A stretch of DNA of 64,000 bases from Minwuia thermotolerans. GTDB lineage: Bacteria; Pseudomonadota; Alphaproteobacteria; Minwuiales; Minwuiaceae. The stretch lies in assembly GCA_021604565.1 (NCBI GenBank), contig BQJF01000012.1, positions 6,429 through 70,428 of the forward strand, given 5' to 3'. Within the stretch, counting starts at the first letter, position 1. Each line of letters starts with the position of its first letter. Both the position numbers and the translations under genes were made by a program. The notes below the pieces were generated by a model. The model worked only from the letters and a program-made list of their open reading frames with translations, was not told the DNA's origin and made no database searches. Below are positions 1 to 64,000 of the stretch, one piece after another.

Positions 1-164
1 GGGCCCAGGTTCACGGCTTGCGGGGCGAAACCGATACCCCTGACAAGATGGAAATGCGCGTCCAGTACGACCTCTACTACATCGACAACTGGTCCCTGTG
101 GCTGGATATGAAGATCCTGGTGCGTACCCTGTTCGTGGGTTTCGTGAACCAGAATGCCTACTGA
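1..164 (+). CDS. wcaJ: C-terminal fragment of undecaprenyl-phosphate glycosylphosphotransferase (WcaJ/WbaP family), partial
   Basis: Frame starting at base 3 reads AQVHGLRGETDTPDKMEMRVQYDLYYIDNWSLWLDMKILVRTLFVGFVNQNAY*, the typical bacterial sugar-transferase C-terminus; not in the ORF track. Confidence 0.85.
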   Translation, partial: AQVHGLRGETDTPDKMEMRVQYDLYYIDNWSLWLDMKILVRTLFVGFVNQNAY

Positions 165-191
165 CAACCAGGCCCGGGGGAACCCGGCAGG

Positions 192-1568
192 ATGATCACC
201 TTCCTGGTCGACAGGTTCATGCTGTTCAGCCTGCTGCTGATCATGGCGCTCGCGCCCCTGCCGCTGGGCAGCAACCGCCCGGCGAGCTGGAGCCTGGTGG
301 CACTGGCTGTCGGCGGCCTCATCATCGCCTGGGGACTGCTGGCCTCCGTCCGCCCGACCCTGTTCCGCCTGCAGGGCCGCGACGCAATCTGGCCCGCGCT
401 GCTCTGGGGGCTGGTGATTGTCTGGCTGCTGTTCCAGGCGTCCGGCCCGCAGTTCCTCTGGCATCCGTTCTGGGACCTGGCCGCCGGCCTCGGGGAACCG
501 ACCCGCGGCGCAATTTCCGTCGCTCCCTTCGACACCGGTTCCACGGCCATGCGGATGATGGCCTATGGCGGCATCTTCTGGCTGGCCGTGCAGACCGGCC
601 GGGACAGCGACAATGCCCACGCCCTCAGTCTCGGCGTGCTGCTGGTGGGCCTGTTCTACGCCCTCTACGGCCTCGCCAACGAGATGCTTGGCACCGACAG
701 TATTCTCTGGTTCGAGAAGTGGGCCTATCTCGACGCCCTGACCTCCACCTTCGTCAATCGCAACAGCTTCGCCACCTTCGCCGGCCTGTCGATGGTGACA
801 GGGCTGGGCATGGCCCTGCGTATCCTGCGCCGGGACGAGGTGGAGCCGATCATCCGCAAGCGCCGCACCGACCTGTCGCGCGTTGGCGCCGGCCTGATCC
901 TGATCGCGGTCGCCATCATCGGTGTTGCCCTGGTCCTGACCCATTCACGGGCAGGACTGTTCTCCACGGGCGTGGGCATGGCGACCCTGGTGGTGGCGCA
1001 CCTGTGGCGCTGGCGGCGCATTCCTGGCTGGGGAATGGTCGCGGGCGGGGCGGTACTCGCCGCCTCGGTCCTGCTGTTCGCTGCCGGGACCGGCACCTTC
1101 GAACGCAAGGTCGACAAGGCGGAGGCGGGCGAACTCGGCGGTCGCACCTGGCTGTTCCAGCGCACCATCAGCGCCATCGCCGACGAGCCATTGACCGGGC
1201 ATGGCGCAGGGGCCTTCGAGAGCTATTTCCAGCGCTACAAGAACGCGGACTTCGGCGGCGTCTATTCCATCTCCAAGGCCCACAACAGCTATCTGGAGTT
1301 TGCTGCCGATGCGGGCATTCCGGCCCTGATCCTGGTTGTCGTCGTGATCGGCGGCATAGCCCTGTCGAGCCTGGCGGGCATGCGAAGACGGAAACAGGAC
1401 GCGTCCTACCCGGCGATAGGTTTTGCCGCCACAGCCCTGGTCGCGCTGCACTCCCTTGTCGATTTCAGCCTGCAGATCCCGGCAGTGGCCATCATGTACG
1501 CCACCATCCTCGGCATCGGCTACGCCCAGGCCTTCCCCACCGGCGGCGGACGGCACAACAGACTGTAG
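192..1568 (+). CDS. O-antigen ligase / Wzy_C family polytopic membrane protein
   Basis: Many hydrophobic helices; motifs TFVNRNSFA, THSRAG, TGHGAGAF and AHNSYLE; directly follows the WcaJ-type gene. Confidence 0.85.
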   Translation: MITFLVDRFMLFSLLLIMALAPLPLGSNRPASWSLVALAVGGLIIAWGLLASVRPTLFRLQGRDAIWPALLWGLVIVWLLFQASGPQFLWHPFWDLAAGLGEPTRGAISVAPFDTGSTAMRMMAYGGIFWLAVQTGRDSDNAHALSLGVLLVGLFYALYGLANEMLGTDSILWFEKWAYLDALTSTFVNRNSFATFAGLSMVTGLGMALRILRRDEVEPIIRKRRTDLSRVGAGLILIAVAIIGVALVLTHSRAGLFSTGVGMATLVVAHLWRWRRIPGWGMVAGGAVLAASVLLFAAGTGTFERKVDKAEAGELGGRTWLFQRTISAIADEPLTGHGAGAFESYFQRYKNADFGGVYSISKAHNSYLEFAADAGIPALILVVVVIGGIALSSLAGMRRRKQDASYPAIGFAATALVALHSLVDFSLQIPAVAIMYATILGIGYAQAFPTGGGRHNRL

Positions 1569-1692
1569 GCCTCGCGCAAGATCGCGGCGCCCTTGCAGGG
1601 TTGTCTCTGTTGGTTTCCGGTCAAAGAGATCAGGGCTGGTACGGCTGTGCCGCAGTGCATTGCCGTGCCGTAAATCAGGGCGTTGGAAAAAA

Positions 1693-1769
<77 letters not shown>

Positions 1770-1977
1770 CGCGTGGCCAGCATGTGCGGGCCAGAGGCGC
1801 TCTGATAGCTGAAAAGCGGGGCTGGTGCAATCGGTCTCGCGGTCCTTGCCCAATCATGGGGTCCGGCGTTCAGCGTGGCGCTTCACGCTGGATTGAGCGG
1901 GTGCAGCCTGTCCCATTCCCTGCTGCGACCGGATGCCACGAAGGCGATGGTGCCAGGGGCACCTAAATCCTTGTTCC

Positions 1978-2598
1978 ATGAAACGCACACGCATCTTCGG
2001 GATCTCGGTCCTCGTGCTCGCGGCGCTGATCGGCGGCGGGGCAGTCATTGTTGATGGTCTTCGCGCGCCGTCGCAGCAGGCGGGCGGGGTGAAGACCAGC
2101 GGCACGGTCTCCATCGGCGGTCCCTTCACGCTGACCAATGACGACGGGGAGCAGGTGACCGAGGCGGTGCTGAACGACACCTGGTCGCTGATCTACTTCG
2201 GTTACACCTTCTGCCCCGACGTCTGCCCGACGGAATTGCAGGACATGGCGGCAGTGATGGATGAACTGGGCGCGGACGCTGCGAAGGTGACGCCGGTCTT
2301 CATCACGGTCGATCCGTCACGGGACGATGTCGCGCAGATGCACGCCTACGTCGAGGCGTTCCATCCGCGCATGATCGGACTGACCGGGACGGAAGCGGAA
2401 GTCACCAGGGCTGCGAAGGCCTATCGCGTCTATTACGCCAAGGCTCCGAGCGACACGCCGGACGATCCCTATTACCTGATGGATCACTCCAATTTCATCT
2501 ACTTCATGGGGCCGGACGGGCAGAACGTGGACATCTTCAACGGTCAGATGGCGATCGAGGAGATGGCAGGCCGGATTCAGGCAGCGATCAAGGGATAG
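1978..2598 (+). CDS. SCO1/SenC family copper chaperone
   Basis: N-terminal membrane anchor, IGGPFTL, FGYTFCPDVCPTEL (CxxxC) and YLMDHS; start placed at ATG 1978. Confidence 0.92.
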   Translation: MKRTRIFGISVLVLAALIGGGAVIVDGLRAPSQQAGGVKTSGTVSIGGPFTLTNDDGEQVTEAVLNDTWSLIYFGYTFCPDVCPTELQDMAAVMDELGADAAKVTPVFITVDPSRDDVAQMHAYVEAFHPRMIGLTGTEAEVTRAAKAYRVYYAKAPSDTPDDPYYLMDHSNFIYFMGPDGQNVDIFNGQMAIEEMAGRIQAAIKG

Positions 2599-2633
2599 GG
2601 ACGGAAGGATTTCTGGTCTCTGACCGGCCCGTT

Positions 2634-3446
2634 TCAGGCGAGCATGCGGATGGCGGTCGCGAACAGGAACAGGGCGAAGGCGAGCTTCAGCGTGCGCGGT
2701 TTCATGCCATGGGCGAGACGCGCGCCGAGCGGGGCGGTCAGGCTGGCGAAGGGGGCGATCAGCACCAGGCCCAGCAGGTTGACATGCCCGGCGCTCGCCT
2801 GCGGCAGGGCGGCGACGCCCCAGCCGGAGACGATGAAACCCACTGCGCCGGGAAGGGCGATGATCAGGCCGATGGCGGCGGCCGTGCCGACTGCGCGATG
2901 CACCGGATAGCCGAAGATGTTGAAGTAGGGGACGCACAGGGTGCCACCGCCGATCCCCATCATGGCCGACGTGCCGCCGATGGCGAAACCGGACGCCGCC
3001 CCCGCGGCCCCGCCGGGCAGCCGGTCACGCAGCCGGAAGTCCGCCGGGGTGAAGGCCATGTAGGCGGCGACGATCAGCGCGACGATGGCGAAGACCATGG
3101 TGAGCGTCTCACCACTGACGAGGCTGGCGATCAGCACACCCGAGACGGATCCGGCGAAGATGAACGGCCCCCAGCGCCTCAGCAGATCCGTATCCACCGC
3201 ACCCCTGCGATGATGCGCCCGCGCGGAGCCGATGGAGGTCAGCACGATGCTGGCCAGCGAGGTGCCGACGGCCACATGCATGCGCACCGACGGGTCGATC
3301 TCCAGTTGCCCCAGCATTGTGTAGAGCACCGGCACCACGACGATACCACCGCCGACACCGAGCAGACCTGCCAGAACGCCAGCGACACATCCGGTGCCCA
3401 CCAGAATGGCGGCAAGGGGCAGCAGGTCAGCAGTCAGTTCCATCAT
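2634..3446 (-). CDS. Sulfite exporter TauE/SafE family membrane protein
   Basis: GLLGVGGGIVVVP and MMGIGGGTLCVP repeated half-motifs, AVGTSLA, about 8 TM helices. Confidence 0.9.
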   Translation of the reverse strand: MMELTADLLPLAAILVGTGCVAGVLAGLLGVGGGIVVVPVLYTMLGQLEIDPSVRMHVAVGTSLASIVLTSIGSARAHHRRGAVDTDLLRRWGPFIFAGSVSGVLIASLVSGETLTMVFAIVALIVAAYMAFTPADFRLRDRLPGGAAGAASGFAIGGTSAMMGIGGGTLCVPYFNIFGYPVHRAVGTAAAIGLIIALPGAVGFIVSGWGVAALPQASAGHVNLLGLVLIAPFASLTAPLGARLAHGMKPRTLKLAFALFLFATAIRMLA

Positions 3447-3484
3447 GTCTCCGGGTGAATCGGTGGTGGTCCCAGCCCTCAGGA

Positions 3485-4339
3485 TCAGCGAAAAAGCATC
3501 ACCGGGACAAGGCAGGACCGGATCATCTCGCTGGTGGTGCTGCCGATGATCAGGCTGCGGATGCGGGAATGGCCGTAGGCCCCCATGACTAGCAGGTCGA
3601 TCCTGTCGATTTCGACCTTGGCGGCGATGACACTGTCGGCCTGACCGGGGCGAATGCCGGTTTCCACCTCGTAACCCGCCTTCCGCAGGATGGCGGCGGC
3701 GTTCTCCAGATTGCGTTCGGCCTCGTCGGTGCGGTTGCCAACCGTCAGCAGGTGACAGACGGTGCCGGGAAACAGCACACCGTGGGCGATGTGGCGCACG
3801 GCCTTCATCGCGCTCTCGCCACCGTCGAAGGCAATCAGCAGGTTGTTGATGGGCCGGAAAGCGCGAGAGGTGACCAGCACCGGCTTGTGACAGGCCCGTA
3901 CCACCCGCTCCAGATTCGATCCCAGGTGCAGCTTCGCAAAGTCCGCGCCCTCGCCGCGCTTGCCGATGATGACCAGATCGGCGTCTGACTCGGCCTCCTG
4001 CAGGTTCTCGATCAGGTCGCCATGGCGCAGCCGCGCGGTGACGTCGGCAACACCTGCCTGTTCCAGACGCTGCTTCGCCTCCTCCAGCACCAACCGTGCC
4101 CGCTTCTGCGTCAGTCGCGCCTGTTCCTGGTCCAGCGTCGCCAGCTCGGTCAGCAGATGCTCCTTGGCATCCACATTGATGCTGCCGCTCAGGTCCGTCG
4201 GTGCGCTGGAGGTATTGCGCCGCCCCAGCACCTGCAGCAGCTCCACCGAAGCCCCCGTCTGCCCTGCCGCCCAGGCGGCATGGTCACAGACACTGCGCGA
4301 ATAGACCGATCCGTCGATCAGGGCCAGCAGCCTGGTCAT
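3485..4339 (-). CDS. Universal stress protein (tandem USP domains)
   Basis: LLALIDGS, DLVIIGKRG, LGSNLERVVR, LLVMGAYGHSRIRSLIIGSTT; SD-like GGGGGAGAG upstream of ATG 4339. Confidence 0.92.
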   Translation of the reverse strand: MTRLLALIDGSVYSRSVCDHAAWAAGQTGASVELLQVLGRRNTSSAPTDLSGSINVDAKEHLLTELATLDQEQARLTQKRARLVLEEAKQRLEQAGVADVTARLRHGDLIENLQEAESDADLVIIGKRGEGADFAKLHLGSNLERVVRACHKPVLVTSRAFRPINNLLIAFDGGESAMKAVRHIAHGVLFPGTVCHLLTVGNRTDEAERNLENAAAILRKAGYEVETGIRPGQADSVIAAKVEIDRIDLLVMGAYGHSRIRSLIIGSTTSEMIRSCLVPVMLFR

Positions 4340-4507
4340 CTGTACATCTCTCCCCCAAGACACGACCGCTCTGCGTCAGCCTCTGAACCAACCATACACG
4401 GGAATGAGGTGGCAGGGAGAGCTTGTGGTGCAGATGATCAGTGGTTCGGGTGAGAGAACGTCGGCTTCAGGATCGGGCCGGTGCCGCAATCTGGCTGTGG
4501 AACCGTG

Positions 4508-6121
4508 CTAACCGAAGAGAAGGCGCGTTGGCGGAAAGACGAGCCTTGCACGCAATCCCCCTTCCGGCCGGTTCTCCAGCGACAGCCTTGCGTTGTGCAG
4601 GTCGGCATAGCGGCGACTGATGGCCAGGCCCAGTCCCAGTCCGCGATTGCTGTCCGTGGTCATCGGATTGTGAGTGCCCTGCTCGAATGGCCGGAACAGT
4701 TTCTCCGCTGTTTCCTGATCAATACCGGGTCCCGTGTCCAGAATCTCGATTTCCAGTTCGTTCTCCGCAGTGAGATGGGCATCGATGTCGATCATGCCCT
4801 CCGGCGGCGTGAACTTCAGGGCGTTGGTGACGATGTTGCCGATGATCCTTTTCAGCATGACCGGATCGGCCCACAGGTTCGGGACTTCGGGTGCGACACC
4901 ACTGCTGAAACGTATCCGTTTCCTCAGCGTCTCGCTCCTGGCGATGCTGTCGATCTCGTTGAAGATCTCCTGCAGGTCACAGGCTTCCTCGCGCTGATTG
5001 TCCTCATCCGCCTCGATCCGCGCGAGATCCAGAATGGAGTCGATAATGCCCAGCAGGGATCGCCCACTCGTGTGTATGTCGGTCACATAGGCCGCATATT
5101 GCCTGTTCTGAACCGGTCCCAGCATCTCCAGCTTGATCATCTCGGACATGCCGATGATCGCGTTCAAGGGCGTGCGCAGGTCGTGACTGAAATTGGCCAG
5201 AAAGCGGCTCTTGGCGTCATTCGCCTCTTCGGCGCGGCGGCGGGCCTTGACCGCGTCGGCCTGGATCTCGATCGCGGCCCGCAGGGCGGTCTGCCGCTCC
5301 ATGTCCCTGCTGTCGAGCACACGCGTGACTGCCAGCACGATGAGAAAGAGCACCAGCGAGTTCGTCACGGTCAGGGCAGCAAGCGCAATTGTCGACCCAA
5401 GCAGGATCTCGTGGATGATGTAGCCAAGCGCCATCGGAACCAGCACCATCGGAACGGCAAGACTGCGCATCACGATCCCGCCGATGCTGTCAGAGCGAAG
5501 CTGGCGCAGGAGCACCCCTTCCTCGCCCGTCAGAAACAGGGCAAGGGTCACGTTCAGCACACAGAACGTCGTCAGGATCGACATGGTGCCGAAGAACCCG
5601 GAGAATCTGAGATCCCGGAGGTCGAACAGGTAGGTGTAGGCCACGATCAGAACAATGATGATCAGGGTCGAGACCAGCATCTGTCGGACCCAGTGCGCAA
5701 CAACACCGCCCCGGAGCATCAGCAACAGGGAAAGCCCGATCAGCATGCCGCATACGGCAGTCGCCGCCGACATCTGACCGGCGCGCGCTCCCACTGTCCA
5801 GGGATCACGCAGGATGACTTCTGCAAATTCAAAGCCCGAACCGGGCTGCAACTCGGCCAGACTGACCACGCTGATGCCAAGGACCAGAATGCCGGTCGTG
5901 TCACGCAGCAGGCGTGAACGCCAGCGCTGGGTGGCGTTCGCTGCCAGGCAGCCAATCGCCGCAGCCGAGAGCATCACCGCCGTATTGACCTTCATGCTCG
6001 GGGCGTCGGGAAGCAACCGGGTGAACCACTCGATTCCGAACACCCAACCGGCGACCAGTACAGTCAAGCTGCACAGCAGAGAGGCCGAACTCAACGATAC
6101 CGCAACCAGACGCAGACTCAT
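4508..6121 (-). CDS. Membrane sensor histidine kinase (PleC/DivJ-like H-box)
   Basis: Multi-TM N-terminus; H-box FLANFSHDLRTPLNAIIG; N-box NIVTNALKFT; G boxes DTGPGI and GLGLGLAIS. Confidence 0.9.
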   Translation of the reverse strand: MSLRLVAVSLSSASLLCSLTVLVAGWVFGIEWFTRLLPDAPSMKVNTAVMLSAAAIGCLAANATQRWRSRLLRDTTGILVLGISVVSLAELQPGSGFEFAEVILRDPWTVGARAGQMSAATAVCGMLIGLSLLLMLRGGVVAHWVRQMLVSTLIIIVLIVAYTYLFDLRDLRFSGFFGTMSILTTFCVLNVTLALFLTGEEGVLLRQLRSDSIGGIVMRSLAVPMVLVPMALGYIIHEILLGSTIALAALTVTNSLVLFLIVLAVTRVLDSRDMERQTALRAAIEIQADAVKARRRAEEANDAKSRFLANFSHDLRTPLNAIIGMSEMIKLEMLGPVQNRQYAAYVTDIHTSGRSLLGIIDSILDLARIEADEDNQREEACDLQEIFNEIDSIARSETLRKRIRFSSGVAPEVPNLWADPVMLKRIIGNIVTNALKFTPPEGMIDIDAHLTAENELEIEILDTGPGIDQETAEKLFRPFEQGTHNPMTTDSNRGLGLGLAISRRYADLHNARLSLENRPEGGLRARLVFPPTRLLFG

Positions 6122-6580
6122 TCGCAAACAGCCATGTTGGCGCGGAGCAATGATCTCTCCGTCGCAATCAGGGAAACCTGTCCGTCAGCGCATTCTGCTC
6201 TTGCTGTACGTACCCTGTGCTCTCGGCACGACGGGTCTCCGATCCGTCCGCTGGACAGCATCCGAAGCAACTGAATTCTTCAGCAGCTCTGCCGTGGCAA
6301 TGGCTGTCGCAGCGGTCTGCCCGAAGCTTCGCGCTTCTGCAAATCAACCGCAAGCGTCATTACCGGACAAAAACAAAGCCCATTGCTGCAACAAGCATTA
6401 ACGCACGGCAAGAACAGCCGTTTTCTGCGCCTTCTTCGAGAACGGGAAGTACGCGCGGATCACCTATGCAACATCCAGAGGAGGGTCCCCGCTGGCGTCG
6501 GTTCGTACCATCAGATGACGGCATCGCACCATTGGTTACTCCGAGCGCAGAGATCCTTTGACAAGGCCTTCTAACCAATC

Positions 6581-6620
6581 ACGCCGCATGGGCTCCGGCT
6601 AGGCCGGGACCATGCGGCGT
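6581..6620 (-). terminator. GC-rich hairpin downstream of the malyl-CoA lyase gene
   Basis: ACGCCGCATGG...CCATGCGGCGT inverted repeat 20 bp past the stop; no clear U-tract. Confidence 0.45.
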
Positions 6621-6640
6621 GCAGTGCTGTTCCGGGTCGG

Positions 6641-7621
6641 TTAGCGACCGCTGATCAGTTCGGACTGCTTGACCAGTGCTTCGGCCTGCTTGATGGAGGC
6701 AATGTCGATCAGGCGACCGTCGAGGGCGACCGCCCCGCGGCCTTCCTTCTGCGCCTGCTCCATGGCTTCCAGGATGCGCTTGGCCTTGGCGACTTCCTTT
6801 TCGGACGGGGTAAAGACCTCGTTGGCCGTGGCGATCTGGCTCGGGTGGATGGCCCACTTGCCTTCGCAGCCGAGGATCGCGGAACGGTTGGCCTGGGCCT
6901 TGTAGCCATCGGGATCGGAGAAGTCGCCGAACGGGCCGTCGATCGGGCGCAGGCCGTTGGCGCGGGCGGCGACCACCATGCGGGCGACCGCATAATGCCA
7001 CATGTCACCCCAGTGATAGTCACGCGCGCCGCCATCCTCAGCCGGATCGGTGAGAACACCATAGAGCGGGTTCGGGCCACCGATCACCGTGGTGCGGGCC
7101 TTGGTGGAGGCGGCATAGTCGGCAACACCGAAATGCAGCGACTCGTTACGCGGGCTGGCGGCGGCGATCTCGTCAACGTTGGCCATGCCCAGCGCGGTCT
7201 CGATGATCATCTCAAAGCCGATCCGCTTCTTGCGACCGATCGCTGCCTCGATCTGCGTTACCAGCATGTCGACGGCATAGATGTCGGAGGCGGTGCCCGC
7301 CTTCGGGATCATGATCAGGTCCAGACGCTCGCCGCCCTGTTCCAGCACATCCACCACGTCGCGGTACATGTAGTGCGTGTCCAGGCCATTGATGCGCAGC
7401 GACATGGTCTTGCCGCCCCAGTCGATGTCGTTCAGCGCCTCGATGATGTTCTTGCGGGCGGAGGCCTTGTCGTCCGGTGCAACGGCGTCCTCCAGATCGA
7501 GGAAGATCACGTCGGCGTCGGACTTGGCGGCCTTTTCGAACATCTTCGGGGATGACCCCGGCACGGCAAGCTCGCAACGGTTCAGGCGCGGCGTGGTCTG
7601 TTCGACAATCTTGAAGGACAT
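6641..7621 (-). CDS. mcl: L-malyl-CoA/beta-methylmalyl-CoA lyase (CitE/HpcH family)
   Basis: RLNRCELAVPGS, FLDLEDAVAPDDK, LHFGVADYAAS, GCEGKWAIHPSQ and the Mcl-type HWGDMWHYA segment. Confidence 0.88.
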   Translation of the reverse strand: MSFKIVEQTTPRLNRCELAVPGSSPKMFEKAAKSDADVIFLDLEDAVAPDDKASARKNIIEALNDIDWGGKTMSLRINGLDTHYMYRDVVDVLEQGGERLDLIMIPKAGTASDIYAVDMLVTQIEAAIGRKKRIGFEMIIETALGMANVDEIAAASPRNESLHFGVADYAASTKARTTVIGGPNPLYGVLTDPAEDGGARDYHWGDMWHYAVARMVVAARANGLRPIDGPFGDFSDPDGYKAQANRSAILGCEGKWAIHPSQIATANEVFTPSEKEVAKAKRILEAMEQAQKEGRGAVALDGRLIDIASIKQAEALVKQSELISGR

Positions 7622-7724
7622 TTTCGGGATTCCCCCTGGTTCGTGGATTTTCTGCCTCTGCCGCTCTCTTACAGACCACCGCGCAAGCAGACAAGCGAAC
7701 TCGCTGCCGCGCGCGGGTCGGCGG

Positions 7725-8639
7725 TCAGCCGATCCGGCCCCGTCGCGCCAGCGGATGGGCTTCCTCCACCAGTGCGGTCAGCCGCGCTTCCTGCACGTGA
7801 GTGTAGATCTGGGTGGTGGAAATATCCGCGTGCCCCAGCATCTTCTGCAGGCTGCGCAGGTCGGCGCCCCCTGCCAGCAGATGACTGGCGAAGGCGTGGC
7901 GCAGCACGTGCGGCGACACCTTCGCGGCGTCGATTCCGGCGTCCCGCGCAAGCTGCTTCAGCGCGATTCCGAAAGCCTGCCGTGTCAGGTGACCGCTGGC
8001 ACCGCGGGAAGGAAACAGCCACGGCGAAGGCTGCCCCTTCGGCAGAAACATCGAGCGGACGTCCAGATAGCGCGCCAGTGCCTCCAGCGCCTCCGGACTC
8101 ATGGGCGCCAGCCGTTCCCGCCCCCCCTTGCCCCGCACCTGCAGGAAGCGGGGATCGGGTCCGAGCGGGGGATGCGGCAGGGTCAGCAACTCGCTGACCC
8201 TGAGGCCGGAGGCATAGATCACCTCCAGCAGGCAGGTCAGGCGCAGTCCCTTGTAGTCCGTCTTCGTGGCCGCGCAGTGCAAAAGATCGGACACATCCTC
8301 TACCGTCAGCACCTTGGGCAACGGACGCGACAGCCGGGGCGCGTCGAGGGCCTGCGCCGGATCATCCGCACGCAGACCATCCTGAACCAGAAACCGGTAA
8401 AGGCCGCGAAGTGCGGAAAGCTTGCGTGCCTGGGTGGATGCGGCCAGTCCCGCCTTCATCATTTCCTGCAGGCAGCGCCGCAGGTCATCGGCCTGGGCAT
8501 CATGCAGGCTGCGTCCGCGCGGCAATGCCTCGGCAACACCGTTCAGGTCCCGCCGATAGGCCGCGAGTGTATTGGCTGCGGCACCACGCTCCGCCGCCAG
8601 CATGTCGAGATAGAGGTCGATCAGCCGCCCGTCATTCAC
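7725..8639 (-). CDS. xerD: Tyrosine recombinase XerD
   Basis: ERGAAANTLAAYRRDL, YASGLRVSEL, GKGGRER, SPHVLRHAFASHLL, QKMLGHADISTTQIYTHV. Confidence 0.93.
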   Translation of the reverse strand: MNDGRLIDLYLDMLAAERGAAANTLAAYRRDLNGVAEALPRGRSLHDAQADDLRRCLQEMMKAGLAASTQARKLSALRGLYRFLVQDGLRADDPAQALDAPRLSRPLPKVLTVEDVSDLLHCAATKTDYKGLRLTCLLEVIYASGLRVSELLTLPHPPLGPDPRFLQVRGKGGRERLAPMSPEALEALARYLDVRSMFLPKGQPSPWLFPSRGASGHLTRQAFGIALKQLARDAGIDAAKVSPHVLRHAFASHLLAGGADLRSLQKMLGHADISTTQIYTHVQEARLTALVEEAHPLARRGRIG

Positions 8640-10362
8640 CGGACCGCACGACCTCGGTGGCGATCAGGGCCTCCACCGCCATCCGCTCCGCCACCGGCGC
8701 GAGACCAAGCCGACGCAGCGATCCGACAATGCTGGCCAGTGCGACCGGATCAAGTGCACCCGGCCCCGTGGGACCCATCAGTGCCAGCGCGGCCTGCACC
8801 GCCTCCCCGGTCCTGCCCGCGCCGGTAGCCAGCACCATCTGGCGCCAGAGTGCGGCGTCTGTCGTGGAAACTGCGGCACTGTCCGTGGCCGGTGACTGCA
8901 GCGCGTCGGTCCAGAGTCCCTCCGTCACCGGACGCCCCACCGCGTCCATCAGCAACAGGATGCGGTGCCACTGCTGGTCCGCCCCCTCCCCCGCCGGGTT
9001 GGCATCGCGCCAGTTGCCCAATCGCCTGTTGTTGGCGGGATCGATGCCCGAGACCTGGGCAAGCGGCAGGGCGGCTGTCTGGGCCAGGATGGCATCCCGC
9101 TCCCCCGCCGCAGCACGACGTCGCAACAGCTCCAGCCAGCCCCGCGCCCGGTCCACGTCACCATTCAGCAGATGCATGCGGAATGCCGCCGGGGCCAGGA
9201 AGGCCAGATCAATGGAGGGCAGCAGACGTTCCAGCGCCGGTGCGGCCAAGGCGGCCGCCGTCGCTGCATCGCCCTGCGTCAGGGCGATCGTCCACATCGC
9301 GAGCATCGCCTCTGCCCGCGCCAGCTTGCCCTCTGCCCGTGCGAATGTGACTGCCGCCTGACGGAAATCGTCGGCATTCAGGTCCGCATCGGGTGCGCCA
9401 AGGATCAGGGTCACGGCAGCGGGCTGCACGGTTCCGGTGCGTATCGCGAGAAGGCCTGCGTCAAGTCGCTGTGGTGTCGTCAGCCGGGGCATGGTTGCCA
9501 GCCGGGCGGCGATGGCCGGTGCCAGCCCGGCAAGGGATTTCAGGCTCGCCTTCTGACCAAGACGGAACATGGCCAGATGCAGGGGGGAAAGCTGTGCCGC
9601 ATCCTCCAGTTCCACGGTCACATCGTCGGCCATCGCATCGGCGAGGTCATCGAAGACGGGACTGCTCCGCCCGGTCTCGTTCAGGATCGTGCGGGTCAGA
9701 TCCGCGTCGGGGCGCCGCCCCGCCTGCAGGTCACAGAACACGGACGCACGCTGCCAGAAGTCGCGGCTGCCGCCACGCACCTGGGCACCGACGAGATCGC
9801 AGGCACGCTTGACATCACCGCTCAACAGCAGGGCGTCAGCCAGGGGACGGCTGTAGGCAGGGTTGTTCAGATCACCGCTCGATGCTGCCTCCGCCAGCGC
9901 CACCGCCGAATCCGCCTCCCCCATGGTGATGAGCAGGGTCATGCGCTGCCCCAGCAGGGCGGCGCTGTCGCTGCCGGTCGGCGGCGTCCCGATGGAAAGC
10001 AGCAGGCGGCGCGCCAGATCACGAGCCGCAGGCGATGCATGATGGTTCGGCATCCGCCCGTAGAGCGCATGCACGATCCCCGCAGACGATCCTTCCCAGA
10101 GACCAAGCCCGAGGCCACCGGACGAAGGGCCAAGCAGCCCGGCCGCAGCCTCCCCCGGGGCATCAAGCTGACCAATGACGATCCCACCGGTCGTGACGCT
10201 CTTGTCTGTCGATGCTTCGGCAGCGCCCTCCGAATTCACCGTTGCAGGCAGCAGCGACTTCGGGCCGCTGCTCCGCCCCGCGTCGGAACTGGTCTGTGCC
10301 AGCGCCAGAACGGGCAGGAACAGGCAGAGCCCGAGCAGGCTGCTAACGCGGAAAACGCTCAT
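8632..10362 (-). CDS. Conserved hypothetical exported, alanine-rich helical protein
   Basis: Signal-peptide-like start MSVFRVSSLLGLCLFLPVLALAQ at ATG 10362; segments GLGLGLWEGS and FWQRASVFC; stop overlaps the xerD start by 8 nt. Confidence 0.7.
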   Translation of the reverse strand: MSVFRVSSLLGLCLFLPVLALAQTSSDAGRSSGPKSLLPATVNSEGAAEASTDKSVTTGGIVIGQLDAPGEAAAGLLGPSSGGLGLGLWEGSSAGIVHALYGRMPNHHASPAARDLARRLLLSIGTPPTGSDSAALLGQRMTLLITMGEADSAVALAEAASSGDLNNPAYSRPLADALLLSGDVKRACDLVGAQVRGGSRDFWQRASVFCDLQAGRRPDADLTRTILNETGRSSPVFDDLADAMADDVTVELEDAAQLSPLHLAMFRLGQKASLKSLAGLAPAIAARLATMPRLTTPQRLDAGLLAIRTGTVQPAAVTLILGAPDADLNADDFRQAAVTFARAEGKLARAEAMLAMWTIALTQGDAATAAALAAPALERLLPSIDLAFLAPAAFRMHLLNGDVDRARGWLELLRRRAAAGERDAILAQTAALPLAQVSGIDPANNRRLGNWRDANPAGEGADQQWHRILLLMDAVGRPVTEGLWTDALQSPATDSAAVSTTDAALWRQMVLATGAGRTGEAVQAALALMGPTGPGALDPVALASIVGSLRRLGLAPVAERMAVEALIATEVVRSGE

Positions 10363-10483
10363 CGGGGACCACCTTGCGGGTTTCCTTCGTGGGGGGCGGG
10401 ATGTCCCATGTGGCGACGAACACGGCGCCAGCGGCACCGAGCACAATGACCAGCAGGAACAGGAAGAGGAACAGACGTCGCAT
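10343..10483 (-). CDS. 46-aa single-pass membrane protein, missed by the ORF track
   Basis: MRRLFLFLFLLVIVLGAAGAVFVATWDIPPPTKETRKVVPDERFPR*; positive N-terminus, one TM helix, overlaps the start of the next gene. Confidence 0.75.
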   Translation of the reverse strand: MRRLFLFLFLLVIVLGAAGAVFVATWDIPPPTKETRKVVPDERFPR

Positions 10484-10654
10484 GGGGCCGTGGGATACTC
10501 CGGTCGGTGTGCGATGACAGTGTCGGACAGGCAGTCCATCACCCTATAGAGCTTGACGGACGGTGTCGGCAGTGTATCGACGGGGTGAGAGGCTTTCAAT
10601 TGCAGTCACCAGCGCTGCATCGCAACTGAAAATGACGAAGGACACTGCAGTTTC

Positions 10655-11254
10655 ATGGTTCGGGAGGCGGCTCAAGGCGTCATGTTCGAGGGCGCGGGTG
10701 AGGCACGGGAAGACGACCGGCGTTCCCTGGTGCTTGTCGGTCTGATGGGTGCGGGCAAGAGCACCGTGGGTCGTCGCCTTGCCCAGCGCCTCAACCTGCG
10801 CTTCGTTGATGCCGATGACGAGATCGAGGCTGCGGCCGGCATGACCATCCCGGAGATCTTCGAGCGTTATGGCGAGGCGCATTTCAGGGACGGGGAACGC
10901 CGCGTCATCAGACGACTGCTGCAGGAACCGCGTCAGGTCATCGCCACGGGAGGCGGCGCCTTCATGAACGATGAAACACGGGCCCTGATCGCCGCTGAAG
11001 CGATATCCATATGGCTCAAGGCAGACTTGGATACCCTTGTCCGCCGCTGTGCGAAGCGGACAGACCGTCCCCTGCTGCGCGGACGGAACCAGCGTGACAC
11101 GCTGGCTGACCTGATGCAGCAACGCTATCCCGTCTACGAGACCTCCGACCTGATGGTGGAAAGCGGCGGGGATACCCACGATGTAGTGGTGGACCGGATC
11201 ATCGGCGCATTGGGTCAGCCTGTCGAACCCGGGGACAGGACGGTGCAGCGATGA
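10655..11254 (+). CDS. aroK: Shikimate kinase
   Basis: LVGLMGAGKSTVG P-loop, FVDAD, GEAHFRDGE, IATGGG, RPLL; true start may be 10682. Confidence 0.95.
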   Translation: MVREAAQGVMFEGAGEAREDDRRSLVLVGLMGAGKSTVGRRLAQRLNLRFVDADDEIEAAAGMTIPEIFERYGEAHFRDGERRVIRRLLQEPRQVIATGGGAFMNDETRALIAAEAISIWLKADLDTLVRRCAKRTDRPLLRGRNQRDTLADLMQQRYPVYETSDLMVESGGDTHDVVVDRIIGALGQPVEPGDRTVQR

Positions 11255-12357
11255 CGGCCATCGTGCATGTCGCGCTCGGTGCGCGATCATACGACATCCA
11301 CATCGGCACCGATGTACTGGCGCGGGCCGGACAGTTCATCGCTCCGCAACTGCGCCGCCCCCGTGTTGCCGTCGTCACGGACGAGAATGTGGCGATGGCC
11401 CAGTTGCCCGCGCTGACCGATGCCTGCACGGCAGCAGGGATAGAGACGGTCTGCCTGACACTGCCCGCTGGCGAAGGCACCAAGGACTTTGCCCGACTGG
11501 AGCGACTGACGCGCTGGCTGATCACACAGCGTGTGGGACGCGACGACATGATCGTGGCCCTGGGCGGCGGCGTCATCGGTGACCTGACCGGGTTCGCGGC
11601 GGCGATCCTGCGACGCGGGACCGGCTTCATCCAAATTCCCACAACGCTTCTGGCGCAGGTCGACAGTTCAGTCGGCGGCAAGACAGCGATCAACACCCCC
11701 GAAGGCAAGAACCTGGTCGGTGCCTTTCATCAGCCGAGCCTGGTACTTGCCGATACCTCGACCCTGGACAGCCTGCCCGAGCGCGAGGTGCTGGCGGGCT
11801 ATGCAGAGGTGGTGAAATACGGCCTGCTGGGTGACAGGGCATTCTTCGAATGGCTCGAGGTCCATGGCAGGCAGGTCATCGCAGGCGATCCCGCTGCGCG
11901 GGAGGAAGCCGTCGCCAGAAGCTGTCAGGCCAAGGCCGATATCGTGGCAGCGGACGAGCGCGAGAACGACCAGCGCGCCCTGCTGAACCTCGGCCACACC
12001 TTCGGTCACGCACTGGAGGCGGAAGGTGGTTATGACGGTCGCCTGCTGCATGGGGAGGCCGTGGCCATCGGCATGGTGCAGGCCCTGGATTTCTCGGTCA
12101 GCCAGGGTCTTTGCCCAGGCCAGGACGCGGAACGCGCGCGCCGCCACCTGCAGGCGGTGGGCCTGCCGACCCGTCCCGCCGACTGCGGCCTGGGCGATAT
12201 TCCGGTCGCGCGACTGCTCGACCACATGGCACAGGACAAGAAGGTGCGCGACGGACGCCTCACCTTCGTCCTGGCGCGCGGCATCGGCGAAGCCTTCGTC
12301 ACGCGCGATGTCGATGCAGCAAGGCTGCAGTCCTTTCTCGAAACGGAACCGAACTGA
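11251..12357 (+). CDS. aroB: 3-dehydroquinate synthase
   Basis: ALGGGVIGDLTGF, PTTLLAQVDSSVGGKTAIN, KNLVGAFHQP, LNLGHTFGHALE, LHGEAV. Confidence 0.97.
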   Translation: MTAIVHVALGARSYDIHIGTDVLARAGQFIAPQLRRPRVAVVTDENVAMAQLPALTDACTAAGIETVCLTLPAGEGTKDFARLERLTRWLITQRVGRDDMIVALGGGVIGDLTGFAAAILRRGTGFIQIPTTLLAQVDSSVGGKTAINTPEGKNLVGAFHQPSLVLADTSTLDSLPEREVLAGYAEVVKYGLLGDRAFFEWLEVHGRQVIAGDPAAREEAVARSCQAKADIVAADERENDQRALLNLGHTFGHALEAEGGYDGRLLHGEAVAIGMVQALDFSVSQGLCPGQDAERARRHLQAVGLPTRPADCGLGDIPVARLLDHMAQDKKVRDGRLTFVLARGIGEAFVTRDVDAARLQSFLETEPN

Positions 12358-13649
12358 TGGAAAGCGCCGGCACTGACATGTCCTCTATCGACTGGAGTCT
12401 GGTTATCTCCATTGCCGCCATTGTCCTGCTGCTGGTGATGTCGGCGTTCTTTTCCGGCTCCGAAACCGCGCTGACCGCGTCCTCGCGCGCCCGGATGCAT
12501 CACATGGAACGGCTGGGCAACAAGAAGGCGCACCTGGTCAACCGGCTGACTGAGGACAAGGAACGGCTGATCGGATCGATCCTGCTCGGCAACAACCTGG
12601 TCAACATCCTCGCCTCCGCGCTGGCCACAAGCGTGCTCATCGCGCTCGTAGGCGACGCTGCGGTCGCCATAGCCACCGTGGCGATGACGCTGCTGGTGCT
12701 GATCTTTGCCGAGGTGCTGCCCAAGACATACGCGATCCGCAACCCGGACCGCTTTGCCCTTGCCGTTTCCCCCGTCGTGGCCTTCCTGGTCCGCGCGCTT
12801 TCGCCCGCCGTGATCGCGGTCGAGGCAATCGTCCGTGTGGCCCTGCGCGTGCTTGGCGCCCGGCAGGACGGCGACGACACCTACGACGTGGCCGATGAGC
12901 TGCGCGGACAGATCGAACTGCATCACCGCGAAGGCGGCGTGCGCAAGACGGCCAAGGACATGCTCGGTTCGATCCTGGAGCTGGATGACGTTTTCGTCTC
13001 CGAGATCATGATGCATCGCAGGCGCATCAAGACCCTGAACATCGACGACCCGCCGGAAGCGATCGTGGGTGCGGCACTGGACAGCAACTTCACCCGCATT
13101 CCGCTCTGGCAGAATGACCAGGAGAACATCGTCGGCGTCCTGCACGCCAAGGACCTGGCCCGCGCGCTGTCGAAGAACAACGGCGACGCAGCCACACTCG
13201 ACATCACCTCGGTGGCGCGGGAACCCTGGTTCGTGCCGGAGACGGCTTCCCTGCGCGAACAGCTCAATGCGTTCCGTCGCAGGCGCGCACATTTCGCGCT
13301 CGTGGTTGATGAGTATGGCGCGCTGAAAGGCATCGTCACGCTGGAAGACATCCTGGAGGAAATCGTCGGCGACATCTCCGACGAACATGACGCGGTGACA
13401 GCCGGCGTCCGCCCGCTGCCGGACGGCACCTACGAGGTCGAGGGATCCGTGACCATTCGCGACCTGAACCGCCGGTTCGACTGGAACCTGCCCGATGAAG
13501 AGGCATCGACGATTGCCGGGCTGGTGATCTATGAGGCGCAGGTCCTGCCGGAAATCGGTCAGGTCTTCCGGTTCCATGATTTCACGTTCGAGATCCTGGA
13601 GCGCCGACGGCACCGCATCAATCGCCTGAAAGTCACGCCGCCCGAATGA
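12357..13649 (+). CDS. HlyC/CorC (CNNM-CBS-CorC) family transporter
   Basis: SAFFSGSETA, LLGNNLVNI, FAEVLPK, CBS pair, VVDEYG and TLEDILEEIVGDI; ATG overlaps the aroB stop. Confidence 0.93.
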   Translation: MESAGTDMSSIDWSLVISIAAIVLLLVMSAFFSGSETALTASSRARMHHMERLGNKKAHLVNRLTEDKERLIGSILLGNNLVNILASALATSVLIALVGDAAVAIATVAMTLLVLIFAEVLPKTYAIRNPDRFALAVSPVVAFLVRALSPAVIAVEAIVRVALRVLGARQDGDDTYDVADELRGQIELHHREGGVRKTAKDMLGSILELDDVFVSEIMMHRRRIKTLNIDDPPEAIVGAALDSNFTRIPLWQNDQENIVGVLHAKDLARALSKNNGDAATLDITSVAREPWFVPETASLREQLNAFRRRRAHFALVVDEYGALKGIVTLEDILEEIVGDISDEHDAVTAGVRPLPDGTYEVEGSVTIRDLNRRFDWNLPDEEASTIAGLVIYEAQVLPEIGQVFRFHDFTFEILERRRHRINRLKVTPPE

Positions 13650-13709
13650 GGTTGCAGGGCGGGACCGATGCCGGATACGGGCCGCCCTCCCCCCTGAATC
13701 AGGGACCGG

Positions 13710-14222
13710 TCAGGCGCTGCGCATGCTGTCGGGGCCGAGGCTCACGCGGGTGGTGCGGCCCATCAGGTCGAGCAGAACCCAGACACGCTGATCGGGATCG
13801 ATACGTTCCACCCTGCCAATGAAATCGGTGAAGGCGCCAGCGGTGACCCTGACTGCATCGCCGGGCCGCACGGTGACCTCCGCCAGCAGCTTGCCGTCGG
13901 CATCGCAGCGCGCCAGTAGCGACGTCATCAGTTCATCCGGGACCGGCGCGGGTTTCGCGCCAAAGCGGACCAGCCTGGTGATGCCATAGGTGCTGTTGAT
14001 GGCACTCCACCCACCGGCTTCCATATCGAAGGCAACGAAGAGATAACCCGGGAACAGCGGTGTGGAGCGGGTGACGAAACTGCCGCCCTGCCGTGTCGTG
14101 AGGTCCTGCAGAGGCAGGAACGTGCGGAAGCCCTGCCGGTCCAGATTGCGCAACGCAATGCGCTGGCAGTTGGGTTTCAACTGCGCCAGATACCACCGCT
14201 CAGCAGTTTCGGTCGATGTCAT
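13710..14222 (-). CDS. rfaH: RfaH-like specialised NusG paralogue (antiterminator)
   Basis: WYLAQLKP, QGFRTFLP, PLFPGYLFV, INSTYGITRLVRFG NGN domain plus KOW domain GDAVRVTAGAF; divergent from the polysaccharide cluster. Confidence 0.85.
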   Translation of the reverse strand: MTSTETAERWYLAQLKPNCQRIALRNLDRQGFRTFLPLQDLTTRQGGSFVTRSTPLFPGYLFVAFDMEAGGWSAINSTYGITRLVRFGAKPAPVPDELMTSLLARCDADGKLLAEVTVRPGDAVRVTAGAFTDFIGRVERIDPDQRVWVLLDLMGRTTRVSLGPDSMRSA

Positions 14223-14468
14223 CGGCCTCTCGTTCGGGCAAGTGATTGCTCAACAATGAACATTGCATCCGCTGTGGTCGATTTGAAGTGCGAAGCATCA
14301 CGTCAGGTGCGTCATCGTGGCCCGTGAGCCGTGGCTCCGGAAGCCGTCACAACGCTTGCGTGGACTAGATCGCTCAATTATGAACACCGCATGTTCTGCA
14401 CCGATTCGCAGGCTCAACGCCCCTATCGGACTTCGCGACGTCTCCGGCGCACCACAGTGTGCCCCGGT

Positions 14469-14480
14469 GCGGTAGCCGTG
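14469..14480 (+). promoter_or_regulatory. ops/JUMPstart-like element
   Basis: GCGGTAGCCGTG about 45 nt upstream of the first operon gene; resembles enterobacterial ops GGCGGTAGCGTG and is preceded by CAGTGT as in JUMPstart. Confidence 0.55.
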
Positions 14481-14524
14481 GTGAAACAGATTTCACGCCC
14501 GGGCACAAGGCCCGTCACCCCCTG

Positions 14525-14905
14525 ATGGCTGGCAGTCGCAAGACATCTCAGGAAGATGTGCACTTCCGCGTGCTGCGCCTGCTGGAGGAAAATCCGGAAA
14601 TGAGCCAGCGCGACCTGGCGCAGGCCGTCGGAATCAGTGTCGGCGGCGCGCACTATTGCCTGAATGCGCTGATCGAGAAGGGTCTGATCAAGATCGGCAA
14701 TTTCTCTGCCGCACGGGACAAGCGTCGCTATGCCTACATCCTGACGCCCAAGGGCATCGCGGAGAAATCGGCACTGACCGGACGCTTCCTGAAGCGCAAG
14801 ATGGCCGAGTACGAGGCGCTGAAGGCCGAGATCGATGCCCTGAAGGTCGAACTGGAACCGACCATGGACGACTCCGCGCCCCGGAAGCAGGCGCAGCAGA
14901 AATGA
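14525..14905 (+). CDS. MarR-family EPS-associated transcriptional regulator
   Basis: FRVLRLLEENPEMSQRDLAQAVGISVGGAHYCLNALIEKGLIKIGNF...KRRYAYILTPKGI...EYEALKAEI. Confidence 0.9.
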   Translation: MAGSRKTSQEDVHFRVLRLLEENPEMSQRDLAQAVGISVGGAHYCLNALIEKGLIKIGNFSAARDKRRYAYILTPKGIAEKSALTGRFLKRKMAEYEALKAEIDALKVELEPTMDDSAPRKQAQQK

Positions 14906-15906
14906 CCCGCGTACTCGTAACCGGCGGCGCAGGCTACATCGGCGCCCATACCTGCAAGGTGCTGGCGCAGGCGGGTCACGAACCGATCGTGTATGACAAT
15001 CTGGTCCATGGTCACCGTCACGCCGTGCAGTGGGGACCGTTTGCTGAGGGCGACATCCAGGACCGTACGCGGCTGGATGCGGTCATTGCCGAACATGCGC
15101 CGGAGGCAGTCATCCATTTCGCCGCCTTTGCCTATGTCGGCGAGTCGGTGACAGATCCAGGCAAGTACTATCGCAACAATGTGGCCGGCACCCTGAGCCT
15201 GTTGGAGGCGATCCGCGATCACGGCATTGCACACCTGGTCTTCTCCAGCACCTGCGCGACCTATGGCGTACCGGAGAGCGTTCCGATCACGGAAGACGCG
15301 CCACAACATCCGATCAATCCCTATGGCCAGTCGAAGCTGACTGTGGAGCGAATGATGGCCGATTTCGGGCGCGCCCACGGTCTGGGCTGGATCGCCCTGC
15401 GCTACTTCAATGCCTCGGGCGCGGACCCGGATGGCGAGACCGGAGAAGATCACACACCCGAAACCCATCTGATCCCGCTGATCCTGGATGCCGCGACGGG
15501 TCGCCGGCCCGCCATTACCGTCTTTGGCGACGACTACGACACGCCGGACGGAAGTTGCATCCGCGACTACATCCACGTGACCGACCTGGCCGACGCGCAT
15601 CTGCGTGCGCTGGAGGGGTTGCAGCGCGGCCTGCCCTCCGGGGCGTTCAACCTGGGGAACGGCACCGGATATTCGGTCTTCGAGGTCATTCAGGCCGTGG
15701 AACGGGTCACCGGCCTTACCGTGCCGGTGGAGGTCGGCCCGCGTCGCCCGGGCGACCCTGACCGTCTTGTCGGCAGCGCGGAGAAGGCGCGCCGGGAACT
15801 GGGCTGGCAGCCGCGATTTGCTGCACTGGACGAGATCATCCGCACCGCCTGGACCTGGCACGGAAAGCTCCATGGCCGCACCGAAGCGACGGGCTTGCGC
15901 GCCTGA
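14902..15906 (+). CDS. galE: UDP-glucose 4-epimerase
   Basis: VLVTGGAGYIGAH, FSSTCATYG, PINPYGQSK, LRYFNASGA, THLIP, DGSCIRDYIHVTDLA; ATG 14902 overlaps the MarR stop. Confidence 0.93.
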   Translation: MTRVLVTGGAGYIGAHTCKVLAQAGHEPIVYDNLVHGHRHAVQWGPFAEGDIQDRTRLDAVIAEHAPEAVIHFAAFAYVGESVTDPGKYYRNNVAGTLSLLEAIRDHGIAHLVFSSTCATYGVPESVPITEDAPQHPINPYGQSKLTVERMMADFGRAHGLGWIALRYFNASGADPDGETGEDHTPETHLIPLILDAATGRRPAITVFGDDYDTPDGSCIRDYIHVTDLADAHLRALEGLQRGLPSGAFNLGNGTGYSVFEVIQAVERVTGLTVPVEVGPRRPGDPDRLVGSAEKARRELGWQPRFAALDEIIRTAWTWHGKLHGRTEATGLRA

Positions 15907-16994
15907 TGCGCATCTACGCCCTGATCACGGATGCCTACGGGGGGCATGGCGGCGTCGCAGTCTACAATCGCGACCTGCTTTCCGCCTTCCTGCAACACCC
16001 CGGGGTGACAGAGGTGACCGCGGTCCCGCGGGTGATCAGTCACGCCATGGAGGCCCTGCCGGAGGGCCTGACCTATCGCACCGGCGCCGCCGGTGGCACT
16101 GCACGGTTCCTGGCGACCATCATCCGGGACCTGCCACGCATCGCGCGGAGCGACCTGATCTACTGCGGACACCTGAACCTCGCCCCCCTCGCCTGGGCGC
16201 TGGGCAAGCTGTTCGGCCGACCGGTGCTTGGCGCGCTCTACGGCATCGAGGCATGGCGTCCCTCCGGTCGTCGGATGACGTCCTGGGCCAGCCGCCACCT
16301 CACCCGCTACTATGCCATCAGCGCCTATACCCGTGACCGTTTCAAAGCCTGGTCCCGGGTTCCCGACACCCGCGTTGAACTGCTGCCCAATGCAATTCAC
16401 CTGCAGGAGTATGCCCCGGGCGAGAAATCCGAGGTTCTGGCTGCGCGCTTCGGGCTGGAGAACCGCAAGGTCCTGATGACGTTCGGTCGGCTGGTTTCGA
16501 AGGAACGCGCAAAGGGGTTCGATGAGGTGCTGCAGGTTCTGCCGTCCCTGGTGGCAGAGGATCCGACCATCGCCTATCTGATCGCCGGAGACGGCGACTA
16601 CCGGCGGCGGCTCGAGGAGCGGGTGGCCGAGTTGCATCTGGGCGAGCACGTCGTCTTCACCGGCTTTGTCGAAGAGGCGGAAAAGGCCGACCTCTATCGC
16701 CTCGCTGACCTTTACGTCATGCCCAGCCGGGGTGAAGGCTTCGGCTTCGTGTTCCTGGAGGCCATGGCGAGCGGCGTTCCCGTCATTGCGAGTTCGACAG
16801 ACGGCAGTCGTGATGCCGTGCGTGACGGCAAGCTGGGCGAAATGGTCGATCCGGACAAGCCGGAGGAACTGCTTGCCGCGATACGGCGCGGACTGAACGC
16901 GCCGCGCGGGGTTCCGGATGGCCTCTCCTATTTCGCCTTCGGCCAGTTCGCCGAGCGTGTGCGTGACATTCTGGACGGGATGGTGAAACGATGA
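15906..16994 (+). CDS. Glycosyltransferase family 4
   Basis: LYVMPSRGEGFGFVFLEAMASGVPVI (EX7E). Confidence 0.9.
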   Translation: MRIYALITDAYGGHGGVAVYNRDLLSAFLQHPGVTEVTAVPRVISHAMEALPEGLTYRTGAAGGTARFLATIIRDLPRIARSDLIYCGHLNLAPLAWALGKLFGRPVLGALYGIEAWRPSGRRMTSWASRHLTRYYAISAYTRDRFKAWSRVPDTRVELLPNAIHLQEYAPGEKSEVLAARFGLENRKVLMTFGRLVSKERAKGFDEVLQVLPSLVAEDPTIAYLIAGDGDYRRRLEERVAELHLGEHVVFTGFVEEAEKADLYRLADLYVMPSRGEGFGFVFLEAMASGVPVIASSTDGSRDAVRDGKLGEMVDPDKPEELLAAIRRGLNAPRGVPDGLSYFAFGQFAERVRDILDGMVKR

Positions 16995-17962
16995 GCGGGC
17001 AGGTCACGGCGCTGATCTGCGGTGTGTCCGGTCAGGATGGCGCCTATCTGGCCCGGCTGCTGCTCGACAAGGGCTATCGGGTCGTCGGCACCTCCCGCGA
17101 TGCCACGACCAGCAGCTTCGCCAATCTGGAACGCCTCGGCATCGCGAACCAGGTCGAAACCGCTTCCATGGTACTGACAGACTTCCGCAGTGTGCTGCAG
17201 ACCCTGAGTCGCTTCGAACCCGACGAGATCTACAATCTCGCCGGTCAGAGTTCGGTCGGTCTCTCCTTCCAGCAGCCCGTCGAGACCCTGGACAGTATCG
17301 CGGGCGGAACCATCAACCTGCTGGAGGCGGTGCGCTTCACCGGGCGGGCCATGAAGCTCTACAACGCCGGATCGAGCGAATGCTTCGGCGATACCGGTGG
17401 CAAGGCGGCGAACGAAGACACGGCCTTCCGCCCGCGCAGCCCCTATGCAACCGCGAAAGCGACCGCGCACTGGGCTGTCGCGAACTACCGTGAAGCCTAC
17501 GGCCTGCATGCCTGCACCGGTATCCTGTTCAATCATGAATCGCCGCTGCGCCCCGCCCGCTTCGTCACGCGCAAGATCGTCAACGGCGCCTGCCGCATCG
17601 CCCGCGACGGGGGCGGCGTGCTGCAGCTCGGCAACCTCTCGGTCAGCCGCGACTGGGGTTGGGCGCCGGAATATGTGGATGCGATGTGGCGGATGCTGCA
17701 GACCGACGTGCCAACGGACTATGTCATCGCCACCGGCAAGAGCCACACGCTGCAGGCCTTTTGCGACACGGTATTTGCCGAGCTTGGCCTGGACCCCGCC
17801 GCACATGTCGAAATGGACGAAGGCCTCAAGCGCCCCTCCGACATCGCGTTTGGCCAGGGCGATGCCAGCCGGGCCGCCCGCGACCTTGGCTGGTCGGCAG
17901 GATTTCAGATGAAGGAGATCGTGAAGGCCATGGTCGAGTCAGAGAAAGCCCTGCATGACTGA
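16991..17962 (+). CDS. gmd: GDP-mannose 4,6-dehydratase
   Basis: GVSGQDGAYLA, EIYNLAGQSSV, PRSPYATAK, GILFNHESPLR, FVTRKI, RDWGWAPEYV. Confidence 0.88.
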   Translation: MSGQVTALICGVSGQDGAYLARLLLDKGYRVVGTSRDATTSSFANLERLGIANQVETASMVLTDFRSVLQTLSRFEPDEIYNLAGQSSVGLSFQQPVETLDSIAGGTINLLEAVRFTGRAMKLYNAGSSECFGDTGGKAANEDTAFRPRSPYATAKATAHWAVANYREAYGLHACTGILFNHESPLRPARFVTRKIVNGACRIARDGGGVLQLGNLSVSRDWGWAPEYVDAMWRMLQTDVPTDYVIATGKSHTLQAFCDTVFAELGLDPAAHVEMDEGLKRPSDIAFGQGDASRAARDLGWSAGFQMKEIVKAMVESEKALHD

Positions 17963-18842
17963 GACAGACAGGACCGCCACGGGTCAGCCTGCCCCGCAGG
18001 ACAATGTACAGTGGACCCGTGTCATCCAGCCTCAGCGGGGCCTGTTTTCCGTGCCGCTTGCGGAGATCTGGGCCTATCGCGACCTGCTGCTGTTGCTGGT
18101 CCGGCGGGATTTCGTTGCGCTCTACAAGCAGACGGTACTGGGCCCGATCTGGTTCATCATCCAGCCCGTGATGATGACCATCGTGTTCACCATCGTCTTC
18201 GGCAACATCGCCAACATCTCCACCGACGGCGTGCCGCACACGGTGTTCTACTTGGCCGGCATCACCATGTGGACGTTCTTCGCCGATGCCTTCACCAAGA
18301 CGTCTGAGACTTTCATCATCAATGCCAACATCTTCGGCAAGGTTTATTTCCCGCGCGTCATCGTTCCACTGTCGGTGGTGCTGTCGGGGCTGCTGAAGTT
18401 TGCTGTCCAGTTCACCATCCTGATCGGTTTCGTCGCCTATTTCGCAGCGACGACGGAGATCGTGCGCCCGAACTGGGCTGTGCTGCTGCTGCCGCTGCTG
18501 TTGCTGATGATGGGCGCGCTGGGTCTCAGTCTCGGCATGATCATCTCCGCCCTGACCACCAAGTACCGGGATCTGCGGTTCCTGATGCAGTTCGGGGTCC
18601 AGTTGCTGATGTATGCAACGCCGGTGATCTATCCCGTCTCGTCCCTGCCTGATGCCTATCGGGTCTATATTCTGGCCAACCCCATCACACCCATCGTGGA
18701 AACCTTCCGCTATGCCTTTGTCGGGCGGGGAGACTTTGACCTGATGCACCTGGCCTACAGCGGTGGTGTGATCCTGACCTTGCTGATCCTGGCGACCGTG
18801 ATCTTCAATCAGGTCGAGAAGAATTTCATGGATACTGTCTGA
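17955..18842 (+). CDS. wzm: Polysaccharide ABC exporter permease (Wzm)
   Basis: YRDLLLLLVRRDF...YKQTVLGPIWFIIQP, KVYFPR, KYRDL, YATPVIYP, NPITPIVETFR. Confidence 0.92.
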   Translation: MTETDRTATGQPAPQDNVQWTRVIQPQRGLFSVPLAEIWAYRDLLLLLVRRDFVALYKQTVLGPIWFIIQPVMMTIVFTIVFGNIANISTDGVPHTVFYLAGITMWTFFADAFTKTSETFIINANIFGKVYFPRVIVPLSVVLSGLLKFAVQFTILIGFVAYFAATTEIVRPNWAVLLLPLLLLMMGALGLSLGMIISALTTKYRDLRFLMQFGVQLLMYATPVIYPVSSLPDAYRVYILANPITPIVETFRYAFVGRGDFDLMHLAYSGGVILTLLILATVIFNQVEKNFMDTV

Positions 18843-20137
18843 TGAGCACGCCCGCACTCAGGGTCGAGAACGTGTCCAAGATGTACCGTCTGGGCGAAGT
18901 CGGCACCGGCTCCCTGTCACATGACCTGAACCGGGTCTGGGCCCGTCTCCGCGGCCGCCCCGATCCCTATGCGCAGGTCGGTGCGGTGAACGACCGGGCC
19001 GGTGAAGGTACCAGGGACTTCGTCTGGGCCTTGCGTGACATCGATTTCGAGGTTGGCCAGGGCGAGATCGTCGGCATCATCGGGCGCAACGGCGCAGGCA
19101 AGTCCACCCTGCTGAAACTGCTGTCCCGGGTCACCGCCCCTACCGAAGGCAAGATCTTCATCAACGGACGCATCGCCAGCCTGCTGGAAGTCGGCACCGG
19201 GTTTCACCAGGACCTGACGGGGCGGGAGAATATTTTCCTCAATGGTGCCATCCTGGGCATGAACAAGCAGGAGATCCGCGCTCGCTTCGAGGAGATCGTC
19301 GAGTTCTCCGGCTGCGCGAAATACATCGACACGCCCGTGAAACGCTATTCCTCTGGCATGCATGTCCGCCTCGCCTTCGCCGTTGCCGCCCATCTGGAGA
19401 CCGATATCCTGATCGTCGACGAGGTGCTGGCCGTCGGCGACGCCGAATTCCAGCAGAAATGCCTGGGCAAGATGAAGGACCTGAGCACGAAGGGGCATCG
19501 GACCGTGCTTTTCGTCAGCCACAACATGGCCGCCGTCCGTCAGCTCTGCCCCCACTCGATCCTGATGAACCAGGGCACGGTGGTGAACAGCGGAGAGACC
19601 ACCGCAATCATCGAACAGTACATGACACTGGGCAGCGCCGCAGAGCGAGAGGTTTCGTGGGCGGCTGACGCGCGACCTTCCGGCGGCGCGCTGGCGCTGA
19701 ACAGCGTCCGTGTATGTGACCGCAACGGTAGCGTCGAGACGCCACTGAGCAGCGCGGACGATCTGTTCATCAATATCCACTTCGAACTGGCTGAAGCCGT
19801 CGCGAACCTCAGGGTCGGCATCTCGGTTCTCAATTCGGAAGGCGTGCTTCTTTTCCTCAGCAGTGACTTTGCTGCAGCCAAACCGGGTGGAACAAGGAGT
19901 CCAGGCAAGCATGTGAGCCGTGTTCGCCTTCCCGGGAGGATGCTGATCGCCGGACGCTACTCCCTGGAAGTTCACATCGAGATTCCTCGGACTCAGACTC
20001 TTGTGGACGGAGTCCTGTGCAACTTCGAGATCGCCGAGATGGCGCATGACAACTGGGGCCCCATGCTGGAATCCCGCACTCCTGGTGTTATCCATCCGGA
20101 ACTTGAATGGCAGACATTCATGACTTCTGAATCATGA
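18842..20137 (+). CDS. wzt: Polysaccharide ABC exporter ATPase (Wzt) with C-terminal extension
   Basis: GRNGAGKSTLL, LTGRENI, DTPVKRYSSGM, ILIVDEVLAVGD, plus about 170-aa beta-rich C-terminal domain. Confidence 0.93.
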   Translation: MSTPALRVENVSKMYRLGEVGTGSLSHDLNRVWARLRGRPDPYAQVGAVNDRAGEGTRDFVWALRDIDFEVGQGEIVGIIGRNGAGKSTLLKLLSRVTAPTEGKIFINGRIASLLEVGTGFHQDLTGRENIFLNGAILGMNKQEIRARFEEIVEFSGCAKYIDTPVKRYSSGMHVRLAFAVAAHLETDILIVDEVLAVGDAEFQQKCLGKMKDLSTKGHRTVLFVSHNMAAVRQLCPHSILMNQGTVVNSGETTAIIEQYMTLGSAAEREVSWAADARPSGGALALNSVRVCDRNGSVETPLSSADDLFINIHFELAEAVANLRVGISVLNSEGVLLFLSSDFAAAKPGGTRSPGKHVSRVRLPGRMLIAGRYSLEVHIEIPRTQTLVDGVLCNFEIAEMAHDNWGPMLESRTPGVIHPELEWQTFMTSES

Positions 20138-21282
20138 CCCAGGTTACCCGGCAGCACGTCGCATGCACTCGCTGCATCATGACTCTGGCAGATTCCGCGC
20201 TGCTGGAATTCGATGATCAGGGCGTCTGCAACCTCTGCCGTACCTTTGATACTGCCTTCGCCGCCATGCCAAGGACGTGGACCGATGCCGAACCGGAGCT
20301 CAACCGGACCGTCGAACGGCTGAAAGCGGCCGGAAAGGGCAAACCCTACGATTGTCTGATCGGTCTGTCCGGTGGGGTGGACAGCAGCTACATCGCATAC
20401 CTGATGAAACGGTACGACCTGCGCCCCCTGGCAGTGCATTTCGACAATGGCTGGAACACGGAACTGGCCGTCGAGAACATTGACCGCATCGTCACCAGGC
20501 TGGACATCGATCTGGTGACATATGTCATCGACTGGGACGACTTCAGGGAACTGCAACTCGCGTATCTGAGGGCCGGCGTCATCGATATCGAGGTACTGAC
20601 TGACCACGCGATCTTCGGGGCGCTCTACGACATCGCAATGCGCAACCGCATCAAGCACATCATCAGCGGGGTCAATGTCGCCACCGAGCACTTCATGCCG
20701 GATGGCTGGAATTACGAGAAGTATGATGCCTACAACATCATGGACATCTATCGAAAGCATGGTGGCACGAGGAAGCTGAGCAACTATCCCCTGATGGATC
20801 GGCGGAAGTGGCGGAAGTTGATGCGATCCGGCATCGAGCAGATCCAGATCCTGAACATGATCCCCTACAATGCAGCCGAAGCCCGCGAGACCATCGAGAG
20901 GGAACTTGGCTGGCGCCCCTATACCGGCAAGCACCACGAATCGATATTCACTCGTTTCTACCAGGGTTATCTGCTCCCCAGAAAATTTGGTGTCGACAAG
21001 CGCAAGGCGCATTTGTCCAATCTGGTGTGCAGTGGCCAGATGACCCGTGACGAGGCCTTGCGTGAATTCCAGCAGGAAATCTATTCACCTTCCGAACAAC
21101 GCGAAGATCTGGAATTCGTCTGCAAGAAACTTCAGGTTTCGGCTGAAGAATTCGAAGGGTTCATGCGCGCACCGCCGCGGCGCCATCTGGACTTCGAGAA
21201 CCACAGGTGGTTCTTTGCGCGATATCCGATATTCAAGCCGCTGCTGCCGCTTTGGCGCCTGTACAAGCGCCGCACGGCCTGA
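20134..21282 (+). CDS. N-acetyl-sugar amidotransferase (WbpG/AglX-like), copy 1
   Basis: N-terminal CxxC...CxxC, PP-loop YDCLIGLSGGVDSS, AVHFDNGWN, KHHESIFTRFYQ, DKRKAHLS. Confidence 0.88.
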   Translation: MTQVTRQHVACTRCIMTLADSALLEFDDQGVCNLCRTFDTAFAAMPRTWTDAEPELNRTVERLKAAGKGKPYDCLIGLSGGVDSSYIAYLMKRYDLRPLAVHFDNGWNTELAVENIDRIVTRLDIDLVTYVIDWDDFRELQLAYLRAGVIDIEVLTDHAIFGALYDIAMRNRIKHIISGVNVATEHFMPDGWNYEKYDAYNIMDIYRKHGGTRKLSNYPLMDRRKWRKLMRSGIEQIQILNMIPYNAAEARETIERELGWRPYTGKHHESIFTRFYQGYLLPRKFGVDKRKAHLSNLVCSGQMTRDEALREFQQEIYSPSEQREDLEFVCKKLQVSAEEFEGFMRAPPRRHLDFENHRWFFARYPIFKPLLPLWRLYKRRTA

Positions 21283-21285
21283 GCC

Positions 21286-22320
21286 ATGCCACCCGTCGTC
21301 TCCATCCTGACCCCCAGTTTCAACCGCGAGGACCTTGTCGCGGAAACGCTGGACTCCGTCCTGGCCCAGACATGGCCCCACTGGGAAATGCTGGTCGTCG
21401 ATGATGGCTCGACGGACAGGACCAAGGATATCGTGGCGGAATATGCCGCGCGCGACAGCAGGATCCGGCTGTTCGATCGCAGCTGGCAGCCCAAGGGGGC
21501 ATGCACCTGCCGCAACGAGGGCGTATCCATGTCCTCAGGCGACTATGTGATGTTTCTGGACACCGACGACATCATCGAGCCCTTCTGCCTGGAGAACCGG
21601 GTGAAGGCCATGGAAGCCGAGCCCGACCTGGATTTCGCGATCTTCCCCGGCCTGATGTTCGAACACAGACCGCATGACCTCGGCCTCTGGTGGAACACCG
21701 ACAAGCCGGAGGATGAACTGACCCGGCAGTTCCGGGGCGACGCCATCGCACAGGGGACGGGGGTTCTCTGGAACAGGGAATCCTTCGTGCGGATCGGCAT
21801 GTGGGACCTGGAACTGATGCTCTGGCAGGACATCGAACTGTTCTTCCGCGCCTATATCCAGGGCTATCGCTACCGCAAGTTCTTCGACCTGCCGCCTGAC
21901 CTGCACAACCGCGTCAATCCGACGAGCCTCAGCCGCGGCAACTTCTTCAGTCAGGAAAAGCAGTTGAGCCGGGTCAGGGTGGCGAAGCAGGCGGCGTCAA
22001 TGCTGCGGCAGAATGGTCAGCACCACCGACTGCACGAACTCCGCTACATGGTGGCGGAGATCGTGGCCGGTGCCGCCCGTTCCGGGCAACCGCGCCTCGC
22101 GATCTCGTTCCTGCTCTGGGCTTTCCGGGAGGGTGCGGTCAGCACCATGGAGGCATTGCGCATAGCTGGCGTCATTGGCCTCTACGGCGGACGCCTGACC
22201 CGGTTCACGCTTTTTCGCCGCTGGGCCGAAGCGCTGCAGAGTCCCTTCGTCGGCAAGGGAACAATCGGCCAGATCCCGACCACTACTCCAGTCACGACAA
22301 TGGCAGGCACATCCTCATGA
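21286..22320 (+). CDS. Glycosyltransferase family 2
   Basis: VSILTPSFNR, VVDDGSTD, RNEG, FLDTDD. Confidence 0.9.
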   Translation: MPPVVSILTPSFNREDLVAETLDSVLAQTWPHWEMLVVDDGSTDRTKDIVAEYAARDSRIRLFDRSWQPKGACTCRNEGVSMSSGDYVMFLDTDDIIEPFCLENRVKAMEAEPDLDFAIFPGLMFEHRPHDLGLWWNTDKPEDELTRQFRGDAIAQGTGVLWNRESFVRIGMWDLELMLWQDIELFFRAYIQGYRYRKFFDLPPDLHNRVNPTSLSRGNFFSQEKQLSRVRVAKQAASMLRQNGQHHRLHELRYMVAEIVAGAARSGQPRLAISFLLWAFREGAVSTMEALRIAGVIGLYGGRLTRFTLFRRWAEALQSPFVGKGTIGQIPTTTPVTTMAGTSS

Positions 22321-23087
22321 CCAGATCCCTCGCTGCAATCATTCCGGCCGCGGGGCGTGGTTCACGGCTGAAGCCGTTTCCCTGCCCGAAGGAACTTTTC
22401 CCGGTCGGCTATCAGGACGTGAGGATCGACGGCGCGCTGGAGAAACGACCGAAGGTGGTCAGCCAGTACCTGCTGGAACACATGGTCTCGGCTGGCGCGG
22501 AGCAGGTGTTCATCGTCCTGGGCGAAGGCAAGTCGGACATCATGCAGTATTACGGCAACGGCACCCGCTTCGGGGCCCATGTCAGCTACCTTTTTCAGGA
22601 AGAACTGCATGGCATGCCCTATGCCATCGACCTGGCCCGTCCCTGGCTGGATGACCACACGGTGCTGTTCGGCATGCCGGACACGATCATTGAACCCGCC
22701 GACTGTTTCAGCCAGTTGCTGGCGTTTCATGATCGCCACGGGGCCGATCTGACACTGGCCCTGTTCCCCACCGACAATCCCAGCAAGTTCGGCATGGTCG
22801 ACATGGATGAGAACAACGACGTCATCTGGACCTACGACAAGCCGGAGACATCGGACCTGCCCTGCACCTGGGGTGCCTGCTGCTGGTCGCCCGCATTCAC
22901 CGCATTGATCGGCGAGTATCTCGGCAACCTGAAACCCGGCAGCCGCGAGGTGGTCCTTGGGGACGTCTTCAATCATGCGATCGAACGGAAGATGCGGGTC
23001 AAGGCCACATCGTTCGAAGGGGCGAAATACATCGACATCGGCACCACAGCCGAACTCAACCTGGCCCTGCAGCAGTTCAACCTGTGA
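22317..23087 (+). CDS. Sugar-phosphate nucleotidyltransferase (RmlA-like)
   Basis: IIPAAGRGSRL...PKELFPV, GMPDT, FGMV, YIDIGT. Confidence 0.85.
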   Translation: MTRSLAAIIPAAGRGSRLKPFPCPKELFPVGYQDVRIDGALEKRPKVVSQYLLEHMVSAGAEQVFIVLGEGKSDIMQYYGNGTRFGAHVSYLFQEELHGMPYAIDLARPWLDDHTVLFGMPDTIIEPADCFSQLLAFHDRHGADLTLALFPTDNPSKFGMVDMDENNDVIWTYDKPETSDLPCTWGACCWSPAFTALIGEYLGNLKPGSREVVLGDVFNHAIERKMRVKATSFEGAKYIDIGTTAELNLALQQFNL

Positions 23088-24067
23088 GCGGCATGACCGA
23101 CCAGCCCACGATATCCGTCGTCATCCCCGTGAAGAACGAGGCGGCCGGAATTGCGGCGTGCCTCGACGGTATCCTGAGCCAGACTGTTCCGGTCCAGGAG
23201 ATTCTGGTGATCGACTCCGGTTCCACCGACGGAACGCAGGAGATCGTGCGGGGCTATGACCTGGCCCGTTTGCTGGAGATCGAGCCGACCGAATTCAATC
23301 ACGGCGACACCCGCAATCTGGGAGTCCAGGAGACCAGTGGCGAACTCATCCTCTTCACGGTTGGTGATGCACGCCCCGTGGATGACCGCTGGATCGAGCG
23401 GTTGCAGTCCGGTTTCCTCTCTGACGATGTGGCGGCGGTAGGCGGTATCCAGATCGTCGCCCACGACCCCCGCAACAATCCGCTGGAATGGTATCGGCCC
23501 GTGTCGGAACCGGTGCGGTCCGTCCACAGGTTCGGCAGTGCTGCCGAGTTTGATGCGGCGGACAGCGCCACGAAGCAGTCCGCCTGTGTCATCGACGATG
23601 TGACATCAATGTATCGACGCGCATTTCTTGAGGCGATCCCCTTCCGACGGGCGGTCTATGGAGAGGACATGCTGATCTGCGTCGATGCCCTGCGCGCGGG
23701 TCATGCGCTGGTCCGGGATCCTGCGGCCTGTGTCTTTCACTACCATCTGCAGAATTACAGGACGACGCTGCAACGGACAGTCGCCGTCAGTCTCATGCGC
23801 CATGACCTCTTCGGCACCACCTCCGGGACACCGGTATCGCAACCCGTCCGGGAGGCCGTGCGACTGATGCGGGAACCGTCACTCACCCTGCGCCAGAAGG
23901 TGCAGTGGTGGCGCAACCAGCGCCAGTGTTTCCGGGGCATGATGGATGGCATCGCATTGTTCGAGAAGGCGAGGTCGGAGGGCGCATCGGCTCTGGCTGC
24001 CCTGCACGAGGAATACCTTGGATCGCCCCCGATCCCGGTCAAGCGCGGGCAGGTGAACACCGCATGA
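23084..24067 (+). CDS. Glycosyltransferase family 2
   Basis: ISVVIPVKNE, IDSGSTDGT, FNHGDTRNLG, YGEDM. Confidence 0.88.
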   Translation: MSGMTDQPTISVVIPVKNEAAGIAACLDGILSQTVPVQEILVIDSGSTDGTQEIVRGYDLARLLEIEPTEFNHGDTRNLGVQETSGELILFTVGDARPVDDRWIERLQSGFLSDDVAAVGGIQIVAHDPRNNPLEWYRPVSEPVRSVHRFGSAAEFDAADSATKQSACVIDDVTSMYRRAFLEAIPFRRAVYGEDMLICVDALRAGHALVRDPAACVFHYHLQNYRTTLQRTVAVSLMRHDLFGTTSGTPVSQPVREAVRLMREPSLTLRQKVQWWRNQRQCFRGMMDGIALFEKARSEGASALAALHEEYLGSPPIPVKRGQVNTA

Positions 24068-24705
24068 CCGCAGGCCAGATCACCATCGTCGACTATGGCT
24101 GCGGAAACCCCGCCTCTATCCGCAACATGCTGAAGAAGCTGGGTATCAAGGCCACGATCACGTCGGAGGCGGAGGATATCCTCACCTCCGGCCGGATCAT
24201 CTTCCCCGGCGTCGGGGCCTTCGACTACGGAGCCGAAAGCATTCAGGAAAAGGGCATCGCGGAGGCCCTGGAACAGCGGGTGATCCGCGACGGCGTTCCG
24301 ATCCTGGGGATCTGTGTCGGCATGCAACTGTTTGCCCGCCGCAGTGACGAGGGCGAACTGCCCGGACTCGGCTGGATCGATGGCGATGTGCTGGCGTTCG
24401 ACCGCACCCGTCTTGGTCCGACCGACCGGGTGCCGCACATGGGCTGGGCCAGCCTGGACGTGAAGCAGCCGGAAACCGCGTTGCACGGCTTCCACGAGGA
24501 TCCGCGCTTCTATTTCGTGCATTCCTACCACATGGCCTGCGATCACCCGGCGGACGTCGCTGCGACGGCCCATCATGGGTACGACTTCTGCGCCGCAGTG
24601 GCGCACGGCAATCTGATCGGTGTTCAGTTTCATCCGGAGAAGAGTCATCGCTTCGGCATGACCCTGCTGCGCAACTTTGCCGAAGGAAAGACAGGCGCCG
24701 AATGA
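24064..24705 (+). CDS. hisH: Glycan-locus glutamine amidotransferase subunit (HisH2/AglY-like)
   Basis: IVDYGCGN, FPGVGAF, LGICVGMQL, VPHMGW, FYFVHSY, QFHPEKS; start ATG 24064 overlaps the previous stop. Confidence 0.92.
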   Translation: MTAGQITIVDYGCGNPASIRNMLKKLGIKATITSEAEDILTSGRIIFPGVGAFDYGAESIQEKGIAEALEQRVIRDGVPILGICVGMQLFARRSDEGELPGLGWIDGDVLAFDRTRLGPTDRVPHMGWASLDVKQPETALHGFHEDPRFYFVHSYHMACDHPADVAATAHHGYDFCAAVAHGNLIGVQFHPEKSHRFGMTLLRNFAEGKTGAE

Positions 24706-25493
24706 AACGTGTCCGCGTCATACCCACCCTGCTGATCGAGCAGGGACGTCTGGTGAAGACGATCAAGTTCGGCAAGCGGACCTATGTCGGTGATCCGGTG
24801 AACACGGTTCGCATCTTCAGCGACAAGGAAGTCGACGAACTGATGCTGCTGGACATCGGCGTGGCGAAGGCGGGCAAGGAGCCCGACTTCGACCTGCTGC
24901 GTGAAATCGCCAGCGAGTGTTTCATCCCCTTCGGCTACGGCGGCGGCATCCGCACACTGGAGCAGGCGCGCCGCGCCTTCGATGCCGGGGTCGAGAAGGT
25001 GGTGCTGAACACGGCTCTGCACCGCGCGCCGACACTGGCGGGCAAGATCGCGCGCATGTACGGCAATCAGGCAGTGGTGGCCAGCATCGACGTGAAGAAG
25101 GGCCTGCTGGGCGGCCAGAAGGTGATGACCGAATGCGGCTCCAGACGCGTTTCAGGGGACGTCACGGAGGTCGCGCGCAATGCGGTCGATGCCGGTGCGG
25201 GCGAGATCCTGCTGACGGCCATGGATCGCGACGGAACCTTCGACGGCTATGACATGGAACTGATCAGGCGGGTCACCGCCGCAGTCGATGTGCCGGTCAT
25301 CGCCAGTGGCGGTGCGCGCGGAATTCCCGATTTCCTCGCCGCGATCAAGGAAGGTGGCGCTTCCGCGGTCGCTGCGGGTGCCCATTTTGTCTTCAAGGGT
25401 CCGCACCGGGCCGTTCTGGTCAACTATCCCAGCCAGGCCGTCCTGCGCGAAGGGCTGTTCAATCACCTTGGTCCCGAAGACGTCCTTGTCTGA
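24702..25493 (+). CDS. hisF: Glycan-locus cyclase-like subunit (HisF2/AglZ-like)
   Basis: RVIPTLL, YVGDPVN, DELMLLDI, YGGGIR, GAGEILLTAMDRDGT, IASGG. Confidence 0.9.
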   Translation: MKRVRVIPTLLIEQGRLVKTIKFGKRTYVGDPVNTVRIFSDKEVDELMLLDIGVAKAGKEPDFDLLREIASECFIPFGYGGGIRTLEQARRAFDAGVEKVVLNTALHRAPTLAGKIARMYGNQAVVASIDVKKGLLGGQKVMTECGSRRVSGDVTEVARNAVDAGAGEILLTAMDRDGTFDGYDMELIRRVTAAVDVPVIASGGARGIPDFLAAIKEGGASAVAAGAHFVFKGPHRAVLVNYPSQAVLREGLFNHLGPEDVLV

Positions 25494-25531
25494 CCCCTTT
25501 TCATCCTTGAAACACTAGTCTGAAAGAGAAC

Positions 25532-26563
25532 ATGCAGCAGGTATCCCCCAACAGCACAGGCTTCGCCATTGTCGGTTGCGGCCGGATCGGTCAGCGCCAC
25601 GCCGGCCACGCCCCCAAGTTCGGACGCCTGACCGCGGTCTGCGATATCGTGCCGGAAAAGGCACAGCAAGTTGCGGCGGAACAGGGTGCTGAAGCCTTCA
25701 CCGATCTGGACCAGATGCTGAAGGACATGCGCGGCAAGGCCGATGTGGTGGCGATCTGCACCCCGAACGGCCTGCATGCGGAGCACACGATCAAGGCATT
25801 CCAGGCCGGGTACCATGTACTCTGCGAGAAGCCGATGGCCCTGACCGTTCACGAGTGCGGGGAGATGATCAAGGCGGGCGAGAAAGCCAATCGTCGCCTC
25901 TTCGTGGTCAAGCAGAACCGCTACAACCCGCCGGTGGAGCACCTGAAGAAACTGCTGGACCAGGGCGCGCTCGGGCGGATCTACAGCGTGCATCTCAACT
26001 GCTTCTGGAACCGCAATGACGCCTATTACGCCGACAGCTGGAAAGGCAGCCTGGCGATGGATGGCGGCACGCTCTACACCCAGTTCAGCCACTTTATCGA
26101 CCTGCTCTACTGGCTGGCCGGCGACGTTCAGGACGTGGCCAGCTTCATGGACAACTACTGCCATGCGGACTCGGTGGAATTCGAGGACGCCGGGGTCGCG
26201 ATCCTGCGCTTCTATAGCGGTGCCATCGGCAGCGTCAGCTTCACCATCAACAGCTTCGGGCGGAACATGGAGGGGTCGCTGACCCTGTTCTGCGAGAAGG
26301 GCACGATCAAGATCGGCGGCCAGTACCTGAACGAGATCGAGTACGAGAACATCGCCGGCATGGACCCGGCAGAGCTGAAACAGGGTCGGCCGCCGAACGA
26401 ATACGGGGCCTACCAGGGCTCCATGTCGAACCACGAGGATGTCTACGAGAACATCCAGCAGGTCCTGACTGCCGAAGGTTCCATCGGCACCATCGGTTTC
26501 GAGGGACTGAAGACCGTCGAGATCATCGACAAGATCTACAGGGCCGCGAAGATTGCCCCCTGA
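25532..26563 (+). CDS. Gfo/Idh/MocA oxidoreductase (WbpB/WlbA-like 3-dehydrogenase)
   Basis: AIVGCGRIG, ICTPNGLH, VLCEKPM, VKQNRYNP, GGTLYTQFSHFIDL. Confidence 0.85.
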   Translation: MQQVSPNSTGFAIVGCGRIGQRHAGHAPKFGRLTAVCDIVPEKAQQVAAEQGAEAFTDLDQMLKDMRGKADVVAICTPNGLHAEHTIKAFQAGYHVLCEKPMALTVHECGEMIKAGEKANRRLFVVKQNRYNPPVEHLKKLLDQGALGRIYSVHLNCFWNRNDAYYADSWKGSLAMDGGTLYTQFSHFIDLLYWLAGDVQDVASFMDNYCHADSVEFEDAGVAILRFYSGAIGSVSFTINSFGRNMEGSLTLFCEKGTIKIGGQYLNEIEYENIAGMDPAELKQGRPPNEYGAYQGSMSNHEDVYENIQQVLTAEGSIGTIGFEGLKTVEIIDKIYRAAKIAP

Positions 26564-27011
26564 CCTGAAGAGCGCCGGCATTCGCGACGTGACCTGCGGC
26601 GCGGACGTGACGATCGTCGAACCGTCGAACGTCTATCGCTGCACGCTGGGTGACGATTGCTTCGTCGGTCCGTTCGTCGAGATCCAGGCCGGGGTGGTGA
26701 TCGGCGCGCGGACGCGGGTGCAGTCGCACGCCTTCATCTGCGAACTGGTGACCATCGGGGAAGATTGCTTCATTTCCCACGGCGCGATGTTCATCAACGA
26801 CAGCTTCTCCGGCGGCGGCCCAGCACGTGGCGACCGGACCCGCTGGGGCCATACCCGCATCGGCAACAATGTCTCCATCGGCACCAATGCCACGATCATG
26901 CCCGTCAGCATCTGCGACGACGTCGTGGTCGGGGCCGGGGCCGTGGTGACGAAGGATATCACCGAACCCGGCTTCTATGTCGGAAACCCCGCAAGACGCA
27001 TGGAGCACTGA
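26553..27011 (+). CDS. Hexapeptide-repeat N-acetyltransferase (WbpD/WlbB-like)
   Basis: IGARTRVQSHAFICE, FISHGAMFIND, IGTNATI, VGAGAVVTKD, GNPAR. Confidence 0.85.
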   Translation: MPPDLKSAGIRDVTCGADVTIVEPSNVYRCTLGDDCFVGPFVEIQAGVVIGARTRVQSHAFICELVTIGEDCFISHGAMFINDSFSGGGPARGDRTRWGHTRIGNNVSIGTNATIMPVSICDDVVVGAGAVVTKDITEPGFYVGNPARRMEH

Positions 27012-27014
27012 CTG

Positions 27015-28124
27015 ATGCAGTTCGTGGACCTGAAGGCGCTGCACGACACGCTGCAGCCTGCACTGAACGAGACCATCGCGCGGGTGATCGACACCTCCGC
27101 CTTCATCCGCGGTAGGGATGTCGATGATTTCGAGCAGAACTTCGCGGCGCTGACCGGCGCGCGGCACTGTGTTTCCTGCGCCAACGGCACCGACGCGCTC
27201 TACATCGCGCTTCGGGCACTGGGGGCCGGGCCGGGCGACGAAGTCATTACCACCGCCCACAGCTGGATCGCCACCAGCGAGACCATCACCCAGACCGGCG
27301 CCAAGGTCGTGTTCGGCGATACGGAGGATGCCTTTTTCTGCCTCGACCCGGCAGAGGTGGAGGCGAAGATCACCCCGCGCACGAAGGGCGTGGTCGCGGT
27401 GCATCTCTATGGTCAGCCTGCGGCGATTGCCGAGATCAGGTCGATCTGCGACCGCCACGGGCTCTGGCTGATCGAGGACAGTGCCCAGGCACATCTGGCC
27501 GAAGCGGACGGGCAGCAGGTGGGCCGTTTCGGTGACGTTGCCACCTTCTCCTTCTATCCGGGCAAGAATCTGGGGGCGATGGGTGATGCCGGGTGCCTGA
27601 TCACGGACCGTGACGACATCGCGGAATTCGCCACCCTGTTCGCCCGCCATGGTGGCAAGAACAACCACGTCATGGAAGGAATCTGCAGCCGCATGGACGG
27701 GCTGCAGGCGGCTGTCCTGAACGTGAAGATGCCGCATCTGCCGGGCTGGAACGACGCCCGTCGCAAGGTTGCCACCCGCTACGATGCCCTGCTCGACGGA
27801 GTCGGTGACCTGATCCTGCCCGCGCAGCGTCCCGATGTGCGCCACGTCTATCACCTGTATGTGGTCCGCACCGGCGACCGCGACGGGCTGCAGAAGCATC
27901 TCGCGGCGGCGGGCGTGCCGACCGTCATCAACTACCCCCGCGCCCTGCCCTTCTATTCGGCCTATGACCATCTGGGCCATGTGCCGTCGGACTTCCCCGT
28001 GGCGCATGCCCACGCGTCGGAAATCCTGTCCCTGCCGATCCATCCACTGCTGACCGAGGCGGATCAGGATCAGGTGGTGGAAGCCGTCAGGAACTACTTC
28101 GCCAAGACAGGCGAGCGGGGCTGA
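27015..28124 (+). CDS. DegT/DnrJ/EryC1/StrS aminotransferase (WbpE/WlbC-like)
   Basis: ANGTDAL, VHLYGQ, IEDSAQAH, FSFYPGKNLGAMGDAG, SRMDGLQAA, HVYHLYV. Confidence 0.92.
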   Translation: MQFVDLKALHDTLQPALNETIARVIDTSAFIRGRDVDDFEQNFAALTGARHCVSCANGTDALYIALRALGAGPGDEVITTAHSWIATSETITQTGAKVVFGDTEDAFFCLDPAEVEAKITPRTKGVVAVHLYGQPAAIAEIRSICDRHGLWLIEDSAQAHLAEADGQQVGRFGDVATFSFYPGKNLGAMGDAGCLITDRDDIAEFATLFARHGGKNNHVMEGICSRMDGLQAAVLNVKMPHLPGWNDARRKVATRYDALLDGVGDLILPAQRPDVRHVYHLYVVRTGDRDGLQKHLAAAGVPTVINYPRALPFYSAYDHLGHVPSDFPVAHAHASEILSLPIHPLLTEADQDQVVEAVRNYFAKTGERG

Positions 28125-29014
28125 TGAGTCAGGGGAACGGCATGACGACATCTGCGCCAACGGTCAGTGTGCTGATGACCGCCTACAATCGCGCCGACTT
28201 CATCGCCGATGCGATGGGCAGCGTGCTGGCGTCCGACTTTGGCGACTTCGAGCTGATCGTGGTCGATGACGGGTCGAGTGACCGGACGGTCGAGATCGCA
28301 CGGGAGCTGGAAACTACCGACAGCCGGGTGCGTGTCTGTCAGAACGAGAAGAACCTTGGCGACTACCCGAACCGCAAGCACGCGGCCAGCCTCGCAAGAG
28401 GAAAGTACCTGAAGTACGTCGATTCCGACGACATGATCTATCCTTGGGGTCTGGGTGTCTTCGTACGCTGCATGGAGCAGTTCCCGGAAGCCGGTTTCGG
28501 GCTGTCAGCCCATTCCGCGCCTGATCGTCCACACCCGATGATCTTCTCCCCCGCTGAAGCCTACAGGGAAGAATTCCACGGGCGCGAACTGTTCGGACGT
28601 GCGCCCGGCTCCGGCATCGTCCGCCGCGACGCCTACGAGGCGGTCGGCGGTTTCAGCGGCATGCGCCAGCTGGGCGACATGGAATTCTGGCTCAAGATCG
28701 GAGCGCGATATCCGGTTGTCACCCTGCCACCCGCCCTGGTCTGGGACAGGGTGCATGGCGGTCAGGAGAAGAACGCCGATTCCGACACGGAGAAGACCGC
28801 GATGCGAGCGGGCGTCGTGATCGCCGCGCTCGAATCGCCGGATTGCCCGTTGGATGGCCCACAAAGGCAGGCTGCTCTGGTCTCCTGGCGTCAAAAGCAC
28901 ATGCGCCAGTTCTGGCGTCATCTGTTGCGCAATCGCCGTCCTGCTGAAGCCCTGAGATATTACCAGGCAATCAACGCTTCACTGAAAGGGGCGGGGCGTG
29001 CCGACGGTGTCTGA
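28124..29014 (+). CDS. Glycosyltransferase family 2
   Basis: VSVLMTAYNR, VVDDGSSD, KYVDSDD. Confidence 0.9.
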   Translation: MSQGNGMTTSAPTVSVLMTAYNRADFIADAMGSVLASDFGDFELIVVDDGSSDRTVEIARELETTDSRVRVCQNEKNLGDYPNRKHAASLARGKYLKYVDSDDMIYPWGLGVFVRCMEQFPEAGFGLSAHSAPDRPHPMIFSPAEAYREEFHGRELFGRAPGSGIVRRDAYEAVGGFSGMRQLGDMEFWLKIGARYPVVTLPPALVWDRVHGGQEKNADSDTEKTAMRAGVVIAALESPDCPLDGPQRQAALVSWRQKHMRQFWRHLLRNRRPAEALRYYQAINASLKGAGRADGV

Positions 29015-29134
29015 CTGGCAGCAATCTTCGCGTTCGTCTGCAGCGAACCGCAACACATCAGCCTGTGCAGGGCATGCCCTTCCGGCAGACATTCGACCGG
29101 ATGCAGATCTGTGCACAGTGCCTGAAGGTCGGCC

Positions 29135-30295
29135 ATGAACCTGTCCCGAAAGCCGATTCTGATGTTCGCCGGAACTCGGCCCGAGATCATCAAGCTGGCA
29201 CCGATCTATCAGCGGATGCGCGAAAGCCCGTCGCTGGTGCCGACATTTGTTCATACAGGCCAACAGCAGGAGATCGCCGAGGATGCGTTCAGGGATTTCG
29301 GGATTGTCCCGGAAATCCGTCTTTCCCTGCCCGAACGAAAGAACGAGGTCGCACAGATGCTTGCGGCACTGTTGCGAAGCATTGGCGCGTCCATGGAACA
29401 GCAGCAGCCCGCGGGCGCACTTGTACAGGGGGACACGACAACCACCCTTGCCGGAGCCATGTCCTGCTTCTACGCCGGGATGCCCTTTGGTCATGTGGAG
29501 GCTGGCCTGCGTACAGGAAACCTGCGCTCGCCATTTCCGGAGGAGGCCCACCGGCGGATGGTGGCACAGATTGCCGACTGGCATTTCGCCCCGACAGAGG
29601 CGAACAGGTCCAGTCTCATGAACGAGCACATCAAGGCGAAGGGCATCCATGTTACCGGGAACACGGTAATCGATGCGGCCGAGCACATTGCTCAACGGCT
29701 TCCCGCAACCATCTCGATAAGCAGCCTGCTCCCTGGTGATGGGCAGACAGGGAACTCCGCAACCCTGACCTGCGACGAACGGCTTGTTCTGGTCACCGCA
29801 CACAGGCGCGAGTCCTTCGACATGGGTATCGCATCGATCTGCCAGGCCGTGGCCCGGATAGCCGAGGATCTGACCGACCACCGGGTTGTCTTTCCCGTTC
29901 ACCCGAATCCCGCCGTCAGGAGCACTGTGGTTCAGATCCTGTCAGGAGCGAGCAATGTCCTGCTTGTCGATCCGGTCGGCTACAGGGACATGATCTGGCT
30001 GGTGAAGAACGCCAGGGCGATCATCACCGACTCAGGCGGCATTCAGGAAGAGGCGCCGACCTTCGGAACGCCGACGCTGGTCACACGGGATCTCACGGAA
30101 CGCATGGAAGCCGTAGAGGCCGGAGTGATCGATCTGGTTGGTACAGACGCGAACCGCATCCACGCGAAGGCCATCGAGTTTGCGACCGGCTCCGAGGCCA
30201 TCCGGCAAAGAAATCTGGCGACAGGAAACCCGTACGGCGACGGACATGCCGCTGACAGAATTGTCACGATTCTGGAATCGGAACTTTCTGCATGA
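29135..30295 (+). CDS. wecB: UDP-N-acetylglucosamine 2-epimerase (non-hydrolysing; WecB/WbpI family)
   Basis: GTRPEIIKLAP, VQGDTTT, HVEAGLR, PEEAHR, TAHRRES, TDSGGIQEEAP, NPYGDG. Confidence 0.93.
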   Translation: MNLSRKPILMFAGTRPEIIKLAPIYQRMRESPSLVPTFVHTGQQQEIAEDAFRDFGIVPEIRLSLPERKNEVAQMLAALLRSIGASMEQQQPAGALVQGDTTTTLAGAMSCFYAGMPFGHVEAGLRTGNLRSPFPEEAHRRMVAQIADWHFAPTEANRSSLMNEHIKAKGIHVTGNTVIDAAEHIAQRLPATISISSLLPGDGQTGNSATLTCDERLVLVTAHRRESFDMGIASICQAVARIAEDLTDHRVVFPVHPNPAVRSTVVQILSGASNVLLVDPVGYRDMIWLVKNARAIITDSGGIQEEAPTFGTPTLVTRDLTERMEAVEAGVIDLVGTDANRIHAKAIEFATGSEAIRQRNLATGNPYGDGHAADRIVTILESELSA

Positions 30296-30305
30296 TCGAG
30301 CTTCG

Positions 30306-31457
30306 ATGAGACTGCTGATCCTGGACAAGGATTATCCGGACAACACCCATGGTTATTCGGACGGGTTCGTAGAATCCCGTGCACTCGAATACAGGCGACT
30401 GGGGCATGAAGTGTCCGTTCTGCGATTCTTCCTGCCAAAGGAAGACAGCTATGCGCGGCTGGGAATCCCGGTTGCCTGCGCACCCGACCTTGCCAGCGTC
30501 AGAGGGGCCATGGACTCAATCGCACCCGATGTGATCATGGTCCACTTCTTCCAGGGCTGGATGTTGAAGAAGCTGTTCTCTGACCGGGAAACGCCTTTGG
30601 TTGTCTGGGTGCATGGCGTCGAAGCTCTGGGGTTCTGGCGACGTCTGTTCAACTTGTCCCAAGGTCGCGAGTTCCTGACCTATGCGAAATACAATCTGCT
30701 CCAGTTGCCGCGCATGCGGCGACTGTTGCGCGCAACACTTTCCCCCCGGCGACGTATCGGCGTCATTTTCGTCTCGAAGTGGATGAAGCGAGTCGCACTT
30801 ACTGACACACTCGCGTTCAGATCCAGACACAAGGTTATCCCGAATCCGATTTCCGTGGACTATTTCGCGTATCACGAGAAGCCGGTGGCCCTGCGCCATT
30901 CAATTCTGCTGATACGCTCCTTCAGTTCCCGCAAGTATGCGACCGACCTAGCCTGTGCGGCACTGACCAGGATGCTGCAGGCGAACCCGCAGGACCACTA
31001 CAAGGTCACGATCATCGGTTCAGGGCACTTCTTCGAGGAGGATGTGGCAGAACTGCGCGCTGATCCGCGGGTCGAAATTGTCAATCGCTTCCTGACACAT
31101 GAGGAGATCCGCGACCTGCACGCACAGCACGGAGTCTTCCTGTGCCCCACCCGTCAGGATGCGCAGGGCGTATCGATGTGCGAAGCGATGGCCAGTGGTC
31201 TCGTACCCATTGCGTCCCGCTCCACCGCGATCCCGGAATTCGTGCGTGACGGTCAGGACGGTTTCCTCACGCGCGACATTGATGGATTGGTCCATGCACT
31301 CACCCGGATCGCGAGAGAACCCGCTACCTTCGCGGCCATGTCTGCTTCCGCAGCATCTCACATTCGGGAATTGACCAACGTTGAAAGCATTGCCCGGCGA
31401 GAACTGGAGTTCGTCGATGAAATTGCAGGTACAGACATGCAGGTGAAGAGCAAATGA
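30306..31457 (+). CDS. Glycosyltransferase family 4
   Basis: FLCPTRQDAQGVSMCEAMASGLVPI; start at ATG 30306. Confidence 0.85.
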   Translation: MRLLILDKDYPDNTHGYSDGFVESRALEYRRLGHEVSVLRFFLPKEDSYARLGIPVACAPDLASVRGAMDSIAPDVIMVHFFQGWMLKKLFSDRETPLVVWVHGVEALGFWRRLFNLSQGREFLTYAKYNLLQLPRMRRLLRATLSPRRRIGVIFVSKWMKRVALTDTLAFRSRHKVIPNPISVDYFAYHEKPVALRHSILLIRSFSSRKYATDLACAALTRMLQANPQDHYKVTIIGSGHFFEEDVAELRADPRVEIVNRFLTHEEIRDLHAQHGVFLCPTRQDAQGVSMCEAMASGLVPIASRSTAIPEFVRDGQDGFLTRDIDGLVHALTRIAREPATFAAMSASAASHIRELTNVESIARRELEFVDEIAGTDMQVKSK

Positions 31458-32095
31458 ACCTAATCTCCCGACTTCTTGGCAAGCGGACACCTGAGTTCCA
31501 TGCCAGCCAATACTGGGAAGAACGGTATTCCGCTGGAGGATCCTCGGGCGACGGATCCACGGGTCGGCTGGCCGAGTTCAAGAGCGAATATCTGAACGCC
31601 AAGATCAGCGAGATCGGCGCTCGCTCGATCATCGAGTTCGGTTGTGGTGACGGCGAGCAACTCGAGATGCTGAAGATCGAGCGTTACACGGGCCTGGACG
31701 TGGCCGCTTCGGCAGTTGACCGGTGCAGCAAGAAGTTCGCGCACGACACGACCAAATCTTTCTTTCTCTACGACTCCAGTGCCTTCTGCGACCGGACCGG
31801 CATTTTCCTGTCCGATATCTCGATGAGCATCGATGTGACCTATCATATCGTCGATGAAGCCGTGCTCCGGCGTTACTACGAGCACCTGTTCCGGTCCGGA
31901 CGAAAGGCGGTCATTCTCTACACGACGGACTTCGACAGAAACGAAGCCTCCCACATTCGACACAGGAGGCCGGGCCCCTTTCTCCAGCGGTTCTCCGCAG
32001 ATTTTACACTCGCGGAAACCGTCCCCAACAAGTACCCCGGTTCCGGGCATCAGGAATCCGATGCGACGTTCTTCTTGTACCTGAGAAATGCCTGA
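31454..32095 (+). CDS. Class I SAM-dependent methyltransferase
   Basis: YWEERYSAGGSSGDGS, IIEFGCGDG, YTGLDVA, IDVTYHI. Confidence 0.85.
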   Translation: MNLISRLLGKRTPEFHASQYWEERYSAGGSSGDGSTGRLAEFKSEYLNAKISEIGARSIIEFGCGDGEQLEMLKIERYTGLDVAASAVDRCSKKFAHDTTKSFFLYDSSAFCDRTGIFLSDISMSIDVTYHIVDEAVLRRYYEHLFRSGRKAVILYTTDFDRNEASHIRHRRPGPFLQRFSADFTLAETVPNKYPGSGHQESDATFFLYLRNA

Positions 32096-33278
32096 TCACC
32101 GTCAAGTGGCAGGAAACCGGACGATGAACCAGATCCCCAACTACCGCCAGTGCAGCGTCGGGGTACTGGATACGGGTGACGATCCGGACATGCGCTTCGA
32201 CGACGAAGGGCGCTGCCACTACTACCATGATTACATGCGCGCCGCCGCCCAACTGGTCCACGAAGGACCGGAGGGTGAAGCCATGCTGCAGGCGCTGGCC
32301 GCGCAGATCCGTGCAGACGGCGAGGGCAAGCCCTACGACTGCATCATGGGTCTTAGCGGTGGTGTCGACAGCACCTATGTGGCCCTGCAGGCGCGCCGCC
32401 TGGGCCTGCGCCCGCTTGCCGTCCATCTCGACAATGGCTGGAACGCGGAACTGGCGGTCCAGAACATCGAGCAGATCGTCAGCCGCCTCGACATCGACCT
32501 GCATACCCATGTCATTGACTGGAACGAGTTCCGCGACCTGCAGCGCGCTCATCTGAAGGCGTCCGTGATCGACATCGAGGTCGTATCGGACCACGCGATA
32601 TTCGCCGTGCTGAACCAGTTGGCATCGAAGTACGGCATCCGCCATGTCCTCAGCGGCACCAATGTGGTGACCGAATTCGTCATGCCGCCGCACTGGATCT
32701 ATGCCAAGACCGATCATGTGAACATCAAGGCGATCCACGCCGCCTATGGCGAGGTGCCGCTGAAGACCTATCCCTTCATGTCACTGAAACTGAAGAAGTG
32801 GGACCTGATGTTCCGGGGACTGAGATCCCACTCCATCCTGAACCTGATGCCCTACGACAAGGCTGCCGTGAAACAGCGGATAATCGAGGAACTGGGCTGG
32901 CGGGACTATGGCGGCAAGCACCACGAGTCGATCTTCACCCGCTTCTACCAAGGTTACATCCTGCCGGTGAAGTTCGGCGTGGACAAGCGCAAGGCCCACC
33001 TGACCAATCTGATCTACGCCGGACAAATCACGAAGGATGACGCGCTGGCAGAACTGTCCGCCCCCCCTTACGACCCCGATCAGATGGAGGAGGATCGCCA
33101 GTTCGTCTCCAAGAAGCTGGGATTCACGCTGGCCGAGTTCGACGAGATCATGCGCGCCCCGCCGCGACCTCACAGTGATTTCGCTGTGGAACGGTCTGTC
33201 TACGAGACCTATCCCGCACTGCGCCCCCTGCGTGGAGCCTTCAACCTGATCAAGCGCCGCGCCGGAAAGCAGGCCTGA
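32088..33278 (+). CDS. N-acetyl-sugar amidotransferase (WbpG/AglX-like), copy 2
   Basis: PYDCIMGLSGGVDST, AVHLDNGWN, KHHESIFTRFYQ, DKRKAHLT; alternative start 32124. Confidence 0.88.
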   Translation: MPDHRQVAGNRTMNQIPNYRQCSVGVLDTGDDPDMRFDDEGRCHYYHDYMRAAAQLVHEGPEGEAMLQALAAQIRADGEGKPYDCIMGLSGGVDSTYVALQARRLGLRPLAVHLDNGWNAELAVQNIEQIVSRLDIDLHTHVIDWNEFRDLQRAHLKASVIDIEVVSDHAIFAVLNQLASKYGIRHVLSGTNVVTEFVMPPHWIYAKTDHVNIKAIHAAYGEVPLKTYPFMSLKLKKWDLMFRGLRSHSILNLMPYDKAAVKQRIIEELGWRDYGGKHHESIFTRFYQGYILPVKFGVDKRKAHLTNLIYAGQITKDDALAELSAPPYDPDQMEEDRQFVSKKLGFTLAEFDEIMRAPPRPHSDFAVERSVYETYPALRPLRGAFNLIKRRAGKQA

Positions 33279-33301
33279 TTGTCGCGATCGCGTGTCCCCG
33301 C

Positions 33302-34462
33302 ATGACCGAAACGGATGTTCAGTGGCTGAAGGACAGGCAGATCCTGCTGATCTCCCCGCAGGACTGGGACCACATACCCATTTCCAAGCATCACTATGCA
33401 GAGGCCCTGGGACTCGCGAACAGGGTGCTCTTTCTGGATCCCCCGGACTGGTCGATGCGCCCGGGCGTCGTGCGCAGAGTAGCCACGGAAAGGCCGGGAG
33501 TGGAACGCGTTACCTGGCGCCCATGCCTGCCAAGGGCACTGCGATTTCATGCGCCCTGGCTCTACCGGATCTGGATCGGACGGGAGGTCCGTCGGCTGGT
33601 CCGGACGCTGCGGGCCAGCCCGCATCTGGTCTGGTGCTTTGATTTCAACACCTATCCCGACCTTCGCGCATTCGGCGCATCGCGCGTGATCTTCCATCCG
33701 GTGGACCCCATCAGCGATCCCAGGCAGGCCCGGATCGGCCAGACCGCCGACCTTGTGCTCAGCGTGTCTGACCGCATTCTGGCGAGCGTGACGGCACATG
33801 CGCCAACACCCGTCAGTGCCGTGATCAATCATGGCACAGGGCCGGAATTCGAGGCACTGGCGCGCATGGAGCCGAGTACGCCGAGGCTGGATGACAACAT
33901 TCAATGCGGCTATTTCGGAAACCTCGACCGCCCCACCATCAACGTGGACCTGTTGGGTGTGGTTGCCCGACAGCATCCGGAGATCACCTTCCACTACTGG
34001 GGACCGTTCAGCGCGGGTTCACCCTTGGCGGTGGCGCTGGCGGATTGCGGGAACTGCCTGTTTCACGGCGCGCTGCCGAAAGCGGTACTGGCCGAGGCGG
34101 CAGCAAACATGGATTGCCTGTTACTGAGCTATCAGGACCACGAAACCGAGTCGGATCGTTCGAATTCGCACAAGTTCCTGGAGTATTTCGCGACCGGAAA
34201 AGTGGTTGTCAGCACCCGCATGTCGATCCATGCCGACGATCCGGAACTGATCCGCATGTCCAGTTCCTCCGATGACTGCGACTTCTGCGACCTCTTCAGC
34301 GAGACGGTGAACGACCTGGGCACCCACAACGCGCCGGAACGCCAGAGGCGGCGCAAGGCACTGGCGCTGCAGAATACCTACATCCGCAACATCGCACGGA
34401 TCGACAGCATTCTCTGCCAGATCGAGACAGCCACCGGCAGCAGCAAGGAAACGAGATCATGA
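33302..34462 (+). CDS. Putative GT-B fold glycosyltransferase
   Basis: ISKHHYA, GYFGNL, FHGAL, NSHKFLEYFATGKVVVST. Confidence 0.65.
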   Translation: MTETDVQWLKDRQILLISPQDWDHIPISKHHYAEALGLANRVLFLDPPDWSMRPGVVRRVATERPGVERVTWRPCLPRALRFHAPWLYRIWIGREVRRLVRTLRASPHLVWCFDFNTYPDLRAFGASRVIFHPVDPISDPRQARIGQTADLVLSVSDRILASVTAHAPTPVSAVINHGTGPEFEALARMEPSTPRLDDNIQCGYFGNLDRPTINVDLLGVVARQHPEITFHYWGPFSAGSPLAVALADCGNCLFHGALPKAVLAEAAANMDCLLLSYQDHETESDRSNSHKFLEYFATGKVVVSTRMSIHADDPELIRMSSSSDDCDFCDLFSETVNDLGTHNAPERQRRRKALALQNTYIRNIARIDSILCQIETATGSSKETRS

Positions 34463-35295
34463 GCCTGAAACGATTGATCGCCCGCAGTGTCGATGTGCTG
34501 CCCTGGGGTGTGCGCAACCGTATCAAGTCGCTGCCACTGGTGGCGCCCTTGCAGCGCTGGCTGGTCAATTCGGCAATGAAGGACGCGGAGTTCGTGCACC
34601 GCATCACCGCCGGTCCCGCCACGGGGCTGTCCATGCGGATCAGACTGCCGGAAGACAAACTGTACTGGACCGGCACCTGGGAGCAGGACGTGACCAGCGC
34701 GCTCGCGGCAGAGGTCACACCGGGGATGGTCTGCTACGACATCGGCAGTCACCGGGGATTCATGGCCGGTGTCATGGCCGCCAGCGGCGCCACGGAGGTG
34801 ATCTGCTTCGAACCGAACCCCCAGAATGCGGGGACGATCGAGGACCTGATTGCCCTCAATCCGCAGATGAAACTCTCGCTGCAGACGATCGCCGTGGGCG
34901 CGGCCGACACCACGGCCACCTTCGAGGTCATGCCGGAGACCAGCATGGGCAAGCTTTCCAGCTCCAGCTTCCAGCACGGCACCGATGGTCAGACGCGGAT
35001 CGAGGTGCAGGTCGCGCGGCTGGATACCCTGATCGACAATCAGGTCATTGCCCCGCCGGACCTGCTGAAGATCGATATCGAGGGCGCAGAGCAGGATGCC
35101 CTGAAGGGTGCGGTCGCCACCATCGAGAAGTTCAGGCCGACCCTGCTGATCGAGGTCCACTCCCACGATCTTCTGACAAGCTGCCGCCAGTGGCTGGCTG
35201 AGCGAAACTACAGGATGCACGTGGTGCAACAGGACCTGGACACGATCACCGCGGCCAACTTCCATGTCTGTCATCTGGTGGCAAAGCCCGCCTGA
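34459..35295 (+). CDS. FkbM-family methyltransferase
   Basis: YDIGSHRG, CFEPNP, VARLDTL, LLKIDIEGAE. Confidence 0.9.
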   Translation: MSLKRLIARSVDVLPWGVRNRIKSLPLVAPLQRWLVNSAMKDAEFVHRITAGPATGLSMRIRLPEDKLYWTGTWEQDVTSALAAEVTPGMVCYDIGSHRGFMAGVMAASGATEVICFEPNPQNAGTIEDLIALNPQMKLSLQTIAVGAADTTATFEVMPETSMGKLSSSSFQHGTDGQTRIEVQVARLDTLIDNQVIAPPDLLKIDIEGAEQDALKGAVATIEKFRPTLLIEVHSHDLLTSCRQWLAERNYRMHVVQQDLDTITAANFHVCHLVAKPA

Positions 35296-36545
35296 TGGTG
35301 CGTCGCTATGTGATCGTCTCCGGCTTTCAGGTGATCAACAACCCGCGCGTGGTCAAGGAAGCCGACGCCATCGCGGAACTGGGGCACGAGGTCATCGTGC
35401 TGGCCGCCATACATCGGGCGCAGGACCTGCCGCGTATCAACGCGATGGTACGGGACCGGAAGTGGCAGCACATCCCCGTGGTGGACCTGACCCGTAACGG
35501 GCCGATGAACCGGCTGCGCGGCACCTGGCTGCGGGCGATGGCCCGACTGATGCGGGAGGCGGGGCAACGCTTCGGGTATGAACATCCGATGCAACTGGGC
35601 TACGAAGCGGGTTCACTGCTGCGCACCGCGCGTCGGCTGAACGCTGACCTCTACAGTCTGCATCTGGAGAAGGCGCTCTGGGTAGGCACGAAGCTGATCC
35701 ATGATGGACGCGCCGTCCGGATCGACATGGAGGACTGGTACACCGACGATGGCCTGCCGGTGGATCAGGCCAAACGGCCACTGGAGATGATGCGGCGCGC
35801 CGAGTCCTTCCTGCTCAACAATGCCGTTCATGCAACCACGACGTCTCATGCTCTCGCAGATGCCCTGGTGCAGGCATATGGCTGCCCGAAGCCGGACGTG
35901 ATCCACAACAGTTTTCCATCCGAGGATCGCCAGACGACGGATGGCAGGACAGTGGACCGTATCGACACCACCATCCCCTCGATCACCTGGTTCTCGCAGA
36001 CCATAGGTCCCGGACGCGGCCTTGAAGCCCTGATGAAGGCGATCATGCTGATCGATGCACCTTTCGAGCTGCACCTGCGCGGGACCCCTCGCCCCGGGTT
36101 CATGCAGGAACTCCTGGCCCGGCTTTCACCGGAGGTGCGGAATCGTGTCCACGTCCATGCCCAGGTGCCGCAGGAGGAACTGCTGTCGCGGCTGAGCGAG
36201 CACGATATCGGCTATTGCGGGGAACTTTCAGACTGTGCCAGCCGGCACCTGACCATCACCAACAAGGTCTTCGAGTACATGCGCGCCGGCCTCGCGATCG
36301 TGGCCAGTGATACCGCCGGACAGAAGGAGGTTGCCGCGACCGCACCCGAAGCGGTGCGCATCTTTCCACAGGACGATGCGCAGGCCCTTGCCGATACCCT
36401 GCGACCGTTGATCGAGAACGCCGAGACCCTGAAAGGCGCCGCAGCCGCTTCCGTCTCGGCCCTGGACCAGCATTTCTCCTGGGAGCTTTCGAAGGCGCGC
36501 CTGCAACATCAGGTGAATGGCTATCTGGAAGCGGCAGACGCTTGA
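35295..36545 (+). CDS. Glycosyltransferase family 4
   Basis: NNPRVVKEA, WFSQTIGPGRGLE, TNKVFEYMRAGLAIVASD. Confidence 0.82.
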   Translation: MVRRYVIVSGFQVINNPRVVKEADAIAELGHEVIVLAAIHRAQDLPRINAMVRDRKWQHIPVVDLTRNGPMNRLRGTWLRAMARLMREAGQRFGYEHPMQLGYEAGSLLRTARRLNADLYSLHLEKALWVGTKLIHDGRAVRIDMEDWYTDDGLPVDQAKRPLEMMRRAESFLLNNAVHATTTSHALADALVQAYGCPKPDVIHNSFPSEDRQTTDGRTVDRIDTTIPSITWFSQTIGPGRGLEALMKAIMLIDAPFELHLRGTPRPGFMQELLARLSPEVRNRVHVHAQVPQEELLSRLSEHDIGYCGELSDCASRHLTITNKVFEYMRAGLAIVASDTAGQKEVAATAPEAVRIFPQDDAQALADTLRPLIENAETLKGAAAASVSALDQHFSWELSKARLQHQVNGYLEAADA

Positions 36546-37831
36546 AACGGGTGCTCTGCATCTCGCCGCACTTTCCGCCGGTCAACGCCGCGGACATGCA
36601 CCGGCTGCGCCAGTCCCTGCCCTGGATGCGGGCCAACGGCTGGGAACCGGTCGTCTTTGCCATCGACCCCGCTGACTGCGAGACAGCCTCCGACCCCCTG
36701 CTGCTTCAGACCATTCCCGACGACATTGAAGTTCATCACGTGCGGGCCTTCTCACCGCGCCTGACGCGCAAGGTGGGGTTGGGCAATCTCGGATTTCGCT
36801 GCTGGCTGCAGTTGCGGCGCGCCGTGGATGCCTATCTGGCACGGCATCCCGTGGACCTGATCTTCTTCACGACGACGGTGTTCACGGCCATCGCGCACGG
36901 TCCGCACTGGAAGCGGAAATTCGGCGTCCCCTTCGTCGTGGATCTGCAGGACCCGTGGCGCAACGACTATTACCTGTCGCTGCCGCGCGACAAGCGCCCG
37001 CGCAAGTTCGCCTTCGATTACTGGCAGAAGTCGAAACTGGAAGCCCGCACGATGCCGGAGGCTGCCGGTGTGCTGGCCGTGTCAGAGCCTTACATCCGGA
37101 CAGTTCAGGAGCGCTATCCCGCCCTCCGCGGCAGGCCCGAACTGACGCTGCCCTTCGCGGCGGCGGTCGGCGACATGGACATCGCACGAACCCTTCCCGA
37201 GACGGAAAGGTCAGCGGACCCGTCACAGGTTGTCGTGCGCTACGTCGGTCGGGGCGGACCGGACATGGCGCGGGCGCTGACAATCCTGTTCCGCGCACTG
37301 CGGTCGGGACTGGACCAGTCGAATGAGACCTTCAGTCGCCTGCGGTTCGAATTCTACGGCACCAGCTACGCGCGCGCGGGTCATGGCGCACGAACAATCA
37401 TGCCAGTGGCGGAACGGGAGGGGGTTGCAGAACAGGTGTTCGAGAACCCTGACCGACTGGCCTACTTCAACTCCCTGCGTCATCTGCTTGATGCTGATGC
37501 ACTGCTTGTCATCGGTTCCGATGACGCGGCCTACACGGCCTCCAAGGTCTACCCCTATGCGCTCGCCGAACGCCCCCTTCTGTCGATCTTTCACGACGCG
37601 AGCGGTGCGGCCGCCTTTGTACGCGAGACGGCGGCCGGCTCTGTCGTGACGTTCGGCGCGGAACAGACCGACGACATGGCAGTGCGGGAGACCTGCTCCG
37701 CGCTTGCCGGACTCGTGCTCATGCCGCAACCTCCCGAACTGGACAGGACGGCATTCGCCACGTTCACTGCCGAAGCTATGACGGCAAGAATGACCGCGTT
37801 CCTCGAAGAAGCCATTGCGTTCCGACCATGA
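36542..37831 (+). CDS. Putative GT-B fold glycosyltransferase
   Basis: ISPHFPPVNAADMHR, VDLQDPW, YTASKVYPY; TTG start overlaps the previous stop. Confidence 0.7.
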   Translation: MKRVLCISPHFPPVNAADMHRLRQSLPWMRANGWEPVVFAIDPADCETASDPLLLQTIPDDIEVHHVRAFSPRLTRKVGLGNLGFRCWLQLRRAVDAYLARHPVDLIFFTTTVFTAIAHGPHWKRKFGVPFVVDLQDPWRNDYYLSLPRDKRPRKFAFDYWQKSKLEARTMPEAAGVLAVSEPYIRTVQERYPALRGRPELTLPFAAAVGDMDIARTLPETERSADPSQVVVRYVGRGGPDMARALTILFRALRSGLDQSNETFSRLRFEFYGTSYARAGHGARTIMPVAEREGVAEQVFENPDRLAYFNSLRHLLDADALLVIGSDDAAYTASKVYPYALAERPLLSIFHDASGAAAFVRETAAGSVVTFGAEQTDDMAVRETCSALAGLVLMPQPPELDRTAFATFTAEAMTARMTAFLEEAIAFRP

Positions 37832-37841
37832 TGGAATTCCC

Positions 37842-38471
37842 ATGACCGAAAAATTCGTTCAGTACGGCTGTGGCCAGGGTGGACCGGCCACCTGGGTGAA
37901 CTACGACGCTTCGCCCACCCTTCGGTTCGAGCGCATTCCGCTGATCGGACGCCTTTATACCCGCAACAGCCAGCGTTTCGCCGACACCGTCCGGTATGGA
38001 GATGTAGTGGCAGGGCTGCCCGAACCCGATGCCAGCGCAGATGCTGTCTACTGTTCGCATGTACTGGAGCATCTGGCGCTTGAAGACCTGCGCGTCGCAC
38101 TTGCCAACACAATCCGATTGCTGAAACCCGGCGGCGTGTTCCGGCTGGTCGTTCCGGACATGGAGTTCGAGGCCAGGCGGTATCTGGACAATCCCGACAC
38201 CGATGCGGTGAGCCAGTTCATGGATGCGACCTATCTGGGGTCGCGTCGCAGGGCCCGCACCCTGAAGCAGAAGCTGACCAGTCAACTGGGTAACAGCAGC
38301 CATTTATGGATGTGGGACTACAAGGGGCTCGCGCAGGAGCTGACACAGGCGGGTTTCGAAGATATCCGCCGCGCCAGCTACGGTGACGCCACAATTGCCG
38401 CCTTTGCAGATGTCGAAGATGCGGGGCGTTGGGCGAACAGCCTGGGAATTGAATGCAGGAAGCCGGGTTGA
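37842..38471 (+). CDS. SAM-dependent methyltransferase domain protein
   Basis: QYGCG, WVNYD, YCSHVLEHL, LLKPGGVFRLVVPD, HLWMWD; start at ATG 37842. Confidence 0.82.
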   Translation: MTEKFVQYGCGQGGPATWVNYDASPTLRFERIPLIGRLYTRNSQRFADTVRYGDVVAGLPEPDASADAVYCSHVLEHLALEDLRVALANTIRLLKPGGVFRLVVPDMEFEARRYLDNPDTDAVSQFMDATYLGSRRRARTLKQKLTSQLGNSSHLWMWDYKGLAQELTQAGFEDIRRASYGDATIAAFADVEDAGRWANSLGIECRKPG

Positions 38472-39673
38472 GCACGAAGGTGCCGAACAGGCGGCTGGCA
38501 ATCCTTACCAGCCATCCGATCCAGTACAACGCCCCCCTCTTTCGGGAACTGGCTGCTCAGGAAGACCTGACACTTCGCGTCTTCTACTGCTGGGAGGGCA
38601 CGGCAAACGCCTTCGATCACGAATTCAATCGCGCGGTCACTCTCGATATTCCCATGCTGGAGGGATACGAATGGGAGATGGTGCCCAATATTGCCAGGGA
38701 TCAGGGCACGCATCATTTCGGTGGCCTGCACAACCCCGAGATGAACGCCAGGATCGCCGGGTTTGCTCCTGACTCCCTGCTCGTCTTCGGCTGGGCATGG
38801 CGGACGAACCTGAGCGCCTTGCGCCACTTCCATGGTCGCGTGCCAATCCTGTTTCGCGGCGATTCAACCCTGGATTCGACACATCATGCGCGCTGGAAGT
38901 CCCTGCTGCGCAAACTCCTGCTGACCTGGGTCTACAGACATGTCGACCTGGCTCTCTCACCGGGACAGGAGAACCGAAGATACCTGAAGGCAATGGGACT
39001 GCCAGAGGGCCGCATAAGACACATGCCCCATGCGATCGATGTTCAGCGGTTCTCGGCCACAGACCCGGAAACCAAGCGCCGCGCAGCAGAGATGCGCTCG
39101 GACCTGGGCATCAGTTCCACGGCACTTGTCTTTCTCTTCGCCGGAAAGTTCGTTCACCGCAAACAGGTACACGTTCTGCTGTCCGCCTTTCAGGCCTTGC
39201 AGGAGAAACTGCCGGATGAGGACATGCACCTGGTACTTGCAGGCGACGGGCCGGACGAACCCGGGCTCCGGGAGCAAGCATCGGGGCTGTCTTCCGTGCA
39301 TTTCGCCGGGTTCAGAAACCAGAGTGAAATGCCGGAAACCTACCGAATGGCGGACGTCTACGTCCTGCCCTCTTTGCGCGACACATGGGGCCTGGGACTG
39401 AACGAGGCACTGACGGCTGGCTGCGTTGCAATTGCGAGTGACCGTGTGGGTGCAGCACCTGATCTGTTGAAGGACAAACCCTACGGTCGGATATTCACCT
39501 GCGGCGATGCCATGGCGCTGTGTGCAACGATGCTGGAACTTGCCCGAAACCGTGCCGACCTGCGGGGACTTGGACGTCAGGCTGCGGACGAGAGCGCCAC
39601 CTGGTCAATCAGTTCGGCAGCACAGGCTGTCACGCAGGTCATGCGCGACACCCCTCCCCACGAGACAGGCTGA
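38468..39673 (+). CDS. Glycosyltransferase family 4
   Basis: SHPIQYNAP, LFAGKF, GFRNQSE, VLPSLRDTWGLGLNEA; TTG start overlapping the previous stop. Confidence 0.88.
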   Translation: MSTKVPNRRLAILTSHPIQYNAPLFRELAAQEDLTLRVFYCWEGTANAFDHEFNRAVTLDIPMLEGYEWEMVPNIARDQGTHHFGGLHNPEMNARIAGFAPDSLLVFGWAWRTNLSALRHFHGRVPILFRGDSTLDSTHHARWKSLLRKLLLTWVYRHVDLALSPGQENRRYLKAMGLPEGRIRHMPHAIDVQRFSATDPETKRRAAEMRSDLGISSTALVFLFAGKFVHRKQVHVLLSAFQALQEKLPDEDMHLVLAGDGPDEPGLREQASGLSSVHFAGFRNQSEMPETYRMADVYVLPSLRDTWGLGLNEALTAGCVAIASDRVGAAPDLLKDKPYGRIFTCGDAMALCATMLELARNRADLRGLGRQAADESATWSISSAAQAVTQVMRDTPPHETG

Positions 39674-39940
39674 AACCGCCCCCATGATGCCTGCAGCCAG
39701 CCTGGAAGAAGCCGCCGTCCCGAAATTTCCGTCACCTGGAGTGAAGGGCATTCACCCAGATTTGCCTTGCGATGCACACAAACCACTGGCAAGCATCAGC
39801 CGGCGTCTTGGCAGGTGACTTCAGGCTACGGATTGGAACACAGGATCCCTACGCGGTGACGGGATGACAATTGTTCTGGCACATGAATGTGATCAACGAA
39901 CAGCCTTCGAGGCGCGTTGGCACTGACCGGGAGCAGTAGC

Positions 39941-41329
39941 ATGGCGACAACCGAGAATATCGAGCCGCACACGGCAAGCGTCGTCAGGCGATCCAGCGGA
40001 AACTATCTCAAGCTTGCCGTCGGCATCGCAACGGTCCTTGCCGCCCTCCTCGCTGATACAGGGATCCTGATGGCGATCGGCCTGGGGCTGTTTGGTTATT
40101 CGTTTGTATGGTTCGTGGATGCGACTGGTCGGGAAATTGCCATTGCACCGGTGGTATCCCTGATCGCCACGGCCCAGTGGATCGTTGGACCTTACTTCGC
40201 ATACTATCAGGACGCCGTAACCCTGAAATACCGCATGTATGTTGATGAAGAAACATACCTGCTTTTTGTTGTTCCATCATTGTTCTTGTTTGTATTTTTT
40301 ATGCGCGCAATTTCTCCCGTCATAGAAATATCACAAATACGGAATTTCATTCTCAACACAACCGTCTTGAATTCACGAAATATCTACTACATATTCCTGA
40401 TTGGTGTTGCATCTCAGTTTCTTGCAACCGATGCCTCCCCATCCCTGAAATTCATTCTGTTTCTCACCTCGCAATTTACCTTCATTGCCAGTATTTACAT
40501 GTTGGTCCTGAAGATGCAATTCAGATGGATCTGTATTTCTATCTCTTTTATTTTGCTATTCATGCTTTCCATTGAGTATAGCGTATTTCACGTCCTGCTT
40601 CTTTGGTCAGCCCTCATTGCCTCATATATATGTTCTGATTTGCGTATCGGTTTTTTGTCAAAGATTTCAATATTCCTGCTAGGCATTTTACTGGTTGTGC
40701 ATTTGCAGGCGGCAAAGGCCGAATACAGACTCAGGGTTCTGCAAGACCCTGCAAATGCAAATCTGTCGACTCTCGTCGATACGATGATCGAAAACTCGTT
40801 TCTCCAGAATTCGGAATTTGACTATCAACAATCTGAATCAGCACGATTGAATGCCCGACTGAATCAAGGATGGATCATCAGTGCCGTCATGGCCTACGTG
40901 CCGAATGCTCGTGAATTTGAAGAAGGGAGTACTATTGTAGATGCAGTAGCGGATAGCCTTTTGCCGCGATTCCTGCACGACAAGAAATCTGTCAGTGTTT
41001 CGGAAAATTTCGAACGATATACCGGCCTTCGAGTTTCCGACAATACATCGTTCGGCATCAGCGTCATCGGGGAGTCATGGGTAAATTTTGGATATTACGG
41101 CATCGTTTTCATGGGCTTTTTCGGTGCCTTTTATGCATCGATCCTGAGAACTGCAGTAACTATTTCCCGTAAATTCCCCACAGCGATCTTCTGGATACCC
41201 CTGATCTTTCTGCAGGCAACCAAGGCCGAGACCGAGACCGTTGTCGTGCTGAACCATATCGTGAAGTCAGGTGCCCTCGTCGCGATGTTCTATTTCTTTG
41301 CATACAAGGTTCTGAAGTGGCGCATCTAG
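39941..41329 (+). CDS. Polytopic membrane protein, putative Wzy-like polymerase, low GC
   Basis: About 10 hydrophobic helices, a periplasmic loop ending LLPRFL, and ISVIGESWVNFGYYG; located inside the glycan cluster. Confidence 0.6.
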   Translation: MATTENIEPHTASVVRRSSGNYLKLAVGIATVLAALLADTGILMAIGLGLFGYSFVWFVDATGREIAIAPVVSLIATAQWIVGPYFAYYQDAVTLKYRMYVDEETYLLFVVPSLFLFVFFMRAISPVIEISQIRNFILNTTVLNSRNIYYIFLIGVASQFLATDASPSLKFILFLTSQFTFIASIYMLVLKMQFRWICISISFILLFMLSIEYSVFHVLLLWSALIASYICSDLRIGFLSKISIFLLGILLVVHLQAAKAEYRLRVLQDPANANLSTLVDTMIENSFLQNSEFDYQQSESARLNARLNQGWIISAVMAYVPNAREFEEGSTIVDAVADSLLPRFLHDKKSVSVSENFERYTGLRVSDNTSFGISVIGESWVNFGYYGIVFMGFFGAFYASILRTAVTISRKFPTAIFWIPLIFLQATKAETETVVVLNHIVKSGALVAMFYFFAYKVLKWRI

Positions 41330-41364
41330 ACCTTCGGATTCACCTACAGGGCTGACTGAAGCCG

Positions 41365-42486
41365 ATGCGCATCTTCATGTCGTCGGGCAGTTTCGACCGC
41401 AGCTACGGAGGTCCGGCCTACTCGGTTTCCAGGCTCGGTCGGGCGCTGGCCGACGCAGGGGCCGAAGTCGGCCTTTGGGCACCGGATGGCAGCGCCGGTC
41501 GGTCCGATGTCATCCGCGCCAGCGAAGGTCAGGGGGAGGACCGGCTGGCACGGCTCGGCGGCCCCCTGCAAGCAGCGCTGGAGACATTCGGAGAGGTCGA
41601 TGTCCTTCACGACAGCGGCCTTTGGTGGTCCCACAATCATGCAATCAGCCGTCAAGCGCGGCAGACCGGGAAACCGGTCGTGGTCAGCACCCGTGGCATG
41701 CTCGCCCCCTGGGCAATGCGTCACAAGTACTGGCGCAAGAAGGTCGCCTGGCAGCTCTATCAGCGCCGGGATCTGGAGCGCGCCACCGCCATCCACGCGA
41801 CATCACCGGAAGAGGCAGGTCACGTCGCCGCCCTGAACCTCGGACACACGGCAACGCTGATCCCCAACGGCGCCGACCTGCCGGCCGACACGCCGTCACC
41901 TGAGACTGCAGCCCGAACGGGGCCACGGAAGGCCGTCTTCCTGGGCCGGTTGCACCCGGTCAAGGGACTGCCGCTGGCGCTGGAAGCATGGAAAGCTGTT
42001 CGACCCGATGGCTGGGTGTTCGAAATCGCCGGACCGGACGAGGACGGCTATCGCGCGGTGCTGCAGGACCAGATCACGAAGCTTGGGCTGGACGACTGCG
42101 TCAGGTTGATCGGCGCGGTCGATGGTAACACCAAGATCGAATTGCTGCGCGCAGCAGACCTCTTCGTGCTGCCCAGCCACTCCGAGAGCTTCGGGATGGT
42201 AGTGGCGGAGGCGCTGGCCCACAGCCTGCCGGTGCTGACGACCGAGGCCGTACCCTGGCCCGACCTTGAGCGGAACGACTGCGGCTGGCGCGTACCTGTC
42301 AGCGTTGCAGGCCTCTCCGAAGGCATATCCACAGCCACTGCCCAATCCGATGAGGCAAGGATTGCCATGGGCGAACGTGGCCATGACCTGGTGCGCACCC
42401 AGTACAGTTGGGAATCGGTGGCAAATCGGTTTCTCGATCTCTATTCCTCCGTCCAGACCGGTTTCAAGACAGGACAAGTTGCATGA
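41365..42486 (+). CDS. Glycosyltransferase family 4
   Basis: GGPAYSV, STRGML, FLGRLHPVKG, VLPSHSESFGMVVAEALA. Confidence 0.9.
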   Translation: MRIFMSSGSFDRSYGGPAYSVSRLGRALADAGAEVGLWAPDGSAGRSDVIRASEGQGEDRLARLGGPLQAALETFGEVDVLHDSGLWWSHNHAISRQARQTGKPVVVSTRGMLAPWAMRHKYWRKKVAWQLYQRRDLERATAIHATSPEEAGHVAALNLGHTATLIPNGADLPADTPSPETAARTGPRKAVFLGRLHPVKGLPLALEAWKAVRPDGWVFEIAGPDEDGYRAVLQDQITKLGLDDCVRLIGAVDGNTKIELLRAADLFVLPSHSESFGMVVAEALAHSLPVLTTEAVPWPDLERNDCGWRVPVSVAGLSEGISTATAQSDEARIAMGERGHDLVRTQYSWESVANRFLDLYSSVQTGFKTGQVA

Positions 42487-44234
42487 TCATCCTAGGCGTG
42501 AACGCCTTTCACGGGGACAGCTCCGCCTGTCTGATCCGTGACGGCAAGCTGGTCGCCGCGCTGGAGGAGGAACGCCTTCGCCGGATCAAGCACTGGGCGG
42601 GGTTCCCCTCCGAATCCATCCGCTACTGCCTCGACGAAGCGGGTCTGGGGCTTGGCGATGTCGATGTGCTGGCCGTCAATCAGGACAGCAGGGCCAGCCT
42701 GCCGCGCAAGATCGGCTATGTGTTGCGCAAGCGCCCTGATCTGAGCCTGGTGCTCGACCGTATCCGCAACCGCCATGCCCGGCGCAGCCTGCCCGACCTG
42801 ATCGGTGAAGCCTTTCCGGGAGAGTCGTTCACCGGCGAGATCCGCAATATCGAACATCACCGCGCGCATCTGTCCTCGGCCTTCCACGTTTCCCCGTTCG
42901 AGGAGGCGACCGTCGTTTCCGTGGACGGATTCGGCGACTTCTCCAGTGGCGCGTGGGGGATCGGGCGCGGCACGGAGATCAGCATGGAGGGGAAGGTCTA
43001 TTTCCCCCATTCGCTGGGCATCTTCTATCAGGCGCTGACGCAGTATCTCGGTTTCCGGCACTATGGTGACGAGTACAAGGTCATGGGCCTGGCCCCCTAC
43101 GGCAAGCCGGACCTGATGGACGAGATGCGCCAGATCGTGAAGCTGCAGTCCGATGGCGGCTACCAGCTCGACCTGCGGTACTTCCGTCATCACAGGGAAG
43201 GTGTGCAGTACGAGTGGAAATCCGGCATCCCGGAAGTCGGCACCCTGTTCTCCGACGCTCTGGAGGGACTGCTGGGCCCGGCAAGGGAACCGACGACGGG
43301 GATCGGTCAGCGCCACTATGACATCGCCCGTTCGGTGCAGGCGATGTACGAGGAAGCCTTCTTCAACATGCTCAACACGCTGCAGCCGCGCCACGGTCTG
43401 AAGACCCTGTGTCTGGCCGGTGGCTGCGCCATGAATTCCGTCGCCAACGGCAAGGTCCGCCGCCAGACGGCTTACGAGAAGGTCTATATCCAGTCGGCTG
43501 CGGGTGATGCGGGCGGTGCCATCGGTGCCGCCTACGCCGCATGGCATGACACCGGGGCGCCGCGCAGCTTCGTCATGGATCACGCCTACTGGGGCCCGGC
43601 CTACGATGCGGAGACCGTGCAAGACGTTCTGGACGATAACGAGGACGCCATCGCGGCCGCCGGTTGCACCGTCACGACCCATGACCGGGAAAGCGACCTC
43701 TGCATCCGGACCGCGAAGGCCATCGCCGATGGCAAGGTCATTGGCTGGTTCCAGGGGCGGCTGGAATGGGGGCCGCGGGCGCTGGGCAACCGCTCCATCC
43801 TCTGCGATCCGCGCCGTGGCGACATGAAGGCGGTGCTGAACGCCAAGATCAAGAAGCGGGAGAGCTTCCGGCCCTTCGCGCCCTCGATCCTGTCAGAGCA
43901 TGTCTCGGACTGGTTCGAGGAGGACGACAACGTTCCCTTCATGATGCAGGTCTTCCAGATCCGCGAGCCGAAGCGCAGCGAGATTCCGGCGGTCACCCAT
44001 GTCGATGGCTCCGGGCGGCTGCAGACCGTGCATCGGTCGGCCAATCCGCGCTATCACGCGCTGATCTCCGCCTTTGGTGACCTGACCGGCGTGCCGATCC
44101 TGCTGAACACCTCGTTCAACGAGAACGAGCCGGTGGTCTGCCGTCCACAGGAAGCACTGGACTGCTTCCTGCGTACCGACATGGATGTCCTGGTACTGGG
44201 CGACACCATCATCGAACGCCAGCGCGACACCTGA
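42483..44234 (+). CDS. Carbamoyltransferase (NodU/CmcH family)
   Basis: HGDSSA, EEERLRRIKH, EHHRAH, VDGFGD, GDEYKVMGLAPYG, AGGCAMNSVANG, GPRALGNRSI, KRESFRPFAP, LNTSFN. Confidence 0.93.
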   Translation: MIILGVNAFHGDSSACLIRDGKLVAALEEERLRRIKHWAGFPSESIRYCLDEAGLGLGDVDVLAVNQDSRASLPRKIGYVLRKRPDLSLVLDRIRNRHARRSLPDLIGEAFPGESFTGEIRNIEHHRAHLSSAFHVSPFEEATVVSVDGFGDFSSGAWGIGRGTEISMEGKVYFPHSLGIFYQALTQYLGFRHYGDEYKVMGLAPYGKPDLMDEMRQIVKLQSDGGYQLDLRYFRHHREGVQYEWKSGIPEVGTLFSDALEGLLGPAREPTTGIGQRHYDIARSVQAMYEEAFFNMLNTLQPRHGLKTLCLAGGCAMNSVANGKVRRQTAYEKVYIQSAAGDAGGAIGAAYAAWHDTGAPRSFVMDHAYWGPAYDAETVQDVLDDNEDAIAAAGCTVTTHDRESDLCIRTAKAIADGKVIGWFQGRLEWGPRALGNRSILCDPRRGDMKAVLNAKIKKRESFRPFAPSILSEHVSDWFEEDDNVPFMMQVFQIREPKRSEIPAVTHVDGSGRLQTVHRSANPRYHALISAFGDLTGVPILLNTSFNENEPVVCRPQEALDCFLRTDMDVLVLGDTIIERQRDT

Positions 44235-44237
44235 CTC

Positions 44238-45674
44238 TCAGACGGCTTCCGCAATGGCCCGCATCGGGGGCAGCGCGGCTTCCGCATCCTGTTGCAGGAC
44301 CGCACCCATGAGGATCAGACAGGGTTGCGTGGGGTCAAGTTCACCGACCATCGTTGCCACCTTTCCCAGCGTCGAATGCACCCAGGCTTCTTCGGGGCGG
44401 GAAATGCTCACTCCGACGGATACCGGTCGTGACCCGCATGCACCATGCGCCATGGCCTCGGCGCTGAACGACGCCAGACGACCACGCCCCATGTAGAGCG
44501 CAATGGTCGTCCGCTCGGACGCGACGGCGTGCCAGTCAATCTCCGCCGGGCCATCTCCCCTCCCGTGACCTGAAACATAGAGAAGCTGACGACCGAAATG
44601 GCGGTCGGTCAGGGTCTTTCCCATGCTTGCCGCCGCCGCTGAAGCAGTGGTGATGCCGGGAACAATGCTGACAGCAATTCCAGCGACACGCAGCGCCCGG
44701 ACCTCTTCCCCGCCACGGCTGAAGATTGCCGGGTCCCCGGCCTTCAGCCGGACGACGTGTTTCCCCTCCCCCGCGAACCGGACCATCAGGCGGTTGATTT
44801 CCTCCTGCCTGCAGGATGGGCGGCCACCGCGCTTGCCGACGGGCATGCGCTGCGCCTCCCGACGGGCCAGTTCCAGGATTTCGTCGGATACCAGTGCATC
44901 GAACAGCACGACATCCGCATCCTGCAGCGCCCGGATCGCCTTCACGGTCAGCAGGTCGGGATCACCCGGACCAGCCCCCACAAGTGTTACCCGGCCGTGC
45001 TCAGGTGTCCTGTCGAAGACCGGCAATGCATCACCCGCGTCCGACGGCAGGTCGATGCCGGACAGCGCCGCGTCGGCAAAACGGGACCACCAGGCACGGC
45101 GCAGGCTGGGCAGCGGCAGAGACGCCCTGACCGTGCCACGCAACGCCCGCGCCCGCGCACCCCATTCGCCGAGATTGCGCGGCAGCAACCGCTCGACCCC
45201 TTGCCGGATTGCCTGCCCCAGCACCGGGGCAGCGCCATCAGTCGAGATGCCGACCACGACAGGTGAACGATTGACGATGGATCCGAACTGCACCGTACAG
45301 AGTGCAGGGCGGTCGATCTGGTTGATCGGGACACCCTGGGCAACCGCCGCCTCAAACAGCTTCTGCGCCTGCGCATCCGCATCAATATCCGCCACCACGA
45401 GTGCAAAGTCCGACAGTCGGGCAAGGGACGCATTGAAACCACAAGATCGCAGGTCGTGACGGTCGATCAGCGCGGCAACTTCCGCGACCGGGTCTTCCGC
45501 CACCAGCGTCGGGACCGCTCCGGCGGCCAGCAGCAGTTCAAGCTTCCACGCCACGGCTGCGGCCCCACCCACGACCAGCACAGGCCGGTCCTGCAACCGG
45601 TGGAACAGCGGCAGAACGGCCATGGGCGCGATCCGCTCTGCCGATGTTTCAGACAGCTTCCGCGACCTGCGCAT
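44238..45674 (-). CDS. cysG: Siroheme synthase
   Basis: LPLFHRL, STDGAAPVL, TLVGAGPGDPDLLT, VRLKAGDP, VPGITTA. Confidence 0.92.
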   Translation of the reverse strand: MRRSRKLSETSAERIAPMAVLPLFHRLQDRPVLVVGGAAAVAWKLELLLAAGAVPTLVAEDPVAEVAALIDRHDLRSCGFNASLARLSDFALVVADIDADAQAQKLFEAAVAQGVPINQIDRPALCTVQFGSIVNRSPVVVGISTDGAAPVLGQAIRQGVERLLPRNLGEWGARARALRGTVRASLPLPSLRRAWWSRFADAALSGIDLPSDAGDALPVFDRTPEHGRVTLVGAGPGDPDLLTVKAIRALQDADVVLFDALVSDEILELARREAQRMPVGKRGGRPSCRQEEINRLMVRFAGEGKHVVRLKAGDPAIFSRGGEEVRALRVAGIAVSIVPGITTASAAAASMGKTLTDRHFGRQLLYVSGHGRGDGPAEIDWHAVASERTTIALYMGRGRLASFSAEAMAHGACGSRPVSVGVSISRPEEAWVHSTLGKVATMVGELDPTQPCLILMGAVLQQDAEAALPPMRAIAEAV

Positions 45675-48321
45675 TGTTCAGCAGCCTCCCGATCTCGCTC
45701 TGGCAGGAACCGCAGCCGGTTCCGGCACCCGTGACCTCACCAACAGCCCGGACACTGCAGGCACCGCCCGCGATTGCCTCACCGATGGCACGGGTGCCGA
45801 CATTGTTGCAGGCACAGACCATGAACCCCGGTCCCGCGCTCGCATCAGCCGGGCGACCGGCCAGCAGGCGGGCACGCGCGGAGACTTCGGCAAATGTCTC
45901 ACCCAGACAGGACAGCAACCATTCGCGTTCGACAGCCACGGGGTTGCTGGCGGCGAGGAACGCGCCGATCAGGCGGCCCTGGCGAAAGACCGCCAACCGG
46001 TATAGGCCCAGGTGATTGTCCAGATACTGCAACCTCTCCAGTCCCTCTTCTGCCGACAGGCCGAGAAGCCGATCAGTTAGTCCGGATTCGGGAACATTAC
46101 CGCTGCCCGCGCATTCAAACCTGTAGCCCGGACCCGACCGCACGGCGGCCCAGTAGTCGGTCCCGTCGAGGACGGGTCGCTGAAGACTGGCGCCGAAGCC
46201 ATACCAGTCGGCGTCCTGCCGCTGCATGCGGACACGCGATGACTTGAGGGCGGGCTGACCGGATACGGGATCGACCGTGCTGCGTACCAGCGCATCGACC
46301 CGCGCCGTCATCGCCGTCTGGCCAGTCCAGTGCATCGGGCTGAAGACGGTGCCCGGCTGTTGTGCGTCCGTGATCAGGGCCCTGGCGACCAACCGCCCAC
46401 ATTCGTTCGAAAGCCGAACGAGATCCGCCGCCGTGATGCCCAACCGCTTCGCATCGACCGGATGCAGGGCCACGAAAGGTTCCGCCAGATGCTGTGAGAG
46501 CCGCGCGGAGCGACCGGTGCGGGTCATGGTGTGCCACTGATCCCTGACGCGTCCGGTATTCAGAACGAAGGTTTCCGGTTCGGCGTCAGCCAGTGCCGGT
46601 GTCAGGGTCGGCACGAACCGGGCGCGCCGGTCTGCGGTGAAGAACTCACCATCAGACAGGTTCGGACCGACAGATGACGACGTGCGGGCCGGAACCGGCC
46701 ATTGCACCGGCTGCAGACAGTCGAAGCCGCTGCGTCCCAGCCCGGCCAGTCCACCGATATCGAAGTCCCGCTGACCATTGTTGTCGAGGGCGGATAGCCG
46801 GGCATGCTCGTCGAAGATCGCGTCGGGTCCGGCATAGTCGAAGGCCTGCCGGAACCCCATCGCTTTCGCCACATCACAGATGATGCGCCAGTCGGGACGC
46901 GCGGCACCGGGCAGAGGGCGAAATGCGCGCTGCCGACTGATCCTGCGTTCGGAATTCGTGACCGTTCCGTCCTTCTCGCTCCAGCTTGCAGCAGGCAGCA
47001 GGATGTCAGCGATCTCGGCCGTATCGGTCCGTCGCTCGACATCGGACACCACGACGAGCGGACAGGCCTTGAGCGCACGGCACACGCGGTCAGCATCCGG
47101 CATGGTGACAGCAGGGTTGGTGGCCATGATCCACACGGCCCGGACCCGACCCGCCTCGATCGCTTCGAAAAGCTCGACCGCCTTCAGACCTGACCGGGCG
47201 GCCATGGCCGGTGCCTGCCAGAATTCCTGCACCCGCGCCCGGTCGGTCGGATTCTCGATGTCCATGTGCGCGGCAAGCTGGTTGGCAAGCCCGCCAACCT
47301 CCCGCCCGCCCATGGCGTTCGGCTGTCCGGTGATGGAGAACGGCCCCATGCCGGGACGCCCGATACGACCCGTCAGCAGATGGCAGTTGATGATGGCGTT
47401 GACCCTGTCCGTTCCGTCCGCCGCCTGGTTCACCCCCTGGCTGAAGACAGTCACGGTCCTGTCGTGGGTGGCGAACATCTCCCGGAATGCCGCGATCTGT
47501 GCCGGGCCGAGACCGGTCAGTGCTTCGGTCTCCGCCTGCCCTGTCGCCCCGGCTGCGTGCAGGGCATCCTCCAGCCCGTTGGTGTGCTGCGCCACGAAGG
47601 CCGCATCCGCATGCCCCTGTTCCGCAAGCCAGACCAGCAAATTGCTGAACAGCGCCAGATCACCGCCGCTGCGGATTGGCAGATGCAGATCGGCCAGTTC
47701 TGCTGTCGGTGTCCGGCGCGGGTCTATAACGACGATCTTCATGCCGGGACGGGCATCGCGCGCGGCCAGCAGGCGCTGGAACAGCACCGGATGACACCAG
47801 GCCAGGTTGGAGCCGACCAGGACCACCAGATCCGCCTGCTCCAGATCCGCGTAGGAAACCGGCACGAAATCGGCACCGAAGGCGCGCTTGTGTCCCGCCA
47901 CTGCCGAAGCCATGCAGAGCCGGGAATTGGTGTCGATGTTGCCGGAGCCGATAAAACCCTTCATCAGCTTGTTGGCGACGTAATAGTCCTCCGTCAGCAA
48001 CTGGCCCGAGACATAGAAGGCGACCGAGTCCGGACCATGTTCGGCGATGGTGCGGCTGAAACCATCCGCGACCCCGGCGATGGCGTCATCCCAGGTCACC
48101 GGCTTTCCACCGACTTCAGGCGCCAGCAATCGCCCGTCCAGCCCCAGCGTCTCCCCCAGCGCCGCACCCTTGGAACAGAGGCGGCCAAAGTTCGCCGGAT
48201 GCTCCGGATCCCCCTTGATCTCCATCGTGCCGTCAGGCCGGGCGGTCGCCAGCACACCACACCCGACGCCGCAGTAGGGGCAGGTGGTGCGCACGGTGGG
48301 CGACGCGGCGCTGTCAGGCAT
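45649..48321 (-). CDS. nasA: Assimilatory nitrate reductase catalytic subunit
   Basis: TTCPYCGVGCG, GRLCSKG, SGQLLTEDYY, DTNSRLCMASA, TGQPNAMGGRE, LNTGRVRDQWHTMTRTG, C-terminal CAC...GTGCGSC. Confidence 0.95.
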   Translation of the reverse strand: MPDSAASPTVRTTCPYCGVGCGVLATARPDGTMEIKGDPEHPANFGRLCSKGAALGETLGLDGRLLAPEVGGKPVTWDDAIAGVADGFSRTIAEHGPDSVAFYVSGQLLTEDYYVANKLMKGFIGSGNIDTNSRLCMASAVAGHKRAFGADFVPVSYADLEQADLVVLVGSNLAWCHPVLFQRLLAARDARPGMKIVVIDPRRTPTAELADLHLPIRSGGDLALFSNLLVWLAEQGHADAAFVAQHTNGLEDALHAAGATGQAETEALTGLGPAQIAAFREMFATHDRTVTVFSQGVNQAADGTDRVNAIINCHLLTGRIGRPGMGPFSITGQPNAMGGREVGGLANQLAAHMDIENPTDRARVQEFWQAPAMAARSGLKAVELFEAIEAGRVRAVWIMATNPAVTMPDADRVCRALKACPLVVVSDVERRTDTAEIADILLPAASWSEKDGTVTNSERRISRQRAFRPLPGAARPDWRIICDVAKAMGFRQAFDYAGPDAIFDEHARLSALDNNGQRDFDIGGLAGLGRSGFDCLQPVQWPVPARTSSSVGPNLSDGEFFTADRRARFVPTLTPALADAEPETFVLNTGRVRDQWHTMTRTGRSARLSQHLAEPFVALHPVDAKRLGITAADLVRLSNECGRLVARALITDAQQPGTVFSPMHWTGQTAMTARVDALVRSTVDPVSGQPALKSSRVRMQRQDADWYGFGASLQRPVLDGTDYWAAVRSGPGYRFECAGSGNVPESGLTDRLLGLSAEEGLERLQYLDNHLGLYRLAVFRQGRLIGAFLAASNPVAVEREWLLSCLGETFAEVSARARLLAGRPADASAGPGFMVCACNNVGTRAIGEAIAGGACSVRAVGEVTGAGTGCGSCQSEIGRLLNNAQVAEAV

Positions 48322-48670
48322 CTGCACCCTCCGCACCGACCCGCAGGCAATCGCCACTCAACAGGATGCGGCCACCCTCGATACGGGTGGGGAAGGCGGT
48401 GACCCGGCCACTGTCGGCACCCTGCGCCTCCCCCGTTTCCAGGCTGATGACCCAGTTGTGCAGCGGGCAGGTGACGGACGCCCCATGCACGATGCCCTGA
48501 CTGAGAGGGCCCTGCTTGTGCGGGCAACGGTCCTCCAGCGCGAAGACCTGGTCATCGACGGTGCGAAACACCGCGATGCAGCCCTGGGGCAGGCGCAGAA
48601 CCCGCCCGCCGCGCCGTGGCACATCTTCCAGTGCCGCAATATCCAGCCAACGTTCCGTCGAGTGCTGCAT
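48314..48670 (-). CDS. nirD: Nitrite reductase small (Rieske) subunit
   Basis: FALEDRCPHKQGPLSQG...CPLHNW. Confidence 0.93.
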   Translation of the reverse strand: MQHSTERWLDIAALEDVPRRGGRVLRLPQGCIAVFRTVDDQVFALEDRCPHKQGPLSQGIVHGASVTCPLHNWVISLETGEAQGADSGRVTAFPTRIEGGRILLSGDCLRVGAEGADA

Positions 48671-51114
48671 CAGGCCACGGCCTCCAGATCAGGGGTTGCG
48701 AGGGGAGAGAACTCGTGGGCATCACGGCCGGCGGCGCGTTCCGACCAGGGATCGGTCTGGGCGAACTGCTGGGCGAAGTTGAAACGATCGACCAGAGCCA
48801 TGCGGTTGTCCGCGTCACCAACGATGGCTTCCTGCACATGTTCCATGCCGACGCGCGCCAGCCACTTGTGCATCCGGTCGAGGTAGTGCGCTTCCTCCCG
48901 ATAGAGCTGCAGCAGGGCGATGCAGTATTCCATCACCTGCTCCTCCGTCTCGACCTTGCAGAGCGGGACGGTTTCCTTCACCTCCATCCCCGCAGCGCCG
49001 GCGAACAGCAGTTCGTAGCCACTGTCGACGCAGATGACACCGAAGTCCTTGATGGTCGCTTCGGAGCAGTTTCGCGGACAGCCGGAGACACCCATCTTCA
49101 CCTTGTGCGGTGTCCATGCTCCCCAGAGGAAGCGTTCCATCCGCACCCCCAGCGAGACGGAGGCCTGGGTGCCGAAGCGGCACCATTCACTGCCGACGCA
49201 GGTCTTCACCGTACGCAGCGCCTTGCCATAGGCATGTCCTGAAACCATGCCTGCGGCGTTCAGGTCGGACCAGACAGCGGGCAGGTCATCCTTCTTCACG
49301 CCCAGCAGGTCGATGCGCTGTCCGCCGGTGACCTTGACGGTCGGGATCGCGAACTTGTCCGCCACGTTGGCAATGGCGCGCAGTTCGTCCGGCGTGGTGA
49401 TGCCACCCCACATGCGCGGCACGACGGAATAGGTGCCATCCTTCTGGATGTTGGCGTGAACCCGTTCGTTGATGAAACGGGACTGCTGGTCATCCACGTA
49501 CGCGCCAGGCCATGTGGCCAGCAGGTAATAGTTCAGCGCCGGGCGGCACTTGGCGCAGCCGCAGCTCGTCTTCCATTGCAGTTCCTGCATCACCGCCGGA
49601 ATGGACTTCAGCGCCTTGGCGATGATCAGGCGGCGGACTTCCCCGTGGCCCAGATCGGTACAGCCGCACATGGACTGGACTGCGGCGCGCGCGTAGGACT
49701 CGCCCAGGCTGAGTTCCAGCAACTGTTCCACCAGTCCGGTGCAACTGCCGCAGGACGATGATGCCTTTGTGGTCGCCCGCACCCCGTCCAGATCGCTCTG
49801 ACCCGCAGCAATGGCGTCGACGATGACACTCTTGCAGATGCCGTTGCAGCCACAGATCTCGGCGTCATCCGCCAAGGCTGCAACGGCCGCCATAGGGTCC
49901 AGCGGACCCGCTCCCGCAAAGCCCTGACCGAAGATCAGGGTCTCGCGCATGTCGGAGATGTCGGTGCCATCCTTCATCAACTGGAAGAACCAGGGGCCGT
50001 CTGCCGTGTCGCCATAGAGGACCGCACCGATGATGCGATTGTCCCGCAGGACCAGCCGCTTGTAGATCGCATGGCTGGCGTCGCGCAGCACGATCTCCTC
50101 CCGGTCATCGCCCTCCGCGAAGTCTCCGGCGGAATAGAGATCGACACCCGTCACCTTCAGCTTCGTCGCGGTGATGGAGCCTTCGTAGGCCAGGCTGTCA
50201 TCCCCCGCGAGGCCCGCGCCCACGGACTTCGCCATCTCGTAGAGTGGCGCGACCAGGCCGTAGCAGGTGGCCCTGTGCTCGACACATTCGCCAACGGCAT
50301 AGATCGCAGGGTCGCTGGTCTGCATCAGGTCGTTGACCAGTACCCCGCGATTGACCTCCAGCCCCGCATCCTTCGCCAGCGCAATGCTCGGCTTGATGCC
50401 GACCGCCATGACCACGATGTCCGCCGGAATCTCCGTCCCGTCGTCCAGCCGCACGGCCTCCACCTTCTCCTCACCCACCACCGCATGGGTATTGGCACGG
50501 GTGATGACCCGGATGCCCCGATCCTCGATCGCGCGTTGCAGCAGGTATCCGGCGCTCTGGTCCAGCTGCCGTTCCATCAGGGTGGGCATCAGGTGCAGCA
50601 CGGTCACGTCCATGCCCTGCGCCTTCAGCCCCGCCGCCGCCTCCAGTCCCAGCAGACCACCACCGATGACAACCGCGCTGCCGCCCTTTCGTGCCGCTGA
50701 CAGCATCGCCTCCACGTCTTCCAGATCGCGATAGCTCAGCACGCCGGGCAGATCGTGACCCGGCACCGGAATGATGAAGGGCAGAGAACCCGTGGCGATG
50801 ATCAGCCGGTCATAGTCGGCGACCGTACCGGCGCGGGAAATGACCCGTCGCTCGGCCCGGTTGATGGCAATGACTTCCTCCCCCCGGATCAGGTTGACCC
50901 GGTTCCGGGCGTACCAGTCATCATCGTGGATCAGGATATCCTCATAGGTCTTCTCACCGGAAAGCACCGGGGACAGCATGATCCGGTTGTAGTTGACCCT
51001 GGGCTCGGCGTTGAAGACCGTGACCTCATACCGGTCCGGTTCACGGCGAAACAGTTCCTCCAGGGCACGGCCTGCGGCCATGCCGTTGCCGACAACGACA
51101 AGCTTCTCAGTCAT
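48670..51114 (-). CDS. nirB: NAD(P)H nitrite reductase large subunit
   Basis: VVGNGMAAG, NYNRIMLS, GGGLLGLEAA, CGCNGICK, CGSC, HANIQKDGTYSVVPRMWGG, KTCVGSEWCRFG, SGCPRNC; AGGAGG SD. Confidence 0.96.
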   Translation of the reverse strand: MTEKLVVVGNGMAAGRALEELFRREPDRYEVTVFNAEPRVNYNRIMLSPVLSGEKTYEDILIHDDDWYARNRVNLIRGEEVIAINRAERRVISRAGTVADYDRLIIATGSLPFIIPVPGHDLPGVLSYRDLEDVEAMLSAARKGGSAVVIGGGLLGLEAAAGLKAQGMDVTVLHLMPTLMERQLDQSAGYLLQRAIEDRGIRVITRANTHAVVGEEKVEAVRLDDGTEIPADIVVMAVGIKPSIALAKDAGLEVNRGVLVNDLMQTSDPAIYAVGECVEHRATCYGLVAPLYEMAKSVGAGLAGDDSLAYEGSITATKLKVTGVDLYSAGDFAEGDDREEIVLRDASHAIYKRLVLRDNRIIGAVLYGDTADGPWFFQLMKDGTDISDMRETLIFGQGFAGAGPLDPMAAVAALADDAEICGCNGICKSVIVDAIAAGQSDLDGVRATTKASSSCGSCTGLVEQLLELSLGESYARAAVQSMCGCTDLGHGEVRRLIIAKALKSIPAVMQELQWKTSCGCAKCRPALNYYLLATWPGAYVDDQQSRFINERVHANIQKDGTYSVVPRMWGGITTPDELRAIANVADKFAIPTVKVTGGQRIDLLGVKKDDLPAVWSDLNAAGMVSGHAYGKALRTVKTCVGSEWCRFGTQASVSLGVRMERFLWGAWTPHKVKMGVSGCPRNCSEATIKDFGVICVDSGYELLFAGAAGMEVKETVPLCKVETEEQVMEYCIALLQLYREEAHYLDRMHKWLARVGMEHVQEAIVGDADNRMALVDRFNFAQQFAQTDPWSERAAGRDAHEFSPLATPDLEAVA

Positions 51115-51161
51115 GGCAAGAACCTCCTGCTAAGATGGGGCGCGTCTTCAGGGGCCACATT

Positions 51162-52172
51162 TCAGAAATACCAGGCGACGACGTCGCTCAGGCCGTCAGA
51201 CCCATGGACCGGAAGGGCGACCAGCGACCGGAATCCGGCGCGGGCGGCGGCCCGTTCAAGAATGTCGGTACTGCCGGAGAGGTCAGCGACAACCTCCGGC
51301 ACGCCAGTGGCGGCAACCCGTGTCAGTACACAGTCGCCGTCACGTACAAGCAGCTCCGCGTCGTGACCGCTCGGTGTGCCTTCCAGCTCGCAGACCCCGT
51401 CGCGAAACTTCATCCAGCGACGGTCAAGCACCGACCAGATCTCGAAACGGCGGGCGATCGGTGTGCCCCGTGCCGACAGCAGGGTCAGCACAGTGGTCCC
51501 CGTGGAGTGGCTGGTGACGGGGAAGGCAATTCCGAAGGTCAGACCAGCCTTCTCTGCACTCTCGGAGCGGATGAAACGACGGCTGTTGCCCAGGTCGTGC
51601 ATCAGTTGCGGCCGGCCACTGGCCCATACCTGGCCGGGGAGCCCCATGCCCTTCGGGAAGCGTGTCCGCCTCGAGATCCACTCGAAATGCGCCGCCGTAC
51701 CGAAATAGCCGTCAACCAGGCCCATGGTGTCGCCTGACTCGTCACCCCCATGCCATATCTCGATGGCGCCGACATGTTCCGCGTCGTCCCCGCAGAGGAA
51801 GACGACCACACCCATCAGGTCATCACGGTGGGAAAAGACCGGGATGGCCAGGCCGACTGTCAGCCCCTCCCGTTCCGCCGCATCAGTGCGTCTGAAATAG
51901 CTGCCCCGGAAGCCCTTGAGCATGACCGGCGCGCGAAGTTGCCAGGCGCGGCCCGGCAGACCTTCACCCATACCGAAGCTCTCCTGATCACTGACCTGCG
52001 CGAAGCCGGTCATCGATCCATGAAAGGCCGAGGCCAGGGTGAGCCGGTTGGTGGACGGGTCCAGCGTCCAGACCTCCGTGGCACGCACGAACGCCCTCGC
52101 ACTACCTGCCGGGGCAGGTGCCACCGGGGCCGCATCCGTGCCCTTCAGGCCGGTCACGAACCCGGCGCTCAT
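51162..52172 (-). CDS. Stand-alone protein of three tandem GAF-like repeats, no output domain
   Basis: Internal repeats [18 protein letters not shown] / [18 protein letters not shown] / FEIW..VALPV; ATG overlaps the ATPase stop (ATGA). Confidence 0.75.
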
Positions 52173-53902
52173 GCTGCCTCATCCTGCTTCGAGGCGGTTT
52201 CGGCAGGTGCGGCATCCGGCTTCAGCTCCGGCGTCGCGCCATGTTCGTATTCCTCCAGGAAGGACAGCAGCTGCTCGCGATAGAGATAGTAGTCCGGGTG
52301 CTCCAGCAATGCCTTGCGGGTGCGGGGGCGCGGCAGGTCCACCTCCATGATCCGGCCGATGGTGGCGTTCGGACCGTTGGTCATCATCACCACGCGGTCC
52401 GCCAGCAGGATCGCTTCATCCACGTCGTGGGTGACGCAGATCGCGGTGACCTGGGTACGCTTCCAGACATCCATCAGGACCTCCTGAAGCTCCCAGCGGG
52501 TCAGGCTGTCCAGCATCCCGAAGGGCTCATCCAGCAACAGCAGCTTCGGGGACAGTGCAAAGGCCCGCGCAATGCCGACACGCTGCTTCATGCCGTTGGA
52601 GAGGTCCGCCGCCAGCCGGTCCATGGAATCGCCCAGCCCGACCTTCGAAAGGTAGTACTCGACGATGTCGGAGCGCTCCGACGCCGTTGCTCCGGGGAAG
52701 ACCCGGTCCACACCGATCGACACATTCTCCCGCGCCGTCATCCACGGCATCAGGCTGGGGGCCTGAAACACCACCGCGCGTTCCGGACCGGCACCTGCCA
52801 CCTCGCGCCCGTCCAGCACGACACTGCCCGACGATATCTCGTTCAGACCCGCCGTCATCGACAGCACCGTGGACTTGCCACAGCCGGAATGGCCGATCAG
52901 GGAAATGAACTCCCCCTTGCGCATCTTCAGCTCGACGCCATCGACGACGGTCAGCGGCCCCTTCGGTGTCGGATAGACCTTCTTCAGATTGATGAACTCG
53001 AGGAAACGGTCCTCACGCGGGCTCTCTGCGGCCTTCAGATAGGCCTCCGGCGGCAGGTCTTCGGTTCCCTGCTGCGTGATGGGGACGACATTGGGCAATG
53101 TGATGTCGTCTTCGACACTCGCGCCGCGCTCAAGTCCCACCCGCATCAGATACTGCGTGATCTCCGCTCGCAGCCGCTTGAAGTCGGCATCATGGTTCAT
53201 CGCCGTCCGCTCCCTGGGGCGGGCCAGGTCGACCCTGAACTCCGGCCCCAGCGTCGCGTTCGGCCCCGGATTGAGCGGGATGATCCGGTCGGCCAGCAGG
53301 ATCGCCTCATCCACGTCGTTGGTGATCAGCAGGACGGTCTTGCGGTCCTGCTGCCAGATGCGGGTGATCTCGTCCTGCAGATTGGCGCGGGCCAGTGCAT
53401 CCAGCGCTGACAGCGGCTCATCGAGCAGCAGGATCTCAGGGCTCATGGCCAGGGCGCGGGCCACCGCCACGCGCTGACGCATGCCACCGGAAAGCTCGGC
53501 CGGCTTGCGGTCCACGGCATGTGACAGGCCAACCATGTCGATGTAGCGTGCGACCCGCGCGGCACGCTCCGCGCGGCTCTCCGACGAGAACACCGAATCC
53601 ACCGCCAGCGCGACATTGCCTTCGACCGTCAGCCAGGGCATCAGCGAATAGCTCTGGAAAACGACGCCGCGCTCCGGGTCCGGCCCCTTCACCGGCTTGC
53701 CCTTCAGCAGGATCTCGCCGGCATCCGGTTCGATCAGGCCGGCAATGGCGCTGATCAGGGTGGTCTTGCCGGAGCCGGAGAAGCCGACGATGGCGATGAA
53801 CTCGCCCTCCTCCACCGCCAGGTCGATACCGTCCAGGACAACGGACCGGTCAACCCCGACGCCGTAGCCCTTGGTCAGTCCCTTGAGTTCGAGAAATGCC
53901 AT
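52169..53902 (-). CDS. nasD: Nitrate ABC transporter ATP-binding protein with two fused NBDs
   Basis: Two Walker A ([16 protein letters not shown]), LSGGMRQR and [14 protein letters not shown] twice. Confidence 0.9.
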
Positions 53903-53914
53903 GATCTGTCCCCC

Positions 53915-55000
53915 TCACCGCGTCGCCGAGTGGGTGAACATGGTCTGCAGCGCCAGCATCACGCGATCCAGCAGGAAGCCGATGATGCCGATGGTGAAGA
54001 CCGCGACCAGGATCCTGGCCAGCGAGGAGGAAGAGCCGTTCTGGAACTCGTCCCAGACGAACTTGCCCAGTCCCGGATTCTGCGCCAGCATTTCCGCCGC
54101 AATCAGGACCATCCAGCCGACGCCGAGCGACAGCCGCAGCCCGGTGAAGATCAGCGGCATGGCCGACGGCAGCACCAGCTTCATGATCTGCTTCGACCAG
54201 GAAAGCTGCAGCACCCGACCGACATTCATCAGGTCCTTGTCGATGGAGGCCACGCCATAGGCCGTGTTGATCAGCGTCGGCCAGAGCGAACAGAGCATGA
54301 CGGTGATCGCGGAGACCACGAACGACTTCGGAAACAGGTCGCTGTTGCTGGTGTAGACGGCGGAAACCACCATTGTGACCAGCGGCAGCCAGGCCAGTGG
54401 CGACACCGGCTTGAATATCTGGATCAGCGGATTGACCCCGGCATTCACGGCTCGCGAAAGGCCGCAGACAATGCCCAGCGGCACCGCGACGATGGTTGCC
54501 AGCAGAAAGCCGAAGCCGACCGTGACCAGGCTGGTCCATATCTGGTCGAGATAGGTCGGCGCACCCGTGTAGTCGCGCCACTTGATGCGGTCCTGCCTGC
54601 CCTGTTCGGCAAGCTTCGCGTTCCGCTGCTCCTGCCGCTCCATGAACGCGGCTTCCTTGTCACGCTCGCGCATGTGATCGGCGTAGAGGTTCTCCACCTG
54701 CTCCCACACACCAGCCGGGCCGGGTATGGCGCCGAGCGAGGTGTTCACCAGCGGTGCGGTCTGCGCCCAGACGAACAGGAACAGCAGGATACCCAGAACC
54801 GGCATGCCGAGTCCGCGACCCAGTTCCTTCATCTGATGACCGACCGGATCACCGGCGGCGATCTTCAGCAGGGGTGTGACCCACCCGAGTGCCAGCATGT
54901 TGAGGTAGGTATCTGCCCTGCCGATCCAGGTGAAAAGCCGCTCGGTACGGCGCTGTCTGGCTGCTTCGGCGGTGCTGTCGATGTCACTCACGACGCTCAT
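53915..55000 (-). CDS. nasE: Nitrate ABC transporter permease (NrtB/NasE)
   Basis: PLIQIFKPVSPLAWLP, SLWPTLINTAYGV, GLRLSLGVGWMVLIAAEML, GLGKFVWDEF. Confidence 0.92.
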   Translation of the reverse strand: MSVVSDIDSTAEAARQRRTERLFTWIGRADTYLNMLALGWVTPLLKIAAGDPVGHQMKELGRGLGMPVLGILLFLFVWAQTAPLVNTSLGAIPGPAGVWEQVENLYADHMRERDKEAAFMERQEQRNAKLAEQGRQDRIKWRDYTGAPTYLDQIWTSLVTVGFGFLLATIVAVPLGIVCGLSRAVNAGVNPLIQIFKPVSPLAWLPLVTMVVSAVYTSNSDLFPKSFVVSAITVMLCSLWPTLINTAYGVASIDKDLMNVGRVLQLSWSKQIMKLVLPSAMPLIFTGLRLSLGVGWMVLIAAEMLAQNPGLGKFVWDEFQNGSSSSLARILVAVFTIGIIGFLLDRVMLALQTMFTHSATR

Positions 55001-55040
55001 GGTCTGCCTCTCGGAATGAGGATTTGGTTCCGGGGATCAG

Positions 55041-55067
55041 GGGGAACGCGCCTCCGGCGCGCTCCCC
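55041..55067 (-). other. Intercistronic stem-loop after the binding-protein gene (probable mRNA stabiliser)
   Basis: GGGGAGCGCGCC-GGA-GGCGCGTTCCCC on the minus strand, no U-tract. Confidence 0.5.
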
Positions 55068-55084
55068 GTGCTCAGGTGCCTTGT

Positions 55085-56488
55085 TCAGCCGCCAACCACG
55101 CTGCTGCCCTCGACCTTCTCCGAACCCTTCAGGCCGATCGGAAACTGCTCCAGATAGGCATTGGGGGTGCGGCCATCGAAGGTGATGCCATCGATGAACT
55201 CGGTCTGTGGTGGCTTGAAACCATCGGTGTCCCAGGGGAAGTCCGCTTCCTTCGCCAGGCCTTCGTCCACCAGCATCCTTGCGGCGGCGAGGTAGATGTC
55301 CGGGCGATAGACCTTCGCGGCGACGTCGGTGTACCAGTCATCCGACTTGCCATCGGTGATCTGGCCCCAGCGGCGCATCTGGCTGAGGTACCAGATCGCA
55401 TCCGAGTAGAAGGGATAGGTCGCGAAATAGCGGAAGAAGACGTTGAAGTCGGGGACGTCGCGCTTGTCACCCTTCTCGTACTCGAAGGTGCCGGTCATCG
55501 AGTTGGCGATGACTTCCCGGTCCGCGCCGACATATTCGGAACGGGACAGGATATCCACGGCTTCGGGCCGGTTGGCATTGTTGTTCTCGTCCAGCCACAT
55601 GGCGGCACGGATCAACGCCTTGGTGACCGCCAGGGCCGTATTCGGATATTTCTCCGCGAATCCGGCAGTGATGCCGAAGACCTTCTCCGGATTGTCCTTC
55701 CAGATCTCGTAGTCGGTGATGACCGGAACACCGATCCCCTTGAACACCGCCTGCTGGTTCCATGGCTCGCCGACGCAGTAACCATGGATGGTACCGGCCT
55801 CCAGCGTCGCGGGCATCTGCGGCGGCGGCGTCACGGACAGCAGCACATCGGCCTGGATCTGCCCCGTGATGTTCTCGCCGGAATAGTAGCCGGGATGCAG
55901 GCCACCGGCGGCAAGCCAGTAGCGCAGTTCGTAGTTGTGGGTGGAGACGGGGAAGACCATCCCCATCTTGAAGGCCTTGCCATCGTTGCGGAAACGATCA
56001 ACGACAGGCTTCAGGTAGTCGGCCTTGATCGGATGAACCGGCTTGCCGTCCGCCTGCAGCGGGATGTTCGGCTTCATCTCCGCCCAGACCTCGTTGGAGA
56101 CGGTGATGCCGTTGCCGTTCAGGTCCATGGAGAACGGGGTGATGATATGCGCCTCGGTACCGAACCCGATGGTCGCCGCCAGCGGCTGACCTGCCAGCAT
56201 GTGCGCACCGTCCAGTTCCCCGGTGATGACCCGGTCCAGCAGGACCTTCCAGTTCGCCTGCGGCTCCAGCGAGACAAACAGCCCTTCATCCTCGAAGTAG
56301 CCCTTCTCGTAGGCGATGGCGAGCGGGGCCATGTCGGTCAGCTTGATGAAGCCGAAGGTAAGCTCGTCCTTCTCCACATCCAGCATCTCGGCCTGCGAGA
56401 TACCGGGTACGGCGATGCCTGTGATGGTCGCAGTGGCCAGTGCCACGAACGCACCCTTTCGGATGCGACTGAACAGTGAATGGGTCAC
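55085..56488 (-). CDS. nasF: Nitrate ABC transporter periplasmic binding protein (NrtA/NasF)
   Basis: Signal peptide after GTG 56488 (purine-rich SD), [49 protein letters not shown]. Confidence 0.92.
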
Positions 56489-56555
56489 GTCCCTCTGTCT
56501 CCCTTCGCCCGGGGTCTGGCGCTGCCACACCCCCGCCCGGCCATCGACCAGGCAC

Positions 56556-56615
56556 AAAAAAAGACCGCCCACCTTTTCCGTCGCCGCAGGATGCGGTTCC
56601 GTCAAGGTGGCGGCC
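56556..56615 (-). terminator. Intrinsic terminator (attenuator) in the nasF leader
   Basis: Minus strand GGCCGCCACCTT...AAGGTGGGCGGTC followed by TTTTTTT, between promoter and start codon. Confidence 0.8.
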
Positions 56616-56626
56616 TTGCCACGGGC

Positions 56627-56670
56627 GACCCGTCAATGGATCGCTATGTCTTGGAACGCCCTCGTTGGCG
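56627..56670 (-). promoter_or_regulatory. ANTAR (NasT) dual-hairpin RNA element
   Basis: CGCC-AACGAG-GGCG and GATCC-ATTGAC-GGGTC; both hexaloops have A1 and G4; lies just upstream of the terminator. Confidence 0.8.
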
Positions 56671-56685
56671 CTCGGCTCTATCTAC

Positions 56686-56700
56686 TCAAGCTCCATGCCA
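56686..56700 (-). promoter_or_regulatory. Sigma-54-type promoter of the nas operon
   Basis: TGGCATGGAGCTTGA: -24 TGGCA intact, -12 TTGA instead of TTGC; AT-rich tract upstream. Confidence 0.6.
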
Positions 56701-56774
56701 GAGCAGGAAACAAAATTTCTTCTTTATTTTCTTATGCTTAGACAAATGATGCAAAATTCATCAGCGTGACTTTC

Positions 56775-56812
56775 CGCTCGATTATTGTGCAATGCGGCAA
56801 AAAATTTGTGCA
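56775..56812. promoter_or_regulatory. Tandem NtrC-like boxes
   Basis: CGCTCGATTATTGTGCA and GGCAAAAAATTTGTGCA vs consensus TGCACC-N5-GGTGCA, about 80-110 bp upstream of the sigma54 motif. Confidence 0.6.
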
Positions 56813-56821
56813 CTTGCCGCG

Positions 56822-58015
56822 TCAGCGAACAATCGGTCGGACTTCACCGAGGTAGCGACGAACGTTGCCCGGATCGAAGTAGCGGCCATCCATCAGCGGG
56901 GCATGATCACGCCCCGCAGCCGCGCCTGGAAACCCGGTGGCATCTTCCAGCAGGTCGGCGCGGTAGACCTCACTCACCATCCGCACGGCCTGTTCGCTGT
57001 AGTCGACCTGCCCCCATCGCATCATCTGGCTGAGCACCCAGGTGGCCGCAGCGGGATCGGGCAGGTTCATCCGCCCGCCGCCGAACCGCAGGAAATCGGG
57101 CGCATGGCGAACCGTCCCGTCAGGATGCACCACCAGATCACCACTCAACGCGCGGCGGAGGATGCGTACGGGCGCACCGACATGTGCCTCATCCGCCAGC
57201 AGTCCGACCAGATCCTCGCGGTTGTCCGGATCCTGGCACCATTCCGCGCCCGCATGCAGCGCCCGCAGCAACCGCCGCAGCAGGTCCGGGTGACGTTCGG
57301 CCCAGACCGTGCGGGCCCCCAGGACCTTTTCCGGCGCGTCGGGCCAGATGTCGTGTTTCAGGGCGACGATCGCAGCCAGGCCCGCATCGACCGCCAGACT
57401 GCCCCAGGGTTCGCCGACACAGAACCCATCGACCTGCCCGGCACGCAGACTGTCCACCATCATTGACGGCGGAATCACGACGATGCGCACATCCCTGTCG
57501 GGATCGATGCCCGACGCCGCCAGCCAGTAGCGCAGTTCGTAGTTGTGACTGGAGAACGGGAAGACCATGGCCAGCACCAGCGGCGGCTTGCCCGCTGTCG
57601 CGCGCTGCCTGATGAGGTCCCGCAGAGCCAGGCCAGCCGTCACGGGGCTCTCCCGCCATCCTTGTGCGGTTTCGTCCAGGCCCGCGAACAGGCATCGGCT
57701 GAGCGCGATGACATTGCCGCCACGCCCGAAGGCAAAGGTCGCAACCGTCGGTACCTTCAGGTGATTGATGCCCAGCGATGCGGCGAGCGGCATCCCCGCC
57801 AGCATCTGCGCGACATCCAGATGGCCGACATTGACGCGGTCGCGAACGCTGGCCCAGGACGGTTGCCGCACCAGGCGAAGATCAATCGCCTCCGCCGCCG
57901 CCAGCCCACGCCGCGCCGCAACGATCAACGGTGCCGCGTCAACCAGCGGCAGGAAACCGGCGCGCACGACTTCATGGCCCTCGCGGCCCCTATCCATGTT
58001 CATGTCGATTTCCAC
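56822..58015 (-). CDS. nasS: Cytoplasmic nitrate sensor NasS
   Basis: NrtA/CmpA-fold motifs [43 protein letters not shown]; no signal peptide; follows nasT; start uncertain (58015/58003/57997). Confidence 0.88.
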   Translation of the reverse strand: MEIDMNMDRGREGHEVVRAGFLPLVDAAPLIVAARRGLAAAEAIDLRLVRQPSWASVRDRVNVGHLDVAQMLAGMPLAASLGINHLKVPTVATFAFGRGGNVIALSRCLFAGLDETAQGWRESPVTAGLALRDLIRQRATAGKPPLVLAMVFPFSSHNYELRYWLAASGIDPDRDVRIVVIPPSMMVDSLRAGQVDGFCVGEPWGSLAVDAGLAAIVALKHDIWPDAPEKVLGARTVWAERHPDLLRRLLRALHAGAEWCQDPDNREDLVGLLADEAHVGAPVRILRRALSGDLVVHPDGTVRHAPDFLRFGGGRMNLPDPAAATWVLSQMMRWGQVDYSEQAVRMVSEVYRADLLEDATGFPGAAAGRDHAPLMDGRYFDPGNVRRYLGEVRPIVR

Positions 58016-58091
58016 GCACGGAGTTCATCGTACCTCTCTCCCGCACAGGGCGACCACCGGCATGGTGCGCCGCCCAGGTAGGTTTCCGTTC

Positions 58092-58135
58092 GCGCTCCGT
58101 TGCGCATACCGTTTCCCGGTCTCGCCATTGAGACC
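58092..58135 (-). promoter_or_regulatory. Second ANTAR dual-hairpin element between nasT and nasS
   Basis: GGTCTC-AATGGC-GAGACC, 12-nt spacer, GCGC-AACGGA-GCGC; both loops A1/G4. Confidence 0.7.
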
Positions 58136-58157
58136 CATCATTCCGGCACTGGCCCGT

Positions 58158-58745
58158 TCAGGCAAGCAGCTCCGACGCCGTCACCACACTTCGGGCAATG
58201 TCGGCAATCTTCTTCTTCTCGTTCATCGCGGTGCGCCGCAGCAACGAATAGGCGGCCGGTTCATCGACGCCCTTGCTGCGCATCAGTATCCCTTTCGCCC
58301 GCTCGATCACCTTGCGGTCTTCCAGCGCGCCCTTCGTTTCCTCAAGCTCCTTCCGCAGGCGGGAGAAGGCGTTGAAGCGACTGATCGCCATATCGACGAT
58401 GGACCGGACACGGGACTGCACCAGACCATCGACGATATAGGCCGAAACGCCCGCCTCGATGGCCTGGTCGATCATCGCCCGGTCGGAATGGTCCACGAAC
58501 ATGGCAATCGGGCGTCGCACATCGCGGCTCACCTGGAACATCTGCTCCAGCACGTCACGGCTGTGATCCTCCAGATCGATCACGATGACATCCGGATCCA
58601 GGGCAAAAATTCGCCGCTGCAGGTCAAATGTATCGGTGATCAGGTGCGCATCCACCTCACCCGCGCCTGCCAGCCCATCCACCAGAATGGCCGCACGCAC
58701 GGGATTGCTGTCGATGACCGCTACTTTGAGGGGCGCTTTTTGCAT
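58158..58745 (-). CDS. nasT: ANTAR response regulator NasT
   Basis: Receiver-like N-terminus (DPDVIVIDL, RPIAMFVD, AGVSAYIVDGL) plus ANTAR domain RKVIERAKGILM..EPAAYSLLRRTAMN; start at ATG 58745. Confidence 0.93.
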   Translation of the reverse strand: MQKAPLKVAVIDSNPVRAAILVDGLAGAGEVDAHLITDTFDLQRRIFALDPDVIVIDLEDHSRDVLEQMFQVSRDVRRPIAMFVDHSDRAMIDQAIEAGVSAYIVDGLVQSRVRSIVDMAISRFNAFSRLRKELEETKGALEDRKVIERAKGILMRSKGVDEPAAYSLLRRTAMNEKKKIADIARSVVTASELLA

Positions 58746-58873
58746 TGCAGCAAAAGAATGCCGCGATGCACAATAATCCGTCAAGCCGTTTGCGTCGGGG
58801 CGCCGCTTCCGGGGGCCGGGAAACCGGGCCGGAATTAGCCATTTGTTCACGGTCGCCTGCAATGCTGCAAGGT

Positions 58874-59545
58874 ATGCGCATTCCCTTGCCATCCCTGCCC
58901 CTTGCCGTACTGCGCGCCCGCCGCCGCCAGGGTGGATTCACGCTGGTGGAACTGATGGTCAGCGTATCGATCATCGGCATCCTGATGGCCATCGGCATCC
59001 CGCACTTCCGCCTCTACATCCTGGAATCACGCCTGGAAGGCGCGATCCCCTACCTGACCCAGATCCAGGCCCGGCAGCGCATCCACAAGCTGAGCAACGG
59101 CAAGTACTGCTGCGACACCGGCGGCCTTGGCGAGAAGAATCTGGAAGAGAAACTGGGGCTGAGCATCGAGGAGACGGGCGATTTCTGCTTCGTCTTCATC
59201 TGCACCGACAGCGATCTTTGCGAGGCGACCAGCGCCGCTGGCTTCATCTCCGCCGCCGAGACTGGCGATCCGACGCCGGAGTTCGAGGTCTGGGCAGTCC
59301 TGCGACAGACGACAGGTCTCGACGTGAGCGGCCCGAATTCTTCGACCTGCACTCCACACAACGAGAAGAGGGGGCCGGAAGGCTGGGTCGCCGTCAGCAC
59401 CTCATCGGAGGAGGGTCGGCAGGGCCAGGCCGTCGTGCTGCGCTATCCCGCACCAGTCAACGGCCTGGATTCAGTGACGAGCGCACGCGGGATCAAGCAT
59501 GTCTGGAACGGGGGCTTGAGTCTGACCGATGCCATGCGCCCCTGA
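58874..59545 (+). CDS. Type IV pilin-like protein (major/PilE-like)
   Basis: Class III signal RRRQGG|FTLVELMVSVSIIGILMAIGIPHF; Cys-rich globular part; start 58874 or 58862. Confidence 0.85.
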   Translation: MRIPLPSLPLAVLRARRRQGGFTLVELMVSVSIIGILMAIGIPHFRLYILESRLEGAIPYLTQIQARQRIHKLSNGKYCCDTGGLGEKNLEEKLGLSIEETGDFCFVFICTDSDLCEATSAAGFISAAETGDPTPEFEVWAVLRQTTGLDVSGPNSSTCTPHNEKRGPEGWVAVSTSSEEGRQGQAVVLRYPAPVNGLDSVTSARGIKHVWNGGLSLTDAMRP

Positions 59546-60221
59546 CACAGCAAGGTCGACTGACGCCGCCGCCCGCCAGGCCGGGTTCACCCTGGTGGAG
59601 GTTATGGCGGCCGGGGTGATTCTCTCCGTACTGGCTCTGGGCCTTGCCCACATGTGGGCCGCCGTGGGGGCGCAGTCGATTGATCTTACCGTTCGCCAGA
59701 AGGCGGTTCTGGTCCTCAATGGAGAGATGGAGCGGCTCAGCAGCCTGTATTTCTTCACCGGCTTCGGCGCAATCACGTCGACGGATACCAGCGGTTACGA
59801 CACGCCGACCGGTTTCGTCGATGACCGTGTCATCTATCGCAGCGCCACGAATGCATTCATGGCGACTGGCGGCGACGCCTTCGTTGTCGATCAGGCGACA
59901 TTCCTGGCCGGGGCGGACTCACTGGTGCTGCTGCAGGATGCCGTGGGCACATCCGATGACCGCAACTTTGTCTGGATCGACCGGGAGCGCAACATCGTCG
60001 GGCGTCTGAGCTGGGTCGAGGAGGACGTCGCCAAGCAGAGGACCTGCGACGGCCAGGACTGCTTGTGCTTTGACTGGGCCGGGGGGCCCGGTGGCACCGA
60101 ATGCCGGGAGGTCACACTGTATCTGGAGTTTCCGTTCCGCATGACGGCAACGGGACCGGCGGAGATGGATCAGCCAACCCTGATCATGCCACTGAAGACC
60201 GTGGTGGGGCGCTGGCGATGA
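59529..60221 (+). CDS. Minor pilin-like protein (PilV/GspI position)
   Basis: RQAG|FTLVEVMAAGVILSVLALGL. Confidence 0.8.
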   Translation: MPCAPDTARSTDAAARQAGFTLVEVMAAGVILSVLALGLAHMWAAVGAQSIDLTVRQKAVLVLNGEMERLSSLYFFTGFGAITSTDTSGYDTPTGFVDDRVIYRSATNAFMATGGDAFVVDQATFLAGADSLVLLQDAVGTSDDRNFVWIDRERNIVGRLSWVEEDVAKQRTCDGQDCLCFDWAGGPGGTECREVTLYLEFPFRMTATGPAEMDQPTLIMPLKTVVGRWR

Positions 60222-60832
60222 GGCCTGACCGGAACGACACCCGAAAGCGTCGGGACCGTGGCTTCACCCTGCCGGAGATGGCCGTTGCCGGGGCGGTCAG
60301 CGCCTTCCTGATGCTGGCGGCCTACGAGCTGCTGCTGACAGGGGCGGAGTTCCAGGCAGAGGCAGAGAGCCGGATCCGACTGAACCAGCAAGCCCGTGCC
60401 AGCTTCGAGACGCTGATGAACGGCACCATCGTGAACGGCGGCATCGGAACCGATCTGACCAATCAGGTACAGGGCGTGCGCGGCCAGACAACCCTGCCGC
60501 TGACCGCCCTGCGCAATGACTACCGGTTGCGTCTGACCGACAATGGTCTGCAGCACGACGGCGACCAGGTGCCCGGCTTCACCGTCCAGTGTACCGGAGC
60601 CGGTGCGCCATTGCCCGACTGCACCGATGCCGACGACACGCAGACCGTGACCGGCTGGATCGCGACAGACCCGGACCTTTCCGACACCGCTCGCAGCGTG
60701 GACGGTCGTACGGTCGAGGCCGGTATCACAATCGTGGATCCCTGGCAGGTACAGCGCCCACGCGGTCGCCCGGCTGAAGCCGTGGAGACCTATCGCACCA
60801 TCATAACCCGGCGGTCGGAGGGCCTGTTGTGA
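60218..60832 (+). CDS. Minor pilin-like protein (PilW/GspJ position)
   Basis: RRDRG|FTLPEMAVAGAVSAFLMLAAYELL; ATG 60218 overlaps the previous stop. Confidence 0.8.
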   Translation: MRPDRNDTRKRRDRGFTLPEMAVAGAVSAFLMLAAYELLLTGAEFQAEAESRIRLNQQARASFETLMNGTIVNGGIGTDLTNQVQGVRGQTTLPLTALRNDYRLRLTDNGLQHDGDQVPGFTVQCTGAGAPLPDCTDADDTQTVTGWIATDPDLSDTARSVDGRTVEAGITIVDPWQVQRPRGRPAEAVETYRTIITRRSEGLL

Positions 60833-61455
60833 CGCCCCGAAGATCCCGAAACCAGCAACGCCAGTCCGGCTATGCCATCGCCGCCGTCAGCTTCATCGGC
60901 ATGATCGCGATGGCCGGGGCAGCGTCGATGCTGTCGACTGCGCCAGTCGCGGAAGTGGCGGAAATCGAGGAAAACCTGTTGCAGGTCCGTGGTCACTGGG
61001 CATCGGTCGGCATGTTCACCTATGCCATCAGCCGGGGACGACAGGATGGCGCCTGTCCGGGTCTGTGCCTGCTGGGCGACGCCACCCGGGTCGGCAGCTA
61101 TCAGGACTATGTCGAGGAAATCTACAACGCCAAGAACAAGAACCTGACGACGAACAACCCCTCATCCATGCGTTGGACCTACGATGAGATCAATGACGAC
61201 TACCATGTCCAGCTAACCTCCACTGTCAGCGACCTGAGTCTGTTGCTCCTGGATGGCAAACTGCTGTTCGAGACCGAACTCGACGACTTCGGGGACTTCT
61301 TCGATGCCAAGAGAGCCGGCATCATATCGGCACAGACCCGTGCCGAATTCTGTACCGGGCTGGCGATTGCCAATGCCGCCTGCCTGACCACGATACTCAA
61401 CCTGAACAACAGCGGCATTGCCCGCGTTCAGGACTTCCGGATACTCCGCCCATGA
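60829..61455 (+). CDS. Atypical pilin-like protein lacking Glu5 (PilX/GspK position)
   Basis: QRQSG|YAIAAVSFIGMIAMAGAASML; basic leader and hydrophobic helix, no E5. Confidence 0.6.
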   Translation: MTPRRSRNQQRQSGYAIAAVSFIGMIAMAGAASMLSTAPVAEVAEIEENLLQVRGHWASVGMFTYAISRGRQDGACPGLCLLGDATRVGSYQDYVEEIYNAKNKNLTTNNPSSMRWTYDEINDDYHVQLTSTVSDLSLLLLDGKLLFETELDDFGDFFDAKRAGIISAQTRAEFCTGLAIANAACLTTILNLNNSGIARVQDFRILRP

Positions 61456-61820
61456 CGGAGAACGTCTTCGCACGCACCCAGGTCGCCGCCCGGACAGCCG
61501 CAACCAGGCCAGCGTCGCCGCGTGGAGCGGAACAGCGAACCGCACGGCGCTATTTCGTTGATGATCCGGCCCTCGTGATCGTCGGCAAGCGCGCGCTGAC
61601 CTGCAAGCTCTGCGACATCTCCTTTGGTGGCGCGATGCTGGAGGGACGCCTGCCATTGAAGATCGACGAACAGTTCCACCTCATGATCCTCGACCTGCCG
61701 GAGTTGCTCTGCCGGGTGGCCCATGTCGGCGAAGGGTATCTCGGCGTCAGCTTTCTGAACGGCAAGGAACTGCATCATGATCTGGGGGAATGGATCCGAA
61801 ACCGGTGCCTGACCCAATGA
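61452..61820 (+). CDS. Stand-alone PilZ-domain protein
   Basis: RTARR (RxxxR) and DISFGG (DxSxGG) motifs. Confidence 0.85.
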   Translation: MTENVFARTQVAARTAATRPASPRGAEQRTARRYFVDDPALVIVGKRALTCKLCDISFGGAMLEGRLPLKIDEQFHLMILDLPELLCRVAHVGEGYLGVSFLNGKELHHDLGEWIRNRCLTQ

Positions 61821-62623
61821 CCGCACTTGGCCAGTTGCTCACACAGGAACCCTGGCTCGCCACGGGCCTTGCCGTTGTTCTGGGGCTGCTGCTGGGCAGC
61901 TTCCTGAATGTCGTCGTCGGTCGCCTGCCTGCTGTGGCTCTGGCCCCCGAGCGGGCGGACGAGTGGCCGGGACTGCTGGTCCGACCCGGTTCCCATTGCC
62001 CGCACTGCCACAATGCCATCCGCTGGCACCATAACCTGCCCCTGCTGGGATGGCTGTTGCTGCGTGGCCGCTGTCATGACTGCAACGCAGCAATACCTGT
62101 GCGCTATCCGCTGCTGGAACTGGCCGGTGGCGTGCTGCTGGGGGTGAGTGTCCACTGGCATGGACCAGATCTGGCGGCACTGGCCATCGGCCTGTTCCTG
62201 CTGGCATTGCTGGCACTGGCCGCGATCGATCTGGAACATCAGATCCTGCCCGATCAGCTTGTCCTGCCCCTGCTCTGGTCCGGACTTCTTGTCAATGCAT
62301 TCAGCGTCCTGACATCACCACAGGATGCAATCCTGGGAGCCGCCGCGGGGTTCCTGTTGCTGACCGGCCTGCGTCTCGCCTATCGCGCCCTGCGCGGCAT
62401 CGACGGCATGGGACAGGGCGATGCGAAGCTGATCGCCGCCATTGGTGCCTGGCTGGGACTGCAGCCGACGATGACCACCCTGCTGATCGCCTTCGTGACC
62501 GGCAGTCTGGTGGCGCTGGTGCTGCATCTGATGCGTCGGCTGGAGCATCGCCAGTGCCTGCCCTTCGGCCCCGGAATCGCTCTTGGGGCGCTGGCGGCCA
62601 GCCTGGGCGTCAGCCTGTTCTGA
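61817..62623 (+). CDS. pilD: Prepilin peptidase / N-methyltransferase
   Basis: GSFLNVVVGRLP, SHCPHC, RGRCHDC, IDLEHQILPD, GMGQGDAKL, LPFGP. Confidence 0.93.
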   Translation: MTALGQLLTQEPWLATGLAVVLGLLLGSFLNVVVGRLPAVALAPERADEWPGLLVRPGSHCPHCHNAIRWHHNLPLLGWLLLRGRCHDCNAAIPVRYPLLELAGGVLLGVSVHWHGPDLAALAIGLFLLALLALAAIDLEHQILPDQLVLPLLWSGLLVNAFSVLTSPQDAILGAAAGFLLLTGLRLAYRALRGIDGMGQGDAKLIAAIGAWLGLQPTMTTLLIAFVTGSLVALVLHLMRRLEHRQCLPFGPGIALGALAASLGVSLF

Positions 62624-62629
62624 AACGGC

Positions 62630-63379
62630 CTATTCGGCGCGGGTGAGACTGGCCTGGCGGGCGGCACCGGGGCTGAAGTCCATCAGCACCCGTGAACTGA
62701 CCGGATGCTTGCCGTAGCGATACTCCATGCGCACGTAGTGCCTTACCTCCGGGCTGTACCACCAGCGCTCGAACCCCGTCCAGTTGGTCGCGGCATTGCG
62801 TGAGCGCATGACGATCACCCAGGTATCGAAGGTACCGGCGGGCACGGTGATGGTTTCCCGCCCCTCCAGAATCCACGACGTGCGATGCACGCGCGGCTGC
62901 TGGTTGGACGTGTACTCGCGGGTGAAGACAACGGGCCGGCGCATCTGCAATGTCAGGGCATCCGCCGCGTCGATGGAGCGAAACACCACCCAGCGGTGTG
63001 CCGTTGCCGACTGGGCCTCCTGCCTCAGAAATCCATGACGCGTGAACCATTGCCCCGGATCATCCAGCCGCTGGAACCGGGTGATGTCGCCGTCGACGCC
63101 CCTGACCTGCAAGCCATACCCGTCGCTGTACATCCAGCGATCACCGCGCACCCAGCGCGGGGCAGTGACAGCGGGACCCGAGAAATCCTCGACAACCGGG
63201 GTCGTCACCGGTTCCGGTTTTTCCGCGACCCTGGCGGCGGGAGCATCGGCACTAGCACTGGCACTGGCACTGGCACTGGTGGCCGGTTGCCCGGTTCCGG
63301 CATAGCGACCTTCCTGACAGGCCGAGAGCACAAGGCAGGCAATCAGCCCGACAGGCGCGAGCAGCAGTCTCTGTTTCAT
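62630..63379 (-). CDS. Hypothetical lipoprotein
   Basis: Lipobox LSA|C after MKQRLLLAPVGLIACLV; SA-rich linker; ETITVPAGTFDT and WWYSPEV segments. Confidence 0.7.
   Translation of the reverse strand: MKQRLLLAPVGLIACLVLSACQEGRYAGTGQPATSASASASASADAPAARVAEKPEPVTTPVVEDFSGPAVTAPRWVRGDRWMYSDGYGLQVRGVDGDITRFQRLDDPGQWFTRHGFLRQEAQSATAHRWVVFRSIDAADALTLQMRRPVVFTREYTSNQQPRVHRTSWILEGRETITVPAGTFDTWVIVMRSRNAATNWTGFERWWYSPEVRHYVRMEYRYGKHPVSSRVLMDFSPGAARQASLTRAE
63248..63277. repeat. In-frame hexamer tandem repeat (GGCACT)x5 encoding SASASASASA
   Basis: ggcact agcact ggcact ggcact ggcact, one mismatch. Confidence 0.8.
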
Positions 63380-63822
63380 TGTGTTTCCACCCATGCCTGT
63401 CGCACCGTCCGCCCCCGCGCATCCAGTTCATGTTCCAGCAACAGCGCGGGCAGCCATGCCTGCTGCATGGCAGAGGGACGGGTCATGCCGCGAATGATGA
63501 AGTTGCCGTTGTCAGCCTGCCATCCGGCCAGCAGCATGCGGCGATCCCTGTATGTCTGCGGCGCGATCACGCTGGCGTTGGCGAAGTCGGGGATACGGTT
63601 CACCCGGTTGTCGAAGGAGAGAAAGGCCTCGCGCAGCACCAGTTCATCGCGCTGCCCGACGGCCAGGGCCTCCACCGCCGACGCCAGCTCGCTGCGGAAG
63701 CCCGCAACATGGATCAGGCTGTAGTACAGTGGTCCGACCAGCGCGCCCGCCAGCAGCAGGACCGCCAGCAAGCGCGACGAGGCCACCACAAGCGCCCGCG
63801 ATGCACGGTAACGGCGCGCCAT
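63376..63822 (-). CDS. Hypothetical bitopic membrane protein
   Basis: N-terminal hydrophobic helix; start and stop overlap both neighbours. Confidence 0.6.
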   Translation of the reverse strand: MARRYRASRALVVASSRLLAVLLLAGALVGPLYYSLIHVAGFRSELASAVEALAVGQRDELVLREAFLSFDNRVNRIPDFANASVIAPQTYRDRRMLLAGWQADNGNFIIRGMTRPSAMQQAWLPALLLEHELDARGRTVRQAWVETQ

Positions 63823-64000
63823 TACTCATCTTCCTCCAGCGTCCGCATGACGTTCGGAAACGCACGCCCCTTGCCACCCATCAGCGCATCCGCTGCGGAC
63901 GAAAGGCGGCCGCGCTGCTTGCTGACGTAGGCTGTCGTGCCGGAGCGCTGCGCAATGTCCTGGGCGAAGGGTGCGCCCTCGTGCACCACCTTCGGCGTGA
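63822..64000 (-). CDS. C-terminal fragment of a probable secretin (GspD/PilQ family), partial
   Basis: Reads TPKVVHEGAPFAQDIAQRSG...MRTLEEDE*; TPKVV resembles the secretin-terminal ITP(R/K)(V/I)(V/I) motif; stop overlaps the next ATG. Confidence 0.4.
   Translation of the reverse strand, partial: TPKVVHEGAPFAQDIAQRSGTTAYVSKQRGRLSSAADALMGGKGRAFPNVMRTLEEDE

Follow-up and report, generated by a model that had tools for sequence, protein, structure and literature searches.

A Minwuia species, a marine alphaproteobacterium, encodes two paralogous NASAT/WbuX-family amidotransferases, referred to here as W1 and W2, and one HisH2/HisF2 pair within a single, closely packed Wzm/Wzt polysaccharide operon. 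We favor, with moderate confidence, the reading that both NASATs are active and non-redundant, that they draw their ammonia from the one HisH2/HisF2 pair and that each amidinates a different N-acetyl group. Acetamidino groups give surface glycans a permanent positive charge and affect serotype as well as phage, tailocin and immune recognition.

Gene content of the operon

The operon spans positions 14902..44234 of the window, that is, of the whole 64,000-nucleotide stretch of DNA analyzed, and all features described below lie on its forward strand. Pfam and NCBIfam scans identified, in order, GalE, GT4, Gmd, Wzm, Wzt, W1, GT2, an NTP-transferase, GT2, HisH2 and HisF2, followed by WbpB/D/E-like genes, GT2, WecB, GT4, a methyltransferase, W2, a GT-B glycosyltransferase and an FkbM methyltransferase, and finally several GT4s, a methyltransferase, an unknown gene, GT4 and a carbamoyltransferase. 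Most neighboring genes overlap by 1–19 nt, with the widest gaps being 120 and 243 nt, and the overlapping stop and start codons along the cluster were counted as support for one operon. Wzt (18842..20137), an ABC-transporter ATPase with a C-terminal glycan-binding domain (PF00005, 78.6 bits; PF14524 Wzt_C, 31.2 bits), overlaps the start of W1 by 4 nt. Judged by its gene content, the cluster is a Wzm/Wzt (ABC-transporter) surface-polysaccharide operon with two NASATs and one dedicated HisH2/HisF2 pair.

W1 (20134..21282; 382 aa) and W2 (32088..33278; 396 aa), the latter of a large Cys-less subfamily, scored 301.5 and 258.4 bits against TIGR03573 (WbuX), exceeding the curated cut-off of 203.2 bits. 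Their starts lie 11,954 bp apart and they share 50% identity over 374 residues (E 3e-134) together with all three of the sequence blocks quoted in the preliminary description, which bears out its account of two PP-loop paralogues about 12 kb apart. The PP-loop LSGGVDS is intact in both, with S, G, G, D and S invariant across 107 family members, and all 24 columns with at least 90% conservation in an alignment of 107 NASATs are retained in both copies, with one conservative V/I change. An AF2 model of W2 (pLDDT 93) had LpNASAT (8WEX) as its top PDB match in Foldseek (E 2e-14, TM 0.64–0.65). On these sequence comparisons, W1 and W2 are true NASAT paralogues.

HisH2 (24064..24705; PF00117; TIGR01855, 209 bits), the glutaminase subunit, carries the triad motifs (Cys in GICVGMQ, His-Glu in FHPEKS), and its refined start is the ATG at 24064, which overlaps the GT2 stop. 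HisF2 (24702..25493), the presumed ammonia-channel subunit of the AglZ/WbuZ type, matched NF038364 (AglZ/HisF2) at 325.9 bits, above the cut-off of 310 bits, and the first cyclase Asp is aligned with Leu in this protein (VIPTLLI vs. IIPCLDV in the housekeeping HisF of the genome). The housekeeping hisA and hisF genes are located on contig C10, away from the polysaccharide operon.

The next three genes, identified with Pfam and NCBIfam, encode a WbpB-like GFO/MocA oxidoreductase (25532-26563), a WbpD-like left-handed beta-helix (LbH) N-acetyltransferase (26553-27011) and a WbpE-like DegT aminotransferase (27015-28124). This trio (25532..28124) accompanies W2-type NASATs in many loci and is predicted to be a 2,3-diacetamido-2,3-dideoxy sugar module. 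A WecB/WbpI-like UDP-GlcNAc 2-epimerase (TIGR00236, 364 bits), a GT4 and a methyltransferase form a block (29135..32095) with lower GC content (0.578) and no WbpI or MT31454 match in the other Minwuia loci (L023-L028); by this comparison it is a strain-specific replacement block. The UDP-ManNAc3NAcA pathway families WbpB, WbpD, WbpE and WbpI are present in the order GFO/MocA, LbH, DegT and WecB, with putative substrate specificities, because no equivalog-level model matched. Neither the window contig nor the syntenic cassettes contained a UDP-GlcNAc 6-dehydrogenase (WbpA; PF03721), and a TviB-like gene on contig C9 scored 439 bits, below the cut-off of 592. An earlier suggestion that the polysaccharide is zwitterionic found no support, since the cassette encodes no uronic-acid dehydrogenase.

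Origin of the paralogues and the zinc motif

W1 and W2 fell into separately supported clades (100/100, 100/99), in each of which the copy from Caulobacteraceae UBA5005 was the sister. The choice posed beforehand between a recent duplication and separate clades was decided in favor of the latter, as a Minwuia-only duplication was rejected (delta lnL 164, p-AU 6e-62); deep branches of the NASAT tree were poorly resolved. The gene order Wzm-Wzt-W1-GT2-x-GT2-GT2-GT4-W2-HisH-HisF-WbpB-WbpD-WbpE-GT-GT4-GT4 was common to Minwuia, one Caulobacteraceae MAG and three Bacteroidota MAGs, and the W1/W2 pair was found in four species of the Minwuia genus. This cross-phylum cassette predicts that Alphaproteobacteria and Bacteroidota of marine and fresh waters have an uncharacterized glycan in common. 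In the otherwise syntenic cluster of a sister Minwuia species (G008, locus L026), W1 is missing and a 611-aa AsnB-type glutamine amidotransferase lies between Wzt and GT2, which hints that the W1 slot may serve another amidation.

The zinc tetracysteine is canonical in W1 (C11, C14, C32, C35; CTRC...GVCNLC; motif CCCC), and the corresponding positions of W2 read C22-x2-G25 ... C43-x2-Y46 (CSVG...GRCHYY; motif CGCY), such that two of the four zinc ligands are gone, a point that we counted against the favored reading. The zinc-binding motif CxxC...[GN]xCxxC was termed family-defining in the NASAT structural paper (PMC10607449); a single crystal structure is available for the family, and we found no in vitro reconstitution of a family member in the literature. 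The motif was missing from 46 of 104 sampled NASATs, with at least seven state changes on the tree, and is therefore not universal in the family. Nearly half of the sampled NASATs can dispense with a site called conserved, a correction useful for mechanism modeling. Cys-less NASATs were the sole NASAT next to HisH-HisF in many loci, indicating that a W2-type enzyme is competent by itself.

Adjacent to W2 is a divergent GT-B (GT4-like) glycosyltransferase (33302..34462) whose AF2 model (pLDDT 90.5) matched PimA, MshA and BshA in Foldseek; a Pfam search returned nothing above cut-off for it, with weak GT1/GT4 matches across 27 homologues. This GT-B adjoins 13 of 38 Cys-less NASATs vs. 1 of 52 Cys4 NASATs.

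Ammonia supply and predicted targets

By analogy with the family, HisH2 would hydrolyze glutamine and HisF2 would channel the ammonia, each NASAT would dock on HisF2 and adenylate the carbonyl oxygen of a sugar N-acetyl group, converting ATP to AMP and PPi, and displacement of the adenylate by ammonia would yield the positively charged acetamidino group. Binding of WbpG to HisF2 in Pseudomonas aeruginosa has been seen in pull-down experiments (PMC11445079), and we infer that W1 and W2 both use the one HisH2/HisF2 pair, although neither is directly beside it in the window. The description of a single hisH-hisF pair held for the window, with one HisH and one HisF and, in a whole-genome scan, no further His_biosynth gene on the same contig, but not for the genome, where contig C143 carries another HisH/HisF2 pair. 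The whole genome had five NASAT matches, among them W3 on C143 and W4 on C20, an orphan that lacks a neighboring HisF. Given this second pair and the orphan, ammonia might also be supplied in trans, or NH3 used directly.

HisH2/HisF2 might serve W2 only, with W1 drawing on free ammonia or another glutaminase, in which case nothing would truly be shared. Many PP-loop enzymes accept NH3, W2, HisH and HisF are contiguous in the ancestral order with W1 6–9 kb away, the orphan W4 has no HisF near it, and the AsnB-type replacement in G008 brings its own glutaminase. We nevertheless consider this unlikely, as W1 and HisH/HisF lie 2.8 kb apart in the same operon, several NASATs with one HisH/HisF recur in unrelated genomes, and the Campylobacter jejuni PseA/PtmG locus likewise has one pair. 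Among 79 related loci, about 9 had several NASATs per HisH/HisF, as did several of the 39 alphaproteobacterial species that carry a NASAT, and this layout made up ~10–15% of the NASAT loci sampled. Because of this recurrence and the C. jejuni precedent, the arrangement is not unusual, contrary to what had been proposed, and the Minwuia locus adds a sound but rather ordinary case to a known layout and does not overturn current understanding. New biochemistry would lie in showing one glutaminase/channel pair serving two PP-loop amidotransferases, with the N-acetyl target of each identified.

The tree covered NASATs other than the characterized WbpG, WbuX, AglX and PseA, so the putative substrates of W1 and W2 were assigned from gene neighborhood only. 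Like WbpG, W2 would most likely act on the nucleotide-linked 2,3-diacetamido-2,3-dideoxy hexose that WbpB/E/D produce, because the cassette in its ancestral form has W2 directly next to HisH-HisF-WbpB-WbpD-WbpE. W1, which is of the canonical zinc type and translationally coupled to Wzt, would most likely amidinate a second N-acetyl group, located either on the same sugar at its other position or on a different residue. In 2,3-diamino sugars, both C2 and C3 amidines occur naturally (PMC3210612). A bolder version, which we regard as rather unlikely, is that W1 and W2 modify N-2 and N-3 of the same WbpB/E/D-made nucleotide sugar to give a doubly cationic 2,3-di(acetamidino)-2,3-dideoxy hexose, that the cassette, spread horizontally through Alphaproteobacteria and Bacteroidota, polymerizes it to give a Wzm/Wzt-exported surface glycan that is polycationic rather than zwitterionic, and that zinc-less NASATs and the dedicated GT-B are specialized for that sugar. 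To our knowledge, there is no report of such a hexose.

Alternatively, one NASAT, most likely W1, could make a carboxamide, for example a uronamide from a carboxylate, giving a glycan with one amidine and one amide. Uronamide and amidine occur together in the V. vulnificus O-antigen according to the literature, the AsnB-type enzyme of G008 sits exactly in the W1 slot, and at least 15 of the NASAT loci retrieved also contain AsnB-like genes. The synthetase domain of AsnB is likewise of the PP-loop type, W1 weakly matched PF00733, and the W2 model also resembles AsnB and NAD synthetase folds. Against this, W1 is the more canonical copy in both its Cys4 motif and its TIGR03573 score, neither the cluster nor the syntenic cassettes offer a dehydrogenase to form a uronic acid, and the variable slot beside Wzt may merely carry serotype-specific genes. 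We know of no carboxamide-forming NASAT, and this outcome appears quite improbable. Redundant isozymes or an inactive remnant, leaving a single amidino modification, would fit the lost zinc ligands of W2 and the dispensability of W1 within the genus, but are highly improbable given that every family-conserved residue is kept in both copies, that many HisH/HisF loci have a Cys-less enzyme as their sole NASAT, that the pair is kept across phyla at just 50% identity with recent duplication rejected, and that W2 is modeled with high confidence as a NASAT fold. Two distinct modifications, as first proposed, are thus suggested over redundancy by paralogue age, cross-phylum co-retention and intact conserved residues.

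Comparison with known systems

LpNASAT of Legionella pneumophila (8WEX) resembles W2 in its PP-loop and overall basin-shaped fold but differs in having an extra loop and the zinc-binding tetracysteine; its sequence is nearer to W3 than to W1 or W2, and its match to W1 covers 80 residues only (E 1e-9). WbuX/WbuY/WbuZ of Escherichia coli O145 (L-FucNAm) and AglX/AglY/AglZ of Methanococcus maripaludis have the same three-component architecture as Minwuia, and the NCBIfam models named after the WbuX/AglZ systems match W1 and W2 (TIGR03573) and HisF2 (NF038364, TIGR03572), but both systems have one NASAT per HisH/HisF pair. The B-band O-antigen cluster of P. aeruginosa O5 (ManNAc3NAmA), in which the amidine sits on a 2,3-diacetamido sugar, likewise combines a NASAT (WbpG) and dedicated HisH2/HisF2 with WbpB/WbpE/WbpD/WbpI-type genes. 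That cluster has a single NASAT, is Wzy-dependent and includes WbpA for the uronic-acid step, whereas the Minwuia cluster has two NASATs and a Wzm/Wzt exporter and carries no 6-dehydrogenase. A similar layout is that of the C. jejuni flagellin-glycosylation island, where two NASATs, PseA (Cj1316c) and PtmG (Cj1324), occur with one HisH/HisF pair (Cj1315c/Cj1314c) and each amidinates a different sugar, with PseAm and Leg5Am7Ac (Pse/Leg acetamidino derivatives) as products. Its substrates are CMP-nonulosonic acids destined for flagellin O-glycosylation, while the Minwuia locus is set apart by a Wzm/Wzt-exported polysaccharide, a predicted WbpB/D/E 2,3-diacetamido-hexose module and one paralogue that lacks the zinc site.

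Layout of the glycan operon

A single tightly packed polysaccharide operon occupied ~14.9-44.2 kb on the + strand, its gene junctions being mostly overlaps of 1-19 nt and its biggest gaps 120 and 243 nt. Gene identities were assigned by Pfam and NCBIfam scans. GalE (14902-15906), a GT4 (15906-16994), Gmd (16991-17962), Wzm (17955-18842) and Wzt with a Wzt_C domain (18842-20137) preceded W1 (20134-21282), the first of two TIGR03573 (NASAT/WbuX-family) amidotransferases, and a GT2, sugar-1-P nucleotidyltransferase and GT2 block (21286-24067). HisH2 (24064-24705) and HisF2 (24702-25493, identified by the AglZ/HisF2 profile) came next, followed by a WbpB-like GFO/MocA oxidoreductase (25532-26563), a WbpD-like left-handed beta-helix acetyltransferase (26553-27011) and a WbpE-like DegT aminotransferase (27015-28124). 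Downstream lay a GT2 (28124-29014), a WecB-type 2-epimerase (29135-30295), a GT4 with a methyltransferase (30306-32095), the second amidotransferase, W2 (32088-33278), and a divergent GT-B (33302-34462). An FkbM methyltransferase, more GT4s, a methyltransferase and a 470-aa protein of no known family (together 34459-42486), then a carbamoyltransferase (42408-44234), completed the operon.

The 470-aa frame (39917-41329) gave no match in the Pfam and NCBIfam scans and may encode a membrane polymerase or ligase-like protein; its segment has the lowest GC in the window (0.53), and it is kept in the other Minwuia clusters. A NusG/KOW paralogue (RfaH-like; 13710-14222, - strand) is divergent from the ~30-kb operon.

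Integrity and age of the paralogues

W1 and W2 shared 50% identity across 374 residues (E 3e-134), and scored 301.5 and 258.4 bits against TIGR03573 (curated cut-off 203.2), while HisF2 scored 325.9 bits (AglZ/HisF2 cut-off 310). The preliminary description of two PP-loop proteins with long near-identical blocks beside one hisH-hisF pair was thus borne out, all the blocks it quoted being present and all three proteins exceeding curated cut-offs. Proteins closely related to W2 were from Minwuia MAGs and 'Kordiimonadales bacterium IMCC3096' (87-96% identity), which places the window in a Minwuia species, an alphaproteobacterium. Across 107 NASATs, 24 alignment columns reached 90% conservation or more, those of the PP-loop S-G-G-x-D-S among them, and both proteins kept all 24; on these intact columns, the absence of stops and a confident fold of W2, the idea that one copy is a pseudogene or inactive was rejected. 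An apparent frameshift in the W1 orthologue of IMCC3096 was likewise rejected, since both matches fall inside one intact 452-aa open frame. No columns separating W1-type from W2-type specificity passed strict criteria, partly because W1-type sequences were not resolved as a clade.

Whether the copies were recent duplicates or members of separate clades, a check proposed at the outset, was answered by trees of 107 sequences and then of 58 sequences under LG+C20. W1 grouped with a truncated copy from contig C206 of the source assembly and a Caulobacteraceae UBA5005 protein (support 100/100), and W2 with other Minwuia, a second UBA5005 protein, a Magnetococcales and a Gemmatimonadaceae protein (100/99). 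These clades were separate in both trees, with the deep backbone unresolved. Forcing a single all-Minwuia clade, a constraint group defined post hoc with the tree already seen, cost 164 log-likelihood units (p-AU 6e-62); together with the supported separate clades, this ruled out a recent duplication inside Minwuia.

Synteny is a stronger argument for old paralogy than the tree. The order Wzm-Wzt-W1-GT2-x-GT2-GT2-GT4-W2-HisH-HisF-WbpB-WbpD-WbpE-GT-GT4-GT4 was common to Minwuia, a Caulobacteraceae MAG (L028) and three Bacteroidota MAGs (L031, L032, L058), and the W1/W2 pair, ~11 kb apart, was also present in three more species of the genus (G001, G002 and G006, the last being IMCC3096). Compared with this shared order, the HisH-HisF-WbpB/D/E block of the window has been relocated upstream of a GT2. 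The WecB-GT4-methyltransferase block (29135-32095) is strain-specific and of lower GC (0.58), and other Minwuia loci carry an unrelated GT4 there.

The zinc motif and the ammonia supply

The sole structure paper, on LpNASAT, describes a zinc tetracysteine, CxxC...[GN]xCxxC, as characteristic of the family (PMC10607449). W1 carried it (CTRC...GVCNLC) and W2 did not (CSVG...GRCHYY), which was the sole signature difference between them. The motif was absent in 46 of 104 scorable NASATs, the tree implying a minimum of 7 state changes, and the groups lacking it comprised the entire W2 clade, one further clade and a Minwuia clade containing W3, a NASAT on contig C143 of the source assembly (Cys-less members: window 32088-33278; fetched loci L022-L058, L090, L041, L048, L050, L051, L055, L057, L066 and L070; G000:C143). 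Motif positions 2 and 4 were replaced by S/T/G and Y/W/F. The AlphaFold model of W2 reached pLDDT 93 overall and 97-98 over the former zinc-ribbon region, with LpNASAT 8WEX as its top PDB match (TM 0.64, E 2e-14). Because Cys-less clades are widespread, many of their members are the sole NASAT directly adjoining HisH-HisF, and the W2 model is confident, the missing cysteines do not look like decay. Within Minwuia, the motif was lost in two unrelated paralogues, W2 and W3.

Homologues of the gene following W2 (33302-34462) adjoined 13 of 38 Cys-less and 1 of 52 tetracysteine NASATs across phyla (Fisher p = 3e-5, kinship ignored). Weak Pfam matches across homologues and a predicted fold (AF2 pLDDT 90.5) matching PimA, MshA and BshA indicate that its 386-aa product, which carried no annotation, is a divergent GT-B/GT4-like glycosyltransferase.

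HisH2 kept its glutaminase motifs, with the Cys in GICVGMQ and the His-Glu in FHPEKS. In alignment, HisF2 reads VIPTLLI where housekeeping HisF reads IIPCLDV, so that the first cyclase aspartate, which we take to be Asp11 of Thermotoga HisF, has become leucine; this loss would fit a role as ammonia conduit only. The source assembly, a 234-contig bin, held five NASAT matches and two HisF2-type genes, besides housekeeping hisA and hisF on contig C10, and NASATs therefore outnumber ammonia suppliers genome-wide anyway. Beyond W1 and W2, the matches were W3 (G000:C143:2900-6472), a Cys-less 443-aa protein with an LpNASAT-like insertion and its own adjoining HisH/HisF2 pair; W4 (G000:C20:34301-37152), an orphan with no HisF nearby that adjoins an AsnB-like gene; and the truncated copy resembling W1, on contig C206 (2.7 kb). 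The C143 HisF2 kept the first catalytic Asp, with its second catalytic position occupied by Glu; next to this locus lie a putative CMP-sugar cytidylyltransferase and then a radical-SAM-like frame, both judged from translation only. C206 carries a Wzt gene that matches the window Wzt at 88% identity over its first 722 bp and then diverges; behind it lies a NASAT with 65% identity to W1, cut short by the contig edge. This contig probably represents a strain or serotype variant of the window locus that was co-binned, rather than a second locus, as each of G001, G006 and G011, the genus's three W1-type carriers with closed or near-closed genomes, has at most one such gene.

Predicted chemistry and comparison with known systems

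We favour, with some reservation, a reading in which W1 and W2 are active, non-redundant, ancient paralogues that are fed by the one operon-encoded HisH2/HisF2 and amidinate two different N-acetyl positions of a glycan exported by Wzm/Wzt. The WbpB/D/E trio co-travels with W2-type NASATs, and this, with the ancestral contiguity of W2 and HisH-HisF-WbpB-WbpD-WbpE, makes W2 a probable WbpG-like enzyme judging by gene neighbourhood; it would act on a nucleotide-linked 2,3-diacetamido-2,3-dideoxy hexose. Pull-down confirmed the predicted interaction of WbpG with HisF2 in P. aeruginosa (PMC11445079). For W1, which is coupled to Wzt and has a conserved GT2 block downstream, the probable target of amidination is a further N-acetyl group. 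Amidines occur in nature at C3, in ManNAc3NAmA. They also occur at C2 of a 2,3-diamino sugar, in L-GalNAm3NAcA of Pseudoalteromonas rubra, and on FucNAc and GalNAcA (PMC3210612). Either regiochemistry is therefore plausible. A 2,3-di(acetamidino) sugar is an unlikely product.

In another genome of the genus (G008), W2-HisH-HisF are contiguous and the rest of the cluster is syntenic; the exact W1 slot between Wzt and GT2, however, is filled by an AsnB-type glutamine amidotransferase of 611 aa (L026:2130-3965), apparently a natural exchange of one amidating enzyme for another. AsnB-type genes often accompany NASAT loci. The slot may vary with serotype in which 'amidating' enzyme it holds. The second reading, carboxamide-type amidation by W1 itself, we consider improbable and rank below a serotype-variable slot.

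If amidinated, the glycan would be cationic, barring the addition of other acidic groups. Neither the cluster nor any syntenic cassette contained a UDP-sugar 6-dehydrogenase (WbpA), and the idea of a uronic acid, like the zwitterionic polysaccharide suggested previously, is therefore unsupported; a TviB/WbpA-like gene occurred in the source assembly on contig C9 only. The preliminary interpretation is partly supported: the two amidotransferase paralogues with one HisH/HisF pair stand, and the zwitterionic glycan lacks support.

The layout of two NASATs and one HisH/HisF recurs elsewhere. Retrieval with W2 gave 79 species-level loci, ~9 of which had at least two NASATs and a single HisH/HisF within ±10 kb; Flavipsychrobacter (three copies), a Pyrinomonadaceae, a Thorarchaeota archaeon and Brevundimonas were among them. 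Of 200 evenly sampled alphaproteobacterial species, 39 had a NASAT and 11 had two or more, with single-locus NASAT:HisF2 ratios of 2:1, 3:2 or 4:3 in several genomes (G112, G126, G140, G177, G093). Two NASATs with one HisH/HisF are thus not very unusual. We found no description of a cross-phylum diacetamido-hexose cassette with two NASATs, or of a large zinc-less NASAT subfamily with a GT-B partner. A functional precedent for two NASATs and one HisH/HisF is the flagellin-glycosylation island of C. jejuni, which encodes PseA (Cj1316c), HisH (Cj1315c), HisF (Cj1314c) and PtmG (Cj1324) (PMC12102941). PtmG converts CMP-Leg5Ac7Ac to CMP-Leg5Am7Ac (PMC3766260), and PseAm requires PseA. The architecture of the operon is a variant on a known theme.

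Follow-up and report, generated by a model that had tools for sequence, protein, structure and literature searches.

The nasT-nasS spacer

The window, a 64,000-nucleotide stretch of Minwuia thermotolerans DNA, carries on its minus strand nasT, a spacer, nasS, a regulatory region, nrtA, nrtB, and nrtCD, in that order. The genome falls within the Minwuia group. In many soil and marine proteobacteria, NasS and NasT are the main module by which nitrate and nitrite are sensed for assimilation; in Bradyrhizobium they affect N2O reduction as well. The features that concern us are listed below.

58158-58745, minus strand: nasT, 195 amino acids, response-regulator-like, with a C-terminal ANTAR domain (Pfam PF03861, 72.7 bits)
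58118-58135, minus strand: hairpin HP1, GGUCUC-AAUGGC-GAGACC, with a 6-bp stem, an A1/G4 hexaloop, and a C:G closing pair
58107-58117, minus strand: linker between HP1 and HP2, 11 nt, GGGAAACGGUA, variable in sequence across the genus
58091-58106, minus strand: hairpin HP2, (U)GCGC-AACGGA-GCGC(G), with a 4-5-bp stem, an A1/G4 hexaloop, and a C:G closing pair
58048-58075, minus strand: hairpin HP3, GGGCGGC-G-CACC-ATGCC-GGTG-GTCGCCC, GC-rich, 7+4 bp, with one bulge and a 5-nt loop
58033-58042, minus strand: SD-like sequence, GGGAGAGAGG, 4 nt ahead of ATG 58028
57990-58028, minus strand: 12-codon open reading frame (ORF), MNSVRGNRHEHG followed by a stop that overlaps the nasS start (AUGGAUAG)
56822-57997, minus strand: nasS, NMT1_2 family, NrtA-like (Pfam PF13379, 229.9 bits)
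56556-56673, minus strand: nrtA leader attenuator with three hexaloop hairpins (41.4 bits, E 4.5e-7, with the covariance model R1 described below)

The likely start of nasT is ATG 58745, since the alignment of relatives begins at residue 1 of the 195-aa form, and the gene ends with TGA at 58160-58158. It is the single PF03861 (ANTAR) gene in the whole genome and sits directly upstream of the hairpins. Judged from its sequence, the nasS product is a cytoplasmic nitrate/nitrite sensor, NrtA-like and of the NMT1_2 family. The spacer between the two genes measures 142-160 nt in the window.

HP1 begins 22 nt past the nasT stop codon. HP3 stands 15 nt past HP2, with no overlap, and 5 nt ahead of the SD-like sequence. 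All three hairpins are present together in the RNAfold minimum-energy structure, and the folding z-score of the whole spacer is -1.65. There is no U-tract 3' of HP3. Instead, TGTGCGGGAG stands there, and the stretch after the hairpin reads UGUGCGGGAG. An earlier note on this DNA, made from the letters alone, had described the same three hairpins between nasT and nasS. Their sequences, strand, and coordinates are correct, as are the A1/G4 positions in both hexaloops and the account of HP3 as a strong hairpin lacking a U-tract; the Pfam matches to PF03861 and PF13379 bear out the flanking genes.

Published work defines an ANTAR target as two stems of at least 3 bp, each with an A1/G4 hexaloop and a C:G closing pair (PMC3369931, PMC7496416). 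HP1 and HP2 have all of these properties and a cognate ANTAR protein, NasT, is encoded in the genome. The classical ANTAR switch also requires that the second hairpin overlaps an intrinsic terminator (PMC3369931). HP2 overlaps no stem with a U-tract and coexists with HP3. Nor does the motif overlap a ribosome-binding site or start codon, as actinobacterial targets do: HP2 is complete at 58091, ahead of the SD (58042-58033) and the AUG (58028).

In the four genomes of the window's clade, the SD-preceded ATG, which corresponds to the nasS start in G009, opens only a 12-codon ORF. In the same four genomes the nasS ATG (57997 in the window) is one frame over, has no SD, is buried in structure, and overlaps the short-ORF stop. 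Specifically, ATG 57997 lies in a local hairpin, with an AUG unpaired probability of 0.16, and the upstream SD is mostly unpaired in the predicted ensemble. Since the short ORF aligns with the ancestral nasS start in G009, it is probably a relic of a frameshift, now in use as a coupling ORF. Translation of nasS thus probably depends on termination-reinitiation coupling with the 12-codon ORF.

We considered, and rejected, two other possibilities for the spacer. A REP-like origin is rejected, since the spacer is unique in the genome, with no second copy as a dispersed repeat. An internal nasS promoter was sought in the spacer too. No promoter-like site was found there; the spacer lacks a sigma70-like site and shows no sigma54 spacing by eye.

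Alternative folds of the spacer were also examined. The earlier note had proposed that the left arm of HP2 pairs, as UGCGC:GCGCA, with HP3. This pairing exists, as a result of the self-complementary GCGC. It is lost in G013 (L003) and not favoured once HP3 is complete. As a switch we reject it: it is a palindrome effect, G013 lacks it, and its logic does not suit antitermination. Until the 3' arm of HP3 has been transcribed, the 3' half of HP2 is predicted to be able to pair with the HP3 5' arm. Another rejected candidate is a helix between the 5' half and loop of HP2 and codons 2-5 of the short ORF, which would block the start. This is the minimum-energy structure in G012 and G013, lies 4.6 kcal/mol above the minimum in the window, and is absent in distant genomes; of two G013 substitutions in the helix, one is neutral and the other disrupts a pair. 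Simulating NasT-bound RNA by a folding constraint, for seven sequences, produced no consistent change in accessibility of the SD or AUG. We found no conserved mutually exclusive structure among the spacer folds.

Conservation and rarity of the paired hexaloops

In the genus Minwuia, nasT is present in 8 of 12 genomes, and 7 of those 8 have a nasT-nasS spacer, of 134-163 nt. Both hexaloop hairpins are kept in all seven, 9-23 nt past the nasT stop. Positions A1 and G4 are found in 14 of 14 loops; positions 2, 3, 5, and 6 vary. The HP1 loops are AAUGGC, AACGUC, AACGGC, and AGGGAA, and the HP2 loops AACGGA, AACGGC, and AACGCC. The HP1 stem also varies (GGTCTC/GAGACC, GGTCTC/GAGGCC, GGCTC/GAGCC, GGGAGATC/GACCTCCC, and CTGTGGTTC/GAGCTGCAG), and every variant is still paired. 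The linker is 9-17 nt long across the genus and its sequence is not conserved.

For the proposed pairs in alignment A2, pairing amounts to 86%, compared with 27-55% when the partners are slid, and double-sided changes occur at four pairs. For instance, pair 9-22 of HP1 is GC in three rows, UA in three, and UG in two. The closing pair 12-19 is CG in 7 of 8 rows, the exception being a misaligned Chthonobacter row, and pair 44-51 is CG in 8 of 8. The HP2 stem is a nearly invariant GCGC, with a mismatch in G010, and so provides no covariation. The earlier note had named conservation and covariation in relatives as checks on its proposal. Conservation is borne out by both hairpins, and all 14 loops, in the seven genomes. 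Covariation is seen in part: changes in the HP1 stem stay paired, the HP2 stem contributes none, and the statistical power is small because there are just four sequence-distinct Minwuia lineages.

Using blastn, the window spacer has no match to the three distant Minwuia spacers. Hence, the hairpins are the sole conserved feature apart from geometry. As to geometry, 60-71 nt separate the end of HP2 and the first start codon in all seven genomes. The four close genomes retain HP3, their differences in it being wobble or compensatory. The three distant genomes have a non-homologous hairpin in its place, which includes the SD.

The eighth nasT-carrying Minwuia genome (G008, locus L095) has a nasT-nasS pair of different ancestry, with 59% NasT identity, a 27-nt gap, and no hexaloop element. 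In the tree, it groups with Hyphomicrobiales sequences. These features suggest replacement of the pair by horizontal transfer.

How often might such a motif arise by chance? When the 142-nt spacer is dinucleotide-shuffled 20,000 times, 15 of the shuffles yield a dual A..G.. hexaloop with stems of at least 5 bp, and 3 also have C-G closing pairs. A loose descriptor (A..G.. hexaloops, stems of at least 5, spacer of at most 20) has 52 matches on both strands of the 9.2 Mb genome, mostly in coding DNA. With a stricter descriptor (both loops AAYG.., stems of at least 4) there are 7 matches in the 9.2 Mb, and the longest stems are those of the element itself. Other genome matches of the descriptor or R1 (C13, C29) are inside coding regions and were set aside. 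A chance origin of the dual hexaloop in the spacer is unlikely.

Nas leaders and other nasT-nasS loci

A nas leader of standard type precedes nrtA in the window. Its hairpins (56673-56654, 56644-56625, and 56622-56607) run into a terminator with a U7 tract (56615-56556). Both this terminator and an upstream sigma54/NtrC promoter are found before nrtA and neither is found at the spacer. Three A1/G4 hexaloop hairpins, rather than two, are present in the leader, and the same layout occurs in many alphaproteobacterial nas leaders. The third hairpin (GUGGC-AAGGCC-GCCAC) shares sequence with the 5' arm of the U7 terminator, which gives this leader the classical overlap.

Scoring with an ANTAR-RNA covariance model was a further check named in the earlier note, and here the result went against it. 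Model R1, built from 15 nas structural-gene leaders only, detects the nrtA leader, our positive control in the window (56606-56644, 41.4 bits). It does not detect the spacer element in the window at E<=10. Scored singly, HP1 and HP2 reach 3.6 and 2.1 bits. The element is missed mainly because of geometry, since in the leaders 1-4 nt lie between the two terminal hairpins, whose stem sequences are conserved. The 11-nt linker in the window contrasts with the 1-4 nt between P1 and P2 in alphaproteobacterial nas leaders. In this clade's nrtA leader the first two hexaloop hairpins are 9-12 nt apart, a spacing that the window's linker matches. For the E. faecalis eut system, linkers of 5-12 nt are workable and linkers of 3 or 14 nt impaired EutV action (PMC3369931). 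Linkers in the Minwuia spacers reach 17 nt, beyond the 14 nt that impaired EutV. For the element, Rfam gave no family match at gathering scores and just noise at E<=10. As it misses the bona fide nrtA leader too, Rfam appears to have no usable ANTAR-target model. We conclude that the element resembles an ANTAR target, yet is outside the standard nas-leader attenuator class, having neither the terminator nor a match to the leader model.

A second model, R2, was built from the seven Minwuia spacer elements and cross-matches one true leader, that of nirB in Alsobacter soli (25 bits, E 0.003). In this leader (L039 4720-4860), a sigma54-type promoter (TGGCACG-N4-CTGCA) accompanies a dual hexaloop whose linker is 17 nt long. 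The leader has no U-tract terminator, and the start codon is 38 nt downstream. From its sequence, it is a candidate terminator-less NasT target before a structural gene.

Spacers between nasT and nasS are rare elsewhere. In 80 of 80 NasT relatives from reference genomes, nasS is downstream of nasT, and the genes abut or overlap in nearly all. The sole exception with a real spacer and the element is Chthonobacter albigriseus (L031). None of 71 further metagenomic nasT-nasS loci has a real spacer and, taken together, in about 150 other loci the genes abut and the element is absent. A metagenome scan for Minwuia-like spacers found no close relatives (best NasT identity 68%). Long gaps at L021, L022, L028, L050, and L075-77 were rejected as spacers, since they are really N-terminal extensions of nasS. 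At L055 (3573-3740; Rhodopseudomonas pentothenatexigens), a nasT-nasS gap of about 166 nt is made of long GC-rich palindromes, with no ANTAR motif. With a folding energy of about -113 kcal/mol over 203 nt, the gap looks like the insertion of a REP-like element.

In the Chthonobacter family, 4 of 14 nasT-carrying genomes have a 200-250-nt spacer with a related dual-hexaloop element. Applied to these spacers, R1 gives 34.5 bits for G017 (E 1.3e-5), 18.9 bits for G015, and 15.8 bits for G018. The G017 score is comparable to the 37-41 bits of true leaders. Several members of this second clade have lost A1 in one loop. At the Chthonobacter albigriseus locus (L100/L031, 3602-3644), the hairpin homologous to P1 has the loop GGAGAU, without A1, and an overlapping alternative hairpin, AUUUCCG-AGCGUC-CGGAGAU, gives an A1/G4 hexaloop again. 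In a tree of NasT and NasS, the Minwuia clade is far from the Chthonobacter-family clade, and each is nested among spacer-less lineages. Hence, the arrangement arose at least twice. The conserved architecture combines a NasT-type site with a GC hairpin that adjoins or includes the nasS ribosome-binding region, at a set distance from the start codon, and is found only where nasT and nasS are uncoupled.

Could the spacer simply hold ordinary intercistronic structure, such as a shield of the nasT mRNA against 3' exonucleases, with loops that fit A..G.. without binding NasT? GC-rich spacers do fold easily, the spacer z-score is just -1.65, and the L055 gap illustrates GC palindromes devoid of an ANTAR motif. 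However, ordinary structure predicts stable stems and drifting loops. What we see is A1, G4, and C:G closing pairs invariant in 14 of 14 cases, with stems that vary. The element is unrecognised by R1 and the loose descriptor has its 52, mostly coding, matches in the genome; against this, the shuffles place the motif at a p of about 1e-3 to 1e-4, and the placement between the sole ANTAR gene and its partner arose independently in a second clade, where the ANTAR motif is significant by R1. We consider ordinary structure an unlikely explanation.

Proposed feedback on nasS and known systems

We propose that HP1 and HP2 are a NasT site, and that NasT exerts feedback on nasS post-transcriptionally, rather than by classical antitermination. 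We give this reading a probability of about one half. The adjoining or overlapping nasT and nasS genes of most bacteria probably yield NasT and NasS in a coupled ratio. A spacer separates the two genes in Minwuia and bears the putative NasT site, and then a GC-rich hairpin beside the nasS ribosome-binding region. Nitrate would free NasT from NasS, and free NasT would bind the spacer RNA. This binding, which we infer from the conserved, rare, and recurring motif, would alter the yield of NasS from the distal cistron. The likeliest direction is an increase of NasS, a negative feedback that would restore the inhibitor. As for level, NasT may act on translation initiation or coupling, or on processing or stability around HP3, since there is no intrinsic terminator to be disrupted.

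Data for Paracoccus denitrificans are relevant here. They indicate that NasS-NasT acts at the translational level too, and that nasT and nasS are unequally expressed, with nasT more strongly induced than nasS despite cotranscription (PMC5424462). Together, the conserved architecture and this published post-transcriptional control favour NasT-dependent post-transcriptional control of nasS.

The earlier note implied classical antitermination, in which HP3 terminates transcription after nasT and NasT, on HP1 and HP2, permits readthrough into nasS. Certainly, a dual hexaloop followed by a strong GC hairpin looks like an attenuator. However, nearly all nas leaders examined have a U5-U8 tract, U7 in the nrtA leader of the window, whereas UGUGCGGGAG follows HP3, none of 11 spacers has a U-tract after the equivalent hairpin, and a simple terminator scan of the spacer is negative. 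Pairing between the HP2 3' half and the HP3 5' arm is possible before HP3 completes. This transient pairing is absent in G013 and, in any case, NasT holding HP2 would favour HP3, which is the opposite logic. Furthermore, the 15-nt gap keeps HP2 and HP3 from overlapping, and both are in the minimum-energy structure together. The greater induction of nasT than of cotranscribed nasS in P. denitrificans (PMC5424462) would also fit readthrough control. Given the lack of a U-tract in 11 of 11 spacers, and hairpins that do not overlap and coexist, we conclude that antitermination at HP3 is improbable.

Alternatively, NasT binding might reduce nasS expression, or stabilise the nasT part only, locking the cell into nitrate assimilation through positive feedback. 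With HP2 locked, the HP3 5' arm would be free to complete HP3, and in distant Minwuia genomes the SD is inside the downstream hairpin. The alternative pairing is not conserved and modelled accessibility has no consistent trend, both of which speak against such a mechanism. Precedents exist: ANTAR binding represses translation in actinobacteria (PMC8164766, PMC12591593), and BglG remains bound to its mRNA, which it stabilises (PMC12591593). Repressing actinobacterial sites overlap the ribosome-binding site, however, and the Minwuia motif ends about 50 nt upstream of the SD. We regard positive feedback as quite improbable. Very improbable is a decoy role, in which NasT's own mRNA would titrate the free protein, buffering NasT and leaving nasS output unchanged; HP1 and HP2 are constitutive, with no competing structure, as a passive site would be, and the EutX/Rli55 sRNA, which carries an ANTAR dual hairpin that sequesters EutV, is a precedent, but a low-abundance regulatory mRNA makes a poor sponge, and the 60-71-nt geometry to the nasS start, with presence only at uncoupled nasT and nasS, points to an effect in cis.

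A stronger form of the post-transcriptional feedback reading is possible, although we hold it more doubtful. Here, the terminator-less site is a stoichiometry controller, by which free NasT switches on nasS translation or survival, and which evolved at least twice. If so, free NasT would be held near the binding constant of the site in the absence of nitrate. The inhibitor would be pre-loaded, for quick shut-off when nitrate is exhausted, and each origin would correspond to the splitting of a normally overlapping nasT-nasS pair.

The site bears on how cells set the NasT:NasS ratio. Leaky antitermination in Paracoccus has been put down to an excess of NasT that is itself unexplained (PMC5424462). 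An ANTAR site between the genes would set the ratio directly, by feedback. If true, Minwuia would offer a clear natural proteobacterial case of an ANTAR target that acts without a terminator, and the terminator-less site supports the idea that NasT can act after transcription. Recurrence in two clades provides two natural test systems.

In the searchable literature, we found no description of an ANTAR site between nasT and nasS. The idea of the circuit, an antiterminator that induces its own inhibitor, does have precedents in the ami and bgl systems. In E. coli bglG-bglF, a second BglG target lies between the gene for the antiterminator and that for its negative regulator and sensor, so that BglG induces its own inhibitor. 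The protein family is unrelated (a CAT domain and RAT hairpin) and, unlike in the spacer element, a canonical terminator overlaps the RAT. In Pseudomonas aeruginosa amiEBCRS, the likeness is an ANTAR antiterminator, AmiR, sequestered by a ligand-binding partner, AmiC (PMC12591593). Because amiC is inside the controlled operon, the action of AmiR raises its own inhibitor (PMC12591593). There, one leader terminator precedes the whole operon, and inhibitor and antiterminator rise together. Here, their ratio would change.

The nas leaders (Pseudomonas NasT/NalA, P. denitrificans nasA, and Klebsiella NasR/nasF) share with the element two A1/G4 hexaloops, C:G closing pairs, a place in a nitrate-assimilation cluster, and a cognate ANTAR protein encoded adjacently. 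They precede structural genes, whereas the window element is between the genes for a regulator and its inhibitor. Other differences are the 11-nt linker (9-17 nt in the genus), no sigma54 promoter, and no U-tract terminator over P2. ANTAR matches that adjoin ANTAR genes have been listed before (Table S2 of PMC3369931). The Alsobacter soli nirB leader is similar in its terminator-less dual hexaloop, with the 17-nt linker and the cross-match to R2. Finally, other terminator-less ANTAR targets (those in Figure S3 of PMC3369931 and the actinobacterial ANTAR RNAs) also have a dual hexaloop with no intrinsic terminator, and are presumed to act on translation. The actinobacterial sites overlap the ribosome-binding site or start codon, whereas here HP2 ends about 50 nt before the SD, with a hairpin between.

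Follow-up and report, generated by a model that had tools for sequence, protein, structure and literature searches.

A six-gene pilin, PilZ and prepilin peptidase operon of Minwuia thermotolerans, one arm of a type IV filament locus without a named class

Described systems and the locus

Type IVa pili (T4aP), as in Pseudomonas, Myxococcus and Thermus, combine a class III major pilin bearing a C-terminal disulfide-type Cys pair with four minor pilins, the last of which lacks Glu5 (E5), a bifunctional PilD, a PilB-type ATPase with an MshEN-type N-domain, a PilC-type platform, the cytoplasmic protein PilM and a secretin. A locus of Minwuia thermotolerans, known from its genes alone, encodes the like of all of these, with the minor pilins in the same order. 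Unlike T4aP, it holds no PilT/PilU and no PilY1, the PilN, PilO and PilP families are not detectable in it, its PilM is fused to a transmembrane (TM) segment and a periplasmic domain, its platform is short by about 60 N-terminal residues, and the entire system lies in one place, together with an STK-FGE, FHA and PP2C module and a motif-bearing PilZ protein. T4aP themselves are polyphyletic, and many 'generic' type IV filament (TFF) systems were later moved into them (PMC6668835).

The type II secretion system (T2SS) is likewise encoded at a single locus, with one plus four pilins (GspG and GspH-I-J-K), E5 missing at the K position, and neither a retraction ATPase nor a tip adhesin. The Minwuia locus resembles it in each respect, and the C-terminal domain of its ATPase is 44-49% identical to GspE. 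It differs by the absence of the GspC, GspL and GspM families, by a larger, Cys-bearing major subunit, and by a last minor pilin of 208 aa that lacks the large alpha-domain of GspK (about 320 aa). The globular domains of its pilins are unrelated by sequence to GspG-K, in an hhalign comparison whose controls also failed.

MSHA pili of Vibrio and Shewanella share with the locus a PilM/N-type fusion (comparable to MshI), the lack of a dedicated PilT in the locus and accessory genes preceded by a block of minor-pilin genes. Control of assembly by c-di-GMP is documented for MSHA; here the reader of the signal would be PilZ, a protein of its own. Unlike MSHA, the locus encodes no MshQ-like large protein, and the MshEN c-di-GMP motif is absent from all 34 ATPases of its clade (the query and 33 relatives), whereas it was present in four of seven MSHA-linked controls.

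The H1 type VI secretion system (H1-T6SS) of Pseudomonas aeruginosa has the threonine-phosphorylation pathway PpkA/PppA/Fha1. In the Minwuia locus, too, the genes of an envelope-spanning machine include those for a kinase of Hanks type, a PP2C phosphatase and a reader with FHA. It differs in that the machine is a TFF and not a T6SS, the kinase, a cytoplasmic protein, carries a fused FGE-sulfatase-like domain, and FHA is part of a histidine kinase or of the ATPase.

The pilin, PilZ and PilD operon

The window, i.e. the whole stretch of 64,000 nucleotides that was analyzed, contains at 58874-62623 on the + strand all six ORFs proposed in the initial annotation: four overlapping prepilin genes, then PilZ and PilD. 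Successive overlaps of 17, 4, 4, 4 and 4 nt make the operon translationally coupled. The operon is retained in more than 20 independent loci, which is far above chance.

Pilin1 (58874-59545) is a prepilin of 223 aa with the processing site RRRQGG/FTLVELM, a Pfam N_methyl match (E 1.3e-9) and a major-pilin-like alpha1 helix. Its six invariant Cys residues include the CC pair of GKYCCDTGG, the motif singled out when the globular domains were first called Cys-rich; conserved Cys residues were indeed found in all four pilins. Orthologues occur in more than 15 loci at 37-88% identity. Pilin2 (59529-60221; 230 aa, RQAG/FTLVEVM; N_methyl E 1e-5) has four conserved Cys residues and the family signature RQKAxFVLNGEMERL. 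Its family numbers 157 representatives at E<=1e-10 among 1.84 billion; N_methyl was matched in 95 of 100 members, and the same 100 members matched no other Pfam family, including no pilin globular-domain family. Pilin3 (60218-60832; 204 aa, RRDRG/FTLPEMA) has two conserved Cys residues and orthologues at 28-91% identity; it scores slightly below the Pfam cut-off for N_methyl (E 3e-4, 20.6 bits vs 21.2) and passes that of NCBIfam TIGR02532 (18.2 vs 16.3). Pilin4 (60829-61455), a pilin-like protein of 208 aa (RQSG/YAIAAV), has the predicted processing site SG/YAIAAVSFIGMIAM and no Glu5, as is the case for the lack of Glu5 in all its relatives. It has four conserved Cys residues and an invariant C-terminal strand, SG..R.QDFR, matches no Pfam or NCBIfam family, and is missing in Zavarzinia. 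The three G/FTLxE sites and the single E5-less G/YAIAA site are thus as originally read.

The globular domains of the pilins matched neither a Pfam family nor a PDB chain; for pilin1, profile matches to pilins in the PDB were confined to the N-terminal helix. The AF2 model of pilin4 (pLDDT 67.6) has a long alpha1 helix and a five-stranded sheet, with residues 199-205 as the last strand, and gave no Foldseek match in the PDB; nor was a structural match obtained for the weaker model of pilin2 (pLDDT 60), both models being of low to moderate confidence. With hhalign, mature pilin1 reached 97.7% with FimU and 98% with GspG, pilin2 95.8% with PilV and 94.3% with GspI, and pilin3 95.2% with PilW and 94.1% with GspJ, the latter two over the N-terminal segment only; GspK, at 14.5%, was the sole partner of pilin4 above background. 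The best partners fall on a diagonal (FimU, PilV, PilW and, weakly, GspK). The globular domains stayed below 8% with GspG-K, by a method that is insensitive here, as the known pairs GspH-FimU, GspI-PilV, GspJ-PilW and GspK-PilX were not recovered either; the H/I/J/K assignment consequently rests on gene order and N-terminal segments. On these grounds, and by the loss of E5 in the last gene, the best reading of pilin1 to pilin4 is as putative equivalents of FimU, PilV, PilW and PilX (GspH, I, J and K), with pilin4 as candidate tip or cap subunit. The gene order had been likened to PilE/V/W/X or GspG/I/J/K; this holds for order and N-terminal segments, with FimU and GspH at the first position. 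The view that the globular domains are unlike those of known pilins stands. By order and N-terminal segments the pilins are positional equivalents of ordinary minor pilins and do not represent a component type of their own.

The PilZ protein (61452-61820; 122 aa) consists of a PilZ domain alone (PF07238, E 8.3e-9, 36.2 bits vs the Pfam cut-off of 22.5) and is a candidate c-di-GMP receptor. Its ligand motifs, R29xxxR33 and D55ISFGG60 (DxSxxG), are intact, as first noted, and invariant in six orthologues. The gene adjoins the pilins also in G010, Zavarzinia, G570 and L042, and was not seen near them in several relatives, so that the adjacency applies to part of the family only. PilD (61817-62623; 268 aa) is a two-domain prepilin peptidase/N-methyltransferase. 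The longest ORF starts at 61790; the start at 61817 is more likely, as the protein is 268 aa long in relatives, where the gene overlaps pilZ by ATGA. Its bifunctional type is borne out by both domains, an N-terminal Cys-pair domain (A24_N_bact, PF06750, E 8e-29, 100 bits; pairs CPHC and CHDC) and a C-terminal aspartic peptidase domain (Peptidase_A24, PF01478, E 1.4e-24, 87 bits; GQGD), with six hydrophobic segments, as in PilD/GspO of MEROPS A24A.

The complete locus and its classification

The operon is one arm of a complete pilus-assembly machine and no orphan. It converges on an arm, on the - strand, that ends with a gene for a lipoprotein of 254 aa (62630-63394; lipobox LSAC) and includes tm148 (63376-63822), a bitopic membrane protein of 148 aa with one N-terminal hydrophobic segment, and the C-terminal end of a secretin (63822-64000), a protein of 645 aa whose gene runs past the window to C12:72187. 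The lipoprotein has a weak DUF3108-like match, retains 45-57% identity across distant loci, and matched by profile in the PDB only the putative lipoprotein 4fvs (E 0.005); in every locus showing both, its gene follows that of the secretin, either immediately or after tm148, and it may be a pilotin or another secretin partner. Tm148 matched no Pfam or NCBIfam family and has orthologues in G010, L025, L029 and L131.

The contiguous locus of about 19 kb, joined over a 141-nt contig overlap that the histidine kinase ORF spans, has the gene order major pilin, STK-FGE kinase, ATPase, platform, PilM-like/TM/periplasmic fusion, a 311-aa protein, FHA-bearing histidine kinase (HK-FHA), PP2C, secretin, tm148 and lipoprotein. 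An identical gene order was found independently on a 2-Mb Minwuia contig and on other contigs. The major pilin has 183 mature residues with C-terminal Cys residues, and the ATPase has 712 aa. The PilM-like protein (652 aa) scores below the cut-off of TIGR01175 (25 vs 133); its profile has three PDB matches, with Thermus PilM 2YCH (E 6e-12) and no GspL among them. PilO gave a weak match only (E 0.9).

A generic TFF is defined by an ATPase, an inner-membrane platform and a class III pilin, with peptidase and secretin optional (Denise et al. 2019). All five were found in this one cluster: PF00437 with 409 bits, PF00482 with 168 bits, N_methyl on four proteins, A24, and a secretin (PF00263, E 1.2e-38) with one Secretin and two Secretin_N domains. 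Every core protein stays below the equivalog cut-offs, namely the ATPase for GspE (TIGR02533, 482 vs 630) and PilB (TIGR02538, 467 vs 676), the platform for GspF (TIGR02120, 275 vs 424), and the secretin for SctC (208), PilQ (TIGR02515, 195 vs 284), GspD (TIGR02517, 169 vs 351) and MshL (TIGR02519, 75 vs 250; no match across the genome at 1e-60). In a careful IQ-TREE run the ATPase, whose phylogeny had been suggested as a check, fell with its relatives into a clade (100/100) with a long stem, apart from PilB (100/99), GspE (99/97) and the MSHA-linked ATPases; the references were 25 beta/gamma-proteobacterial PilB, 20 GspE and 7 MSHA-linked sequences, with T4bP, Com and non-proteobacterial T4aP outside the sample, so that the clade could sit within a broader T4aP-like radiation.

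Searches for GspC, GspL, GspM and GspG-K families among the locus proteins (Pfam, NCBIfam) returned nothing beyond the N-terminal motif. In the genome, PilV (TIGR02523) gave no match, and PilT/PilU are absent: the two PF00437 matches are the ATPase of the locus and a TrbB adjoining TrbE. PilY1 (PF05567) had no match in the genome and none in the control genomes, so its absence is not proven. The locus holds neither a PilY1-like adhesin nor a Flp/Tad gene, as had been stated; for Tad, the TadA-type model reached 53.6 against 373, and no further PF00437 or PF00482 match occurs in the genome (Flp pilins lay outside the search). The genome has one secretin, one platform and one GspE/PilB-type ATPase, and canonical class III prepilins were found nowhere outside the locus; no second type IV filament system was detected in Minwuia.

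Assignment to the T2SS was not supported by the GspE, GspF and GspD scores, the position of the ATPase and the lack of GspC/L/M. T4aP was set aside on the PilB and PilQ scores, the lack of PilT/PilU and the position of the ATPase outside PilB, as judged against beta/gamma-proteobacterial references, and MSHA on the MshL score, the missing MshEN motif and the position of the ATPase.

Proposed machine, rival readings and occurrence

The operon probably provides a complete TFF machine with its minor pilins, its prepilin peptidase and a PilZ adaptor of c-di-GMP type. The machine, which belongs to a clade without a name, is predicted to be most likely a T4P-like surface fibre. PilD would cleave and methylate five prepilins. 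Pilin2, pilin3 and the E5-less pilin4 would form a PilI/J/K-type priming complex at the tip, as in the PilI/J/K licensing model, in which PilY1-less systems use a strand in cis (PMC13533445); since no PilY1-like protein is present in the locus, pilin4 would provide its own terminal beta-strand. Pilin1 would bridge the tip complex and the major pilin, which the ATPase would polymerize on the platform via the PilM/N-like and PilO/P-like proteins and the secretin.

The same parts could instead serve secretion of the T2SS kind, in which folded proteins are driven out through the secretin by a short pseudopilus in the periplasm and no surface pilus is made, a reading that we regard as unlikely. It draws on an ATPase C-terminal part slightly nearer to GspE than to PilB (40-43% identity), on a K-type pilin that supplies the strand in cis, which is the T2SS solution, on the single-locus layout, and on the failure to find a retraction ATPase or a PilY1-type adhesin (the PF05567 controls being blank as well). 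The PilM-type match without GspL, a major pilin larger than GspG (about 135 aa), the absence of GspC with its HR/PDZ domains and the ranking of PilQ and SctC above GspD in the secretin scores argue against it, as does the lack of a dedicated PilT or PilY1 in MSHA, T4b and Com pili, too. A T4P-like machine is most likely on the PilM-type match, the 183-residue Cys-bearing major pilin and the lack of Gsp families.

It is more doubtful still that the locus is an ordinary T2SS (GspH/I/J/K) or T4aP (FimU/PilV/W/X) that looks odd only through alphaproteobacterial divergence. The top NCBIfam matches of ATPase and platform are GspE, PilB, GspF and PilC, order and N-terminal segments fit both systems, PilM is homologous, and the reassignment of 'generic' systems to the polyphyletic T4aP (PMC6668835) points the same way. 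Against this stand the wide margins by which the cut-offs were missed, the separate ATPase clade, the blank searches for GspC/L/M, PilN/O/P/T/Y1 and TIGR02523, the 100 pilin2 relatives without a known globular-domain family, and STK-FGE, FHA, tm148 and the DUF3108-like lipoprotein, which are clade-specific and conserved alongside the system. The genes next to the operon thus make up neither a canonical T2SS nor a canonical T4aP, and the distinct filament subtype first suggested is supported, more strongly than the window alone could show, by the sub-threshold core scores, the ATPase clade and the pilin2 family.

For the preferred T4P-like machine, the kinase, PP2C and FHA encoded inside the locus suggest post-translational gating of assembly, in which the kinase would write pThr, FHA read it and PP2C erase it. 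The regulator linked to the system throughout is a Ser/Thr kinase (STK) with FHA. STK-FGE lies directly upstream of the ATPase gene in all 11 loci with a visible flank, and FHA is fused to the ATPase itself in L029, L038 and L131. PilZ would supply a c-di-GMP input, probably through ATPase binding; any such contact, like the substrates of the kinase, is purely hypothetical. Control by c-di-GMP is plausible from the PilZ motifs, its sole basis, and predicted Thr-phosphorylation control is the better conserved of the two regulatory signals.

The locus occurs in Zavarzinia and other Alphaproteobacteria at 25-60% identity, and is conserved as a block across other alphaproteobacterial families, with further examples in G570, G600, G010 and metagenome loci. 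That it is a decaying or silent island, horizontally acquired and functionless today, is highly improbable: its patchy distribution (4 of 12 genomes of the genus, about 1% of sampled alphaproteobacterial species), genomic contexts that vary among relatives and a recombinase fragment beside the G010 locus would fit, but none of the 17 ORFs is disrupted, starts and stops overlap in a coupled manner, every gene is conserved and free of stops across loci at 25-90% identity, and Cys patterns and catalytic and ligand motifs are invariant. The sequence comparisons support a rare TFF branch without a named class, carried by few Alphaproteobacteria.

The filament locus of Minwuia thermotolerans

The six-gene operon noted in the initial annotation was confirmed. 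Its open reading frames, all on the + strand at window positions 58874-62623, encode four pilins (pilin1 to pilin4), a PilZ protein and PilD, and the gene ends overlap by 17, 4, 4, 4 and 4 nt. At the N-termini of pilin1, pilin2 and pilin3, a basic leader and the motif G|FTL(V/P)E lead into a hydrophobic helix; the three match Pfam N_methyl (E = 1.3e-9, 1e-5 and 3e-4, respectively) and pass the NCBIfam TIGR02532 cut-off. The N-terminus of pilin4 is RQSG|YAIAAVSFIGMIAMAGAA, without Glu5, and no family in Pfam or NCBIfam was matched. Cysteine residues are conserved in each of the four pilins; the GKYCCDTGG motif is located in pilin1. The PilZ protein (122 aa) matches PF07238 with 36.2 bits (cut-off 22.5), and R29xxxR33 and D55xSxxG60 are invariant among six orthologues. 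Both domains of a prepilin peptidase (100 and 87 bits) are present in PilD, together with two cysteine pairs and GQGD. Translation of PilD probably starts at 61817, since the relatives are 268 aa long, with an ATGA overlap. On the - strand, the nasT gene (ANTAR response regulator) is listed at 58158-58892, with a start that would overlap pilin1. The relatives have 195 aa, and the start is therefore probably at 58745, leaving a 128-bp divergent intergenic region before pilin1.

The operon is no orphan, as it and the surrounding genes form a full machine. Genes for a lipoprotein, a 148-aa bitopic protein and a 645-aa secretin (window 63822 to beyond the window end) lie on the - strand and converge on pilD. 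Past the secretin are the gene of a PP2C phosphatase and the 3' portion of one for a histidine kinase with a C-terminal FHA domain. The assembly consists of 234 contigs. The contig that carries the window (C12, window at positions 6429-70428) shares 141 nt at its end, in reverse complement, with the end of contig C72; the 595-aa histidine kinase frame is continuous across the junction. C72 encodes a 311-aa membrane protein, a 652-aa protein, a 346-aa GspF/PilC-type platform, a 712-aa GspE/PilB-type ATPase, a 558-aa cytoplasmic Ser/Thr kinase fused to an FGE-sulfatase domain, and a 196-aa major prepilin. The join was independently confirmed by a 2-Mb Minwuia contig and several metagenome contigs with the same genes in the same order. 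The genome contains one secretin, one platform and one ATPase of the GspE/PilB kind, and canonical class III prepilins were found only at this locus; the operon is therefore one arm of the organism's only type IV filament system.

A second PF00437 ATPase, on contig C3, was at first a candidate PilT or CpaF, but proved to be of the TrbB/VirB11 type (337 aa), adjoining a TrbE/VirB4-like gene in a conjugative type IV secretion module (C3:48501-51347, - strand).

Class assignment and minor pilins

Type IV filament systems are usually sorted into a handful of classes, leaving hundreds of 'generic' systems unassigned, and T4aP was polyphyletic in the reference study (PMC6668835). No core protein of the locus reached the curated NCBIfam cut-offs. 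The scores were 482 against 630 for GspE, 467 against 676 for PilB, 275 against 424 for GspF, 195 against 284 for PilQ, 169 against 351 for GspD, and 75 against 250 for MshL. A phylogeny of the neighbouring ATPase (IQ-TREE, LG+C20, 560 columns) was calculated with 25 PilB and 20 GspE genes passing their cut-offs, seven ATPases encoded downstream of MshL-type secretins, and 33 of the 120 database sequences most similar to the Minwuia ATPase, which carry generic names only. The Minwuia-type ATPases form one side of a branch with 100/100 support and a long stem, apart from PilB (100/99) and GspE (99/97). By the available tests, i.e., the scores below cut-off and this clade in a tree that left out T4bP, Com and non-proteobacterial T4aP, the proposal of a distinct type IV filament subtype is upheld. 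The system is a member of the type IV filament superfamily and is, by their defining scores, outside T2SS, T4aP, MSHA and Tad. Topical literature searches gave no description of it, and it is not the subject of any of the Minwuia papers listed.

Whether the machine is a pilus or a secretion system was judged from several components. For the 652-aa protein, homology to PilM is evident (2YCH, PilM of Thermus, E = 6e-12), and a GspL chain is absent among its three PDB matches. Because of this homology, a single TM segment and a periplasmic domain (about 200 aa), the protein is predicted to be a PilM/N-type fusion. The 311-aa protein gave only a faint hint of PilO. The major pilin has 183 mature residues and C-terminal cysteine residues. 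Together, the PilM homology, the TM/periplasmic fusion and the major pilin favour a T4P-like pilus over a T2SS, without proving it; most likely the system works like a non-retractile or single-ATPase T4P.

The pilin2 family is small and discrete, with 347 proteins at E<=1e-3 and 157 at E<=1e-10 in a full HMMER scan of 1.84 billion representatives. N_methyl was matched by 95 of 100 family members, and a pilin globular-domain family by none of the 100. Against PDB, the profile of pilin1 matched pilins along the N-terminal helix only, those of pilin2, pilin3 and pilin4 matched no chain, and that of PilZ gave no meaningful match. The AF2 models of pilin4 and pilin2, of modest confidence (pLDDT 67.6 and 60), have a long alpha1 helix and, after it, a sheet of 4-5 strands. 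Structure prediction thus bore out a pilin-like topology, but structural assignment to GspI/J/K was not reached, as Foldseek with both models returned no PDB match at E<0.2.

For profile-profile comparison (hhalign), alignments of GspG-K and FimU/PilV/W/X were built from reference operons. With globular domains alone, all probabilities were below 8%, a result that is uninformative because the known T2SS-T4aP control pairs failed as well. With mature full-length sequences, the best partners of the four pilins follow the diagonal: FimU (97.7%) and GspG (98%) for pilin1, PilV (95.8%) and GspI (94.3%) for pilin2, PilW (95.2%) and GspJ (94.1%) for pilin3, and GspK (14.5%) as the only partner above background for pilin4. 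Glu5 is absent in all pilin4 relatives at other loci (G|TILIAVSF, G|GILVGMMMF), as it is in PilX and GspK. In position, the four genes are thus equivalent to FimU/PilV/W/X and GspH/I/J/K, and their globular domains are private to them.

PilI-PilJ recognise a PilK whose last beta-strand is provided by PilY1 in trans or, in PilY1-less systems, by PilK itself (PMC13533445). A search with PF05567 found no PilY1 in the genome, and the control genomes likewise gave no match. The C-terminus of pilin4 (SG..R.QDFR) is invariant and was modelled by AF2 as the final strand. Given this, and with no PilY1-like protein in the locus, pilin4 is likely to be a K-type cap that would complete its own sheet in cis.

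Threonine phosphorylation and c-di-GMP

The Ser/Thr kinase gene is located directly upstream of the ATPase gene in all 11 loci with a visible flank. Where the histidine kinase with FHA domain is absent, an FHA domain is found at the N-terminus of the ATPase, in fusions of 824-902 aa (L029:10001-12700, L038:531-3239 and L131:5693-8167, all loci of relatives). Many such fusions of this clade, with 780-900 aa, are present in the database (P0125-P0148). This pattern would tie the reading of phosphothreonine to the assembly motor and suggests that threonine phosphorylation read by the FHA domain controls the pilus motor, with the mark reversed by PP2C. A threonine-phosphorylation pathway is present in H1-T6SS, and the kinase/FHA/PP2C arrangement of the locus resembles it. 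As far as gene content indicates, threonine phosphorylation would be the best-conserved control of the system. In the Minwuia ATPase, the MshEN-type region is preceded by about 140 extra N-terminal residues (residues 1-140, L006:4174-4600), with no match to a Pfam family. Since this extension holds the position of the FHA domain in the relatives, it is a possible docking or phosphorylation region.

Binding of c-di-GMP by the ATPase itself was rejected. Its N-domain is of the MshEN type in Pfam and lacks the c-di-GMP motif, which is absent from all 34 clade members vs. present in four of seven MSHA-linked controls; any c-di-GMP input would therefore come via the separate PilZ protein. Of the c-di-GMP control proposed earlier, the intact PilZ motifs stand, but the control is only plausible; PilZ is seen adjoining the pilins in only part of the family.

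A fuller proposal is put forward tentatively, and we consider it somewhat improbable as a whole. The system might represent a new class parallel to T4aP, T4bP, MSH, T2SS, Com and Tad, distinguished by a separate ATPase clade, by four private minor-pilin families, among them a small K-type cap pilin closing its sheet in cis, by a PilM-TM-periplasmic fusion and by a DUF3108-like secretin lipoprotein. It would have a built-in switch of FGE-fused Hanks kinase, PP2C and FHA that gates the assembly ATPase by threonine phosphorylation; in some members of the class, PilZ/c-di-GMP would provide a second input.

Distribution and significance

Pilin4 is carried by four of 12 genomes of the same genus and by no other genus within the order. 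One of these carriers, G010, has the whole locus in divergent form and at another genomic site (C11:22000-52000, loci L023 and L024), with 36-81% identity per protein and adjoining a tyrosine-recombinase fragment. In an even alphaproteobacterial sample of 400 species, the pilin2 family was found in four. Two of them, Zavarzinia sp. CC-PAN008 and G570, a genome of a different family, show the same two-arm architecture including PilZ and PilD. Zavarzinia sp. CC-PAN008 lacks pilin4, and pilin3 is followed directly by pilZ (L028:19502-21116); its PilD has 168 aa and the peptidase domain only. In G570, a 107-aa GIY-YIG gene lies between pilin4 and pilZ on the opposite, - strand (L130:12912-13235) and looks like a small insertion into the operon. 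Genome G600 and several metagenome loci contain the same genes rearranged. A Magnetovibrionaceae relative has two tandem secretin genes of 614 and 623 aa (L029:2630-6342).

The flanks of the locus vary, with nitrate-assimilation genes here vs. DctQM in one relative. As the G010 locus is also in another context, a functional tie of the system to the neighbouring nitrate genes was rejected. The system is rare, accessory, intact and conserved, and probably horizontally mobile.

With this locus, one of the unassigned 'generic' groups can be defined concretely, by a conserved set of some 17 genes; easily searched markers are the pilin2 signature RQKAxFVLNGEMERL and the kinase-ATPase gene pair. The FHA-ATPase fusions of the relatives make control by phosphothreonine directly testable. 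The recent 'beta-strand licensing' model of how filaments are initiated can be tested on pilin4, a small natural minor pilin, probably of K type, with no PilY1 partner in the locus. With the conserved kinase/FHA/PP2C module and private minor-pilin families, the system is well defined and testable. Since Minwuia and its relatives have no other pilus or secretion filament, it is probably decisive for attachment or secretion in the carrier strains.
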